Notes under the pieces: generated by a model | What the model was told of the DNA's origin: nothing | Database searches by the model: none | Seen by the model: only the letters and a program-made list of their open reading frames with translations | In this document: positions 1 to 48,026 of the stretch, one piece after another | Layout of the letters: every line of letters begins with the position of its first letter | Position numbering within the stretch: position 1 is the first letter of the stretch | Position numbers and translations under genes: made by a program | Sequence record: DRR723986_7057 | DNA length: 48,026 nucleotides | Strand: one strand, 5' to 3'

Positions 1-46
1 TGTGTTGCAATGACCAGTTGAATTGACACATGCAAAAAGAAAGGAA

Positions 47-231
47 GTCGCCCAGCAAGGGCGAAAACCAAAGCCATCAGCACTAATGAAAATGAGCGTT
101 GCGTAGGGCTTGCAGAACGGAGCCACCTTAGCCGCGTTGAAGGTAAAGGTCGCGGTCAGGCCCGCTCCTACATAATCATGATTCGCGTGCATGCCATTGA
201 AAAGTAAGCTGGTTGCCCAGTAAGGGCGAAA
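47..231. repeat. Two copies of a 20-bp GCCC-N5-GGGC hairpin repeat (47-66 and 212-231)
   Basis: GTCGCCCAGCAAGGGCGAAA vs GTTGCCCAGTAAGGGCGAAA, 18/20 identical; each is preceded by an AAAG(G/T)AAG tract. Confidence 0.7.
150..172 (-). repeat. GTAG-type REP element
   Basis: Reverse complement TGTAGGAGCGGGCCTGACCGCGA; identical to 25573-25595; GTAG tetranucleotide followed by a GCGG..CCGC palindrome. Confidence 0.85.
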
Positions 232-240
232 CGCTCACCA

Positions 241-852
241 TCAGCAAATCCCGCGAATATTCCTCTCTACCAATTCCCTCCACAGCCGCTCGTGATTCTC
301 CAGCTCCAGGTGCTGAGAGGTGCTTTGCAGTTGCGCGGGCAGGTCGAGAAATTGGCCGCTAATACTGGCCTGGCTGGACGAGCTTTCGAACAGGGCAAAG
401 CCGAGGGTCATCCACAGCAGTGACTGGGCGTGGCGCACGGCGAGGCTTTCTTCTACCTGCATGGCTTTGATGGGCTCTGCCAGCGTGGCGATGGTGGCGA
501 CCATGGCTTCGGCGGGCAGGCTGTTATTGAACTGGGGTAGCAGGCCTGGGAAGGCGAGTACTTGTTGGCGCAGTTGGTCGAGGAGTTTTTCCAGGCGTTG
601 GGGGTGGCTTAACCCCGCAGGCAATGTACTGACATCCACGCTGAGTACGCTCTCGCCGATGGCGGTGAGCAGTTGTTGTTTGTTTTCAAAGTAGCGGTAT
701 AGGGAGGTGGGACTAATGCCCAGCTCCTTTGCCAGTTGCCGCAGGCTGAGCGCCGCGAGGTCTTGCTGTTGGGCGAGTTGCAGCGCCACAGCGAGAATCT
801 GCTCTTTGCTGGTACTGCTGGGGCGGCCAACGCGGCGCGTGTTACGGGTCAT
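241..852 (-). CDS. TetR/AcrR family transcriptional regulator
   Basis: N-terminal HTH 'GRP...ILAVALQL...SLRQLAKELGISPTSLYRYFENKQQLL'; AAGGA RBS upstream. Confidence 0.93.
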   Translation of the reverse strand: MTRNTRRVGRPSSTSKEQILAVALQLAQQQDLAALSLRQLAKELGISPTSLYRYFENKQQLLTAIGESVLSVDVSTLPAGLSHPQRLEKLLDQLRQQVLAFPGLLPQFNNSLPAEAMVATIATLAEPIKAMQVEESLAVRHAQSLLWMTLGFALFESSSSQASISGQFLDLPAQLQSTSQHLELENHERLWRELVERNIRGIC

Positions 853-874
853 GGTTTATCCTTCTTTTTAAATA

Positions 875-892
875 TAGTAACACCGTTAACTA
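875..892. promoter_or_regulatory. Candidate TetR operator in the divergent promoter region
   Basis: Imperfect inverted repeat TAGTAAC-ACC-GTTAACTA between divergent tetR and the kinase gene. Confidence 0.45.
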
Positions 893-946
893 ATTCGTGT
901 TAGCATCGTGTCATTGGCGTTCAATAACATAACAATGAGGCCTCGC

Positions 947-2032
947 ATGAGTAACGATCAGCGCCCCACACCGGTATTGGATAACCCGGACGAAACCCGC
1001 AGTAAACTGGAAAATTGGCTGTCTGCCCAGCTTGGCGACACAGTGAGTATCCCGTCGCTCAGTGTGCCCGAGGGTACGGGCATGTCGAATATCACCATGG
1101 TCTTCGATGCTCAGCACGGCGGCGCCGAGGCGGCTTATGTAGCGCGCATTGAGCCGCGTGGCGAGTACCTGGCCTTCCCTGAGTATGACCTGGGCATTCA
1201 GTGCCGTGTGATGGAAATGCTGGCGGCCAATAGCGATATTCCGGTGCCCGAGATCGTTGCCAAGGAGCTTACCGGCGAGGTGCTGGGGCAGCCATTCTAC
1301 ATTATGAAAAAGACCGACGGGGTGATTCCGCCGGATATGCCGCCCTATCATATGGATGGCTGGTTAACCGAGGAAGCGCCGGAAACTCGCCGCCAGCTCT
1401 GGTTGGCGGGCCTGAAGCGCCTGGCGCAGGTGAACACGCTCGACATCAGCAGCCCGGCTATCCAGTCTGCCCTGAATGCCTGCGCCATTCCCCGCAGCCT
1501 CGATGAACAGCTGACGTACTGGGAAAATTATTACCAGTGGGGCTACCAGCGCAATGGCGAGCGGCTTCCCCACGATGTAGCCGCAAGCACCTTGCAGTGG
1601 CTGCGCGATCATCAACCCAAAGAGCAGGCGGTCGCCCTGTGCTGGGGCGACTCCCGAATGGCAAATGTGATTTTCAGCCCGGATAAAACCGACGTTGCCG
1701 CCTTGCTGGACTGGGAAATGGTCGCACTGGGCGACCCCCTGCAAGATGTGGCGTGGTGGATTTACATGGATGAGCTGTTCAGCCACGGGCTGGATTTTCC
1801 ACCGCTGGAGGGCTTCCCCGGTCGTCAGGAGTCAGCCGAGGCGTGGGCGCAGCTCAGCGGGTTTAACACCGACCAGCTTCACTATTACCTGGTGTTCGCT
1901 GGTTTGCGTTTCGCGTTGTTGCTGGGGCGTATGTCGATAGGCATGGGCAACGAAGACAGCATTAACAGCCACTTTAGCAGCTGCTTTGAAGTGAAGTATC
2001 TTGAAAAAATTCTCTCGGAAAAATCGGCCTGA
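947..2032 (+). CDS. Aminoglycoside phosphotransferase (APH)/ACAD10-11 N-terminal-like kinase family protein
   Basis: 'GMSNIT', 'LGQPFYIM', 'LCWGDSRMANVIF', 'ALLDWEMVALGDPLQDVAWW' motifs. Start moved from 908 to ATG 947 because of the GAGG RBS at 937-940. Confidence 0.88.
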   Translation: MSNDQRPTPVLDNPDETRSKLENWLSAQLGDTVSIPSLSVPEGTGMSNITMVFDAQHGGAEAAYVARIEPRGEYLAFPEYDLGIQCRVMEMLAANSDIPVPEIVAKELTGEVLGQPFYIMKKTDGVIPPDMPPYHMDGWLTEEAPETRRQLWLAGLKRLAQVNTLDISSPAIQSALNACAIPRSLDEQLTYWENYYQWGYQRNGERLPHDVAASTLQWLRDHQPKEQAVALCWGDSRMANVIFSPDKTDVAALLDWEMVALGDPLQDVAWWIYMDELFSHGLDFPPLEGFPGRQESAEAWAQLSGFNTDQLHYYLVFAGLRFALLLGRMSIGMGNEDSINSHFSSCFEVKYLEKILSEKSA

Positions 2033-2044
2033 GGACGCGTAGCC

Positions 2045-3169
2045 ATGATCAGTAAACTCGACGATTACCCCATTCACCAAACCGCTGAGCCGGTCGCGCA
2101 AACCGCCACCAGTGACCGCTTCACCTATGACCGCTTCTGGTATAACGGCCACGCCAAAGACAGCGCATTTTATTTTGGTATCGGCCTTTGCCGGTATCCC
2201 AATTTGGGCATTGTAGACTGCAGTTTTAGCGTGGTGGTGGACGGCCGCCAGTACGCCTTTCACGGTTCCCGTCGCGCCTCTGATGAGCCGATGGATTTGG
2301 ATGTTGGCCCCTTCAAACTCAGCATTTTAGAGCCGATGGGTCGCCACCGTTTGGTGATTGAATCCAACGACACCAATATCGAATGCGACCTGGTGTTCAC
2401 CCCTAAAACCGGGGTGATTCCCGAGGGGCGGCAAACCCTGCGCAACGCCCGGCATGTGGTGATGGACGCCACCCGCATCGACCAGTTTGGCCACTGGCAG
2501 GGCAGCATTTCCGTTGAAGGTCGCAAGATTGCGGTAAACAGCGAGACCACCTTCGGCCTGAAGGATCGTTCCTGGGGGATTCGTCCGGTGGGCGCGCCGT
2601 ATGAAGGCGGCGCACCGCTGGACAGTTTCCAGGCGGTGCACTTTATGTGGCTGCCCATTCACTGGGAAAACCGTTGCACGCTGGCCGGCTGGTTTGAAGA
2701 CGACAGCGGCTACCAGTGGCACACCGACCAGGCCATCGCTCCCATTCATGCAGAGGGCGAGAGCATTCCGGTAAATGACCCGGCCATGACACTGTGGCAG
2801 GGCTGCGTTGGCCATCAGTTGACATTCAAGCCCGGTACCCGTCAGGCCGAGTCGGGCACCTTCCTGATGAACCATAAAAACGGTGAGCAGATCGAAATTA
2901 CGGTGCAGCCGGTATTGCTGCACCGCATGAAGGGGCTGGGTTATATGCACCCCGAGTGGGGGCACGGCAAATGGCATGGCGAACTCGTTATCGCGGGCGA
3001 GAGCTGGAACTGTGACGACGCGCCGCCGCTGAACCTGGAGAATATTCATATTCAGCAAACGGTGGTTGCACGTTGTGGCGATGAAGTGGGCTATGGCGTA
3101 TTGGAGCAGCTACATATTGGCCCCCACGCCGAACTGGGTTTTAAAGACTGGTTTGATGGCGCGGAATAA
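2045..3169 (+). CDS. Conserved hypothetical protein, probable lipocalin-like/tocopherol-cyclase-like beta-barrel fold
   Basis: 374-aa ORF 12 bp after the kinase with a GAGG RBS; 'DDYPIHQT', 'YDRFWYN', 'G-x-KDRSWGIR' motifs (DRSWG is typical of AttH/CrtC-like folds). Confidence 0.7.
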   Translation: MISKLDDYPIHQTAEPVAQTATSDRFTYDRFWYNGHAKDSAFYFGIGLCRYPNLGIVDCSFSVVVDGRQYAFHGSRRASDEPMDLDVGPFKLSILEPMGRHRLVIESNDTNIECDLVFTPKTGVIPEGRQTLRNARHVVMDATRIDQFGHWQGSISVEGRKIAVNSETTFGLKDRSWGIRPVGAPYEGGAPLDSFQAVHFMWLPIHWENRCTLAGWFEDDSGYQWHTDQAIAPIHAEGESIPVNDPAMTLWQGCVGHQLTFKPGTRQAESGTFLMNHKNGEQIEITVQPVLLHRMKGLGYMHPEWGHGKWHGELVIAGESWNCDDAPPLNLENIHIQQTVVARCGDEVGYGVLEQLHIGPHAELGFKDWFDGAE

Positions 3170-3232
3170 AGCGGCCGGAATCCGCTTGGCTTAAATCAAG
3201 TTGATGTAATAACGGTAGGATAAGTAAACGAG

Positions 3233-3273
3233 AGGCGCGCTGCCTGTAGGTATAGAGGTAGCGCGCCTTTTTT
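3233..3273 (+). terminator. Rho-independent terminator, probably bidirectional between convergent genes
   Basis: Stem AGGCGCGCTGCCT / AGGTAGCGCGCCT followed by a T tract. Confidence 0.8.
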
Positions 3274-3279
3274 CGTTGC

Positions 3280-4344
3280 TTAGGCAGGTTTGTACAAACC
3301 CTTGCCGTTGATTTTTGGCAGGTCGTAAGCGGCGACCATGCCGGGCTCTTGTTCCACCACAGCGGGAATGGCATTGACGATGGCGGTAGCGGTTTGAATC
3401 ACACCGCCCACCGCGTGGTCGCCGTGCTTGTCTTCCATGTCCATGCTGATGGTCATCCTGGGCTCACCTTCAATAATCACTTTGTAGCCCTTGCCCTTAG
3501 GCCAGTCGGGGGCGATGTCGTCGGTGATGCGGGTGATGTGTTCCAGCACGATGGCGTCGCGGCCATCGACCACGGCGCGCACTTCAAAGCGCATGGCGCC
3601 GGTGGTGCCCTTCTTGAAGACGCCCATGGCATTTTCGGTATCCTGCTCCAGGGGCAGGCGCTCGTGCACTTCGTACACGCGCTCTACTTCCAGGCCTAGG
3701 GCCGCTGCCACCGAACGCACCGAACCGCCCCAGCCCAGCGACAGCATACCGGGTGCAAATAGCACACAATCGTGATCGACCGGATAACCAAAGCCCATCA
3801 CCTCGCGAATGGTGTCTTCCTGTTCGTAGGTGGCGTAGTTGATGATCTCCTGCATGCGTATGCTCGACCAGTGCTCGCTTAGGCCGGTGAACACCAGCGG
3901 CATGGTGTCGTTGGCAAAACCGGGATCGATACCATTGTTAAAGCAGGTGGCTTCGCCGATCTCGCAGGCTTCTTTGATCGGCTCGGCAATGAAGGCCACG
4001 TCGGGGTTGTCGGGGTATTGCAGCATAAACAGCGACGAGGCCACCACGTTGATGCCCCGGCGCAGGCAGCGCGCCTGGTCTTTGGCCGCTTCCATCATGC
4101 GGGTCTCTGAGTGGGCGGTGTACACGACGCAGTCCGGGTTGAGGTCGAGTACCGCGTCAATATCGGTGGAGGCCGCAACGCCACAGGGCGTGTCGAGCTC
4201 GGCCAGGGTGGCGGCATCGACACCGGCCTTCGCATCACTGCTGACAATGTGTCCAATCAGTTCCAGCTCAGGGTGATTTAGTACCGCGCGAATGGCGTAT
4301 TTGCCAACGTTGCCGGTTCCCCAGGTAACCACTTTTAACGACAT
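3280..4344 (-). CDS. NAD(P)-dependent oxidoreductase, DapB-N / 2,4-diaminopentanoate dehydrogenase (amine dehydrogenase)-like family
   Basis: Rossmann 'WGTGNVGK', 'GINVV', 'GIDPGF', C-terminal 'TATAIVNAIPAVV..PG'. Confidence 0.85.
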   Translation of the reverse strand: MSLKVVTWGTGNVGKYAIRAVLNHPELELIGHIVSSDAKAGVDAATLAELDTPCGVAASTDIDAVLDLNPDCVVYTAHSETRMMEAAKDQARCLRRGINVVASSLFMLQYPDNPDVAFIAEPIKEACEIGEATCFNNGIDPGFANDTMPLVFTGLSEHWSSIRMQEIINYATYEQEDTIREVMGFGYPVDHDCVLFAPGMLSLGWGGSVRSVAAALGLEVERVYEVHERLPLEQDTENAMGVFKKGTTGAMRFEVRAVVDGRDAIVLEHITRITDDIAPDWPKGKGYKVIIEGEPRMTISMDMEDKHGDHAVGGVIQTATAIVNAIPAVVEQEPGMVAAYDLPKINGKGLYKPA

Positions 4345-4559
4345 AGTATTTCCCCACTCTTTATTGTTAATGGCTGACGGCTATACGCGCCAGCGCTGTG
4401 CTTGGATAGCCAGCCGTCATGCTAGCAAGGGCGGCGGTGCGGCAAAGGCTGCGCTGGTATGACATAGAAAACCGCCGCTGGCTGTCGCGTGGGCAAGCAG
4501 GGCAGAATAGCGCGGTGGTTTAGCAATTTAGTATGAAACTGATCGGTGGTAACGAAATC

Positions 4560-5093
4560 ATGCAAGGCTTGAATACGCCGCGCTTGTGTATGCGGCAATG
4601 GCGCGAAACGGATGCGGCGGCCTTCGCGGCGATGAATGCCGACCCTAAGGTAATGGAGTTCTTTCCTCGCAGTTTATGCTGTGAAGAGAGCGACGCTCTG
4701 CTGGCTCAGTTGTCGGCGCAAAACGCGCAGCAGGGTTGGGGGATATGGGCTATGGAGCGCCGCAGTGATGCGCGTTTGCTGGGCTTTGCGGGTTTGAAGA
4801 CGGTGGCAAGTGATTTGCCGTTTGCGCCAGCCACCGAGATTGCCTGGCGTTTGGCCGCCGATGCCTGGGGGCAGGGCTACGCTTATGAAGCGGCGCAGGC
4901 CGCCCTGGATTATGGCTTCGCTACGTTGAACATGCCTGAAATTGTGGCGATGACAGCCGTTGTGAATACGCGCTCGCGCGCATTGATGGAGCGCCTGAAC
5001 ATGCGGCGCGGTGACGACTTCGAGCACCCGCAATTGGCCGTGGGCTCGCCGCTGCGCCGCCATTGTTTGTACACACTGGCGGCGCCAGCCTGA
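4560..5093 (+). CDS. GNAT family N-acetyltransferase (RimJ/RimL-like)
   Basis: 'TPRLCMRQW', 'EIAWRLAADAWGQGYAYEAA', 'NTRSRALMERL'; alternative start at 4533. Confidence 0.9.
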   Translation: MQGLNTPRLCMRQWRETDAAAFAAMNADPKVMEFFPRSLCCEESDALLAQLSAQNAQQGWGIWAMERRSDARLLGFAGLKTVASDLPFAPATEIAWRLAADAWGQGYAYEAAQAALDYGFATLNMPEIVAMTAVVNTRSRALMERLNMRRGDDFEHPQLAVGSPLRRHCLYTLAAPA

Positions 5094-5101
5094 CAAGCGT
5101 T

Positions 5102-8100
5102 TTAGTTGCTGGCTGGGCTGTCTTTCAGTTCCTTCTCAAGCTGGTGCGCCACATCCTGCGGAGAGCCTGTGTGGCGAGCCAGGAAGCGGTAGGCCATTGG
5201 CACCACAAACAAGGTAAACAAGGTGGCGGCACTCACCCCGGAGACCACGACCACGCCAATCACGTAGCGGCTTTCGCTGCCCGCACCAAAAGCCAGCAAT
5301 AGCGGAATGGCACCCATAATGGTGGTGATGGCGGTCATGATGATGGGGCGTAGGCGCTGTTCGGCGGCTTTACTAATTGCCTCTTCAAACTCAACACCGT
5401 CGTCGCGCAATTGGTTGGTGAATTCCACCAGCAAGATGCCGTTTTTGGCAGCTAAGCCCACCAGCATAATCAGCGCCACCTGACTGTAGATATTCAGGCT
5501 CTGCCCGGTGAGGTAGAGCCCGAGCAAGGCCCCGGCAATGGCCAGCGGCACGGTGAGAAGAATCACCAGTGGGTGAACAAAGCTTTCAAACTGGGCGGCA
5601 AGTACCAAATAAACCACAAGCAGCGCCAGCACAAAGGTGAAGTAGACGGCATTGCCGGAGTCTTTGTAGTCCAGCGATTCGCCCTTGTAGTCGATGATGG
5701 CATCCGGCGCGACCTTGCGTGTGACCTCTTCCAAATAGCTCAGTGCCTCGCCCAGGGAATAGCCCTCTGCGAGGTTGGCATCCAGGGTAATGGCGCGCAC
5801 GCGGTTATAGCGCCTGAGCACCGCCGCGTCGCCGCGCTCGCTAATGCTGACCAGGTTGGAAAGCGGAATAAGTTGGCCGCTGCTATTCGAGCGCACATAG
5901 ATATTGCCGAGGTCGTTGGGCGTGTTTTGTTTGTCCGGCTCGCCCTCCAGCACCACGTTGTACTCTTCGCCGTCGAGCATAAAGGTGGTAACTCGGCGGG
6001 AGCCGAGCAGGGTTTCCAGACTGCGGTTAATTTCCTGCGTACTCACGCCGAGGTCGGCGGCGCGGTCGCGCAGAATCGTTACTTCCAGTTGCGGCTTGGT
6101 TTCCCGATAGTCGCTATCGATACCCAGCAGATTCGGGTTATTGCGAGCCTCGTCCATAATGGCATCGCGCCACGCCGCGAGGTGCTGGAAGTCGCCGCCG
6201 CCAATCACAAATTCCACGGGCTTACTAAAGCCGCCACCCAGTGCCTGAGGCATAATTGGGAAGGTCGTCAGCGCGGTAAAGCCCTGCAGGCGTTTGCGAA
6301 TATCGGCGACGATGGCAGTGTTGGGGCGGCGGGTTTCCCAGGGCGCCAGCACCATAATGGCAAAGGCTTCGTTGTAACTTTCAGCGCCGCCGCGACCAGC
6401 GGGGGCACGCACCAGGAAGCGATTGACCTCGCCGCTTTCCACCAGCGGCATCAGGCGTCGTTCGATTTCTTCCATGTGTTTGCTGACAAAGTCGAAGGAC
6501 GAACCCTCGGGGCCGCGAATCATCATAAAGATCACGCCGCGGTCTTCCTTGGGGGCGAATTCTGCCGGGACTTTTTGCATCAGTACCACGCAGCCCAGAA
6601 CGGCCAGGCCCAAAATAGACGCTGACAGCAGCGGCCGCTTCAGGCTGGCGTCGAGGCTGCGGCGGTAGCGGGTTTCCATGCGGTGCAGCAGGCCCTCGAC
6701 GAAGTCGGCGAGGCGGCCGTGAATGGCGTCTTGCTTGAGTAATTTCGAGCAGATAACCGGCGACAGCGTCAGCGCGACAATGCTGGAGAACACCACGGCG
6801 ACAGCCATCGCGACGGCAAATTCGCCGAACAGCCGCCCGACATCGCCGTCGAGCATGGTGATGGGAATAAACACCGCGACCAACACCGCCGTGGTGGCGA
6901 CCACGGCGAAGCCGACTTGGCGACTGCCGCGAAAGGCGGCCACTAACGGCGACTCACCGTTGAGCAAGCGGCGGTGAATATTTTCCAGCACCACGATACT
7001 GTCATCGACCACCAGGCCGATGGCCAGTACCAGCGCCAGCAGGGTTAGTAGGTTAATGGTGTAGCCCAGGGCGTAGAGCACGGTAAAGCTGGCGATCAGC
7101 GATACCGGCACGGTCACTGCTGGCACTAACATGGCGCGGAAGTCGCCGAGGAAAATAAAGATCACCAACACCACCAGACTGGCGGCGATAAAGAGCGTGG
7201 AGTAGACCTCGTCGATGGCGCTGTCGATAAACACCGAGCTGTCGTAGCTGTCGTGCAACTCGGTGCCCGCCGGTAAGATGCTGCGCATAGCATTCACTTC
7301 GCGGTGCGCTGCCTTGGCCACTTCCAGTGTATTGGCGGTACTTTGCTTCACGATGCCGACGCCCACCTGCGGAATGCCATTGCCGCGAAACATGGTGCGG
7401 TATTCTTCGGCGTCCAGCTCAACCCGTGCCACTTCGCCTAGGCGCAAAATATTGCCGCTGTCATCGCGGCGCAGCACCAGTGTGGCGAAGTCGTCGGGGG
7501 CGAGGAACTGGCGCTCTATCTTGATAACAAAGTCGCGGTCGCGCGCCTTGAGTGTGCCGGCTGGCAGCTCGACATTTTCGCGCCGCAGGGCATTTTCGAC
7601 ATCGCCAATGGTCAGGTTGCGGGCGGCTAGCGCCTCGTGGTCCAGCCAAATGCGCATGGCATATTCCGGCCCGCCGCTCACCCGCACCCGCGCAACACCG
7701 TCGAGCACAGACAGCCGATCCACCAGATAGCGCTGGGCATAGTCGGCCAGTTGCAGGGTATTCATTTTGGTGGAGGTGAGGTTAAACCACATGATCACCC
7801 GTTGGTCCGAGTCAGCTTTTTGTACCTCCGGGGCATCGGCTTCTTCGGGCAGGTTATTGCGCACACCGGCCACGCGATCGCGCACATCGTTGGCGGCGGC
7901 GTCGATATCGCGGCTCAGTTCAAACTCGATGCTAATCGTCGAAAAGCCATCCTGACTGGTCGACGACACGGTTTTGATTCCCTCAATGCCGGAGATGCGG
8001 TCCTCGATAACCTGGGTGATTTTCGACTCGACCACTTCGGCTGAGGCGCCGGTGTAGTTGGTGCTGACCGAGACGATAGGCGGGTCCACATCCGGGTACT

Positions 8101-8206
8101 CGCGCAGCGCCAGACGTTCGAATGACAGGGCGCCAAAGGCGACCAGCAACAGGCTAATAACGGTGGCAAAGACGGGGCGCTTTACCGCAGTGTCTGACAG
8201 CAACAT
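5102..8206 (-). CDS. RND efflux transporter permease subunit (AcrB/MexW-like)
   Basis: 1034 aa; 'KRPVFATVI', 'LAIGLVVDDSIVVLENI', 'GLAAKNGILLVEF', 'RLRPIIMT'. Confidence 0.96.
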   Translation of the reverse strand: MLLSDTAVKRPVFATVISLLLVAFGALSFERLALREYPDVDPPIVSVSTNYTGASAEVVESKITQVIEDRISGIEGIKTVSSTSQDGFSTISIEFELSRDIDAAANDVRDRVAGVRNNLPEEADAPEVQKADSDQRVIMWFNLTSTKMNTLQLADYAQRYLVDRLSVLDGVARVRVSGGPEYAMRIWLDHEALAARNLTIGDVENALRRENVELPAGTLKARDRDFVIKIERQFLAPDDFATLVLRRDDSGNILRLGEVARVELDAEEYRTMFRGNGIPQVGVGIVKQSTANTLEVAKAAHREVNAMRSILPAGTELHDSYDSSVFIDSAIDEVYSTLFIAASLVVLVIFIFLGDFRAMLVPAVTVPVSLIASFTVLYALGYTINLLTLLALVLAIGLVVDDSIVVLENIHRRLLNGESPLVAAFRGSRQVGFAVVATTAVLVAVFIPITMLDGDVGRLFGEFAVAMAVAVVFSSIVALTLSPVICSKLLKQDAIHGRLADFVEGLLHRMETRYRRSLDASLKRPLLSASILGLAVLGCVVLMQKVPAEFAPKEDRGVIFMMIRGPEGSSFDFVSKHMEEIERRLMPLVESGEVNRFLVRAPAGRGGAESYNEAFAIMVLAPWETRRPNTAIVADIRKRLQGFTALTTFPIMPQALGGGFSKPVEFVIGGGDFQHLAAWRDAIMDEARNNPNLLGIDSDYRETKPQLEVTILRDRAADLGVSTQEINRSLETLLGSRRVTTFMLDGEEYNVVLEGEPDKQNTPNDLGNIYVRSNSSGQLIPLSNLVSISERGDAAVLRRYNRVRAITLDANLAEGYSLGEALSYLEEVTRKVAPDAIIDYKGESLDYKDSGNAVYFTFVLALLVVYLVLAAQFESFVHPLVILLTVPLAIAGALLGLYLTGQSLNIYSQVALIMLVGLAAKNGILLVEFTNQLRDDGVEFEEAISKAAEQRLRPIIMTAITTIMGAIPLLLAFGAGSESRYVIGVVVVSGVSAATLFTLFVVPMAYRFLARHTGSPQDVAHQLEKELKDSPASN

Positions 8207-8209
8207 GGC

Positions 8210-9250
8210 TTATGACTCCTGCGGGGTGACGGGGCTGCCGGGGCGCAGCATCAGGAAACCTTCACTAATAAGCTGCTCGCCAGCACTGAGGCCGTTGATC
8301 ACTTCCACGCCGTCAACCAGACGGGTGCCCAGTGTTACCTCGCGGCGCTCGGCTTTTTGCTCGCCGTCTACCAGCCAGACATAGTGGCGATTTTCGATAC
8401 TCTGCAGAGCCGCGGCGGGCACCACAATGCCCTCGCGCTTGTCTTTCAATAACGACACTCTCATCAGCATGCCGGGTTTTAATGTGGCGTCGCCATTGGG
8501 AATGTGGGCGCGCACCATCACGCTGCGCGACAGCGGGTCAATGCGTGGATTAATGGCGACGATCTTGCCCTGAAAGGTTTTATTTAAGGCATCGCTGCGG
8601 GCATCCACCGCCATGCCCACCCTGAGTGAGCGCAGCAACAGGCTGGGCAGGTTGAGGTCGAGGCGCATGGTACTTAGGTCGTCGAGGCTGGTTATGCTGT
8701 CGCCCGGCGACACCAGCGCGCCGGGGCTGACATTGTGCAAACCGGTCACGCCGCCAAAGGGTGCGCGCAGGGTGCGCTCATCAATTTTCGCCTGAACCTC
8801 GGCGATCTTGGCCTGGGCGCGGTCGCGGGCACTCAGGCGTTGGTCGTATTCGGTTTGCGCGGCCGACTGTGTGGCCAGCAGGTTTTTCAGACGACGGATT
8901 TCCCGCTGCTGCTCGGCCAGGTCGGCCTTCGCCGACGATAGCTGGGCCTGCTCTTCCGCTTGTTCCAGTGTTGCTAGTAAGTCGCCTTGCTTCACGTATT
9001 GGCCTTCGTCGAAATGCAGGGCGCGCACTTTTTCGCTGACGGTGCTGGTTATGCGCACCGATTCCTTGGCTAGTAGCGAGCCGATGGCAGGCAGCCGCTC
9101 TTCTATGGTTTGCGGGGCGAGTGTTTGCACCTTTACTGCGGCGGCGGGACGCTGGCCGGGGGTGGCCGCCGAATTGGGCTCGCAGGCGCTAAGCGCGGCA
9201 AATAGAGGCAGGCAAAACGCAATTACGCGTGCGCGGGGCGCAGTGAACAT
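8210..9250 (-). CDS. RND efflux periplasmic adaptor (membrane fusion protein), lipoprotein
   Basis: Lipobox 'LSAC', lipoyl/hairpin motifs 'FDEGQYVKQGDLL', 'LRAPFGG', 'LKPGM'. Start ATG 9250 has an AGGAG RBS. Confidence 0.93.
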   Translation of the reverse strand: MFTAPRARVIAFCLPLFAALSACEPNSAATPGQRPAAAVKVQTLAPQTIEERLPAIGSLLAKESVRITSTVSEKVRALHFDEGQYVKQGDLLATLEQAEEQAQLSSAKADLAEQQREIRRLKNLLATQSAAQTEYDQRLSARDRAQAKIAEVQAKIDERTLRAPFGGVTGLHNVSPGALVSPGDSITSLDDLSTMRLDLNLPSLLLRSLRVGMAVDARSDALNKTFQGKIVAINPRIDPLSRSVMVRAHIPNGDATLKPGMLMRVSLLKDKREGIVVPAAALQSIENRHYVWLVDGEQKAERREVTLGTRLVDGVEVINGLSAGEQLISEGFLMLRPGSPVTPQES

Positions 9251-9388
9251 GGTGAAGACTCCTGTCATTCCTGGTGTGCTACGCCCGAGATGAAGAGATG
9301 GATGGTCGCGGGCAGTAGTAATGTAACACCGCAGCGAGAGAAATCCCTCGCGGCAGTGGATAAGATTTTTTAAAGAAGCGGGGAATCG

Positions 9389-9409
9389 CGGCGGGCAGGA
9401 CGCCCGCCG
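9389..9409 (-). terminator. GC-rich hairpin just downstream of argH
   Basis: CGGCGGGC-AGGAC-GCCCGCCG perfect 8-bp stem; the U-tract is weak. Confidence 0.45.
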
Positions 9410-9415
9410 ACGGAC

Positions 9416-10813
9416 TTAGCGCTGTTGCAGTCGGGTTTCAGCGCGATCAGCGGCGGCGCGTACCTGCGCAGGTGCGGTGCCGCCAATATGGTTGCGGGCG
9501 TTGATAGAGCCTTCCAGCGTGAGCACGTCAAAGACGTCGTCTGCAATGTCGGCGCTGAACTGCTGCAGCTCTTCCAGGCTCATTTCAGACAGGTCCTTGC
9601 TCTGAGCAATACCGTAGGCCACTGACTTGCCAACCACCTCGTGGGCGTCGCGGAAGGGCAGGCCTTTGCGCACCAGGTAGTCGGCCAAATCGGTCGCCGT
9701 AGAGAAACCGCGCATCGCGGCTTCGCGGGTAACGTCGGCATTCACGGTAATGGCCGGCACCATATCGGCGTAGGCTTTGAGGCTGTCTTTTAAGGTGTCG
9801 ATCACATCGAACAGCGGCTCTTTATCTTCCTGATTGTCTTTGTTGTAGGCCAGCGGCTGCGACTTCATCAGCGTGAGCAGGCTGATCAGGTGACCGTTAA
9901 CGCGGCCGACTTTGCCGCGAATCAGCTCGGGTACATCGGGGTTTTTCTTCTGCGGCATAATCGAGGAACCGGTGCAGAACCGGTCGGGCAGGTCGATAAA
10001 ATTAAACTGCGCCGAGGTCCACAGCACCAGCTCTTCGCTGAAGCGCGACAGGTGGGTCATGATCAGGCTGCCAGCGGCGGCAAATTCAATGGCGAAGTCG
10101 CGGTCGCTTACCGAGTCCAGGGAATTCTCGGTAGGGCGGTCAAAGCCCAACAGCTGTGCGCTGTACTCGCGGTCGATGGGGTAGGTGGTGCCCGCCAGTG
10201 CGGCGGCGCCAAGGGGGCTTTGGTTCAGGCGCGCGGCGCAGTCCTGCAGGCGGCCAAAGTCGCGCTCCAGCATTTCATTCCAGGCCAGCATGTGGTGGCC
10301 AAAGCTCACCGGCTGGGCAGTTTGCAGGTGGGTAAAGCCGGGCATGATGGTGTCGGCTTCGCGGCGCGCCAGTGCCACCAAACCTTGCTGCAGGCGGGTG
10401 ATTTCGCTGCAGATGCTGCCAATCTCGTCGCGCAGGTACAGGCGAATATCGGTGGCGACCTGGTCATTGCGCGAGCGGCCGGTGTGCAGTTTCTTGCCGG
10501 TAATGCCGATCTTGTCGGTCAGGCGCGCTTCAATATTCATGTGTACGTCTTCAAGGCTTACCGACCAGTTGAATTCGCCCGCTTCAATTTCGCTGCGAAT
10601 CTCTTCCAGGCCGGTTTGGATCTGCTTGAGCTCGTCATCGCTGAGTACGCCGACTTTCGCCAACATGGCCGCGTGGGCCAGCGAGCCGTTGATGTCGTGA
10701 TGGTAGAGGCGTTGGTCAAAGCTCACCGACGCGGTGAAGCGCTCAACAAACTGGTCGGTGGCCTCGCTGAAACGCCCACCCCAAGGTTTGATAGCCGGCT
10801 CTTTGTCACTCAT
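9416..10813 (-). CDS. argH: Argininosuccinate lyase
   Basis: 'WGGRF', '[14 protein letters not shown]', '[12 protein letters not shown]' signature. Start set at MSDKEP (10813) because an extended -10 lies inside the longer ORF. Confidence 0.97.
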
Positions 10814-10871
10814 TGCAAACAGGTCCTGTGTCATTGGGCGCTGCGCGGGCAGCCCATCGGAAAAGCGGCAG

Positions 10872-10880
10872 AGTATAGCA
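10872..10880 (-). promoter_or_regulatory. Extended -10 element (sigma70) for argH
   Basis: TGCTATACT on the minus strand about 60 bp upstream of the proposed start. Confidence 0.55.
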
Positions 10881-11002
10881 GAAATTACCGCGCTCTCGCT
10901 GGCTGTCTGCGCCGGGGCTGCCACTCACCGCCGTAACGTTTATGTAATATAGCGTGGCCATAATTTCGCGTGCCGAAAACTCCTGTGAAGTAAGGATCCG
11001 CC

Positions 11003-12616
11003 ATGACCCAGGCGACTGCGCCGCGCGCCAAATTAGTGGAGCAATTGTGGCAACTAAAAGCTGCTTTTGAGCAGGCCCAGGACGGCCGAAGTATTCATTT
11101 TGACACCTTGCTGCGCGACTCGGATTACCGTCGCGAGCTGATCAACGAAGCGGCGATGAGCCGTCATCGGGAGATGCGTGACCTCGGGCGCAGCCTCAGA
11201 GTGATCAACACCGACGGCGAGCTGCGTGCCTCCCAGCATTCGCGCAAACCCGTTAACCCCGACATTGCCGAGATGATGGACTGGCAGTCGCAGCAGCCAG
11301 CCGAAGAGGCCGTGCGTTCCCGGCGCTGGTGGCTGTGGTTGCTGCTGCCCGCGCTGTTGCTTGCCGTATCGCTATGGTGGGTATTGGGGCGCGGACACGA
11401 GCAGCTTGTCAGTGGCTCCCTGCACGGCGATCACGTGTGGACGGCGGATAAAACGTGGATTCTCGACGATATCGTCTATGTTGAGGCCGCTGCCACGCTA
11501 ACGATCGAACCCGGTACGGTGGTGCTGGGGCAGCCCGGTAGCGCCCTGGTGGTCACCCGCGACGGCCAAATCATGGCGCGCGGCCGCGCCGATGCGCCGA
11601 TTGTCTTTACCAGCGCGCAACCGGAAGGCGGGCGCAAGGCCGGCGACTGGGGCGGTCTGGTACTGCTCGGCAATGCGCCGGTAAATACCCTGGATGCGCA
11701 GGTAGAAGGGGTGCCGACCAGCGATACGCGAGGGATGTTCGGCGGTGTCGACAGTCGCGATAACTGCGGCGTGCTGGAATTTGTGCGCGTGGAGTTCGCG
11801 GGGTACGAGGTGTATGCCAATAATGAACTCAACGGCTTAACGCTGGGGGGCTGCGGCAGTAATACCATTGTGCGCCACGTGCAGGTGCATCGCGCTTCCG
11901 ACGACGGCATAGAGATTTTTGGCGGCACGGTGGATATGAAGCATATCCTCATTAGTGGCGCTGCCGATGACTCGCTGGACTGGGATATGGGGTGGCGCGG
12001 CCGCGTGCAGTTTCTGCAGGTGCTGCAGTATCCGGGGTTGGGTGACAATGCCATCGAGGCAGACAACCGCAATGGCCGCGAGGATGCTCAGCCAATCTCG
12101 GAGCCGCAGTTCTACAATGTGACGCTGCTGTCGCTTAACAGCGACGATAAATACCAGCGCGCCATGACCCTGCGGCGCGGCACCGGCGGCCACTTTCACA
12201 ATATGATTATCAGCGGCTTCTCCGGTGAAACTATCGATATCAAAGGGCGCGTCAGTGCCAGCCGGCTATCGACGGGAATGATGAGCTTTGGCGGCCTGCT
12301 GCTGTATAACAACGGTCGCGATGGTCGCAGTCACTTTATTGAAGAACTCGGCAAGCAAGACGACGACGGCGGCTTTGATGAAGCGGCGTATTTCGCCTCG
12401 CTGGCACGCCGCGACATCTCGCCAGAGTTCAGTGTGCCGGTTGACCCGGTTCGCGTTCCCGATTTTCGCGTCGGCAGTAAGTCTCCTGCCGGGCGGGGGG
12501 CTGTCGCGGTTCCCGAAGGCGAATTTTGGGATCAGGGCGCCAACTATCTCGGCGCGGTGCGGCCGGGCAGCGCCAGCACCTGGATGAATGGTTGGACGGC
12601 ATTTGCGCCAAACTGA
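11003..12616 (+). CDS. Membrane-anchored right-handed beta-helix (pectin-lyase-like) protein of unknown function
   Basis: About 105-aa soluble N-terminus, one hydrophobic helix (WWLWLLLPALLLAVSLWWVL), then 'LTIEPGT', 'PIVFTS', 'GDWGGLVLLGNA', 'NGLTLGG', 'DDGIEIFGG', 'DDSLDWDMGW' repeats; AAGGA RBS. Confidence 0.75.
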   Translation: MTQATAPRAKLVEQLWQLKAAFEQAQDGRSIHFDTLLRDSDYRRELINEAAMSRHREMRDLGRSLRVINTDGELRASQHSRKPVNPDIAEMMDWQSQQPAEEAVRSRRWWLWLLLPALLLAVSLWWVLGRGHEQLVSGSLHGDHVWTADKTWILDDIVYVEAAATLTIEPGTVVLGQPGSALVVTRDGQIMARGRADAPIVFTSAQPEGGRKAGDWGGLVLLGNAPVNTLDAQVEGVPTSDTRGMFGGVDSRDNCGVLEFVRVEFAGYEVYANNELNGLTLGGCGSNTIVRHVQVHRASDDGIEIFGGTVDMKHILISGAADDSLDWDMGWRGRVQFLQVLQYPGLGDNAIEADNRNGREDAQPISEPQFYNVTLLSLNSDDKYQRAMTLRRGTGGHFHNMIISGFSGETIDIKGRVSASRLSTGMMSFGGLLLYNNGRDGRSHFIEELGKQDDDGGFDEAAYFASLARRDISPEFSVPVDPVRVPDFRVGSKSPAGRGAVAVPEGEFWDQGANYLGAVRPGSASTWMNGWTAFAPN

Positions 12617-12702
12617 CGCGCGCCGATGAGTTGGGCGGTTTAGTCTGTCAGGCGGCTGGCGTATGATACGGCGCTGATGCTTTACACGGACCCACGCTAA
12701 TC

Positions 12703-13659
12703 ATGTCTGAACAGCCCTCGCGCACGCTGCGCATTGCCACCCGCGAAAGTCTGCTTGCTCTCTGGCAGGCCGAATATATCAAAGCCCGCTTGGAAGCCTG
12801 TCACCCGGGGCTGCAGGTTGAACTGCTTGGCATGACCACCCGCGGCGACCAGCTGCTGGACTCGCCGCTGTCGAAAATTGGCGGCAAGGCGCTGTTCGTT
12901 AAAGAGTTGGAACAGGCACTGCTTGATGGCCGAGCGGATATTGCTGTGCACTCGATGAAAGATGTGCCGATGGAATTTCCCGAAGGCCTGGGGCTGGCAA
13001 TTATCTGCGAGCGTGAAGATCCCCGCGATGCGTTTGTCAGCAACCAGTACGCCGACGTCGATGCCCTGCCGCAAGGGGCGAGAGTGGGCACCAGCAGCCT
13101 GCGTCGCGAATGCCAGTTGCGCGCCCGGCGCCCCGACTTGCAGATCAGTAGCCTGCGCGGCAACGTGCAAACCCGCCTGCGCAAGTTAGATGACGGCGAG
13201 TTCGATGCCATTATTTTAGCCTCAGCCGGTTTGATTCGCCTGGAACTGCAGCAGCGGATCGCCTCCTATATGAATGTTGAAGACAGTTTGCCCGCTTGTG
13301 GTCAGGGTGCGGTGGGCGTCGAAACCCGCTTGGACGACAACTGGGTACGTGAACTGCTGGCGCCGCTGCACGACGCAGACAGCGCGGCCAAAGTGATGGC
13401 CGAGCGCGCCATGAACACGCGCTTACAAGGTGGCTGCCAAGTGCCGATTGCCGGTTATGCCATTACTGACGACAGCCGCGACGACCACTTGTGGCTGCGT
13501 GCGCTGGTGGGCGAGCCCGATGGCAGCCGCGTACTGCGTGCAGAATTAAGCGCACCGGCGGCTGACCCAGAAGCCCTTGGTGTGGCGGTTGCCGAGGCAC
13601 TGCTGGCTCAGGGTGCGGGTGACATTTTGGCGGCGGTTTACGGTGACCAGCAGCACTGA
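12703..13659 (+). CDS. hemC: Hydroxymethylbilane synthase (porphobilinogen deaminase)
   Basis: '[14 protein letters not shown]', '[11 protein letters not shown]', 'AVHSMKD', 'GTSSLRR', 'LQGGCQVPI'. Confidence 0.98.
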
Positions 13660-14464
13660 TCTGCAGGGCCTGCGCATTCTTATCACCCGGCCCGAGGGCC
13701 GCAACGAAGAATTGCGCAGCGCCCTGGTTGCCGCTGGTGCTCAGGTCTGGGTGCAACCGCTGCTGCGCATCGTTCCCCTGGACGAAAACGACGAGCGCTA
13801 TCAGCGCGCGCGTCGCTGCCTATTGGACCTGGACCTTTACCAGCACATTATTTTCATCAGCGTGAACGCGGTGGCCTGCGGTATGGCCATGATCGATGAT
13901 CTATGGCCGCAGTACCCGCTGGGTGTGCGCTGTCACGCCATCGGCGCTGCCACGGCCAAAGCGCTCCATGACTGGCCGTGGCCTGCCGGCGCGCTTACGC
14001 CTTTGGAGGCGCAACAAGGCGGCGCGATGGACAGCGACAGCTTGCTGGCTAGTGCGGCGTTTAACGGGGTTGACGGGCAGCGAGTGTTGATTGTTCGCGG
14101 CTGCGGTGGCCGCGAGCAGTTGGCGCAAAAACTCCGTGAACGCAACGCGCGGGTAGACTATGCTGAGTGCTATCAGCGCTGTGGGCCGGGTGAGGCCGCC
14201 GATGATTTACAGTCGCAGTTAGAGGCGGCGTCGATTCAGTTGGTATGCCTGAACAGCGGCGACACATTACAGCAATTTACCCAGCGCATTGCCGCTGCGC
14301 GACGCGATGAGTATCACTTGGTTCTACCCAGTGCGCGGGTGCAGCAACTGGCCCAAGAGGCCGGTTTTAGACATACCCTTCTTGCAGAAAATGCCGGTAC
14401 AGCAGCGACGCTGGCGGCGATAAAAACGTGGCAGAGAGAACACAATGTCGGAAACCCAAAATGA
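13643..14464 (+). CDS. hemD: Uroporphyrinogen-III synthase
   Basis: 'ILITRP', 'IFISVNAV', 'AIGAATA', '[10 protein letters not shown]', 'ECYQR'; probable GTG start at 13643 overlapping the end of hemC. Confidence 0.92.
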
Positions 14465-15557
14465 CAACAAGGACGTGGCGGTAGCCGCCGACGATACCCC
14501 AACCACTTCAACACCGTCGCAAAAAACACCTGCTGCAAAGAGCAAGTCTGGCAAAGCGGGCGCCGTGGCAACGCTGGCTCTGCTGGTGTCGCTATCCGCG
14601 CTGGCAGCGGCTGCCTGGCTGTACTACCAACTTATCTATCTCAATCAGCAGCAGAGCGCGCAATTCCTCAGCGATATCACTGCGCAGGTGCAGGGCCTTG
14701 ATCAGCGCAGTCAATCGAGTGCGACAGCGCTGGACCGCCAACGCGAACGCCTGACCGAACTCGACAGCGCACTGGATCAGCAGCGCGCGGTTGTTCAGCG
14801 ACAAATTCAACAGCTGAGCGACAAAGTACAAAGCCTCAGTTCGGTCGACCGCAATGACTGGCTGCTGGCCGAGGCCGAGTATTTATTGCGACTGGCCAAT
14901 CAACGCTTGCAGCTCAGTGGTGACAGTCGCGCCGCAGCACAGTTGTTAGCCAGTGCCGATACTATTTTGCGCGAGCTGGACGATCCGGCGTTATACCCGG
15001 TGAGGGAAGCGCTGGCGGCAGAACTCGCTGCCTTGCAGGGCAGCTCCAGCTTTGATCTGGAGGGTGCCTACCTGCAATTGCAAGGGCTGGCGGACGCTGC
15101 CGAGTCACTGGCGGTCTACGAGGCCCCGAGCTATCAGGCTGAGCCTCAGCCGGCGAGAGACGCCTCCTGGCAGGAGGGCTTGAAAGCAGGATTTGAACGC
15201 GCTTGGGCGAAGTTGCGTAGCTATGTGCGCATTCGTCAGCACGATGAAAAATTCAAGGCCGAGCTGGCGCCGGAGCAGGCGACCGCCCTGCGCGCCAGTT
15301 TGCGAATGATGCTGGAGCAGGCGCAATTGGCATTGTTGGCAGAGCGCCCGGCCCTGTACCGCCGCTCGCTGGATAAGGCGCTGGCGTGGCTGGAGCGCTA
15401 CTACCCGCTGAATGATGGCAGTCAGGCGCTGGCTGCATCTTTGGAAGAACTGCGAGCGGCCGAGATTCGCGCCGAGCGCCCGGATATTTCTGCGTCGCTG
15501 CGGGCCCTGAAAGACTACAGCAAAACCCGCCGCTGGCAGCGCGAGGTGGGCCAATGA
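14445..15557 (+). CDS. hemX: HemX family membrane protein
   Basis: N-terminal TM, coiled coil, 'DWLLAEAEYLLRLANQRL', 'LEQAQLALL'; position in the hemCDXY operon. Confidence 0.92.
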   Translation: MSETQNDNKDVAVAADDTPTTSTPSQKTPAAKSKSGKAGAVATLALLVSLSALAAAAWLYYQLIYLNQQQSAQFLSDITAQVQGLDQRSQSSATALDRQRERLTELDSALDQQRAVVQRQIQQLSDKVQSLSSVDRNDWLLAEAEYLLRLANQRLQLSGDSRAAAQLLASADTILRELDDPALYPVREALAAELAALQGSSSFDLEGAYLQLQGLADAAESLAVYEAPSYQAEPQPARDASWQEGLKAGFERAWAKLRSYVRIRQHDEKFKAELAPEQATALRASLRMMLEQAQLALLAERPALYRRSLDKALAWLERYYPLNDGSQALAASLEELRAAEIRAERPDISASLRALKDYSKTRRWQREVGQ

Positions 15558-16771
15558 TCCTGTTTCTCGCGGCACTGTTTGCGCTGGCCGCTGCCGCCGC
15601 GATTGCGGTGGCGATTCAGTACGACAGCGGCTATGTCTTGTTGGCCTATGGCCATACCACCGTTGAGATGACCCTGTGGGTGGCGCTGGCGCTGCTGGCG
15701 CTATTCTTGTTTGTGGTGTGGTTGCTGTTCAGCCTGTTGCGCCGCAGTGCACGCCTGTCTGACAAGTTAGGCGCCCTGCGTGGTCAGCGGCGTCAGCAAC
15801 GCGAGCGTCAACGCAGTCACCGTGGGGTCATCGCCTATACCCAGGGCAACTGGTTGCAGGCCAAGCGTTTGCTGCTGTCGAGTGCCAGTAGCGACAAACC
15901 GCTGATTAATTATTTACTGGCAGCGCGTGCCTGCCAGCGCTTGGGCGATGAGCGCGGCGCACTCCAGGCGCTGAGCCAGGCAAAGAACTGCGGCACTCAA
16001 GCGGGTCTTGCGGCAGCCCTCACACAGGCGGAGTTGCAACTCGACAACGGCCAGTTGGAAGAGGCATTGGCAACCTTGAACCGCTTGGGTAAAAGTGCCG
16101 AGCGTCAACCCGCAACGCTGCTGCTGCTCGCGCGTGCCTATCGCGGCCTGGGTGATTGGCAGGCGTTATTGGCGTTACTGCCGGAATTGAACAAGCGGAA
16201 ATTGCTTCAGGAGTCGGCGCGGCGAGAGCTGGAACTCGAGGCCCTGCGCGGCCAATTGCTGCGGTTGCGCCACGGTGGCGATGCCGAGCCGCTGCTTAAA
16301 TGGTGGCAGCAGCTGGGGCGAAGCAGCCACCTTCGCAGTGAACTGCTGGAAGACATGGTACCGGCGCTGCTGTCGCTGGGGCGTAGCAGCGAGGCCAGTA
16401 AATTAGTTCGCGCTGCCATTAAACAGCAGTGGCGCGACGAGCTGGTGTTGTTGTTTGCGGCGATCAATGACGACCCCGCCCGACAGCTGCGCGTTGCCGA
16501 GTCCTGGCTGAAAGAACAACCCAACAACCCTCAGCTGCTGCTGGCATTGGCGCGTATTTGTCTGCGTAATGAGCTGTGGGGCAAAGCGCGCGAATACCTG
16601 GAAAGCGCTCACTGCATCGCGCCTTCGGCGACGGTATGCTTTGAATTATCGCGCTTGCTGGAACATCTCGGCGACGCCGAACTGGCGGCGTCGATGTTGC
16701 GCGAAGGGCTGCTTTTGCAGGGGCAGCAATTGCCGGATTTGCCAATGCCGCACTTGAGTCATCAGTCATGA
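15554..16771 (+). CDS. hemY: Heme biosynthesis-associated TPR protein HemY
   Basis: 'GYVLLAYGHTTVEMTLW', 'NYLLAARA', TPR-like repeats, 'LWGKAREYLE'; ATGA overlap with hemX. Confidence 0.92.
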   Translation: MILFLAALFALAAAAAIAVAIQYDSGYVLLAYGHTTVEMTLWVALALLALFLFVVWLLFSLLRRSARLSDKLGALRGQRRQQRERQRSHRGVIAYTQGNWLQAKRLLLSSASSDKPLINYLLAARACQRLGDERGALQALSQAKNCGTQAGLAAALTQAELQLDNGQLEEALATLNRLGKSAERQPATLLLLARAYRGLGDWQALLALLPELNKRKLLQESARRELELEALRGQLLRLRHGGDAEPLLKWWQQLGRSSHLRSELLEDMVPALLSLGRSSEASKLVRAAIKQQWRDELVLLFAAINDDPARQLRVAESWLKEQPNNPQLLLALARICLRNELWGKAREYLESAHCIAPSATVCFELSRLLEHLGDAELAASMLREGLLLQGQQLPDLPMPHLSHQS

Positions 16772-17076
16772 ATATCGATGCGCTGCGTAAAATGCTGGCG
16801 CGAGGCCAAGACAGTGCCATGCTGCGGTTCGGTTTGGGTAAAGCCTTGCTCGATGACAAACAGCCCGCTGAAGCGGCTGAGCATTTGCAGTGCTGCGTGG
16901 AACAGGACGCCGATTACTCGGCGGCTTGGAAGCTGCTCGGCCGCGCTCACCAGCAGCTTGGCGACGTCCCCGCCGCCCGCGCGGCTTGGCAGCAGGCCCT
17001 GCAAGCCGCCGCGCGCAAGGGTGATAAACAAACCGAGCGCGAAGTGCAGGTATTTTTGAAAAAGCTCGATAAGTAG
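16768..17076 (+). CDS. Small tetratricopeptide repeat protein
   Basis: 'DSAMLRFGLGKALL', 'YSAAWKLLGRA', 'GDKQTEREVQVFLKKL'; ATGA overlap with hemY. Confidence 0.85.
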   Translation: MNIDALRKMLARGQDSAMLRFGLGKALLDDKQPAEAAEHLQCCVEQDADYSAAWKLLGRAHQQLGDVPAARAAWQQALQAAARKGDKQTEREVQVFLKKLDK

Positions 17077-17097
17077 GCGCGGGCCTGGCCGCGACGC

Positions 17098-17805
17098 TTA
17101 GCTAATAAACGGGCCGCGCATCAGTTTCGGCAATACCCGGTTGATTACCTCGGCGATGTAGTCGAGGAAGAGGGTCCCCATACTGGATTTGAAATGCTGT
17201 GGGTCCTTGCTGGCGATGGCCAATACGCCGTCGATATTCCCCGGTTTAATGGGAATCAGCGCCGCCGAGCCAATGTGGTCGGCGTGTTTGCCAAACAGAA
17301 AACTTAACTCCTCGCCGCGCAATACACCGCACACGCCCTTGCCGCCACGCAACAAGCTGCCGATATGTTGTTGGGCGGTTTCCGGGCTGACCACCCGCAG
17401 TTGTGCGTTGCCCATTTTTGATGGGTCGCCGAATAAGGTCAGGCTGGCGTAGTCGATCATATCGAAATCATTCACCAGGCGGCGGCACAGGGTGTTGCTC
17501 AATTCTTCCGGCCGACGGGCTTCCAGCATGCCGAGAATCAGCGCCTTGCTGCGCTCAAAAATCACGTCGTTGTGCTGGGCGTTGTCCAGCAGGTTACTCA
17601 TGCGTGAACGCATATCCATATTGCGCTCGCGCAACACTTCCACTTGGCGCTCCAGCAAACTGACGGCTTTGCCGCTGTGATGGGCCAGCTTTAACTCGGC
17701 CAGAATGTCTTCGTTCTGCAAAAAGAAACCGGGATGGTTTCGCAGATAGCGCGCAACATCGTCTTCGCTGGGGAGACCGTCTTCTTTAGGTTTGGCTGTG
17801 TCCAC
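17098..17805 (-). CDS. yigA: DUF484 (YigA) family protein
   Basis: 'VARYLRNHPGFF', 'AVSLLERQV..LRERN', 'HFKSSMGTLFL'; downstream of dapF. Confidence 0.9.
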   Translation of the reverse strand: MDTAKPKEDGLPSEDDVARYLRNHPGFFLQNEDILAELKLAHHSGKAVSLLERQVEVLRERNMDMRSRMSNLLDNAQHNDVIFERSKALILGMLEARRPEELSNTLCRRLVNDFDMIDYASLTLFGDPSKMGNAQLRVVSPETAQQHIGSLLRGGKGVCGVLRGEELSFLFGKHADHIGSAALIPIKPGNIDGVLAIASKDPQHFKSSMGTLFLDYIAEVINRVLPKLMRGPFIS

Positions 17806-17838
17806 AGTGCATCCTTATTATTGCTGGCTGGCGTGCCG

Positions 17839-18669
17839 CTAAAGCTGAATTTGCCCTTCAAAGACCGTGGTCGCGGGCCCCGTCATAATAACGGGCTGCC
17901 CGGGCCCCGGCCAGTCGATGCTGAGCTTGCCGCCCGGCAATGTGACATTCACCTGATTATCGAGCCGGCCCTGCACAATACCCGCGACAACGGCTGCGCA
18001 GGCGCCCGTGCCACAGGCCAGGGTTTCGCCAACACCGCGTTCGAAGACGCGCAGGCGGATATTTCGGCGGTCGACAACTTGCATAAAGCCGACGTTTACG
18101 CGCTGGGGAAAGCGCGGGTGACTCTCGGCAATGGGGCCAACGCGCTCAACGGGCGCGGTGTCGACATTCTCCACGGGCAACACCACATGGGGATTGCCCA
18201 TCGATACGGCGCCGACCTGCCAGGTCTGGCCGTCGATTTCCAGTGCATAATCGGTGGCCTGCTCGGCCGCGTCGAAGGGAATGTCCGCAGGGCTTAACAC
18301 CGGGGCGCCCATATCCACGCGCACTTCGCGGTTTTCGGTAATTTCCAGTTCGATGATACCGGCGAGGGTTTCCACGCGAATGCGCGGTTTGCCGGTCAGA
18401 CGCTTGTCGCGCACAAAGCGCGCAAAGCAGCGTGCGCCGTTGCCGCACTGTTCCACCTCGCTGCCTTCGGCGTTGTAGATTCGATAGCGAAAATCCACCT
18501 CGGGTTGGGTGGGGATCTCCACCGCCAATACCTGGTCGCAGCCAATGCCAAAATGGCGATCGGCAATTTTGCGAACGTGGTGGGGCTTGAGCTTGAAGCG
18601 CTGGGTAATGAGATCGACAACCACGAAATCATTGCCCAGGCCATGCATTTTGGTAAAGCGTAGCTGCAT
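17839..18669 (-). CDS. dapF: Diaminopimelate epimerase
   Basis: '[11 protein letters not shown]', 'CGNGARC', 'SMGNPH', '[16 protein letters not shown]'. Confidence 0.98.
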
Positions 18670-18752
18670 CGTATGTCCTGTGCGGCGCCTCGCCGGTGGC
18701 GCAGTTCAACGATGCGGGGGCCACTGCTGCTGGGCGGGCCAGCGTGCGGAGT

Positions 18753-20003
18753 TTACTCCGGCAGTACGGCTTCGCCACGCATCAGGTCGGCGACAGTTTC
18801 ACGCGCGCGAATAAGGTAGTGTTGGTCGCCGTCGACCATCACTTCTGCGGCGCGTCCTCGGCTATTGTAATTGGAACTCATGGTAAATCCATAGGCGCCG
18901 CTCGATGCCAGTGCCAACAGGTCGCCACTTTCAATGCGCAACTCGCGGTCTTTGGCGAGAAAATCGCCGGTTTCACACACCGGCCCCACCACGTCGTACA
19001 GGCGGGCTTCGCCGTCGCTGCGCGGGCTAACGGGTAGTAGATCCATCCACGCTTGGTAGAGCGAGGGGCGGAGCATGTCATTCATGGCCGCGTCGATTAT
19101 GGCGAAATTCTTGTGCGGGTTGAGCTTCAAAAACTCCACCTTGGTCAGCAGCACACCGGCGTTGGCGGCGATAGAGCGGCCGGGTTCAAACATCAGTTTC
19201 ACTGCCCGGTTGCCCAAGCGCTTGCGAATAGCGGCAATATAGTCGGCCGTGGAGGGGGGAACTTCGTCGCGATAGCGCACGCCCAGGCCGCCACCCAGGT
19301 CCAAATGCTTGATCTGAATGCCCTGCGCTGCCAGCTCATCGAGCAGGGCCAGCAAGCGGTCGACAGTGTCCAAAAAGGGGCTGGTGTCGGTGAGCTGGGA
19401 GCCGATATGGCAATCAACGCCCTTCACGTCCAGGTGTTCGAGACTGGCGGCGCGCGCGTAGACGGCGGGGGCGCGGGCAATATCGATACCGAATTTATTG
19501 TCGCGCAGGCCCGTGGAAATATAGGGGTGGGTATTGGCGTCGACATCGGGATTTACGCGGATGGAAACCGGCGCCTTGCTGCCAAATTCGCCAGCCACCT
19601 CGTTGAGGCGCTCTAATTCGGCCTCGGACTCAACGTTAAAGCAGTAAATACCCACTTCCAGCGCGCGGCGCATTTCCTCTGCGGTTTTGCCGACACCGGA
19701 AAACACAACGCGATCAGCCTGGCCCCCTGCGGCCAGTACCCGCTCCAGTTCGCCGACCGAGACAATGTCAAAACCGGCGCCGAGGCGGGCCAGAACATTC
19801 AAAACGGCAATGTTGGAGTTGGCCTTTACCGCATAGCAGACCAGGTGATCCTGACCCTGCAGGGCGTCGCTGTATTCCGTAAAACGCTGCTCCAGATAGG
19901 CCCGCGAATACACATAGCAGGGGCTGCCATAGTGTTGGGCGATATCGCGCAGTGAAACGTCTTCGGCAAATAGTTCGCCGTTCTGGTAGTGGAATGCAGT
20001 CAT
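18753..20003 (-). CDS. lysA: Diaminopimelate decarboxylase
   Basis: 'YAVKANSN' PLP lysine, 'HIGSQ', 'DLGGGLG', 'EPGRSI', 'GPVCETGD', 'MSSNYNSR'. Confidence 0.98.
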   Translation of the reverse strand: MTAFHYQNGELFAEDVSLRDIAQHYGSPCYVYSRAYLEQRFTEYSDALQGQDHLVCYAVKANSNIAVLNVLARLGAGFDIVSVGELERVLAAGGQADRVVFSGVGKTAEEMRRALEVGIYCFNVESEAELERLNEVAGEFGSKAPVSIRVNPDVDANTHPYISTGLRDNKFGIDIARAPAVYARAASLEHLDVKGVDCHIGSQLTDTSPFLDTVDRLLALLDELAAQGIQIKHLDLGGGLGVRYRDEVPPSTADYIAAIRKRLGNRAVKLMFEPGRSIAANAGVLLTKVEFLKLNPHKNFAIIDAAMNDMLRPSLYQAWMDLLPVSPRSDGEARLYDVVGPVCETGDFLAKDRELRIESGDLLALASSGAYGFTMSSNYNSRGRAAEVMVDGDQHYLIRARETVADLMRGEAVLPE

Positions 20004-20012
20004 GCGTAATCT

Positions 20013-20144
20013 CTAATTCTGAGGGCTGGCGGGGGCGGTGTCTTCGCTGGGCAAGACCAGTGGCCCGGTTTGTCCGCACGCGGCTAGAGCGAGGCACAGC
20101 AGTGCAGTGGCCCAGCCAAGGTGGATACGGCGTTGCGCGGTCAT
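20013..20144 (-). CDS. lptM: LPS translocon maturation lipoprotein LptM (YifL/LppL)
   Basis: 'LAACGQTGPLVLP' lipobox plus family motif; directly upstream of lysA. Start ATG 20144 has a GGGGGTG RBS. Confidence 0.88.
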   Translation of the reverse strand: MTAQRRIHLGWATALLCLALAACGQTGPLVLPSEDTAPASPQN

Positions 20145-20230
20145 GAATACACCCCCGAAAAAATAAGCGCGTAGTATAGCGCTGCCCGCGCCTGGATGCA
20201 CCGCAGCGCTCGTCGGTGACGAGCTGAGCT

Positions 20231-20239
20231 TGCTATACT
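20231..20239 (+). promoter_or_regulatory. Extended -10 element for cyaY (a divergent TATACT for lptM lies at 20173-20178 on the minus strand)
   Basis: TGCTATACT on + and TATACT on - within the divergent intergenic region. Confidence 0.5.
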
Positions 20240-20262
20240 GGCCGACAAATTTTCAGGATGTG

Positions 20263-20580
20263 ATGGCAATGAATGAAGTGGAATTTCACGATGTGCTCGA
20301 CACCCTCTACGAGACGATTGAGGACGCCGTGGATACGTTGTCGGTCGACGTAGACTGCGAGATCGCCGGCAGCGTGTTAACCCTGACATGCCCGGATGGC
20401 AGTGCCCTGATTTTTAGTCGGCAGGCGGCGAACCGGGAGTTGTGGCTGGCGGCGCGCAGCGGCGGTTATCACTTTAGTTGGGATGGCCAGCAATGGTTCT
20501 GTCAGCGCGAGCAGCAGTCGCTGAGTGAATTATTGCAGCTCTGTGCGCAGGATCAAATTGGCGAGGCGCTGGATATTTAA
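20263..20580 (+). CDS. cyaY: Iron donor protein CyaY (frataxin)
   Basis: 'MNEVEFH', 'GSVLTL', 'SRQ...ELWLAARSGGYHF'; start at ATG 20263 or 20269 after CAGGA. Confidence 0.94.
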   Translation: MAMNEVEFHDVLDTLYETIEDAVDTLSVDVDCEIAGSVLTLTCPDGSALIFSRQAANRELWLAARSGGYHFSWDGQQWFCQREQQSLSELLQLCAQDQIGEALDI

Positions 20581-20585
20581 CGCCG

Positions 20586-23342
20586 CTACGAGGTGTGGAG
20601 CCTGTCGACTTCCCGCTGGATAAGCTCTTCCAAGTAGCGTTTGTAGCGCATGTACACCGTGGTTTGCTGCGGCGGTTTATTCCCCAGATTCACCCGGTCA
20701 ATCGCAAAGTGCCGCTGTTTCGGATAGCGCTCCACCAGTTGCGTTGCCAGCCGGGTAAACAGCTTGGCACCCTCATCGCGATAATACAGTTGCTGGTTGT
20801 TCCAGCGCACATCAAATACCGGGCGAGCGCGCTGACGGGCGTGGGCGGTGGCCTCCAGATACAGCGGCGATTGCTGTGCTGGCGGTGCCTGAAGGGGGCG
20901 ACTCTGCCAGCGGCCGTCGTGCTGAATGAGTTTGTAGAGCCGCACCCGGTGGCGCAGCCCCTGCTCCTTGCGCGAATGCTGAAGAAATTGCAGCAGCTGA
21001 TAAATCAGCGCGTCGGGGGCGCTGCTCTCGGCTGGCAGGTAGATTAGCGAGCCGCGTTCATCGCGCAGAAAAATATCCACCAAGGTCGCGCGCAGGTGCA
21101 CAAAAATATAACAGTCGTCACTGCGACAGGTGTCGATAATACTGGCAAGGGCAGAGTTGGGCAGGCAGTGGCGATCCATGCGCAGCGGGCTAAAGCGGCT
21201 TTGGCCACGTTCCAAGCACTGAATAAGCTCGCTATAGCTGTCGGCATTGACCACATCCAGCTCGTTATTGCGCTGTTGCAGAATGTGAAAGCCATCGGCC
21301 AGTTTCAGAATATAGCGGGTGTTGGCCTCGGTATTTTCAAAGCAGGGTTGCACGCCCGCAGCCAGGCCCATCAGTCGCCGCGCCAGCCGTTCACCCGGGT
21401 CATTGAAGCACAGTATGTCGATTTTCGGCGGCGAGCTGCCGCTGGCGGCGGCGACCGTCAGCTGTTGATAAGCATGTAGCGTGTTGAGCAGGGCCTCACC
21501 GCCGGTAAAGGCCATCGACGATACTTCTCCCCAGCTGTTCAACACCACCATCTCCACATTGGCCACGGGATAGCAGCTGCTGTGCTGGCCAATGCCCTGG
21601 CTGCTGAGCTGGCTGAGGCTGTCCTGCCCGAGGTTGATGCAAAACAGGGTGTACAGCGGCACCTTGGGGCGAGTGAAAGCGGCGTGCTGGGCAGGGTCTG
21701 CGGCGGGCAGACGTTTGGGTAAGTGGGCGTGCAACCAGGTGGCTAGGCGGTTCAAATCGGCCTCGCTCACGCCCTGACTGCGACTGCTAAGCCGCAGGCG
21801 GCTATTCTCTTTGACCAAGCCATTACAGTAACACCAGCACAACAGGCCGCTCAGGTGTTCGTCTTCCTTGAGAACGGCGCCGCTCTCGAAGTCGTGGCGG
21901 GCGCTGGCACTCACTGCCCAGCGGCGCTGATTACCAAAGCCAAGAGTGTGGAAATACAATTGCTGTTCGGAAAGGTCGGGGGCGATGCCGGGGTTGAGCC
22001 ACTCTACCTTGTGCCGCTTGCGCTCGAAGGCGGCGTAGAGCTTGCGGCCGAGCAGGGTCATTTCCTCTGAGTTAATTAGCGCTGACTGCTGGCTGTGGGC
22101 GGCGAAGTCTTGCAAGAAGCGGTAGCTGTTGGTCAGCTCCGCCACCAAAAAGCGGTGTTCGTCACGCACACGCCGCAGTTTCCAGCGGTGGCGGGTGTCG
22201 AGGTTGAGTAAGGTCTCCGACTGCCAGTGCCACTGGCTGGCGAGGACGCTCATGCGTTGATGGCGCTCGACTTGCTTGCTCGCCGCCGGCCGCGACAGGT
22301 GTAACCCGGTTTTGAAGTAAAAGGCGCGGCGCACCAGCTCCAGCCGGTCTTTCTCTCCACGCTCTGACAGGTAGTGCTCCAAGCGTTGGTATACAAGGAT
22401 ATAGGGGTCGAGCTGGTCGGCGTCGCATTCGCCGTTGTACACGCGTTCTTTTAAGGCGAGGCAGATCGGCTGCACGTTCGGGTAGTGGCGAGCGTAGGCC
22501 TCGGTGAGCAGCAGTTTCAAAAGTGCTTTGTAAGGCGAAGCAATGGCCTTGTAGAGTTGCCACACACCCGCGCCAATAAATTCACCGGCGGGAATGGCGG
22601 CAACACCGCCGAAGTTAATCGACTCATCGGGGCCGATATGCTGTTGCGCGTGGAGCAGGGCGGTGTATTCGTCGTAATTCTCCTCTTCCTCTGGCGGCAC
22701 CAGCCACCAGATTGGATAGCGACCGGCAACCACCACCACGCTGCGGTAGAACTCGTCCAGCAGCAAATAGTGCTGGCTGGTGCCCGCGCCCTCGGCGCTT
22801 AAGCGCTCGCGCTTGCCGCGCCGAAACTGCTCGTTGTCCATCAAGAAAAAGTGCAGCTCCAGGCCCAGCTCGGCGGCCCACTGACTAATATGCTCGGCTT
22901 TTTCCTGTAACTGCTTGCGCGCCTCACTGGGCAGGGCATTGCGATGGCACAACCAAACATCCAGGTCGGAGTCTTCGGCCTGCGCGATACTGCCGCAGGA
23001 ACCCATGATGAAGATGCTGTGGATCAGGCGGTGTTCGGGGGCGCGGTAGTGAAAACCGCTGGCGATATATTGTTGCGCGCGTTCCACCAGTTTGGGCGTT
23101 GGCTCAAAGCGGTCGATGCCGCAGGGCGTGTCTTTGCTGCTGTAGCCAGGCAGAGAGGGGTGGTTCACATGGAACAACAGAGGAACCAGGTCGAACAGAA
23201 TACGCTGACGTTCCTGTAGGGCCGCGCGAGTGCGTAGCAAGCGCTCGGCGTTAAGCTGCAGAAAACGCTCGCGAACATCGGCGATGCGTTGCCGGCTAAT
23301 GCCGCGCTCAAAGAGCGATGGAGGAGCGTGTTTTGCCGACAT
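20586..23342 (-). CDS. cyaA: Class I adenylate cyclase
   Basis: 'PLLFHVNHPSLPGY', 'MGSCGSIAQAEDSDLDVW', 'LLLDEFYRS', 'WQLYKAIASPYK', 'LGRKLYAAFERK', 'NSWGEV'. Confidence 0.95.
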   Translation of the reverse strand: MSAKHAPPSLFERGISRQRIADVRERFLQLNAERLLRTRAALQERQRILFDLVPLLFHVNHPSLPGYSSKDTPCGIDRFEPTPKLVERAQQYIASGFHYRAPEHRLIHSIFIMGSCGSIAQAEDSDLDVWLCHRNALPSEARKQLQEKAEHISQWAAELGLELHFFLMDNEQFRRGKRERLSAEGAGTSQHYLLLDEFYRSVVVVAGRYPIWWLVPPEEEENYDEYTALLHAQQHIGPDESINFGGVAAIPAGEFIGAGVWQLYKAIASPYKALLKLLLTEAYARHYPNVQPICLALKERVYNGECDADQLDPYILVYQRLEHYLSERGEKDRLELVRRAFYFKTGLHLSRPAASKQVERHQRMSVLASQWHWQSETLLNLDTRHRWKLRRVRDEHRFLVAELTNSYRFLQDFAAHSQQSALINSEEMTLLGRKLYAAFERKRHKVEWLNPGIAPDLSEQQLYFHTLGFGNQRRWAVSASARHDFESGAVLKEDEHLSGLLCWCYCNGLVKENSRLRLSSRSQGVSEADLNRLATWLHAHLPKRLPAADPAQHAAFTRPKVPLYTLFCINLGQDSLSQLSSQGIGQHSSCYPVANVEMVVLNSWGEVSSMAFTGGEALLNTLHAYQQLTVAAASGSSPPKIDILCFNDPGERLARRLMGLAAGVQPCFENTEANTRYILKLADGFHILQQRNNELDVVNADSYSELIQCLERGQSRFSPLRMDRHCLPNSALASIIDTCRSDDCYIFVHLRATLVDIFLRDERGSLIYLPAESSAPDALIYQLLQFLQHSRKEQGLRHRVRLYKLIQHDGRWQSRPLQAPPAQQSPLYLEATAHARQRARPVFDVRWNNQQLYYRDEGAKLFTRLATQLVERYPKQRHFAIDRVNLGNKPPQQTTVYMRYKRYLEELIQREVDRLHTS

Positions 23343-23399
23343 AAAAGCCTGTAAAACCGTGGGTGACGGCTTTCACTGTAGCGTGAGCCAACGCAGATG

Positions 23400-25385
23400 T
23401 CATGGCGCGATGCGCTTGAGCAGCAAGTGGCCTTGTGGGTCGAGTTGGGCTTGCCAGCCCTCGGCCAGCCAGGTTGTGGCCACCGCCTCGCAGATGAGCG
23501 CGGGCCCGGCCAGTACGTCGCCGGGCTGCAGCTGTTCGCGTTGGTAGCGGGGCACGGGCTGGCTGATAAAGGCAACGCGCTGGTGGCTGGGTTCGCGCTG
23601 CGCCTGCCCTTGGTGTGGTGGCAACGCCTGTAATGCGGCGGGGGCGCGCAGGGCAAGACGCAAGTTCACCAATTGTACCGGCAGCCCTAAACGGTGGCCG
23701 TAGCGCTTGGCGTGGGCGCGGTGAAAGGCCTCTTCGCAGTCTTCAATACTGCCGTCAAAGGGCAGGTTCAAGGTGTAGGACTGCCCCTGATAACACAGGT
23801 CCAAACTGGCTTGTGCCTGTATGGCGTCGCTTGCTACCCCTTCATCGGTGAGGGCTTTCTGGCCTTCATCGCGAAGGTCGGCAAAGGCTTGCGCTAAAGC
23901 ATCGCTGGAAAGCGTGGCCAGGGCCTGGTTAAGCGTTCGGGAAAGTTGTCGCTCTCGCGGGGCCAGCAGCATTCCCAAAGCGGAAAATACCCCGCCATAA
24001 TTGGGAATAATGACCTCGTTGGTGCCCAGTGCTTCGGCCAGCGCGCAAACATGCAAACCGCCGGCGCCGCCAAAGCAGCACAAACTAAACTCAGCGGGGT
24101 CGTAGCCGCGCTGCAGGGAAATGACCCGCAAGGCGCGCACCATGTGCTCGTTCGCAATATCAATAATGCCGGCGGCCGTGTCTTCCACCGACAAGCCAAG
24201 CTCACTGGCCAGGGCCGCGACGGCGGCCGTTGCCGCGTCACGTTGCAGCGGCAGTTTTCCGCCCAGGCGGGCGTCATCGGGTAAGCGGCCGAGCACCACA
24301 TTGGCATCGGTCACTGTAGCGCGCAGCCCGCCCTTGCCGTAGCAGGCGGGGCCGGGGGAGGCTCCCGCCGATTCAGGGCCAACGCGCAGCAGGCCGCCTT
24401 CATCCAAGTGGGCAATAGAGCCGCCGCCAGCGCCGATGGTGTGCATGTCCACCATCGGTACCGCGACGGGGTAAGGGCCGATATGGCCCTCGGTGGTCAG
24501 GGTAATATCGCCATCAATCAACGCGACATCGCTGGATGTGCCGCCCATATCGAACGTAATCAGTGCATGCCGGTTCAGTATCCGGCCGAGTTGGCGGGCC
24601 GCTGCCAAGCCCCCGGCGGGACCGGAAAGTAATAAATTTACCGCCCGTTTTGCCGCGTTAGTGGCATCTAAGGTGCCACCGGACGATTGCATGATCGCCA
24701 GCGGCGTGCGTGGCATGGCCGCCTGCAGACGCTGCAAATAGCCCTGCACCTTTGGCCCCAGCCAGGCATTGAGCCAGGTGGCCATGCCGCGCTCATACTC
24801 CTTGTATTCCGGCAGTACCTCGCTGGAGCGTGAACAGAACAGGCGGTCGGGCAGGGCGGCAGCAATGGCTTTTTCGTCGGCGTCGTTCAGGAAGGAAAAC
24901 AGCAAATTAATCGCCACCGCTTCGGGCTGTAGCTCGGCGAGTTGTTCGCGCAGTGTCTCAAGCTCTGAAGCGGACACAGCCTTCAATACTTTTCCCTGGG
25001 CATCCACCCGGCAGTCCACCTCCAAGCAGAGCTCGGCGGGAACCGGCGGCGCGACGGGGGGCGGGCACAAGTTATACAACTCGCGGCGGGTTTGTCGGCC
25101 AATGCTGAGCACATCGGCAAAGCCGCGGTTTGTTATATACGCCGTGCGCACGCCTTTTCCTTCCAGCGCGGCATTAGTGGCCACTGTGGAGCCGTGGACC
25201 ACAGTTAACGAACCATCTTGGATACAGTCTTCCAGGCCCAGTGCGCGAATACCCTGCAAGATTGCGCGCTCGGGTTGGTCCGGCGTTGACAAACATTTGT
25301 GCAAGCGTATGCCGCTGCCATCCACTGCAACAAAATCAGTAAACGTGCCGCCCGTATCGACGCCCAATAAACACAGTGATGACAT
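23400..25385 (-). CDS. Hydantoinase A / 5-oxoprolinase ATP-binding subunit family protein
   Basis: 'GVDTGGTFTD', 'HGSTVATNA', 'SGPAGG', 'DMGGTSSD', 'IGAGGGS', 'FGGAGGLH'; probable start at 25385. Confidence 0.93.
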   Translation of the reverse strand: MSSLCLLGVDTGGTFTDFVAVDGSGIRLHKCLSTPDQPERAILQGIRALGLEDCIQDGSLTVVHGSTVATNAALEGKGVRTAYITNRGFADVLSIGRQTRRELYNLCPPPVAPPVPAELCLEVDCRVDAQGKVLKAVSASELETLREQLAELQPEAVAINLLFSFLNDADEKAIAAALPDRLFCSRSSEVLPEYKEYERGMATWLNAWLGPKVQGYLQRLQAAMPRTPLAIMQSSGGTLDATNAAKRAVNLLLSGPAGGLAAARQLGRILNRHALITFDMGGTSSDVALIDGDITLTTEGHIGPYPVAVPMVDMHTIGAGGGSIAHLDEGGLLRVGPESAGASPGPACYGKGGLRATVTDANVVLGRLPDDARLGGKLPLQRDAATAAVAALASELGLSVEDTAAGIIDIANEHMVRALRVISLQRGYDPAEFSLCCFGGAGGLHVCALAEALGTNEVIIPNYGGVFSALGMLLAPRERQLSRTLNQALATLSSDALAQAFADLRDEGQKALTDEGVASDAIQAQASLDLCYQGQSYTLNLPFDGSIEDCEEAFHRAHAKRYGHRLGLPVQLVNLRLALRAPAALQALPPHQGQAQREPSHQRVAFISQPVPRYQREQLQPGDVLAGPALICEAVATTWLAEGWQAQLDPQGHLLLKRIAP

Positions 25386-25448
25386 AGGTATACGCGTATC
25401 CAAAAAGCGATATTGTCGCGGCTTCAGCGCCATAAGTCATTATTGGAT

Positions 25449-25473
25449 AGCGCAGGTCAGACACCTTCCTACA
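25449..25473 (-). repeat. Degenerate REP copy
   Basis: Reverse complement TGTAGGAAGGTGTCTGACCTGCGCT resembles TGTAGGAGCGGGTCTGACCGCGA. Confidence 0.55.
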
Positions 25474-25521
25474 AGGTATGAGGCACGGATCATGTGGTGT
25501 GCTGGAACAAAGCGGTGTTTT

Positions 25522-25595
25522 TGTAGGAGCCCGCCTGAGGGCGACCAGAACGAACGGTAGGGGTTGGATTAATCGCGGTCAGGCCCGCTCCTACA
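25522..25595. repeat. REP doublet (REPIN-like) upstream of mutM
   Basis: TGTAGGAGCCCGCCTGAGGGCGA + 28-bp spacer + TCGCGGTCAGGCCCGCTCCTACA; inverted TGTAGGAGC/GCTCCTACA ends. Confidence 0.88.
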
Positions 25596-25701
25596 CTGCG
25601 TAAAGCACGACTTTAGTCGCGAAGATTCGTCGCGCGAAACCTCAAAAGATCATCAGCAATATTTTCGGTAGAATTGGCCCACGCAAATACGAGGTAGCGC
25701 T

Positions 25702-26517
25702 GTGCCAGAACTTCCAGAGGTCGAAACGGTATGCCGGGGCATTCGCCCCCACTTACAGGGGCGAGTTTTCACCCAGGCAACGGTGCGTCAACCGCAACTG
25801 CGCTGGCCGGTGCCCGACAACCTTAATGAATTACTGCGCAACCAAACGGTTCACAGCGTGAATCGACGGGCGAAGTACGTGCTGGTCGAACTGGATCAGG
25901 GCAGCCTAATGGTGCATTTAGGTATGTCTGGGCGTTTGTATTTTGTGCCAGCCGGAACGCCTGCAGCCAAGCACGATCACGTGGATTTTGCCCTCGACAG
26001 CGGCCAGCTGCTTCGCTACACCGACCCCCGCCGCTTTGGCGCGGTGTTATGGCTTGGCGGCGAAGCCTCAGAACACCACTTACTTTCGCACCTGGGCCCC
26101 GAGCCGCTGTCCGAGGATTTTAATGCCGGCTACCTATTCAGCCGAGCAAAGGGGCGTAAGGTTCCGGTGAAAACCCTGCTGATGGACGGCAGGGTGGTTG
26201 TTGGCGTGGGTAACATCTACGCCAATGAAGCACTGTTCATGGCCGGTATACGCCCGGACCGCGAGGCAGGCAGTATCAGCAAAGCGCGTTACCAGCGCCT
26301 GGTCATGTGCGTAAAGCAAGTGTTGGAAAAAGCCATTGCCCAAGGTGGCACCACCCTGAAAGACTTTGTGGGCGGGGATGGCCGCCCCGGCTACTTTAAA
26401 CAAGAACTACTAGTGTACGGCCGCGCGGGCTTACCCTGCCCAACCTGCGCGGGGGCGCTAAAAGAAATCCGCCAGGCCCAGCGCAGTACCGTTTTTTGCT
26501 CACGCTGCCAGCGCTAG
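25702..26517 (+). CDS. mutM: Formamidopyrimidine-DNA glycosylase / AP lyase
   Basis: 'PELPEVE', 'RRAKY', 'HLGMSG', 'DPRRFG', 'GVGNIYANE', C-terminal zinc finger CPTC..CSRCQ; GAGG RBS; TAGAAT at 25669. Confidence 0.98.
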   Translation: MPELPEVETVCRGIRPHLQGRVFTQATVRQPQLRWPVPDNLNELLRNQTVHSVNRRAKYVLVELDQGSLMVHLGMSGRLYFVPAGTPAAKHDHVDFALDSGQLLRYTDPRRFGAVLWLGGEASEHHLLSHLGPEPLSEDFNAGYLFSRAKGRKVPVKTLLMDGRVVVGVGNIYANEALFMAGIRPDREAGSISKARYQRLVMCVKQVLEKAIAQGGTTLKDFVGGDGRPGYFKQELLVYGRAGLPCPTCAGALKEIRQAQRSTVFCSRCQR

Positions 26518-26560
26518 CCGCGAGCGGTGCGAGACCTGCCTGATTGCGTAGCGTGTTTTC

Positions 26561-26670
26561 GTAGGACAGTGTGGCCCGCGAGTGGAGCGAGTGCTGTGGC
26601 CAGCCCGCCCGAGGGCGACCAGAACGAACGCTAGGGATTGGAATCAATCGCGGTCAGACCCGCTCCTACA
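26561..26670. repeat. REP doublet (REPIN-like) downstream of mutM plus an extra degenerate REP
   Basis: 26595-26670 is a direct repeat of 25522-25595 including the spacer; GTAGGACAGTGTGGCCCGCGA at 26561-26581. Confidence 0.85.
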
Positions 26671-26710
26671 AAATCCTCGGCTGGTTTATCGCGCGAGCCA
26701 TAATGACGAC

Positions 26711-28450
26711 TTAAAACCCAGCAATACTGCCCTCGCGCCGGGGGTCGGCACCGCCCAGTAAGCCTTGCTCGGTGATCTGAATAACATGCAGGCCGCTGGT
26801 TTGGTCGCGCAGTGTCACGGGGTGGCCTCTGCCACGCATCCTTGCCACCGTGGCGGGATCGGCTTTGCCGCTCTCCATCTCCACGCCGCGCCCCATGGCA
26901 ATGATATGGCCTTCGGCGATGGCCTCGCCCACGGGCAGATTGAGCGCAAGGATGCGGTACAGGCTGGCGGCAACATAGTCGATAATACGCGCTCCACCGG
27001 GGCTACCCAGCGCCAAAACAGGTTGCTGGTTTTTAAACACAATGGTGGGAGCCATAGACGAGCGTGGCCGTTTGCCAGCGGCAACACGGTTGGCAACCAG
27101 CGCCCCGTCATTGCTCAGCGGCGAGAATGAAAAGTCCGTGAGCTGATTGTTCAGTAGAAAACCCCCTACCATCACGCGGGACCCAAAAGCAGTTTCAATG
27201 CTACTGGTCATACTCACCACATTTCCCCAGCGGTCAACAATGCTGAAATGGGTAGTGGAGGGGAGTTCAGGCGACGAGGCCGAGCGGCGTTTTGGTGCTG
27301 CTGCCGGGTTGCCGGGCTTCACGTCTGTGAGGACGGCGGCGTTATCGATCAGCGTTGCGCGCTGGCGCAGGTAGTCGCTGTCTACCATTGCTTGGCTGGG
27401 CACCTCGACAAAGTCTGGGTCGCCCACGTAGTGGTTGCGGTCGGCGAAGGCCAAGCGCGAGGCCTCAATAAAACCGTGCTGCCAATCGGCGCGCAAGCCC
27501 ATGCGTTGTTCGTATGCCTCTAGCATTCCCAGAATGGCCAGTACCGTGGTTGCCCCTGACGACGGCGGCGGTGCGCCACATACCGAGTACTCCCGGAAGG
27601 GCGCGCACAGTGCTTCGCGCTTGATCGCACGGTAATTCGCCAAGTCTTGCGGGGTGAGCTCACCGGCACTATTTGGGTCATTGCGAACGGCATCGACAAT
27701 GGCCTGGGCGAGCTTGCCGCGATAAAAATCCTCGCTGCCGTGTTTTTGTATGCGACCTAGTGTCGCAGCGTAAGCGGGGTTCTTCAGTACATGCCCCACA
27801 GGCTTAGGCTGCCAACCGCCGTCTGCGCGCGTAAAAAAGTAGCGTTGAATATAGGGGTTTACGGCCACCTTCGGCATTCGCTCAAGTAAAATATGCAGGC
27901 GTTCTGATACTGCAAAACCCTGCTTGGCAAGGCGAATTGCTGGCTCAAACAGTGTCGCCCAAGGCAGTTTGCCATGAGCGCGATGGGCAGATTCCAGCAT
28001 TGCCAATACGCCGGGTACGCCCACCGAGCGGCCGCCAATCACGGCGTCGAAAAAACGCATGGGCGTGCCATCGGCCTGTAAAAAATACGTGTCGTTGGCG
28101 GTGGCTGGCGCGGTTTCCCGGCCGTCCCAGCTCTCCAGCACCCCGCGCTGTGCCTGCCAATGAAGCATAAAGGCACCGCCGCCAATGCCCGACGACTGCG
28201 GTTCAACCAAACCGAGCACCAATTGCGCCGCAATGGCCGCGTCGACCGCGGAGCCACCTTTTTGCAGCACCCATTTCGCGGCGTCACTGGCATGAGGGTT
28301 CGCGGTAACCGCCATTGCGGTTTGGTATCGCGCCGACTTAATTTGGCCGAAGCCGCTCGCCGCTTCCGGAACAATAAGGGGATCGCTGGCGTGGGCGAAC
28401 GTGCCCAGGCATAACCAAAGCAACGTCAGCAAGGTTTTGTGCGCTTTCAA
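26711..28450 (-). CDS. ggt: Gamma-glutamyltransferase (periplasmic)
   Basis: 'GGSAVDAAIA', 'EPQSSGIGGG', 'DGRETAP', catalytic 'TTHFSIVD', 'LNNQLTDF', 'KRPRSSM', 'GSPGG', 'DPRR'. Signal peptide after a TTG start (28450 or 28453) with a GGAGG RBS. Confidence 0.95.
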   Translation of the reverse strand: MKAHKTLLTLLWLCLGTFAHASDPLIVPEAASGFGQIKSARYQTAMAVTANPHASDAAKWVLQKGGSAVDAAIAAQLVLGLVEPQSSGIGGGAFMLHWQAQRGVLESWDGRETAPATANDTYFLQADGTPMRFFDAVIGGRSVGVPGVLAMLESAHRAHGKLPWATLFEPAIRLAKQGFAVSERLHILLERMPKVAVNPYIQRYFFTRADGGWQPKPVGHVLKNPAYAATLGRIQKHGSEDFYRGKLAQAIVDAVRNDPNSAGELTPQDLANYRAIKREALCAPFREYSVCGAPPPSSGATTVLAILGMLEAYEQRMGLRADWQHGFIEASRLAFADRNHYVGDPDFVEVPSQAMVDSDYLRQRATLIDNAAVLTDVKPGNPAAAPKRRSASSPELPSTTHFSIVDRWGNVVSMTSSIETAFGSRVMVGGFLLNNQLTDFSFSPLSNDGALVANRVAAGKRPRSSMAPTIVFKNQQPVLALGSPGGARIIDYVAASLYRILALNLPVGEAIAEGHIIAMGRGVEMESGKADPATVARMRGRGHPVTLRDQTSGLHVIQITEQGLLGGADPRREGSIAGF

Positions 28451-28698
28451 CAAATTATCCTCCAGTACCGCGGTGGGAAATGCTCGCCGTGGGCCAGTGT
28501 AGCGCAAACCCAGCGGTGCTCTCACAATTTTGTCAAGGGGTGACATAGCGCGCGAGCTTTGTTTATGATCAGTTTCACTTGCGGTACCGAACCGTTATCG
28601 CGCGCCACGAATTGGTGTCGGTATCCAGGGAAGGAAACGAGATCGGTACAACCATAACAATAAGACGCAAACGATAGCGACCTAGGGAAGGGATTACG

Positions 28699-28989
28699 AT
28701 GTTAGAACAGCTCCCCGCTGTATATATTTTAGCGAACCGAGAAAGTGGCAGCCTGCACAGTGGTGTTGCCGCCAATTTACGACAACACCTCCATGACTAT
28801 CGCCAGGCCTTGGGCGACATTCGCAAAGAGGTATTCGAGCTCGTGTATTTTGAGCTTTTTGAAGACCTCGAACAGGCCTATATGCGAGAGAAACAAATTA
28901 AGGAATACTCCCACCGCCGCAAAACCGCCTTAATCGACAGTATTAACCCCAAGTGGGACGATCTCTACCAGACCGGAGAAGAAGCCTGA
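28699..28989 (+). CDS. GIY-YIG nuclease superfamily small protein, degenerate motifs
   Basis: 'AVYILAN...LHSG', 'LVYFE', 'REKQIK', 'LIDSINPKWDDL'. Confidence 0.85.
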   Translation: MLEQLPAVYILANRESGSLHSGVAANLRQHLHDYRQALGDIRKEVFELVYFELFEDLEQAYMREKQIKEYSHRRKTALIDSINPKWDDLYQTGEEA

Positions 28990-29056
28990 GCGCCGAGCTT
29001 GTTCGTATTCGGTGAATTCGATACCATCTGCCGCCTTAATTGCAATCCGGTGACTT

Positions 29057-29795
<739 letters not shown>

Positions 29796-30012
29796 GGGTG
29801 GCGCTACGAGTAGTGTTGCCGTGGGGGCGACTTACCCAAGGCACTCCCTGCGGTCGCGGGGCACGCTGTTAGTCGCGAAAGTTCGTAGCGCTAAGCCACA
29901 TTCGATAGCACGTTTAGCAATGAGCTTTTTTAGACCTCATTCGCGGTTAGAACCGCTACCCAAGACATTCCCTGCAGTCATGATGCATAGCGTGGACTTG
30001 AGCAAAACGATG

Positions 30013-30078
30013 TTTTGTAGGGCAGTGCGACCTGCGAGAGGACGACTTGGTGATGAGTCGCGGCTACGGCCTACAAAA
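30013..30078. repeat. Degenerate REP doublet downstream of wzc
   Basis: TTTTGTAGG...CCTACAAAA inverted ends; GTAGGGCAGTGCGACCTGCGA resembles 26561-26581. Confidence 0.65.
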
Positions 30079-30100
30079 CGCAGGCCGTGCCACGCCTATA

Positions 30101-32344
30101 CTACTTATCCGACTTGTATTCGTAGTGGTAGTAACCATACCCGTAGCCGTAGCCATAACCCGACGCACGGCGCTCTACGGCGTTAAGGACAACGCCCTTC
30201 ACGGTAATGCCGTTTTGTTCGAAGCGCTGTTTAGTCACTTCCAGCTCTTTAATTGGGTTCAGGCCAAAGCGGGCTACGATCATGGTCACACCACACTGGC
30301 GACCCACAATGGCGGCATCGGTAACGGCCATAATTGGCGGGGTATCGACAATAACCAAGTCAAACTGTTCTTTTACTTCATTGAGCAGGTCAGTCAGTTG
30401 CTGGCTCATCAATAATTCCGACGGGTTGGGAGGAATCACCCCACGAGGCATGACAAACAGCTCGCCAACGCGTGTCGGTTTTATCGCTTCTTGAACGCTA
30501 ATGCGCTTGCCCAATACGTCGCTCACCCCGTTATCTGGCTGCATGCCAAACATCTTGTGCATATAGCCTTTGCGAAGGTCCATATCGATCAGCAGTACGC
30601 GCTGCCCCGCTTGGGCAACTACCGCCGCAAGGTTACCCGAAACAAACGACTTACCCACATTGGGGCTGGGACCGGAGATCATCATCACATTGTTTTCAGC
30701 TTCCAGCATGGCAAAGTGCAGGCTGGTGCGCAGGTTGCGCAGGCTTTCAATGGCGATATCCGTCGGGTTTTTGTGGGCCAGCAAGTCGTGTGGGTGCTGG
30801 TTCTTCTGTTTCTTGCGAATGGCTTGGCGTCGTTTGCCGGCACCATCGAGCTTACGCTGCTCATCGGAAAGCGGAATGCTGGTATATACCGGCAGGCCAA
30901 TAGCCTCGATATCATCGGGGTTTTCAACACCGCGATTCAGTGCCGAGCGCACCAACACCAAGGCTACCGAGAGGAAGCCGCCCAGCAGCGTGGCAATCAC
31001 TACAATCAGTGGCTTCTTGGGCTTGACGGGCTCCTCAACATCGACCGCTGCATCATCAACTACTCTTACGTTCCCGACAGTTCCCGCGCGAATAATGTCC
31101 AATTCTTGGATGCTGTTTAGCAGTTGTGTATAAATTTCGGTCCCTACTTCTAGGTCGCGTTTCAGTCCTAGCAATTCCTGCTGTGTGCCAGGCAAGCCCT
31201 TTATACGCTTGTCCATCTGGTTTTTGCGCGATTGCAGCTCCGCCATTTGGTCGCGCCAAGCTTGGTAGTTCGGGTGGTCGCGGGTATAGAGCCTGTCCAG
31301 CTCTGCTTGCTTTAATTGAAGTTCAGAGATGCTGGTCTCAATTTCCACAACTTGCTCAAGCAACGCCTCAGCTTCTGCACTAATATTTACCGACCCTGCT
31401 TTGACCTGATAGCTATTAAACTCGGCCTCTGCTTTCTCCAGGTCTTTTTTGATAATGGGCAATTGCTTACGGAGAAACTCTAAACTCTTTGATGCCTCGG
31501 CAGATTGGCGCTCTACGTTTTGGCGTACATAGAACTGCGAAATAGTGTTAAGTATATCCTCGGCAAACTCCGGCGATTTATGTTCAAAAGCAAGGGCAAT
31601 GATGCCGGAGTCTTTACCGCGTTCCGAAGCGCCTAGCTCCTCTTGCAGCTCAATAATAGCGCTAAGGCGGCGGTGCTTAATTACGCTGAAGCGAGTTCCT
31701 GGCCTGCCGTTCAATGATTGCACGTAAATGCTGAAACCGGATTCAACACGCTTTTCACCGGTTCTACCTTCCAGTATCGGGGTTCCCTTTGGTCCAAATA
31801 ATTGGTAGCTGCCACTTTCTTTAGCGATCAGCTCCAGCTCTTCGCCATAGAAGGCGTCAGGTACATCCAACTCAGTAATTGCTAGTTTCTCGCCTCCCCA
31901 GGCATATTGATCCAGCCCTAAAATAGGCGTGGCGAGTTCACCGTCCTCACCTTTAAACTTCCTCGCAATGGCGCTGCCCAATATTGGTGCGTATACCGGT
32001 TCGGCTTCGATCGCTAGGTGCAGTTTATCTACGGTAGAGCCGACAACACTTCGGCTCTTAATAAGCTCTATTTCTGTAACGGCTTCAGATTCACTGCCGA
32101 GCATTTCAGTAATGTCGCTCATGCCGGGCAGACCGGGCTGCTTTTCTTCTACCTGTATAATTGCTGTGGCTTGGTATATCGGCGTAGCGAGAAGCGCGTA
32201 GGCTACACCCAAAATTGTAAATACAGATGTAATGGCGATGATCAGGTTTTTGTTGTCCCAAAGGGTGCCGATCAGAGCCAACAGGTCTATTTCATCGTCA
32301 GTGCTCGAAGACTGAGGCAGCGCAGTCGGTGATTGTGTACTCAT
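30101..32344 (-). CDS. wzc: Polysaccharide co-polymerase / tyrosine autokinase Wzc
   Basis: 'DDEIDL', two TMs, Walker A 'GPSPNVGKS', 'IDMDLRKG', 'VDTPP', C-terminal Tyr cluster 'YGYGYGYYHYEY'. Confidence 0.97.
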   Translation of the reverse strand: MSTQSPTALPQSSSTDDEIDLLALIGTLWDNKNLIIAITSVFTILGVAYALLATPIYQATAIIQVEEKQPGLPGMSDITEMLGSESEAVTEIELIKSRSVVGSTVDKLHLAIEAEPVYAPILGSAIARKFKGEDGELATPILGLDQYAWGGEKLAITELDVPDAFYGEELELIAKESGSYQLFGPKGTPILEGRTGEKRVESGFSIYVQSLNGRPGTRFSVIKHRRLSAIIELQEELGASERGKDSGIIALAFEHKSPEFAEDILNTISQFYVRQNVERQSAEASKSLEFLRKQLPIIKKDLEKAEAEFNSYQVKAGSVNISAEAEALLEQVVEIETSISELQLKQAELDRLYTRDHPNYQAWRDQMAELQSRKNQMDKRIKGLPGTQQELLGLKRDLEVGTEIYTQLLNSIQELDIIRAGTVGNVRVVDDAAVDVEEPVKPKKPLIVVIATLLGGFLSVALVLVRSALNRGVENPDDIEAIGLPVYTSIPLSDEQRKLDGAGKRRQAIRKKQKNQHPHDLLAHKNPTDIAIESLRNLRTSLHFAMLEAENNVMMISGPSPNVGKSFVSGNLAAVVAQAGQRVLLIDMDLRKGYMHKMFGMQPDNGVSDVLGKRISVQEAIKPTRVGELFVMPRGVIPPNPSELLMSQQLTDLLNEVKEQFDLVIVDTPPIMAVTDAAIVGRQCGVTMIVARFGLNPIKELEVTKQRFEQNGITVKGVVLNAVERRASGYGYGYGYGYYHYEYKSDK

Positions 32345-32420
32345 GTAATAATTTCCAGCGAGCTCAGCATCATGCTGATAGTGTTTAAACGTTTCTTTCT
32401 ATCTAGATGTCTATTGAGTA

Positions 32421-33560
32421 TCAGTTGTTGTTATCACCCAAATCGTCGATAACACCCACAGCCGAAACGCTCGGCAGCAACTGGCTCAAGAAGCGGTTCC
32501 AACGCGTGATCGGCGCGGGTGACACATACACAATATCGCGTGGCGACAGCGTGAACTTATCAGCCAGCATAAAGCCAACGGCAGAGGCTGCGTTTAGGTG
32601 GTAGATGGTGGCGTTATAAACGGGCATGCCGTCTTCGTCGCGGCTTACCCCGGTGTTGCGCAGCACGTATATACCGCGGCCGTCGGCGCGGTTTTCATTA
32701 ATGCCATTGGCGCTGGCCAGTGCCTCAGCCAGGCTGGTGTCTGTGCGGGACATAAGAATGCCCTGCGGCCGGTTAACTTCGCCGAGTACAAAGACTTTGT
32801 CGGCGTCATTGCGTGGCACGTGAATCAGGTCGCCGTGTTGCAGCAGCAGGTTTTCACTCCAGGCGCCGGTTTCATAGAGCGAGCGCAGCGAGATGCTCTG
32901 GGTTTCACCATTGCGCGTTAGTTGAATGTCGCCCCACGAGGCGTTGTTGGCGAGGCCGCCCAACTGCTCAATGGCGTCGATCAGTGTGAGCGGAATTTTG
33001 GTGACTGGCACAACGCCGGGCTGACGAACTGCGCCGCTTACGTACACACGCTGGCTTCTGAAATCTGCCACGCGCACATCGACTTGTGGGCGCTTAATTA
33101 CCGAGGCCAGCTTTTGCTCCAACTGCGCCTTAATTTCGGCAGTTGTCAGGCCATTCACTTGCAGCTCGCCGGCATAGGGGTAGAACACCGTACCGTCGGC
33201 CTTCACCTCGTTGCCACCCTCGGCTGCGGTGCGGAAGGAACCCGCGGGTATCGTTAGTTCGGGGTGTTCCCACACGGTAATGGTCAGCACATCGCCGGGG
33301 CCAACGCGATATTGGTAGTCGTTAAGCTGCTGCTCCAAGTCACTGCTCAGCGTTGCTTGGCGAGCGGCGGGGGCGTTCATATTGGCGAGCAGGGTCGCGT
33401 TAATGGGAATGTAGCGAATCTCGGTTTCGGCGGGAGTGTAATCCTCGGGGGTATCGTCAAACCACACCGAGTTCATGCGGCTCATATTACTGCCCGGTAC
33501 TACCGTGCATGCTGCGCAGCTCAGCACCAATGCGCTGGCAAGCAAATTTTTCACTTTCAT
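32421..33560 (-). CDS. wza: Outer-membrane polysaccharide export lipoprotein Wza
   Basis: Lipobox 'AAC-TVVPG', 'YRVGPGDVLTITVWEHPEL', 'FYPYAG', C-terminal 'WNRFLSQLLP'. Confidence 0.96.
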   Translation of the reverse strand: MKVKNLLASALVLSCAACTVVPGSNMSRMNSVWFDDTPEDYTPAETEIRYIPINATLLANMNAPAARQATLSSDLEQQLNDYQYRVGPGDVLTITVWEHPELTIPAGSFRTAAEGGNEVKADGTVFYPYAGELQVNGLTTAEIKAQLEQKLASVIKRPQVDVRVADFRSQRVYVSGAVRQPGVVPVTKIPLTLIDAIEQLGGLANNASWGDIQLTRNGETQSISLRSLYETGAWSENLLLQHGDLIHVPRNDADKVFVLGEVNRPQGILMSRTDTSLAEALASANGINENRADGRGIYVLRNTGVSRDEDGMPVYNATIYHLNAASAVGFMLADKFTLSPRDIVYVSPAPITRWNRFLSQLLPSVSAVGVIDDLGDNNN

Positions 33561-33650
33561 TCCCTAACCCTTGCTTACACCGCTGGCCCCGTGGTGCCAG
33601 CTAGTCCATAAATAATGTTTTAATTTTCTGTACGAGTCGTATCGTCGCGA

Positions 33651-35153
33651 CTACCAGCGATAGCGCGCCTCAATGAAGGCGCTCTCAATGCCGTGGTCGT
33701 AGTTATACAATTGCAGGCCGTCATCCACTTTGATGTAGCCCACCTCGGCGTTCAAACCGCCAAATTGCTGGCTGTAACTAATTTCCAGCGTATTGCCTTC
33801 ACCCTGGCTGCGGCCAGCGGCGCCGCTACCGCCGCCATCAATATTTAAGGCAACGTCCGAGTAACGCAATGACCAACGGCTACCGTCCGGCAGCATCCAG
33901 TCCAGGCCGATAGTATCCAGCTCGCTGTCGTTGTCGATACTGGCACCAATGGCGCGGCCCTTATAGCGATAGCCATTCTTGTAAATGGCATGTTCATACA
34001 CGTAGTCACTGCGCTCATCGCCAATTAGTGCGCCCGCTGTGGTTTGGGTGCGCTCTAAAAACCAGTGCAGGCGGTGCTTTTCAATTACAAACAAGCCATT
34101 CAGGCCCACTGCGTGGGTTAAGCGGGAGGGTTGGTAGCCGCTTTCATCTTCGCCAATATGCTGGATGTAAGCGCCTTGATTGCCCCAAGGCGTCGCCCAC
34201 AGCATTTTCACATCAAAACCTGCCAGCTGGTTGCCCGGCTCATTTTCCTGGGTAAGTCCGCCGTCCCCGCGGTTGTCATTACCCAGCATAAGATCCTTAA
34301 AACTGGAAAAGTTCTCATCGCGGCCATCGCCACCCCACTGGGCGGTGCGGCTGGCAGCAATTTCCAGCCACTGTGCGGGCTTGACCGCTACGCGCATTCC
34401 TAACAATTTGGCGCCGGGTACTGCGCGTTCCCCTTCCAGCTGGCCGGCAAAGGCCTGTAGTTGCCAGGGGCCAAGCCAGCTCAACAGCGGCGTTTCAAAT
34501 TCATGGGCTCGGTTGCGTTGCAGGCTAATACCCGGAACCGGCCTCGCATTGTTGGAAAGCAGCAAACTGCTTTGCCAGCCAGCGCCCCACCAGCGGTCAA
34601 TGGCGCCCAGTGTTACGCCCCAATTGCCAAAGGCCCGTGCAAGATAGCTGCCATCTAGTCGGCGGTGTTCGCGCGGTGCATCGGGAATGTCATAGCTAAG
34701 GCGCAATTCGCCTGCCCAGCTGCTGCTCATAAATTCAGCGGAAACAGCGCCGTATTCGGGGGCATTGTTGCTGTCGCCGAAGCCGGTTAAAAATCGACGC
34801 TCCTGCTCGCTGTGAGCAAGTTCAATACTGGCGCTAAAGGGCTTGCGTTCCTGCTCAAAGCGGGCCAACAAAGCGTCCAGTGCTTGGCGTTCCAGTGCAC
34901 TAATATTGCGGGCCTGGGCGCGTTTCAGGTCAGGTAAAATACTGCCCCACATCAGTGGCCATTGAGTGGTTGGTGCGGTAATAATGCCGGTGCTGGATAG
35001 CAGCTCAATGTGGTGGCGCAAATCCAGCTCGTTTGGTCCAATCCAAGGCTTTGCGCTGGCGACAGAAGGCGCCACAGCACTAGCGGCCAGTAAACAGGCA
35101 GACAAAGAAAACGCTTTACACCGCTGGCCAATCAACATGCCTTGGAATTCCAT
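33651..35153 (-). CDS. wzi: Capsule assembly outer-membrane protein Wzi
   Basis: 'TQWPLMW', 'LDGSY', 'DRWWGAGWQSSLLLSNNARP', 'GMRV..KP', 'SRTAQWGG', 'PGNQLAGFD'; start may be 35138. Confidence 0.93.
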   Translation of the reverse strand: MEFQGMLIGQRCKAFSLSACLLAASAVAPSVASAKPWIGPNELDLRHHIELLSSTGIITAPTTQWPLMWGSILPDLKRAQARNISALERQALDALLARFEQERKPFSASIELAHSEQERRFLTGFGDSNNAPEYGAVSAEFMSSSWAGELRLSYDIPDAPREHRRLDGSYLARAFGNWGVTLGAIDRWWGAGWQSSLLLSNNARPVPGISLQRNRAHEFETPLLSWLGPWQLQAFAGQLEGERAVPGAKLLGMRVAVKPAQWLEIAASRTAQWGGDGRDENFSSFKDLMLGNDNRGDGGLTQENEPGNQLAGFDVKMLWATPWGNQGAYIQHIGEDESGYQPSRLTHAVGLNGLFVIEKHRLHWFLERTQTTAGALIGDERSDYVYEHAIYKNGYRYKGRAIGASIDNDSELDTIGLDWMLPDGSRWSLRYSDVALNIDGGGSGAAGRSQGEGNTLEISYSQQFGGLNAEVGYIKVDDGLQLYNYDHGIESAFIEARYRW

Positions 35154-35335
35154 CCTTTTTAGTAATTACGCGAACACCCCACGCCGCTGTTCACAACGCC
35201 AATATTCCGAACAGGCGAATGCGCCGCAATGATACGCGTGACGTAACAAGAAGGACAAGGATCATGCCAACGAACTGTGACAATGTCACGACATTGCCAA
35301 TATCGCCCCATAGCTACCTCGCGCAGCGTTCTCGT

Positions 35336-35640
35336 TGTAGGGCGGCGTGGGCCATGACCGTATGGAATGTCTCGGGTAGCGGGCTTGACCGCGAATGATG
35401 TATCAGAGGGATTCCAGTAGGGCTGCGTACCTATGCCCGCGACCACGCTTTGCATCGGCCAACCCACAGCGCATCCACGCCTGCACCAAAAAAACCCTCC
35501 CAGCAACCTGGCGCACCAAACCTGTGCTGTTTCGGTAGGGTGGCTTGCCCGTGACGTTGTAGGAGCGGTTTTAACCGCGAATGATCCCCCTGCGGACTAT
35601 CAGGGCAGTGGCCCCTCGGTCGCCATAGGGGCTGCCCACA
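35336..35640. repeat. Cluster of REP and degenerate REP copies in the wzi-wcaJ intergenic region
   Basis: TGTAGGAGCGGTTTTAACCGCGA (35558-35580), AGCGGGCTTGACCGCGAATGAT (35378-35399), GGTAGGGTGGCTTGCCCGTGA (35534-35554), TGTAGGGCGG (35336), TCGCCATAGGGGCTGCCCACA (35620-35640). Confidence 0.7.
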
Positions 35641-35742
35641 ACCCGCCTCCCTCTCCACCCAAATTAACCAAACCGTAGCATTTCGCTGTCACACTACGCG
35701 CCGTAACAAAGCGAGCTCGGCAAGCTGGGTGTTAAGTCAATA

Positions 35743-35760
35743 TTGGCGCAAAACCTGCAT
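35743..35760 (+). promoter_or_regulatory. Candidate sigma54 (-24/-12) promoter facing wcaJ
   Basis: TTGGCGCA-AAAC-CTGCA matches TGGCACG-N4-TTGCW with correct GG/GC spacing. Confidence 0.4.
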
Positions 35761-36122
35761 AGAGATGTGGTGCTAGGCGCGGGGTGGGTTGGCAGGCTCG
35801 GCGGCTCTGCGCTGCGCCAATCTTGTCACTATGTCATCTTGTTAGAGATTTGCGGTTGGCTTTTGCACTGATGTGGCGCAAAATAGCGCCCCCTAAATAA
35901 GGCTGCCTTGTAAGAAAATCGCGATTGCTGCGTGTGCCTTCTACACAAATTCGGTGTGGGATATCTACGTTTTTTGTCTCGTGACAGTACAGGGTATTCG
36001 GTCGTCCTCGCATTACGGACAATCTAGCGAGTGTGGGTAAACGTCCCTGTTGTGCAGAGCTTGCAAGCAGTTGATGTAAAGCCACTGAAAAGCCCTTGGT
36101 ACCGTCAAGGAGGAGCAAAGTC

Positions 36123-37505
36123 ATGCATGACAAGCCATTTATTTCAGAGTCTAAGTTAAGGCTGGCGCTACTTCACCGTGTAGGTGATATCTGTGTTATC
36201 CCTCTTTCTGCCTATTTTTGCCATGGCTTGGTGTATCAAAGCCTGAGTTTAAGTAATTTCTTAGGATTGAGTGTGGCTATCAGCGTGTTAATCGCGCTTT
36301 GGCTGTACCCTGCCATCGGCTTGTACCGAGCATGGCGTGGTGAAAGCACGGGTAAAGAGCTGCTTAATGCTGCTCAGGCGTGGACCTTCAATTTCCTTAT
36401 CTTGTCCTTCTTGCTCTATTTCACTAAGAACGCTGACTCCGCCCGCATTGAGTTCTTCTCGGCGTGGTTTATGGCTGGCTTGTTTGGCTTGCTGGGGGTG
36501 CGAGCCGCTATTCGTGCGTTGCTCAACAATGCCCGGCGAAAAGGCCGCAATAAGACCCACGTTGTGGTGGTGGGCGATAACGGCCTCGCAACCAGCACAA
36601 TCCAGAATCTTAAAAAGGCAGAATGGGCCGGCTTCAGCGTAAAAGGCTATTTTGGCGAGGGCGAAATAGTCGGAGAACGCCGCTTAGGTGGTTTTCACGA
36701 AATTAATGAGTACTTGGAAAGCGATAAAGACGCCGTCGACCAAATATGGATTGCTATGCCCCTCTCTAAAGAGAAGGAGATCAATCAAATTCTGGAGGAG
36801 CTGCGTTTCGCTACACAAGACGTTCGTCTTATTCCTGGTATTGAGGGTTTCCGCTTAATCAATAATTCGGTGGCACAAATAGCCGATATGTCCGTTATCA
36901 ACCTGCAAGTATCGCCAATGACGGGGATGAACCGCTTTGTTAAAGCGGTGGAAGACCGAGTTTTAGCTGCCACAATATTAACGCTAATTAGTCCTATTAT
37001 GATTGCGTTGGCCATAGGCGTGAAACTGTCATCGCCTGGGCCGGTGTTCTACCGCCAAGAGCGGGTTAGTCGTGCGGGAAAACCCTTCATGATGTACAAA
37101 TTCCGCTCCATGCCAGTGGATACAGAAAAAAATGGCGTTCAATGGGGCAATGCTGGTAGCAAAGCAACGAATAAATTTGGACAGTTTATTCGCAAAACGA
37201 GTTTGGATGAGCTGCCTCAATTCCTGAATGTTTTATTTGGTGATATGTCAATTGTCGGTCCGCGGCCTGAGCGTACCCAGTTTGTTAACGAATTTAAGCA
37301 CGATATAGACGGTTATATGCAAAAACACATGGTTAAAGCTGGAATAACGGGCTGGGCACAAGTGAATGGCTGGCGCGGTGATACAGACCTAAGCAAGCGA
37401 ATTGAGTGTGATCTTTATTATATAAACAATTGGTCCGTTTGGATGGATTTAAAGATTATATTCATGACCTTTTTTAAGGGGTTTGTGCACAGTAATGCAA
37501 AATAG
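36123..37505 (+). CDS. wcaJ: Undecaprenyl-phosphate glucose phosphotransferase (initiating transferase, WcaJ family)
   Basis: Four N-terminal TMs, 'SSPGPVFYRQER', 'KFRSM', 'RKTSLDELPQF', 'SIVGPRPE', 'VKAGITGWAQVNGWRGDTD'. Start ATG 36123 after AGGAGG. Confidence 0.93.
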   Translation: MHDKPFISESKLRLALLHRVGDICVIPLSAYFCHGLVYQSLSLSNFLGLSVAISVLIALWLYPAIGLYRAWRGESTGKELLNAAQAWTFNFLILSFLLYFTKNADSARIEFFSAWFMAGLFGLLGVRAAIRALLNNARRKGRNKTHVVVVGDNGLATSTIQNLKKAEWAGFSVKGYFGEGEIVGERRLGGFHEINEYLESDKDAVDQIWIAMPLSKEKEINQILEELRFATQDVRLIPGIEGFRLINNSVAQIADMSVINLQVSPMTGMNRFVKAVEDRVLAATILTLISPIMIALAIGVKLSSPGPVFYRQERVSRAGKPFMMYKFRSMPVDTEKNGVQWGNAGSKATNKFGQFIRKTSLDELPQFLNVLFGDMSIVGPRPERTQFVNEFKHDIDGYMQKHMVKAGITGWAQVNGWRGDTDLSKRIECDLYYINNWSVWMDLKIIFMTFFKGFVHSNAK

Positions 37506-37517
37506 CCGGAAATTAAA

Positions 37518-38210
37518 ATGACTGAAAAAAATCTAGCAATAATACCTGTCAGAGGTGGCTCTAAGGGTATTCCTCGTAAAAACGTCAAGAGCTTGTGTGG
37601 TCGACCTTTAGTTGCGTGGTCGATAGATCAGGCAATCAATTCCAAAGAAATCGACCGGGTTATTGTCAGTACAGACTGTCCAGAGATTGCTGAAGTGGCT
37701 AGAAAATATGGCGCTGAGGTGCCATTTATGCGACCAGATGAGCTTGCTTCAGATGTGGCTACAACGGAGTCTAGTTTATTGCATGCATTGGAGTGGTTGG
37801 AAGAAAATCAATCGTATAAACCAGATAATGTAGTGTTGCTGCAAGCAACATCCCCCATTCGAGGGGAGGGGGTTATCGATAGTGCCATTCAAAAGTTTTA
37901 TCAAGATGATGTCGACTCGTTACTAAGCGTTTGCGAATTCTGGCACTTTCTCTGGGAAGGGGCTTCGAAGCCATTAGCATTGTATGACTATATGAATAGG
38001 CCTAGAAGACAGGATATTGATCCAGGGTCCATAAAATACAAAGAAAACGGCTCCATATATATCACCAAATCAGAATCTTTAATTTCCTCTGGAAATCGAC
38101 TGGCTGGGGAAATATCAATGTATGTTATGGACGAGAGTGAAAGCTTCGAAATAGATACTCCTCTTGACTGGTTGGTGGTTGAGTCAATTATGAAAGCAAA
38201 AGGTTTCTAG
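37518..38210 (+). CDS. neuA: Acylneuraminate (nonulosonate) cytidylyltransferase, NeuA family
   Basis: '[15 protein letters not shown]', 'VSTD', 'RPDELASD', 'LLQATSP', 'RPRRQD', 'ENGSIY', 'EIDTPLD'. Confidence 0.93.
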
Positions 38211-38214
38211 TCAA

Positions 38215-40458
38215 ATGTTGATTAAGCGGAAAATATCAGACTACTTAGTTTTTGAGAATGAAAGCATTCTCAAGGCATTAGAGAAAATTAATCGGAACAA
38301 AAACAGAATTGTCTTTATTGTTAGCGAAAGCGGGACACTTGAGGGTGCCCTGTCAGACGGCGATTTTCGTCGCTGGCTTACCTCCTCTAACGCTTATGAC
38401 CTGAATGAGCCTGTTTCAGTTGCCATGAATCGCAGAGTTGTTTCAATGCCTATCGACTCGGCAAGAGACAAAATAGAGTCACTGTTTGATAAATCTGTTG
38501 ATCTAATACCTTTGGTCGACGCGAGCAGTCGGTTGGTTGCTGTTGCAGTAGAAAAAGAAAAAGGGATATCCATTGGAAGGCATACAATTTCCGAAAACTC
38601 TCCAGCATATCTGATAGCTGAAATTGGTAATAACCACAATGGTGATATTGCGCTAGCAAAAAAAATGGTCGATCTAGCTGTAGGCGCTGGAGCTGACTGC
38701 GTTAAGTTTCAAATGAGGGATATGGCGTCACTATATAAAAGTGGCTCCGATAAAGATGATTCGGCCGATCTCGGTGCTCAATATACAATGGACTTGCTCA
38801 GCAAGTTCCAATTAAAGAATGATGAGCTTATTGAGGTCTTTGATTATTGCAAAGATAAAGGGTTAACACCCCTTTGCACCCCCTGGGATATTAAAAGTCT
38901 AGAGGTCTTGGAAAACTATGGGATGGAAGCCTACAAGGTTGCTTCCGCAGACTTCACTAATACCCAATTACTGGAGGCATTGGCGTCTACTGGAAAGCCG
39001 CTTATTTGCTCTACGGGAATGTGCTCAGAAGCTGAGATAATCAAGTCTGCCGACTTCCTGAAAAGCAAGGGAGCGGAGTTTATCATCCTTCATTGCAACT
39101 CAACGTACCCCACCCCATTTAAGGACGTTAATTTATCTTATATAAAACGGCTGGCAAATGTGACGGGGTCATTAGTAGGATATTCGGGCCATGAAAGAGG
39201 GATATCGGTCCCGGTAGCTGCAGTGGCTCTTGGGGCGAAGGTAATCGAAAAGCATTTCACTGTCGACAAAGATATGGAAGGGAATGATCACAAAGTATCT
39301 CTACTTCCCGGCGAATTTAGCGACATGGTGAAGCAAATTAAGCAAGTTGAAGAGGCATTAGGTAGTGGTGCCGAGAGAATCATCACTCAAGGAGAGATGA
39401 TTAATAGAGAAACATTGGCCAAGAGCTTAGTTATAAATTGTGATCTAGAGGAAGGTTCGGTCATTACACGTGAAATGATTGAAATAAAAAGCCCGGGTCA
39501 GGGATTGCAGCCAATATATTTAGATGAGCTGATTGGGCGTCGGGCAAATCGGCGGCATGAAAAAGGCGGTTTTTTCTTTGAGTCGGATTTGAAAGATCAG
39601 CAAGTAAAAGCGCGAAACTATAATTTTAATCGCCCGTTTGGAATTCCAGTTCGTTACCACGATTATGAAAAGCTGTCATCAAAATCAAATTTGGACTTCG
39701 TCGAATTTCACTTAAGCTATCAAGATATGGAGTTAAACCTGAGTGACTTCTTTGACGGCCCTCAGGACATTGGATTCGCGGTGCACAGCCCAGAGCTATT
39801 CTCTGGTGACCACATTATTGATCTTGCTTCTCAAGATGATGAGCATTGGAGCCGGTCGATAAATGAACTTCAGCGAGTGTGCGATATAACGAGAGAGCTT
39901 AAACATTACTTTCCAAAAACCGCGCGCCCTGTAATTGTGCTCAATGCGGGTGGGTTCAAGTCAACGGGGTTTGTGGCGAAAAAAGATCGTCCAGCAATGT
40001 ATGAAAAAATTGCGGAGGCCATTGGACGGGTTGATCAAGAAGGTGTTGAGATCATTATTCAAACTATGCCTCCTTTCCCCTGGCACTTTGGGGGGCAGAG
40101 CTACCACAATCTATTTGTGGATCCCCAGGAAATTAAGCACTTCTGTAAAGAGCACGACGTGCGCATATGTTATGACGTATCCCATTCCATGATGGCATGT
40201 AGTTATTATAATTGGGATCTCTCTGACTTCACTCAAACAGTTGCCCCATTTATTGCACATATGCATGTTGTAGATGCATTGGGCGTTGATGGAGAAGGTG
40301 TTGAAATCGGAAAGGGAGATGTCGACTTTCAGCAGTTAGCAGAAGACTTGAGGATTTTATCTCCGTCCTCACAATTTATTCCGGAGGTTTGGCAGGGCCA
40401 TAAGAATAACGGAGAAGGCTTCTGGGAGGCGCTTAGTTTTCTAGAGGGGTTGCTGTGA
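38215..40458 (+). CDS. Nonulosonate synthase (NeuB family) fused to an N-terminal CBS pair and C-terminal SAF and xylose-isomerase/AP-endonuclease-2-like TIM barrel
   Basis: CBS 'GALSDGDFRRWL'; NeuB 'IAEIGNNHNGD', 'VKFQ', 'KVASAD', 'STGM', 'HCNSTYP', 'GYSGHERG', 'IEKHFT'; SAF 'KSPGQGL'; C-terminal 'DVSH', 'HMHVVDA', 'PEVWQGH'. Confidence 0.9.
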   Translation: MLIKRKISDYLVFENESILKALEKINRNKNRIVFIVSESGTLEGALSDGDFRRWLTSSNAYDLNEPVSVAMNRRVVSMPIDSARDKIESLFDKSVDLIPLVDASSRLVAVAVEKEKGISIGRHTISENSPAYLIAEIGNNHNGDIALAKKMVDLAVGAGADCVKFQMRDMASLYKSGSDKDDSADLGAQYTMDLLSKFQLKNDELIEVFDYCKDKGLTPLCTPWDIKSLEVLENYGMEAYKVASADFTNTQLLEALASTGKPLICSTGMCSEAEIIKSADFLKSKGAEFIILHCNSTYPTPFKDVNLSYIKRLANVTGSLVGYSGHERGISVPVAAVALGAKVIEKHFTVDKDMEGNDHKVSLLPGEFSDMVKQIKQVEEALGSGAERIITQGEMINRETLAKSLVINCDLEEGSVITREMIEIKSPGQGLQPIYLDELIGRRANRRHEKGGFFFESDLKDQQVKARNYNFNRPFGIPVRYHDYEKLSSKSNLDFVEFHLSYQDMELNLSDFFDGPQDIGFAVHSPELFSGDHIIDLASQDDEHWSRSINELQRVCDITRELKHYFPKTARPVIVLNAGGFKSTGFVAKKDRPAMYEKIAEAIGRVDQEGVEIIIQTMPPFPWHFGGQSYHNLFVDPQEIKHFCKEHDVRICYDVSHSMMACSYYNWDLSDFTQTVAPFIAHMHVVDALGVDGEGVEIGKGDVDFQQLAEDLRILSPSSQFIPEVWQGHKNNGEGFWEALSFLEGLL

Positions 40459-41390
40459 AGGTCGGTATTTTCAATAACGACTATAGTCGCCAAATACTGA
40501 CAGACCTCGATGACAGTCAGTCTTATAAATGGCTAATTAATATCGGTAAGACAGACCACCGTTATTCTGTTTACTGTGGGTCTCGATCGCCTCTTGAGCA
40601 GCTCTTTGTGGCGGTTAGGCTATTAAAGGATATACGCTCCAGTCAAATTAGCGAAGTCATTTTGCCCAATTCGCACTGCATTATTACAGGGGTGCTTTTA
40701 GGTGGGCTTAGGGGCGAAGTAAGATTTAGCCAAGTAGCTGAGGGTACTTTAAATTACCATAAACGGAGTGTTGGTCCGAAAGAGTGGGTGCGATTTATAT
40801 TAAAAAGAGTGATTTGTGCGGTATCGCTTCTGAAGTTCAAGCCAAATTGCAGTGATCCTATCAATTTGAAAGAAAATGGTGACTACAAGATCTATTGTCG
40901 AATGAAGGAGGGGTTGGTCACCAATGCAAAGTCGAGGCATGTGGTTAAATACAGGAAGCCTTATGTCGTAACTCCGAATTCAAATGCTGTTGTTATAGCT
41001 GGACAGCATATATCTGATTCGGTTTGCGATAAATACCTGAAAGAAATGTTGCCATCTGAGCTAAGGGATTATTTAAGAGGAAAGAAAATATATTATCAGC
41101 CGCACCCTCGCAGTGCGGATTATGGGGCGAGAGAAATAGAGATGGTATATGAGGGGCTTGATCTAGAGTTGCTGTCGTCAGGCTATAGCTCCTTAGAGGA
41201 TGCGGTATGCGGGATCGGGGCATCAGATGTCGTGACTGTAGGTGGGACTAGCGCGTATTTGGATTTCGTCGGCCGAGGGTTGAGTCTAAAAATGCACGCC
41301 TTCGGTTTCTCATTGCTAGTTCTATCTGGCTTTTCGCAATACAAAGACTTAAGGGGGCTCCATGAAAATTTAGGGGTCAAAATATATTGA
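40455..41390 (+). CDS. Putative CMP-nonulosonate (sialyltransferase-like) glycosyltransferase
   Basis: Soluble 311-aa ORF translationally coupled to the NeuB fusion; 'VAEGTLNY' resembles the (D/E)(D/E)G motif, 'YYQPHPR' the HP motif, 'GTSA' the S/T-S motif. Confidence 0.6.
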   Translation: MKVGIFNNDYSRQILTDLDDSQSYKWLINIGKTDHRYSVYCGSRSPLEQLFVAVRLLKDIRSSQISEVILPNSHCIITGVLLGGLRGEVRFSQVAEGTLNYHKRSVGPKEWVRFILKRVICAVSLLKFKPNCSDPINLKENGDYKIYCRMKEGLVTNAKSRHVVKYRKPYVVTPNSNAVVIAGQHISDSVCDKYLKEMLPSELRDYLRGKKIYYQPHPRSADYGAREIEMVYEGLDLELLSSGYSSLEDAVCGIGASDVVTVGGTSAYLDFVGRGLSLKMHAFGFSLLVLSGFSQYKDLRGLHENLGVKIY

Positions 41391-42670
41391 AAGCTAACAC
41401 AAATGAAAAGCAAAAGTGGGGCAATGGCAGTTTACGTGCGTTACTTATAATAATATTTTTATTTGGAGTATATACGAATTTAACCATCGAGGTTTTTGGG
41501 CGTCCATACTATGGGTATATATCTGCGGTTGCCGCAGTCTTTTTGCTCATGATTTCAAAGGGGGGGATTGTACGTTCAAAGATGGTTGTGCAGAGCTTTT
41601 TGGTGCTGTTTTTCACTCTTGTTTTTTCTTCATTTTTTAGTACTGGCGGGCCAACCGTTAATAAAGTTGTATCATCTGGATTGCTTGTTTCATCAATATT
41701 ATTTTCTTCGGTGCTGTTCTCTGAGCTGCGCCGCTTATCATCTAGTCATTTATATAATCTTTTTTTTATCCTTGTTGCATTGGTTGCCGTATTGTTGGTG
41801 ATGGAGGTCTATCTAGGGATGAGAGGGGTCTTTGATAAAGTTAGGGAGGCGCTTTACTCTTCCGAAGGCTTGTTTTTGTATGAGTCGACGGAGCGCGATG
41901 TGGCTTTACATGGGGCGATAAGAGCAAACGGTCTGACACAAGAGCCCTCTCATCCGGCTAAATTTCTGTCGGTTTTACTAGCTTGTATGTATTTTCTTGC
42001 CCGCCGAAATTCACAACGGATTATAGTCTTTGGGATCTTTTTGGTGATTTCCTACCTTGTTAAGTCGCCATCTGTGATTGTGTTCCCTGCATTAATTTTA
42101 TGTAAGAGATTATTCTTTGAAAACCCAGCTGGGTTAAAGAGCTTTGCTGTCTTGGTCGTGTTGTTAGCCGTTGTATTTAGTGCGCCAAGCTGGGTATCAA
42201 TGTTGCCGTTTGAGAGGGCGAAGGCGATATCAAATGGGCAGGATGCGAGCTCTATAATGAGGACAGTCGGTCCCGCTATGGTTACAGCAGAAGTTTTGTC
42301 AAAAAATCCATTTTTCGGATTTGGTGTCGGGGGTGACGACTCTGGGGGTGGCGCATTACTAGAGGTGTATTCTAAGTTTTCATCTGTCAATGTTGATGGG
42401 TTGTATGATGACAGCTCTCACGGATGGGGAAATGCATTTTTTTTAATGGTGTCAAGTGTGGGGCTGCTCGGGTTGGCGGCATTACTTCTTACGTTGATGC
42501 ATCATCTAAAGGTTTTAGGAGGGGCGGCAGGTAGCTTTGCTATATCTTCATTTGTAATTCTACTTTCTGTTGATGGTGCCTTCGCCATACTTCGTCCTTG
42601 GGCGTATTCGTTTATGGTGGTAGCTGTTCTCTCAATACACGAGCGAGAGCTAAAAGAGGTGTCTGATTGA
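41387..42670 (+). CDS. wzy: Putative Wzy polysaccharide polymerase
   Basis: About 10-11 hydrophobic segments, 'RANGLTQEPSH' and 'KNPFFGFGVG' loops typical of Wzy/O-antigen ligase-like proteins; locus context. Confidence 0.72.
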   Translation: MKANTNEKQKWGNGSLRALLIIIFLFGVYTNLTIEVFGRPYYGYISAVAAVFLLMISKGGIVRSKMVVQSFLVLFFTLVFSSFFSTGGPTVNKVVSSGLLVSSILFSSVLFSELRRLSSSHLYNLFFILVALVAVLLVMEVYLGMRGVFDKVREALYSSEGLFLYESTERDVALHGAIRANGLTQEPSHPAKFLSVLLACMYFLARRNSQRIIVFGIFLVISYLVKSPSVIVFPALILCKRLFFENPAGLKSFAVLVVLLAVVFSAPSWVSMLPFERAKAISNGQDASSIMRTVGPAMVTAEVLSKNPFFGFGVGGDDSGGGALLEVYSKFSSVNVDGLYDDSSHGWGNAFFLMVSSVGLLGLAALLLTLMHHLKVLGGAAGSFAISSFVILLSVDGAFAILRPWAYSFMVVAVLSIHERELKEVSD

Positions 42671-43854
42671 GCTCTTTCGATGTTCGTAAAATATTAAAGT
42701 CTTCCGCGATATATGCGGGGGGCGTTGCTTTAGTTTCGTTGGGGAGGCAGTTTCTTCTCCTTCCCATTGTGGCGCGAAGTTATCCTGCTGAATTCGGTGA
42801 ATTCGCTCTGTTTTTTGTTTTATTTGACTTGGTTGTAAATGGGGCTGCCGGCTATCTTGGCGACTACTATTATAAACTTGGATGTACAATAGAGTATTTT
42901 ATAAGACGATTTTTTTGGACAATAATACCTGCATCATTTTTTTTCTCTGTCGTGTTTTGCATGTTCTTAGATCTCGGGTATGGCTACTTATTACCACTTT
43001 CGTTGATTGTTTTTTTGAGTTCAGTTAACGCGCTGCTTTTTAAGTATCTATATATAAAGAGAGGTTTTTTTTATAGCTTGGTGCATAATGGTGCGAAATT
43101 TATCTCTGTAATATTTTTTTCGGTGTCGGCTTATTTTTTAGAAGATTTTGATATTTTCTCTTTCTATGTATCGTTTTCGCTTGCTGCAGAGTCGGCTGTA
43201 ATGATTTTTTTGGTATTTTTTTTGAGGCGAGAGCTACGCGGGGTTAGTTTTAGATTAGATTTAGAGGTTGCTCCATTTTTCTTTTTATTGTCGATCGTTA
43301 TATCGGTTTTCGTGCAACGAATTGAAGTTTATTTTGCCGAATATTTTTTCCCGGTTGACTTTCCCGGTTTCTTTGCATACTCATCTGTTATTTATTTTTT
43401 TGTCATCCCTTTTTCAATGCTGTTTTCGGTAACCATGTCGTCTGCTCTAGCGAGTGTGTCGGAGGATGGGGAGTTGTTGAGGCATTCGTTTTCGGTGGTG
43501 AAGGTAGGGTTGCTAATATCGCTGTTGGTGTCACTGGTAGCAGGCTATGCTCAAAACCACTTGATGTCGATTTTTTATGAAAGCGTTAGGTTTCCGCCAG
43601 CGTCAATAAAGTGGTATGCCTTCATATACTGTTTATTTTCCTGTTCTTATGTCTATGTAAGAGTAATTTTGCATAGGGTTGTCGGTGAGTTTGCTATATT
43701 GCTGGCATATTTTACCACTATTTTTTTTGGTTTGTTGGCGTATTTATGTGTCGATAATGTTATGGGCGCGGCGCTTGCGTCGATGGCGGTGAAGCTGGTT
43801 GTTATTTTTTTGTTTTTAGGTTGGTGCGTTAATCATAAGCGGAAGGTTTCATGA
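42667..43854 (+). CDS. wzx: Putative Wzx flippase
   Basis: Highly hydrophobic; N-terminal 'ILKSSAIY...[20 protein letters not shown]' typical of MOP/Wzx; locus context. Confidence 0.72.
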
Positions 43855-44933
43855 ATATAATGGTCACGGGTGGTGCTGGGTTTATAGGTAGTGCTGTTGT
43901 TCGACAGTTGCTCGCACACACTAATCACAGGGTTTTGAATATAGATGCCCTAACTTACGCAGGGAATGTAGAGAGTATTCCCGATTATATTGCTGCTAAT
44001 AATAATTATTTTTTTGAAAAAAAAGATATTTGCGATGCAAATGAATTGAGCCGCATATTTTCGATTTATCAACCAGATGTCGTTATGCACCTGGCCGCTG
44101 AAAGTCATGTAGATCGTTCTATAGAAGGTCCTAGTGCGTTCATTCAAACAAATATAGTTGGGACCTATACGCTCCTGCAGGCTGCATTGGGTTATTGGCA
44201 GGGATTGTCAGAAGATCGGAAGTCACGATTTCGCTTCCATCATATTTCTACGGATGAAGTATATGGTGACTTAGAGGGAACAGATGATCTTTTCACGGAG
44301 GAGACCCCTTATGCGCCGAGTTCTCCCTATTCTGCGTCGAAAGCGAGTTCTGATCATTTAGTCCGCGCATGGCACCGTACCTATGGCTTACCAGTTGTTG
44401 TCACTAATTGCTCTAACAACTATGGGCCATACCATTTTCCAGAAAAACTTATCCCACATATGATTTTGAACGCCCTGGCGGGTAAATCGCTGCCTGTGTA
44501 TGGTGATGGTAAGCAAATTCGCGATTGGCTGTATGTGGAAGATCATGCTCGCGCATTGGTTAAAGTGGTGACCGAGGGTGAGGTTGGAGCAACCTACAAT
44601 ATTGGCGGCCACAATGAAAAGCAGAATATCGATGTTGTAAATACGATATGTGAACTGCTGGAAGAATTGGCTCCTGAAAATCCTAATTCATTAGCCAGTG
44701 GTTGCGAAGGTGGTTTCAAGCGGTTAATTACCTACGTTAAAGATCGCCCTGGTCATGATGCTCGCTATGCCATCGATGCTGGAAAAATTCAGCGTGATCT
44801 CGGATGGGTGCCAGAGGAAACGTTTGAGAGTGGAATGAGAAAAACAGTTGTCTGGTACTTAGAAAATCGGGAGTGGTGGGAGCGCGTACTCTCAGGAGAT
44901 TATCAGCTGGCTCGAATAGGTGAGAGCGTATAG
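43851..44933 (+). CDS. rmlB: dTDP-glucose 4,6-dehydratase
   Basis: '[10 protein letters not shown]', '[12 protein letters not shown]', 'ISTDEVYG', 'YSASKA', '[14 protein letters not shown]', 'DRPGHD'. Confidence 0.98.
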
Positions 44934-45010
44934 ATAACGATAGAGACTTATACAGCTTTTACGGCGCCAGACGCCGCTTCTAAAAACGCGAACGTTAATC
45001 AAGGATAGTT

Positions 45011-45892
45011 ATGAAGCCTTACAAAGGTATTATTTTGGCGGGAGGGTCAGGTACGCGACTTCATCCTATTACTATGGGTATATCGAAACAGCTTCTCCCT
45101 ATTTATGATAAGCCCATGATCTATTACCCTCTCTCGGTGCTTATGCTGTCGGGAATTCGCGAGATATTAGTTATATCTACCCCTACAGATTTGCCTGGCT
45201 TCCAGCGACTACTAGGTGATGGAAGCCGCTTCGGTATATCGATTTCGTATGCCGAGCAGCCGAGCCCGGATGGATTAGCACAAGCGTTTACTATTGGTGC
45301 TGATTTTATAGGCAACGACAACGTTAGTTTGGTGCTTGGCGACAATATTTTCTATGGTCAGCATTTTAGCGACAAATTGAAGCAGGCCTCTGGCTTGGAG
45401 TCTGGAGCAACAGTATTCGGTTACCACGTTACAGACCCAGAGCGTTTTGGGGTTGTTGAATTTGATGGGCAAGGCAAGGCCATCAGTATTGAAGAGAAGC
45501 CCGTTCAGCCGAAGTCTTCATATGCTGTAACAGGGCTTTACTTTTACGACAATGACGTAGTGGACATTGCTCGCAATATCCAGCCCTCTCCCCGTGGCGA
45601 GCTGGAAATTACCGATGTTAATATGGCCTATCTTGAGGCTGGGAAGCTTAACGTTCAAGTGCTTGGGCGGGGTTTCGCGTGGTTAGATACAGGAACCCAC
45701 GATTCATTGATCGAAGCTGGTCAGTTTGTTCAAACGGTAGAACATCGGCAGGGTTTAAAGGTTGCCTGTTTGGAAGAAATCGCCTATCGCCAGGGATGGG
45801 TAAGTCAAGAGCAGCTTGCGGAGCAAGCAGTAGCCTTAAAAAAGACAGGCTATGGCCAGTACTTGCTAAAAGTGGCTGACGGTTATCAATAA
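45011..45892 (+). CDS. rmlA: Glucose-1-phosphate thymidylyltransferase
   Basis: '[14 protein letters not shown]', '[17 protein letters not shown]', 'LGDNIFYG', 'RGELEITD', 'WLDTGT'. Confidence 0.98.
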
Positions 45893-45920
45893 ATTCCACG
45901 CATGTTGATAGGACAATTTT

Positions 45921-46475
45921 ATGAACGTTATTCCAACAAAACTTAAGGATTGCGTGATTATTGAGCCGAAGGTTTTTGGCGACGAACGCGGCTTTTTCCT
46001 TGAGACATTCCAGGCAGAGCGATACCGCGAACAGGCGGGTATAGATCTAACTTTTGTGCAGGATAATCACTCTCGCTCCCAAAAGGGGGTGTTGCGAGGT
46101 CTGCATTTTCAGAAATCTAAACCGCAGGGGAAGTTGGTGCGCGTTGTTCGCGGTGAGGTTTATGACGTAGCCGTTGATATTCGTGAGAGCTCTCCCAGTT
46201 TCGGGCAGTGGGAGGGAGTTATCCTCTCTGAAGAAAATAAGCGCCAATTTTGGGTTCCGCCAGGCTTTGCTCATGGATTTTTAGTGCTTAGTGATACTGC
46301 TGACTTTGAGTATAAGTGCACTGATTACTATGATCCTAGCGATGAAGGCTCTTTGTCCTGGGATGACAAAGAGCTGGCTATTCAATGGCCCACTATTGAG
46401 GGCGTGGAAATCCAACTTTCGGCTAAAGATAGTGCCGCGCCAAGTTTTTCAGCACTAAAGAAGGGGCTTGGCTGA
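45921..46475 (+). CDS. rmlC: dTDP-4-dehydrorhamnose 3,5-epimerase
   Basis: 'FGDERGFFLE', 'QDNHSRS', 'LRGLHFQ', 'DVAVDIR', 'GFAHGF', 'YKCTDYY'. Confidence 0.98.
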   Translation: MNVIPTKLKDCVIIEPKVFGDERGFFLETFQAERYREQAGIDLTFVQDNHSRSQKGVLRGLHFQKSKPQGKLVRVVRGEVYDVAVDIRESSPSFGQWEGVILSEENKRQFWVPPGFAHGFLVLSDTADFEYKCTDYYDPSDEGSLSWDDKELAIQWPTIEGVEIQLSAKDSAAPSFSALKKGLG

Positions 46476-47356
46476 TGAGAGTTTTATTGACGGGCGCTAA
46501 TGGTCAGGTTGGGCGCTGCGTGCAAGATGTGTTCGCCGGTTCGATGCATGATCTAAAGCCAATGGATCGAAGCGCTCTAGATATCACCGATGGTGCTGCA
46601 GTATCGAGGGCAGTCAAAGCAGTTCGGCCTGATATTATTATCAATGCTGCTGCATACACTGCGGTGGATAAGGCCGAATCCGAGCCAGAGCGTGCCCGTG
46701 CGATAAATGTTACTGGGTCAGCGAATCTGGCAGACGCAGCAAGCGAAATAGATGCTCTGCTTGTTCATATTTCTACTGACTATGTCTTCGACGGAAAGGC
46801 AAGTATACCTTACGTAGAGGATCACCCAACCAACCCTCAGTGTGTGTATGGACGAACAAAGCTTCAAGGTGAAGCAGAAATTCAAAGTCGTTGTAATAAG
46901 CACATAATTCTTCGCACATCTTGGGTGTTTAGTGAGTATGGTAATAATTTTTTGAAAACTATGCTTCGGCTAGGGCAAGAGCGTGATGAGTTGGGAATAG
47001 TCGATGACCAGAGGGGATGCCCAACGTATGCGCGAGACATAGCTAGAGCTGTTTTTTCTGCATGTGAGCAGTATTCGTATGGTCGGGAAGAGCTTGGGAT
47101 TTACCATTTTTGTGGAACCGAAGAGGTAAGTTGGTACCAATTCGCGGGCTTGGTATTTCAACATGCATTTCGGGTTGGCTCTGTAAATAGGATTCCAGTC
47201 ACTAAGCCGATCCTTACAAAAGACTACCCAACGCCAGCCTTACGGCCCGCTTACTCAGGAATGAGTATAATGCGTTTCAAGTCAAGCTATGGCGTAGTGC
47301 CAAATAGCTTGCCTAAAAATATAGAGGATTGCTTGGCAGGGTTGGGTCATGCTTGA
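46475..47356 (+). CDS. rmlD: dTDP-4-dehydrorhamnose reductase
   Basis: 'GANGQVG', 'NAAAYTAVDKAESE', 'HISTDYVFDG', 'YGRTKLQGE', 'VDDQRGCPT', 'RPAYS'. Confidence 0.97.
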   Translation: MRVLLTGANGQVGRCVQDVFAGSMHDLKPMDRSALDITDGAAVSRAVKAVRPDIIINAAAYTAVDKAESEPERARAINVTGSANLADAASEIDALLVHISTDYVFDGKASIPYVEDHPTNPQCVYGRTKLQGEAEIQSRCNKHIILRTSWVFSEYGNNFLKTMLRLGQERDELGIVDDQRGCPTYARDIARAVFSACEQYSYGREELGIYHFCGTEEVSWYQFAGLVFQHAFRVGSVNRIPVTKPILTKDYPTPALRPAYSGMSIMRFKSSYGVVPNSLPKNIEDCLAGLGHA

Positions 47357-48026
47357 TTTTACGGTTGTAGTTCCTGTTTATAATGGTGGTGATATATGGC
47401 GTCAGTCAATTAGATCAATCTTGGATCAAGATATTGCTCCGCAAAAAGTTGTAGTAATCGATTCTAGTTCAACTGATGATAGTGCAAGTCTTGCAATAGA
47501 CGCTGGTTTCTGTGTTAAGACAATCGAAAAGTCCGATTTCGATCATGGAGGAACTAGGAGTGCTGCGCTCCAGTTTGTTGATACTGAAATAGTTATCTTT
47601 ATGACACAGGATGCGATTTTAGACAGCCCTAGTGCATTTCGGCGGATGCTAGACATTTTTCGAAATCAAAATGTTAGTGCTGCTTACGGGAGGCAATTGC
47701 CACACTATGACGCGAACCCACTAGCTAAGTATGCTAGGCAGAATAGCTATGGAGCTCAAGGGTATGTTACTTCAATAGAGGACGACTTTCCGAAAGGCTT
47801 TCGTAAGGCCTTTATGTCCAATTCTTTTGCAGCGTATAGAGTTCGTGACTTAACCGAATTGGGTGCGTTCCCCCAAAAGTTAATTCTTGGAGAAGACTCG
47901 TATTTCACTGCAAAAGCATTGGTTGCGGGGAAGTCGGCAGCCTATGTTGCGGATGCGAAAGTTAGGCACTCTCACAATTACAGCGTTCGAGAAGAGTTTA
48001 AGCGATATTTTGATATTGGAGTATTT
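47349..48026 (+). CDS. GT2 family rhamnosyltransferase (RfbN/WbaN-like), 3' end outside the window; not in the ORF track
   Basis: Hand translation from ATG 47349: MLDFTVVVPVYNGG...IDSSSTD...FDHGGTR...FMTQDA...AYGRQLP...SNSFAAYR...ILGED...VRHSHNYS..EEFKRYFDIGVF, with no stop before the window end. Confidence 0.88.
   Translation, partial: MLDFTVVVPVYNGGDIWRQSIRSILDQDIAPQKVVVIDSSSTDDSASLAIDAGFCVKTIEKSDFDHGGTRSAALQFVDTEIVIFMTQDAILDSPSAFRRMLDIFRNQNVSAAYGRQLPHYDANPLAKYARQNSYGAQGYVTSIEDDFPKGFRKAFMSNSFAAYRVRDLTELGAFPQKLILGEDSYFTAKALVAGKSAAYVADAKVRHSHNYSVREEFKRYFDIGVF

Follow-up and report, generated by a model that had tools for sequence, protein, structure and literature searches.

The 48,026-nucleotide stretch of DNA analysed here (sequence record DRR723986_7057; hereafter the window) carries a capsule locus in which genes for a CMP-transferase and a NeuB-family synthase are found without genes for a precursor pathway, raising the question of which ulosonic acid is made by this locus, and from which substrate. 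We propose, with moderate confidence, that neuA, a neuB fusion gene and orf311 constitute a self-contained module for the synthesis of CMP-Kdn and the transfer of Kdn in a Wzy-dependent capsule locus. On the basis of their predicted products, the neuA and neuB pair most likely supplies the activated sialic acid relative Kdn from ordinary sugar phosphates.

The capsule locus surrounding the three-gene module

The original prediction placed a CMP-transferase, a NeuB fusion and a coupled soluble open reading frame (ORF) at positions 37518-41390, and the ORFs identified here match these coordinates (Table 1). The neuA and neuB genes are separated by a 4-nt gap, while 4-nt overlaps join neuB, orf311, orf427, orf395 and rmlB, with orf311 translationally coupled to neuB through a GTG start codon that overlaps the neuB stop codon.

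Table 1. Features of the capsule locus and domains of the NeuB fusion, with window positions
Feature	Coordinates	Strand	Basis
wzc, wza, wzi, export/assembly genes, divergent transcription	30101..35153	-	Profile matches
wcaJ, initiating undecaprenyl-phosphate glucose-1-P transferase	36096..37505	+	TIGR03023, 470.6 bits (cut-off 410.75)
neuA, 230-aa CMP-sugar cytidylyltransferase	37518..38210	+	PF02348 CTP_transf_3, 83.4 bits (cut-off 22.6)
neuB fusion (entire gene), synthase of 747 aa with four domains	38215..40458	+	Pfam/NCBIfam matches, homologue alignments
CBS pair (aa 1-115), presumed regulatory	38215..38559	+	Sub-threshold Pfam, PDB and NCBIfam matches
NeuB catalytic barrel and SAF domain (aa 131-451)	38605..39567	+	PF03102, PF08666
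Xylose-isomerase-like metallo-TIM barrel (aa 474-747), candidate Kdn-9-P phosphatase	39634..40455	+	PF01261, AF2 model
orf311, soluble glycosyltransferase (311 aa) of GT-B fold, divergent member of the GT52-like type, candidate for Kdn transfer	40455..41390	+	Fold, motifs, hhalign
ORFs of 427 and 395 aa for multi-pass membrane proteins, candidates for Wzy/Wzx	41387..43854	+	About 10 and 11 hydrophobic segments
rmlB, rmlA, rmlC, rmlD, dTDP-L-rhamnose synthesis	43851..47356	+	TIGR01181, TIGR01207, TIGR01221, TIGR01214, each over cut-off
GT2 glycosyltransferase, interrupted by window end	47349..48026	+	PF00535, 63 bits

Housekeeping genes occupy bases 1-29 kb of the window. The capsule locus around the module (wzi-wza-wzc, wcaJ ... 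rmlBACD, GT2) is low in GC and of the Wzy type. It harbors the wzi, wza, wzc and initiating phosphotransferase genes of Group-1-type Wzy-dependent capsules, while no wzb was seen. The Wza and Wzi products match NF011658 (415 bits, over cut-off) and PF14052 (274 bits), respectively, and Wzc exceeds the cut-off of TIGR01007 and scores 797 bits against NF008568, under its cut-off of 1068. WcaJ and RmlBACD all surpass their equivalog cut-offs, in support of the predicted presence of rhamnose in a glucose-primed repeat. The module had further been placed between wcaJ and wzy. While wcaJ is indeed located upstream, the two downstream membrane ORFs show no match to a Wzy or Wzx family, nor to any Pfam family at E <= 1, and as such the name wzy is a candidate label only.

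Among the selected ORFs scanned across the whole window, none was found to encode NeuC, NeuD, a Pse/Leg dehydratase, a sugar aminotransferase, an acyltransferase or a HAD phosphatase, in line with what the original prediction had stated for the visible locus. The concern that missing genes might lie downstream is eased by a metagenome contig (L090) with 94.9% identity over the last 4.2 kb of the window, which runs on through the remainder of the GT2 gene (305 aa in its full-length counterpart) into ugd, the conserved end of the locus in G001, the nearest genome examined (99% complete). The flanks of the G001 locus are 96.5-97% identical to the window, and this genome encodes a single NeuB, a copy of the fusion with 84% identity to that of the window. 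A genome-wide search, originally suggested for neuC and run on this relative, yielded no PF02350 (NeuC/WecB) match over the cut-off, no NanE and no AGE, while the DegT-type aminotransferase matches comprise four weak, partial hits, none of them convincing. An aminated product is therefore unlikely, judging from G001. The G001 locus has a PMI/GMP manC gene at its end.

A four-domain NeuB fusion and its relatives

The neuB gene encodes, within one ORF of 747 aa, a CBS pair, a NeuB barrel, a SAF domain and a xylose-isomerase-like TIM barrel, in this order. Both the NeuB (PF03102; 284.8 bits; aa 151-385) and the SAF domain (PF08666; 27.1 bits; aa 404-451) score over their cut-offs, and their succession is that of the NeuB/nonulosonate synthase superfamily, while the C-terminal domain matches AP_endonuc_2 (PF01261; 81.5 bits; aa 492-744). 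The N-terminal CBS score lies slightly under the Pfam cut-off (21.8 versus 24 bits). The pair is further supported by a match of aa 17-108 to the CBS pair of an arabinose-5-P isomerase (PDB 4o9k; E 2.3e-4), by NCBIfam matches to the GutQ/KpsF C-terminal region and by the annotation of PF00571 on many homologues of the fusion.

The best NCBIfam match of the fusion is NeuB_NnaB, and its scores fall under the equivalog cut-offs of both N-acetylneuraminate synthase (TIGR03569; 320.6 bits; cut-off: 399.65) and pseudaminic acid synthase (TIGR03586; 241.8 bits; cut-off: 340.25). The NeuB part shares the barrel and SAF domain with, and aligns end to end to, Campylobacter jejuni PseI (8h2c) and Neisseria meningitidis NeuB (NmNeuB; 1xuu; E 1e-44 to 1e-49), to which the window fusion adds the CBS pair and the TIM barrel. 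Arg314 of NmNeuB (N. meningitidis numbering), an essential residue in the SAF domain, aligns with Ser426 of the fusion, a residue that is invariant in alignment A1. This column reads R in the wild type and A/K in the 4ipi/4ipj variants. By this substitution, the predicted substrate pocket of the fusion differs from that of NmNeuB.

The NeuA protein is of the short form, without an esterase domain. Its top NCBIfam match is PseF (156.8 bits; under the cut-off of 205.7), and its closest PDB sequences are the CMP-Neu5Ac synthetases 9ftb, 1eyr, 6ifd and 1qwj (E 1e-32 to 3e-27). It is a CMP-nonulosonate synthetase, with CMP-Kdn as the probable product.

The fusion is a member of a very large family, with 7364 of the 8000 candidates scored being significant, PF03102 and PF01261 both present on 120/120 proteins among the matches listed, and 590 of 600 pattern matches in species genomes confirmed. 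The window protein is of the Serratia NeuB type, as is evident from the four-domain order, a length of ~746-750 aa and the adjacent short NeuA. Neighbouring genes were counted in 80 fusion loci. A NeuA homologue is encoded in 68 of these, in 44/80 directly adjacent on the same strand, with GT2 the next most common neighbour (25/80) and other neighbours varying widely from locus to locus. NeuA is thus the sole regular neighbour of the family. Since 13/80 loci encode a DegT aminotransferase at a distance of up to 6 kb, and 13/80 a hexapeptide acyltransferase, some members may feed or modify aminated sugars. No enzymology of any family member was found in the literature searched.

The window fusion shares 73% amino acid identity (545/747 identical; one gap; full length) with NeuB of Serratia marcescens. 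According to Anderson et al. (2022; PMC9000132), the Serratia neuB ORF (2241 bp) carries an extra COG1082 domain, and its deletion abolishes both Kdn (major) and Neu5Ac (minor; Kdn:Neu5Ac about 20:1) in the KL1/KL2 capsules. The Serratia protein (746 aa) thus has the same domain make-up as the window fusion, and the same neuA-neuB pair opens the variable region of what is likewise a Wzi/Wza/Wzc-type locus. The host, however, differs (about 3.6 Mb and 59% GC in the nearest relative), as do the glycosyltransferases, and the export genes of the window are divergently oriented. In Leptospira interrogans, a NulO synthase with a C-terminal endonuclease-like domain was read as a synthase plus phosphatase (Ricaldi et al. 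2012; PMC3438082). By this published description it resembles the fusion of a NulO synthase and an AP-endonuclease-2-type domain considered here, although its product was inferred to be Neu5Ac, formed by an animal-like route, rather than Kdn. Given the 73% identity to Serratia NeuB and the lack of an aminated route in G001, Kdn or another non-aminated ulosonic acid, as originally proposed, is the best reading of the product. The novelty implied for the module is not borne out, as the module and its link to Kdn (PMC9000132), and the domain fusion in Leptospira (PMC3438082), have already been published.

The C-terminal barrel and the ulosonic acid produced

In the proposed pathway, the NeuB barrel would join PEP and mannose 6-phosphate to form Kdn-9-P, with ManNAc-6-P as a possible minor substrate where present. 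The 9-phosphate would be removed by the fused C-terminal metallo-TIM barrel, a candidate phosphatase, and the resulting Kdn activated with CTP by NeuA, while the N-terminal CBS pair may sense a nucleotide or nucleotide-sugar, plausibly CMP-Kdn, and exert feedback control. The same route (Man-6-P + PEP -> Kdn-9-P -> Kdn -> CMP-Kdn) has been demonstrated in Bacteroides thetaiotaomicron and Prymnesium parvum (PMC6200933). The Kdn-9-P phosphatase is there a separate HAD enzyme in B. thetaiotaomicron and unidentified in P. parvum, whereas the window encodes a fused TIM-barrel candidate.

The AF2 model of the TIM domain (pLDDT 93.5) shows the highest VIA Z scores to 3wqo (24.5), 2zvr (24.0), 8z1i (23.6) and the endonuclease IV 5zhz (23.0), and shares its fold with xylose-isomerase-like epimerases (Z 22-24.5), while the top Foldseek match is the L-xylulose-5-P 3-epimerase UlaE. 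The fold matches are thus tied between sugar epimerases/isomerases and endonuclease IV, to which the domain is related by hhalign with 82% probability. In both sequence and fold, the domain is most closely related to MJ1311 (3wqo; E 1.7e-9) and endonuclease IV (5zhz, 1qtw). The nine ligands of the trinuclear centre of endonuclease IV (TIGR00587) are the invariant His/Asp/Glu residues of alignment A5, and MJ1311 is said to retain all nine. By contrast, hhalign comparison (A2 versus A5) places only five in the TIM domain (H524, D654, H657, H684 and E724), the remaining four being lost, with a Glu replaced by Q616, a His by N577 and a D..H pair falling in a gap. Ketose 3-epimerases possess an E-D-H-E metal tetrad in which both Glu residues are catalytic bases. 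In the TIM domain the first metal Glu is Gln616, invariant in 80 sequences, while the other three canonical single-metal ligands are in place. Further invariant His/Asp/Glu residues accompany the five retained ligands, and from these metal-type residues the domain looks active. As judged by its residues, it qualifies neither as a ketose epimerase of the canonical kind nor as a complete endonuclease IV, and a Kdn-9-P phosphatase appears the most economical reading, although the phosphoesterase centre stays a candidate because of the four lost ligands.

An unlikely alternative is that Kdn is produced but the barrel acts before condensation, as an aldose-ketose isomerase or epimerase supplying mannose or Man-6-P from fructose or Fru-6-P, with a housekeeping phosphatase removing the phosphate. 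This would accord with the Pfam/COG label of sugar phosphate isomerase/epimerase (for COG, PMC9000132), with the UlaE match, with the tagatose-epimerase-like proteins and the isomerase Art22 among the top VIA matches and with the three retained single-metal ligands. It is, however, at odds with the invariant Gln at the first catalytic Glu, and the PMI in the G001 locus would make a second source of Man-6-P redundant. Furthermore, it leaves the dephosphorylation step or free-mannose source, and the co-occurrence of the fusion with NeuA only, without explanation.

Less probable still is an undescribed ulosonic acid, derived from another sugar phosphate and PEP or through alteration of Kdn by the TIM domain. 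The position of the synthase under both the NeuB and PseI cut-offs, a TIM active site that fits no characterised subfamily and the wide differences in neighbours between loci are compatible with such a product, but no additional modifying enzyme is found in the window locus, and the 73% identity to the product of a gene required for Kdn spans all four domains. Finally, a true sialic acid capsule, with Neu5Ac formed by the ManNAc-6-P route put forward for Leptospira (PMC3438082), is very improbable: the NeuB_NnaB match and the minor, locus-dependent Neu5Ac of the Serratia capsule (PMC9000132) point towards it, but the former is under the equivalog cut-off, Kdn predominates about 20:1 in the latter, no source of ManNAc or ManNAc-6-P (NeuC/WecB, NanE or AGE) was found in G001 and Ser replaces NmNeuB Arg314.

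A candidate Kdn transferase

The final step of the proposed CMP-Kdn pathway is assigned to orf311, the product of which shows no Pfam or NCBIfam match (including GT52, PF07922, at E <= 1) and no predicted transmembrane segment. Its model (pLDDT 91.9) adopts a GT-B fold, with the polysialyltransferase 5wc6 (Z 14.6; 300 aligned) and the GT80 enzyme 2zwi (Z 12.9) as top fold matches, and 5wcn and NST 2yk5 (the latter at E 1.2e-6) retrieved by Foldseek. Comparison by hhalign with the GT52-like neighbours of other fusions, including a PF07922-positive G001 protein, gives 96.4% probability. In the HP motif, which aligns to the GT52-like PHPR, H217 is invariant and P218 present in at least 90% of 23 sequences, while E96-G97, which follows an Ala in the window protein (A-E-G), is invariant and lines up with E-D-G in the GT52-like pair. 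The roles of the HP and D/E-D/E-G motifs in sialyltransferases are described in PMC4202792. The orf311 product thus has the fold and HP motif of GT52 (NST, 2yk5), GT38 (polysialyltransferase, 5wc6) and GT80 (2zwi) enzymes, but differs in its low identity to these (about 10-14%) and in A-E-G replacing D/E-D/E-G.

No orf311 homologue was found by BLASTP in the 80 fusion loci, and its relatives form a tiny family of 21 among 1.84 billion representatives. The modelled structure identifies it as a rare, divergent GT52-like GT-B enzyme, likely the transferase of Kdn to the capsule. As an inverting enzyme, it would move Kdn from CMP-Kdn onto an undecaprenyl-PP-linked repeat started with glucose by WcaJ and also containing L-rhamnose.

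More tentatively, the TIM domain may represent a new kind of sugar-phosphate phosphatase on an endonuclease-IV/MJ1311-like scaffold whose metal centre has been altered (Q-D-H-E plus extra His/Asp), with the CBS pair sensing CMP-Kdn and orf311 founding a new, Kdn-specific family of sialyltransferase-like enzymes. If so, the two genes neuA and neuB would make up a portable pathway under feedback control, leading from Man-6-P to CMP-Kdn, that bacteria of many phyla would insert into their surface-polysaccharide loci. One Leptonemataceae and one Leptospiraceae locus are included among the 80 fusion relatives.

Organization of the capsule locus

The ORF list places neuA, the neuB fusion and orf311 as three co-directional genes at exactly the positions given in the original prediction (see table below). 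The neuA and neuB genes are separated by 4 nt, while a 4-nt overlap is observed between each consecutive gene pair from neuB through rmlB. Downstream of orf311 are located a 427-aa and a 395-aa ORF, then four rml genes, and finally a gene for a glycosyltransferase which is truncated at the window end. In family scans RmlB, RmlA, RmlC and RmlD each score over their equivalog cut-off, and the 427- and 395-aa membrane ORFs, with ~10 and ~11 hydrophobic segments, respectively, show no family match, wzy included. Also as predicted, family scans of selected ORFs across the window identified no NeuC, NeuD, Leg/Pse or HAD gene.

The wzc, wza and wzi genes, identified by family scans, are located on the opposite strand, and no wzb was detected in the interval from wza to wzc. 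An intergenic region of 0.94 kb separates the divergent wzi and wcaJ operons. The ops/JUMPstart motif (GGCGGTAG) has six matches in the whole window and none in this region upstream of wcaJ. The GC content falls from ~0.59 in the flanks to 0.39-0.48 across the capsule-region genes, as is usual in variable surface-polysaccharide regions. Over its first 29 kb, the window harbors housekeeping genes, including those for a TetR regulator and an RND efflux pump, argH, hemCDXY, dapF, lysA, cyaA, fpg, ggt and coaD, among others, as well as two ORFs without a Pfam match at E ≤ 1e-5. REP-like elements of ~40-130 nt flank fpg on either side and recur near two further sites, and many copies (82-95% identity) are present on the syntenic contig of the nearest relative genome, G001.

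Features of the window discussed in the text
Feature	Position	Strand	Description
ORF, housekeeping part	2045-3169	+	374 aa; no Pfam match
ORF, housekeeping part	11003-12616	+	537 aa; no Pfam match
REP-like element	25528-25568		beside fpg
REP-like element	26602-26642		beside fpg
REP-like element	near 29813-29878		
REP-like element	near 35337-35394		
wzi-wcaJ intergenic region	35154-36095		
WcaJ	36096-37505	+	469 aa; over equivalog cut-off
neuA	37518-38210	+	230 aa; CTP_transf_3 (family scan)
neuB fusion	38215-40458	+	747 aa; NeuB aa 151-385, SAF 404-451, AP_endonuc_2/xylose-isomerase-like TIM barrel 492-744
orf311	40455-41390	+	311 aa; GTG start; family scans without match

Predicted product and precursor supply

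A search of a 5.8-billion-protein collection scored 8000 candidates for the neuB fusion, at least 7364 of which are significant. Among the 120 matches listed, which share 60-93% identity with the query, 119 are 745-752 aa in length and all carry both NeuB and the TIM barrel. The clusters matched include one from Serratia, and the window protein shares 545 identities with the S. marcescens member over all 747 columns, with a single gap. According to Anderson et al. 2022 (PMC9000132), the 2241 bp neuB gene of S. marcescens encodes an extra COG1082 sugar-phosphate isomerase/epimerase domain and adjoins neuA where the variable region of KL1/KL2 begins. The same authors report that Kdn predominates among the sialic acids of the KL1 and KL2 capsules, with Neu5Ac at ~1:20, and that upon deletion of neuB the capsule is lost together with the sialic acid signal (PMC9000132). 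A later preprint gives the same account of Serratia neuB and Kdn (PMC11370568). For the Leptospira fusion, Ricaldi et al. 2012 interpreted the additional domain as a phosphatase fused to the synthase, which would imply a phosphorylated route like that of animals (PMC3438082). The words "fusion" and "isomerase" occur zero times in a large NulO-synthase phylogeny paper (PMC8208679), and no enzymology of the synthase, TIM barrel, CBS pair or orf311-type transferase was found in a literature search in which most subscription journals lay outside the coverage. As the gene pair, its connection to Kdn and the proposal of a phosphatase have all been published and the family is enormous, the finding is not new and the discovery is incremental. 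In Serratia, capsules bearing Kdn are linked to the infection-associated clades.

Genome-wide absences refer to the nearest genome, G001 (99% complete, 3.6 Mb). This genome is 96.5-97% identical to the window in the left flank, 87-89% across wzc-wza-wzi, and 81% (DNA) and 84% (protein) across neuA-neuB. The lack of neuC extends to G001, where nothing scores over the Epimerase_2 (NeuC/WecB) cut-off (best match: 21.3 bits). G001 encodes one NeuB only, and neither NanE nor an AGE-type GlcNAc 2-epimerase was found. Its DegT family is limited to four partial matches (25-38 bits) in open frames of ~400-480 aa, while control genomes were positive for every family searched. G001 keeps the fusion without a detected ManNAc or ManNAc-6-P source or a convincing Leg/Pse-type aminotransferase. 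Three genes close its locus, namely ugd, manC for a bifunctional PMI/GMP, and an epimerase gene, so that Man-6-P is available.

The original prediction noted that the locus continues past the window edge, where missing genes could lie. Positions 8665-12837 of a metagenome contig (L090) are 94.9% identical to window positions 43851-48026, spanning rmlBACD and the GT2 gene, and beyond the window edge this contig encodes the last ~80 codons of GT2, followed by a ugd gene sharing 89% identity with that of G001. Synteny with L090 and G001 suggests that what follows in the locus is probably its conserved end with ugd, and not a hidden precursor pathway.

Homology to the Serratia fusion and the absences in G001 thus leave the original prediction as the best-supported reading, namely that the product is likely Kdn or a similar non-aminated acid derived from a central sugar phosphate, incorporated into a glucose-primed, rhamnose-containing capsule. 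The locus represents a clean minimal example, free of further precursor genes and with a relative that lacks a ManNAc or Leg/Pse route, and as such provides a good test bed for the synthase substrate and the function of the barrel fused to it.

The wcaJ-rmlB interval of L090 harbors four unrelated genes and no neuA or neuB, and its wcaJ and wzi are 73-75% identical to those of the window. The pattern across the two sequences fits a putative exchange of cassettes, with the breakpoint located where rmlB begins.

The fusion family and its domains

Among contigs representing one genome per species, at least 600 pattern matches were found, at least 590 of which were confirmed as fusion relatives. 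The best 80 of at least 590 relatives share 51-71% identity with the window fusion and derive from Pseudomonadota, Cyanobacteria, Spirochaetes, Bacillota, Actinomycetota, Fibrobacteria, Desulfobulbia and others. ORFs were called in these 80 loci and in locus L001, with a full NeuB ORF in 80/81 (the exception being L069). A NeuA homologue is present in the flank of 68/80 loci and absent from 12, and is directly adjacent on the same strand upstream in 39/80 and downstream in 5/80. After antisense ORFs inside neuB were set aside, annotation covered all ten non-overlapping neighbor clusters occurring in at least ten loci. Within 6 kb of the fusion in the 80 loci, these include GT2 (25) and GT4 (14) glycosyltransferases, SDR (15), DegT aminotransferases, NAD epimerases and hexapeptide acyltransferases (13 each), two methyltransferase clusters (13 and 11) and GFO/IDH/MocA oxidoreductases (10), with no regular neighbor other than NeuA. 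The picture is one of neuA-neuB as a portable pair placed in otherwise unrelated polysaccharide loci, and hundreds of species carry this module of two genes. Loci with a DegT aminotransferase (e.g. L053:4852-6282) or hexapeptide acyltransferase (e.g. L004:12269-12823) include some of the closest relatives. Some members of the family may work beside aminated sugars or modify their product.

The NeuB part scores under the equivalog cut-offs of both Neu5Ac synthase and PseI. Arg314 of Neisseria meningitidis NeuB (A or K in the 4ipi/4ipj variants) corresponds to Ser426 of the window protein, which is invariant in 14/14 family members. If Arg314 is essential and contacts the sugar substrate, the sugar would be held differently in the fusion. 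Among 401 sampled genomes of the phylum, three matches are at least 50% identical to the NeuB part; all three are TIM fusions, one without the CBS pair. No close unfused orthologues were found in these genomes, all other matches being at most 42% identical, and the fusion clade is thus well separated from ordinary NeuB, LegI and PseI. Several of the phylum's genomes encode a different NeuB fusion of ~795 aa (L101:1471-3861, L104:1465-3846, L116:142-2526). This fusion combines an N-terminal FAD amine-oxidoreductase/UDP-galactopyranose-mutase-like domain with NeuB and SAF, and is ~39% identical to the NeuB part of the window protein.

The N-terminal CBS match falls barely under the Pfam cut-off, and PDB 4o9k matches aa 17-108. 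The CBS pair resembles that of KpsF/GutQ-type arabinose-5-phosphate isomerases (C-terminal matches), which has reportedly been crystallised with CMP-Kdo bound, and this would suggest the CBS pair as a candidate end-product sensor. A 635-aa TIM fusion (L098:1486-3390), matched at 50% identity in its NeuB-SAF part, lacks the CBS pair, which is therefore an optional addition.

An AlphaFold model of the TIM domain, based on an 80-sequence alignment, has a pLDDT of 93.5, and its best Foldseek matches are UlaE, MJ1311 and endonuclease IV. In VIA comparisons the model matches MJ1311 (3wqo; Z 24.5, rmsd 2.6, 242 aligned), 2zvr (Z 24.0), Art22 isomerase (Z 23.6) and endonuclease IV (5zhz; Z 23.0), followed by psicose/allulose epimerases. 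Fold does not assign the subfamily, with epimerase-like, isomerase and endonuclease IV chains tied within ~1.5 Z. By sequence profile MJ1311 is the sole match (E 1.7e-9); in this alignment the canonical first metal Glu (LEN) lies opposite a Gln which is invariant in 80/80 sequences, while D654, H684 and E724 are retained. Profile-profile comparison with an endonuclease IV alignment built from four genomic nfo genes gave 82% probability over 183 columns. Nine invariant His/Asp/Glu residues of the latter alignment are presumably the trinuclear-zinc ligands. Five of these nine are matched in the TIM domain (H524, D654, H657, H684 and E724), two are changed (E to Q616 and H to N577), and a D..H pair falls in a gap, close to which D692 and E694 are located. 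With Gln in place of the first Glu and 5/9 ligands matched, the TIM domain looks like an intact metalloenzyme, and it is neither a complete endonuclease IV nor a ketose epimerase of the textbook type. The nfo family model TIGR00587 also weakly matches the C-terminal domain of a Neptuniibacter fusion (G403:C1:592948-593592, in L007; 21.2 bits, E 1.8e-4).

The TIM barrel is a candidate Kdn-9-P phosphatase, a function we favor over the alternative of an isomerase. Mannose in its free form is not among the ordinary metabolites of the cytoplasm, which favors a phosphatase, as does the co-travelling of NeuA alone with the fusion, which a phosphatase would explain. Furthermore, a promiscuous phosphosugar synthase would account for the 20:1 ratio of Kdn to Neu5Ac in Serratia. 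The phosphatase is additionally favored since all characterised Kdn routes run from Man-6-P through Kdn-9-P to Kdn and CMP-Kdn (PMC6200933).

The orf311 family as putative transferases

Only three relatives of orf311 were retrieved by a word-indexed search, and 21 by exhaustive HMMER among 1.84 billion representatives. No match was found at sequence level in PDB or Pfam, nor was any family member found in 400 scored class-level genomes. In the family alignment invariance is limited to four columns: E96, G97 and N100 are part of "AEGTLNY", and H217 belongs to "PHPR". The structural model (pLDDT 91.9) adopts a two-Rossmann GT-B fold, for which the top Foldseek matches are 5wcn, a polysialyltransferase (E 1.9e-7), and 2yk5, the GT52 sialyltransferase NST of Neisseria (E 1.2e-6). 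In VIA a polysialyltransferase is likewise the best match (Z 14.6, rmsd 5.5, 300 aligned), ahead of a GT80 sialyltransferase (Z 12.9), with generic GT-B enzymes next at ~11.

The G001 locus encodes a protein of 300 aa that weakly matches GT52 in Pfam and has a homologue adjoining a Pseudomonas fusion. Comparison of orf311 with the G001 protein by BLASTP is not significant (E 0.24), and the link is seen only in the profile-profile comparison of the orf311 family with the G001/Pseudomonas pair (96.4% probability, 237 columns), in which AEG is aligned with EDG and PHPR with PHPR. These motifs are counterparts of two signature motifs of bacterial GT38/52/80 sialyltransferases, in which the acidic residue is the proposed base, with the His making contact to the phosphate of CMP (PMC4202792). 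When the 80 fusion loci were searched with the orf311 family profile, two more members were identified, in L006 (E 1.3e-20) and L033 (E 4.8e-8), both within 10 kb of the fusion, along with two marginal matches. On the basis of the GT-B fold, the two sialyltransferase motifs and the family members near other fusions, we conclude that orf311 encodes a putative divergent GT52-like transferase for a CMP-activated sugar, and as such a candidate for the transfer of Kdn that belongs to a very small family without annotation.
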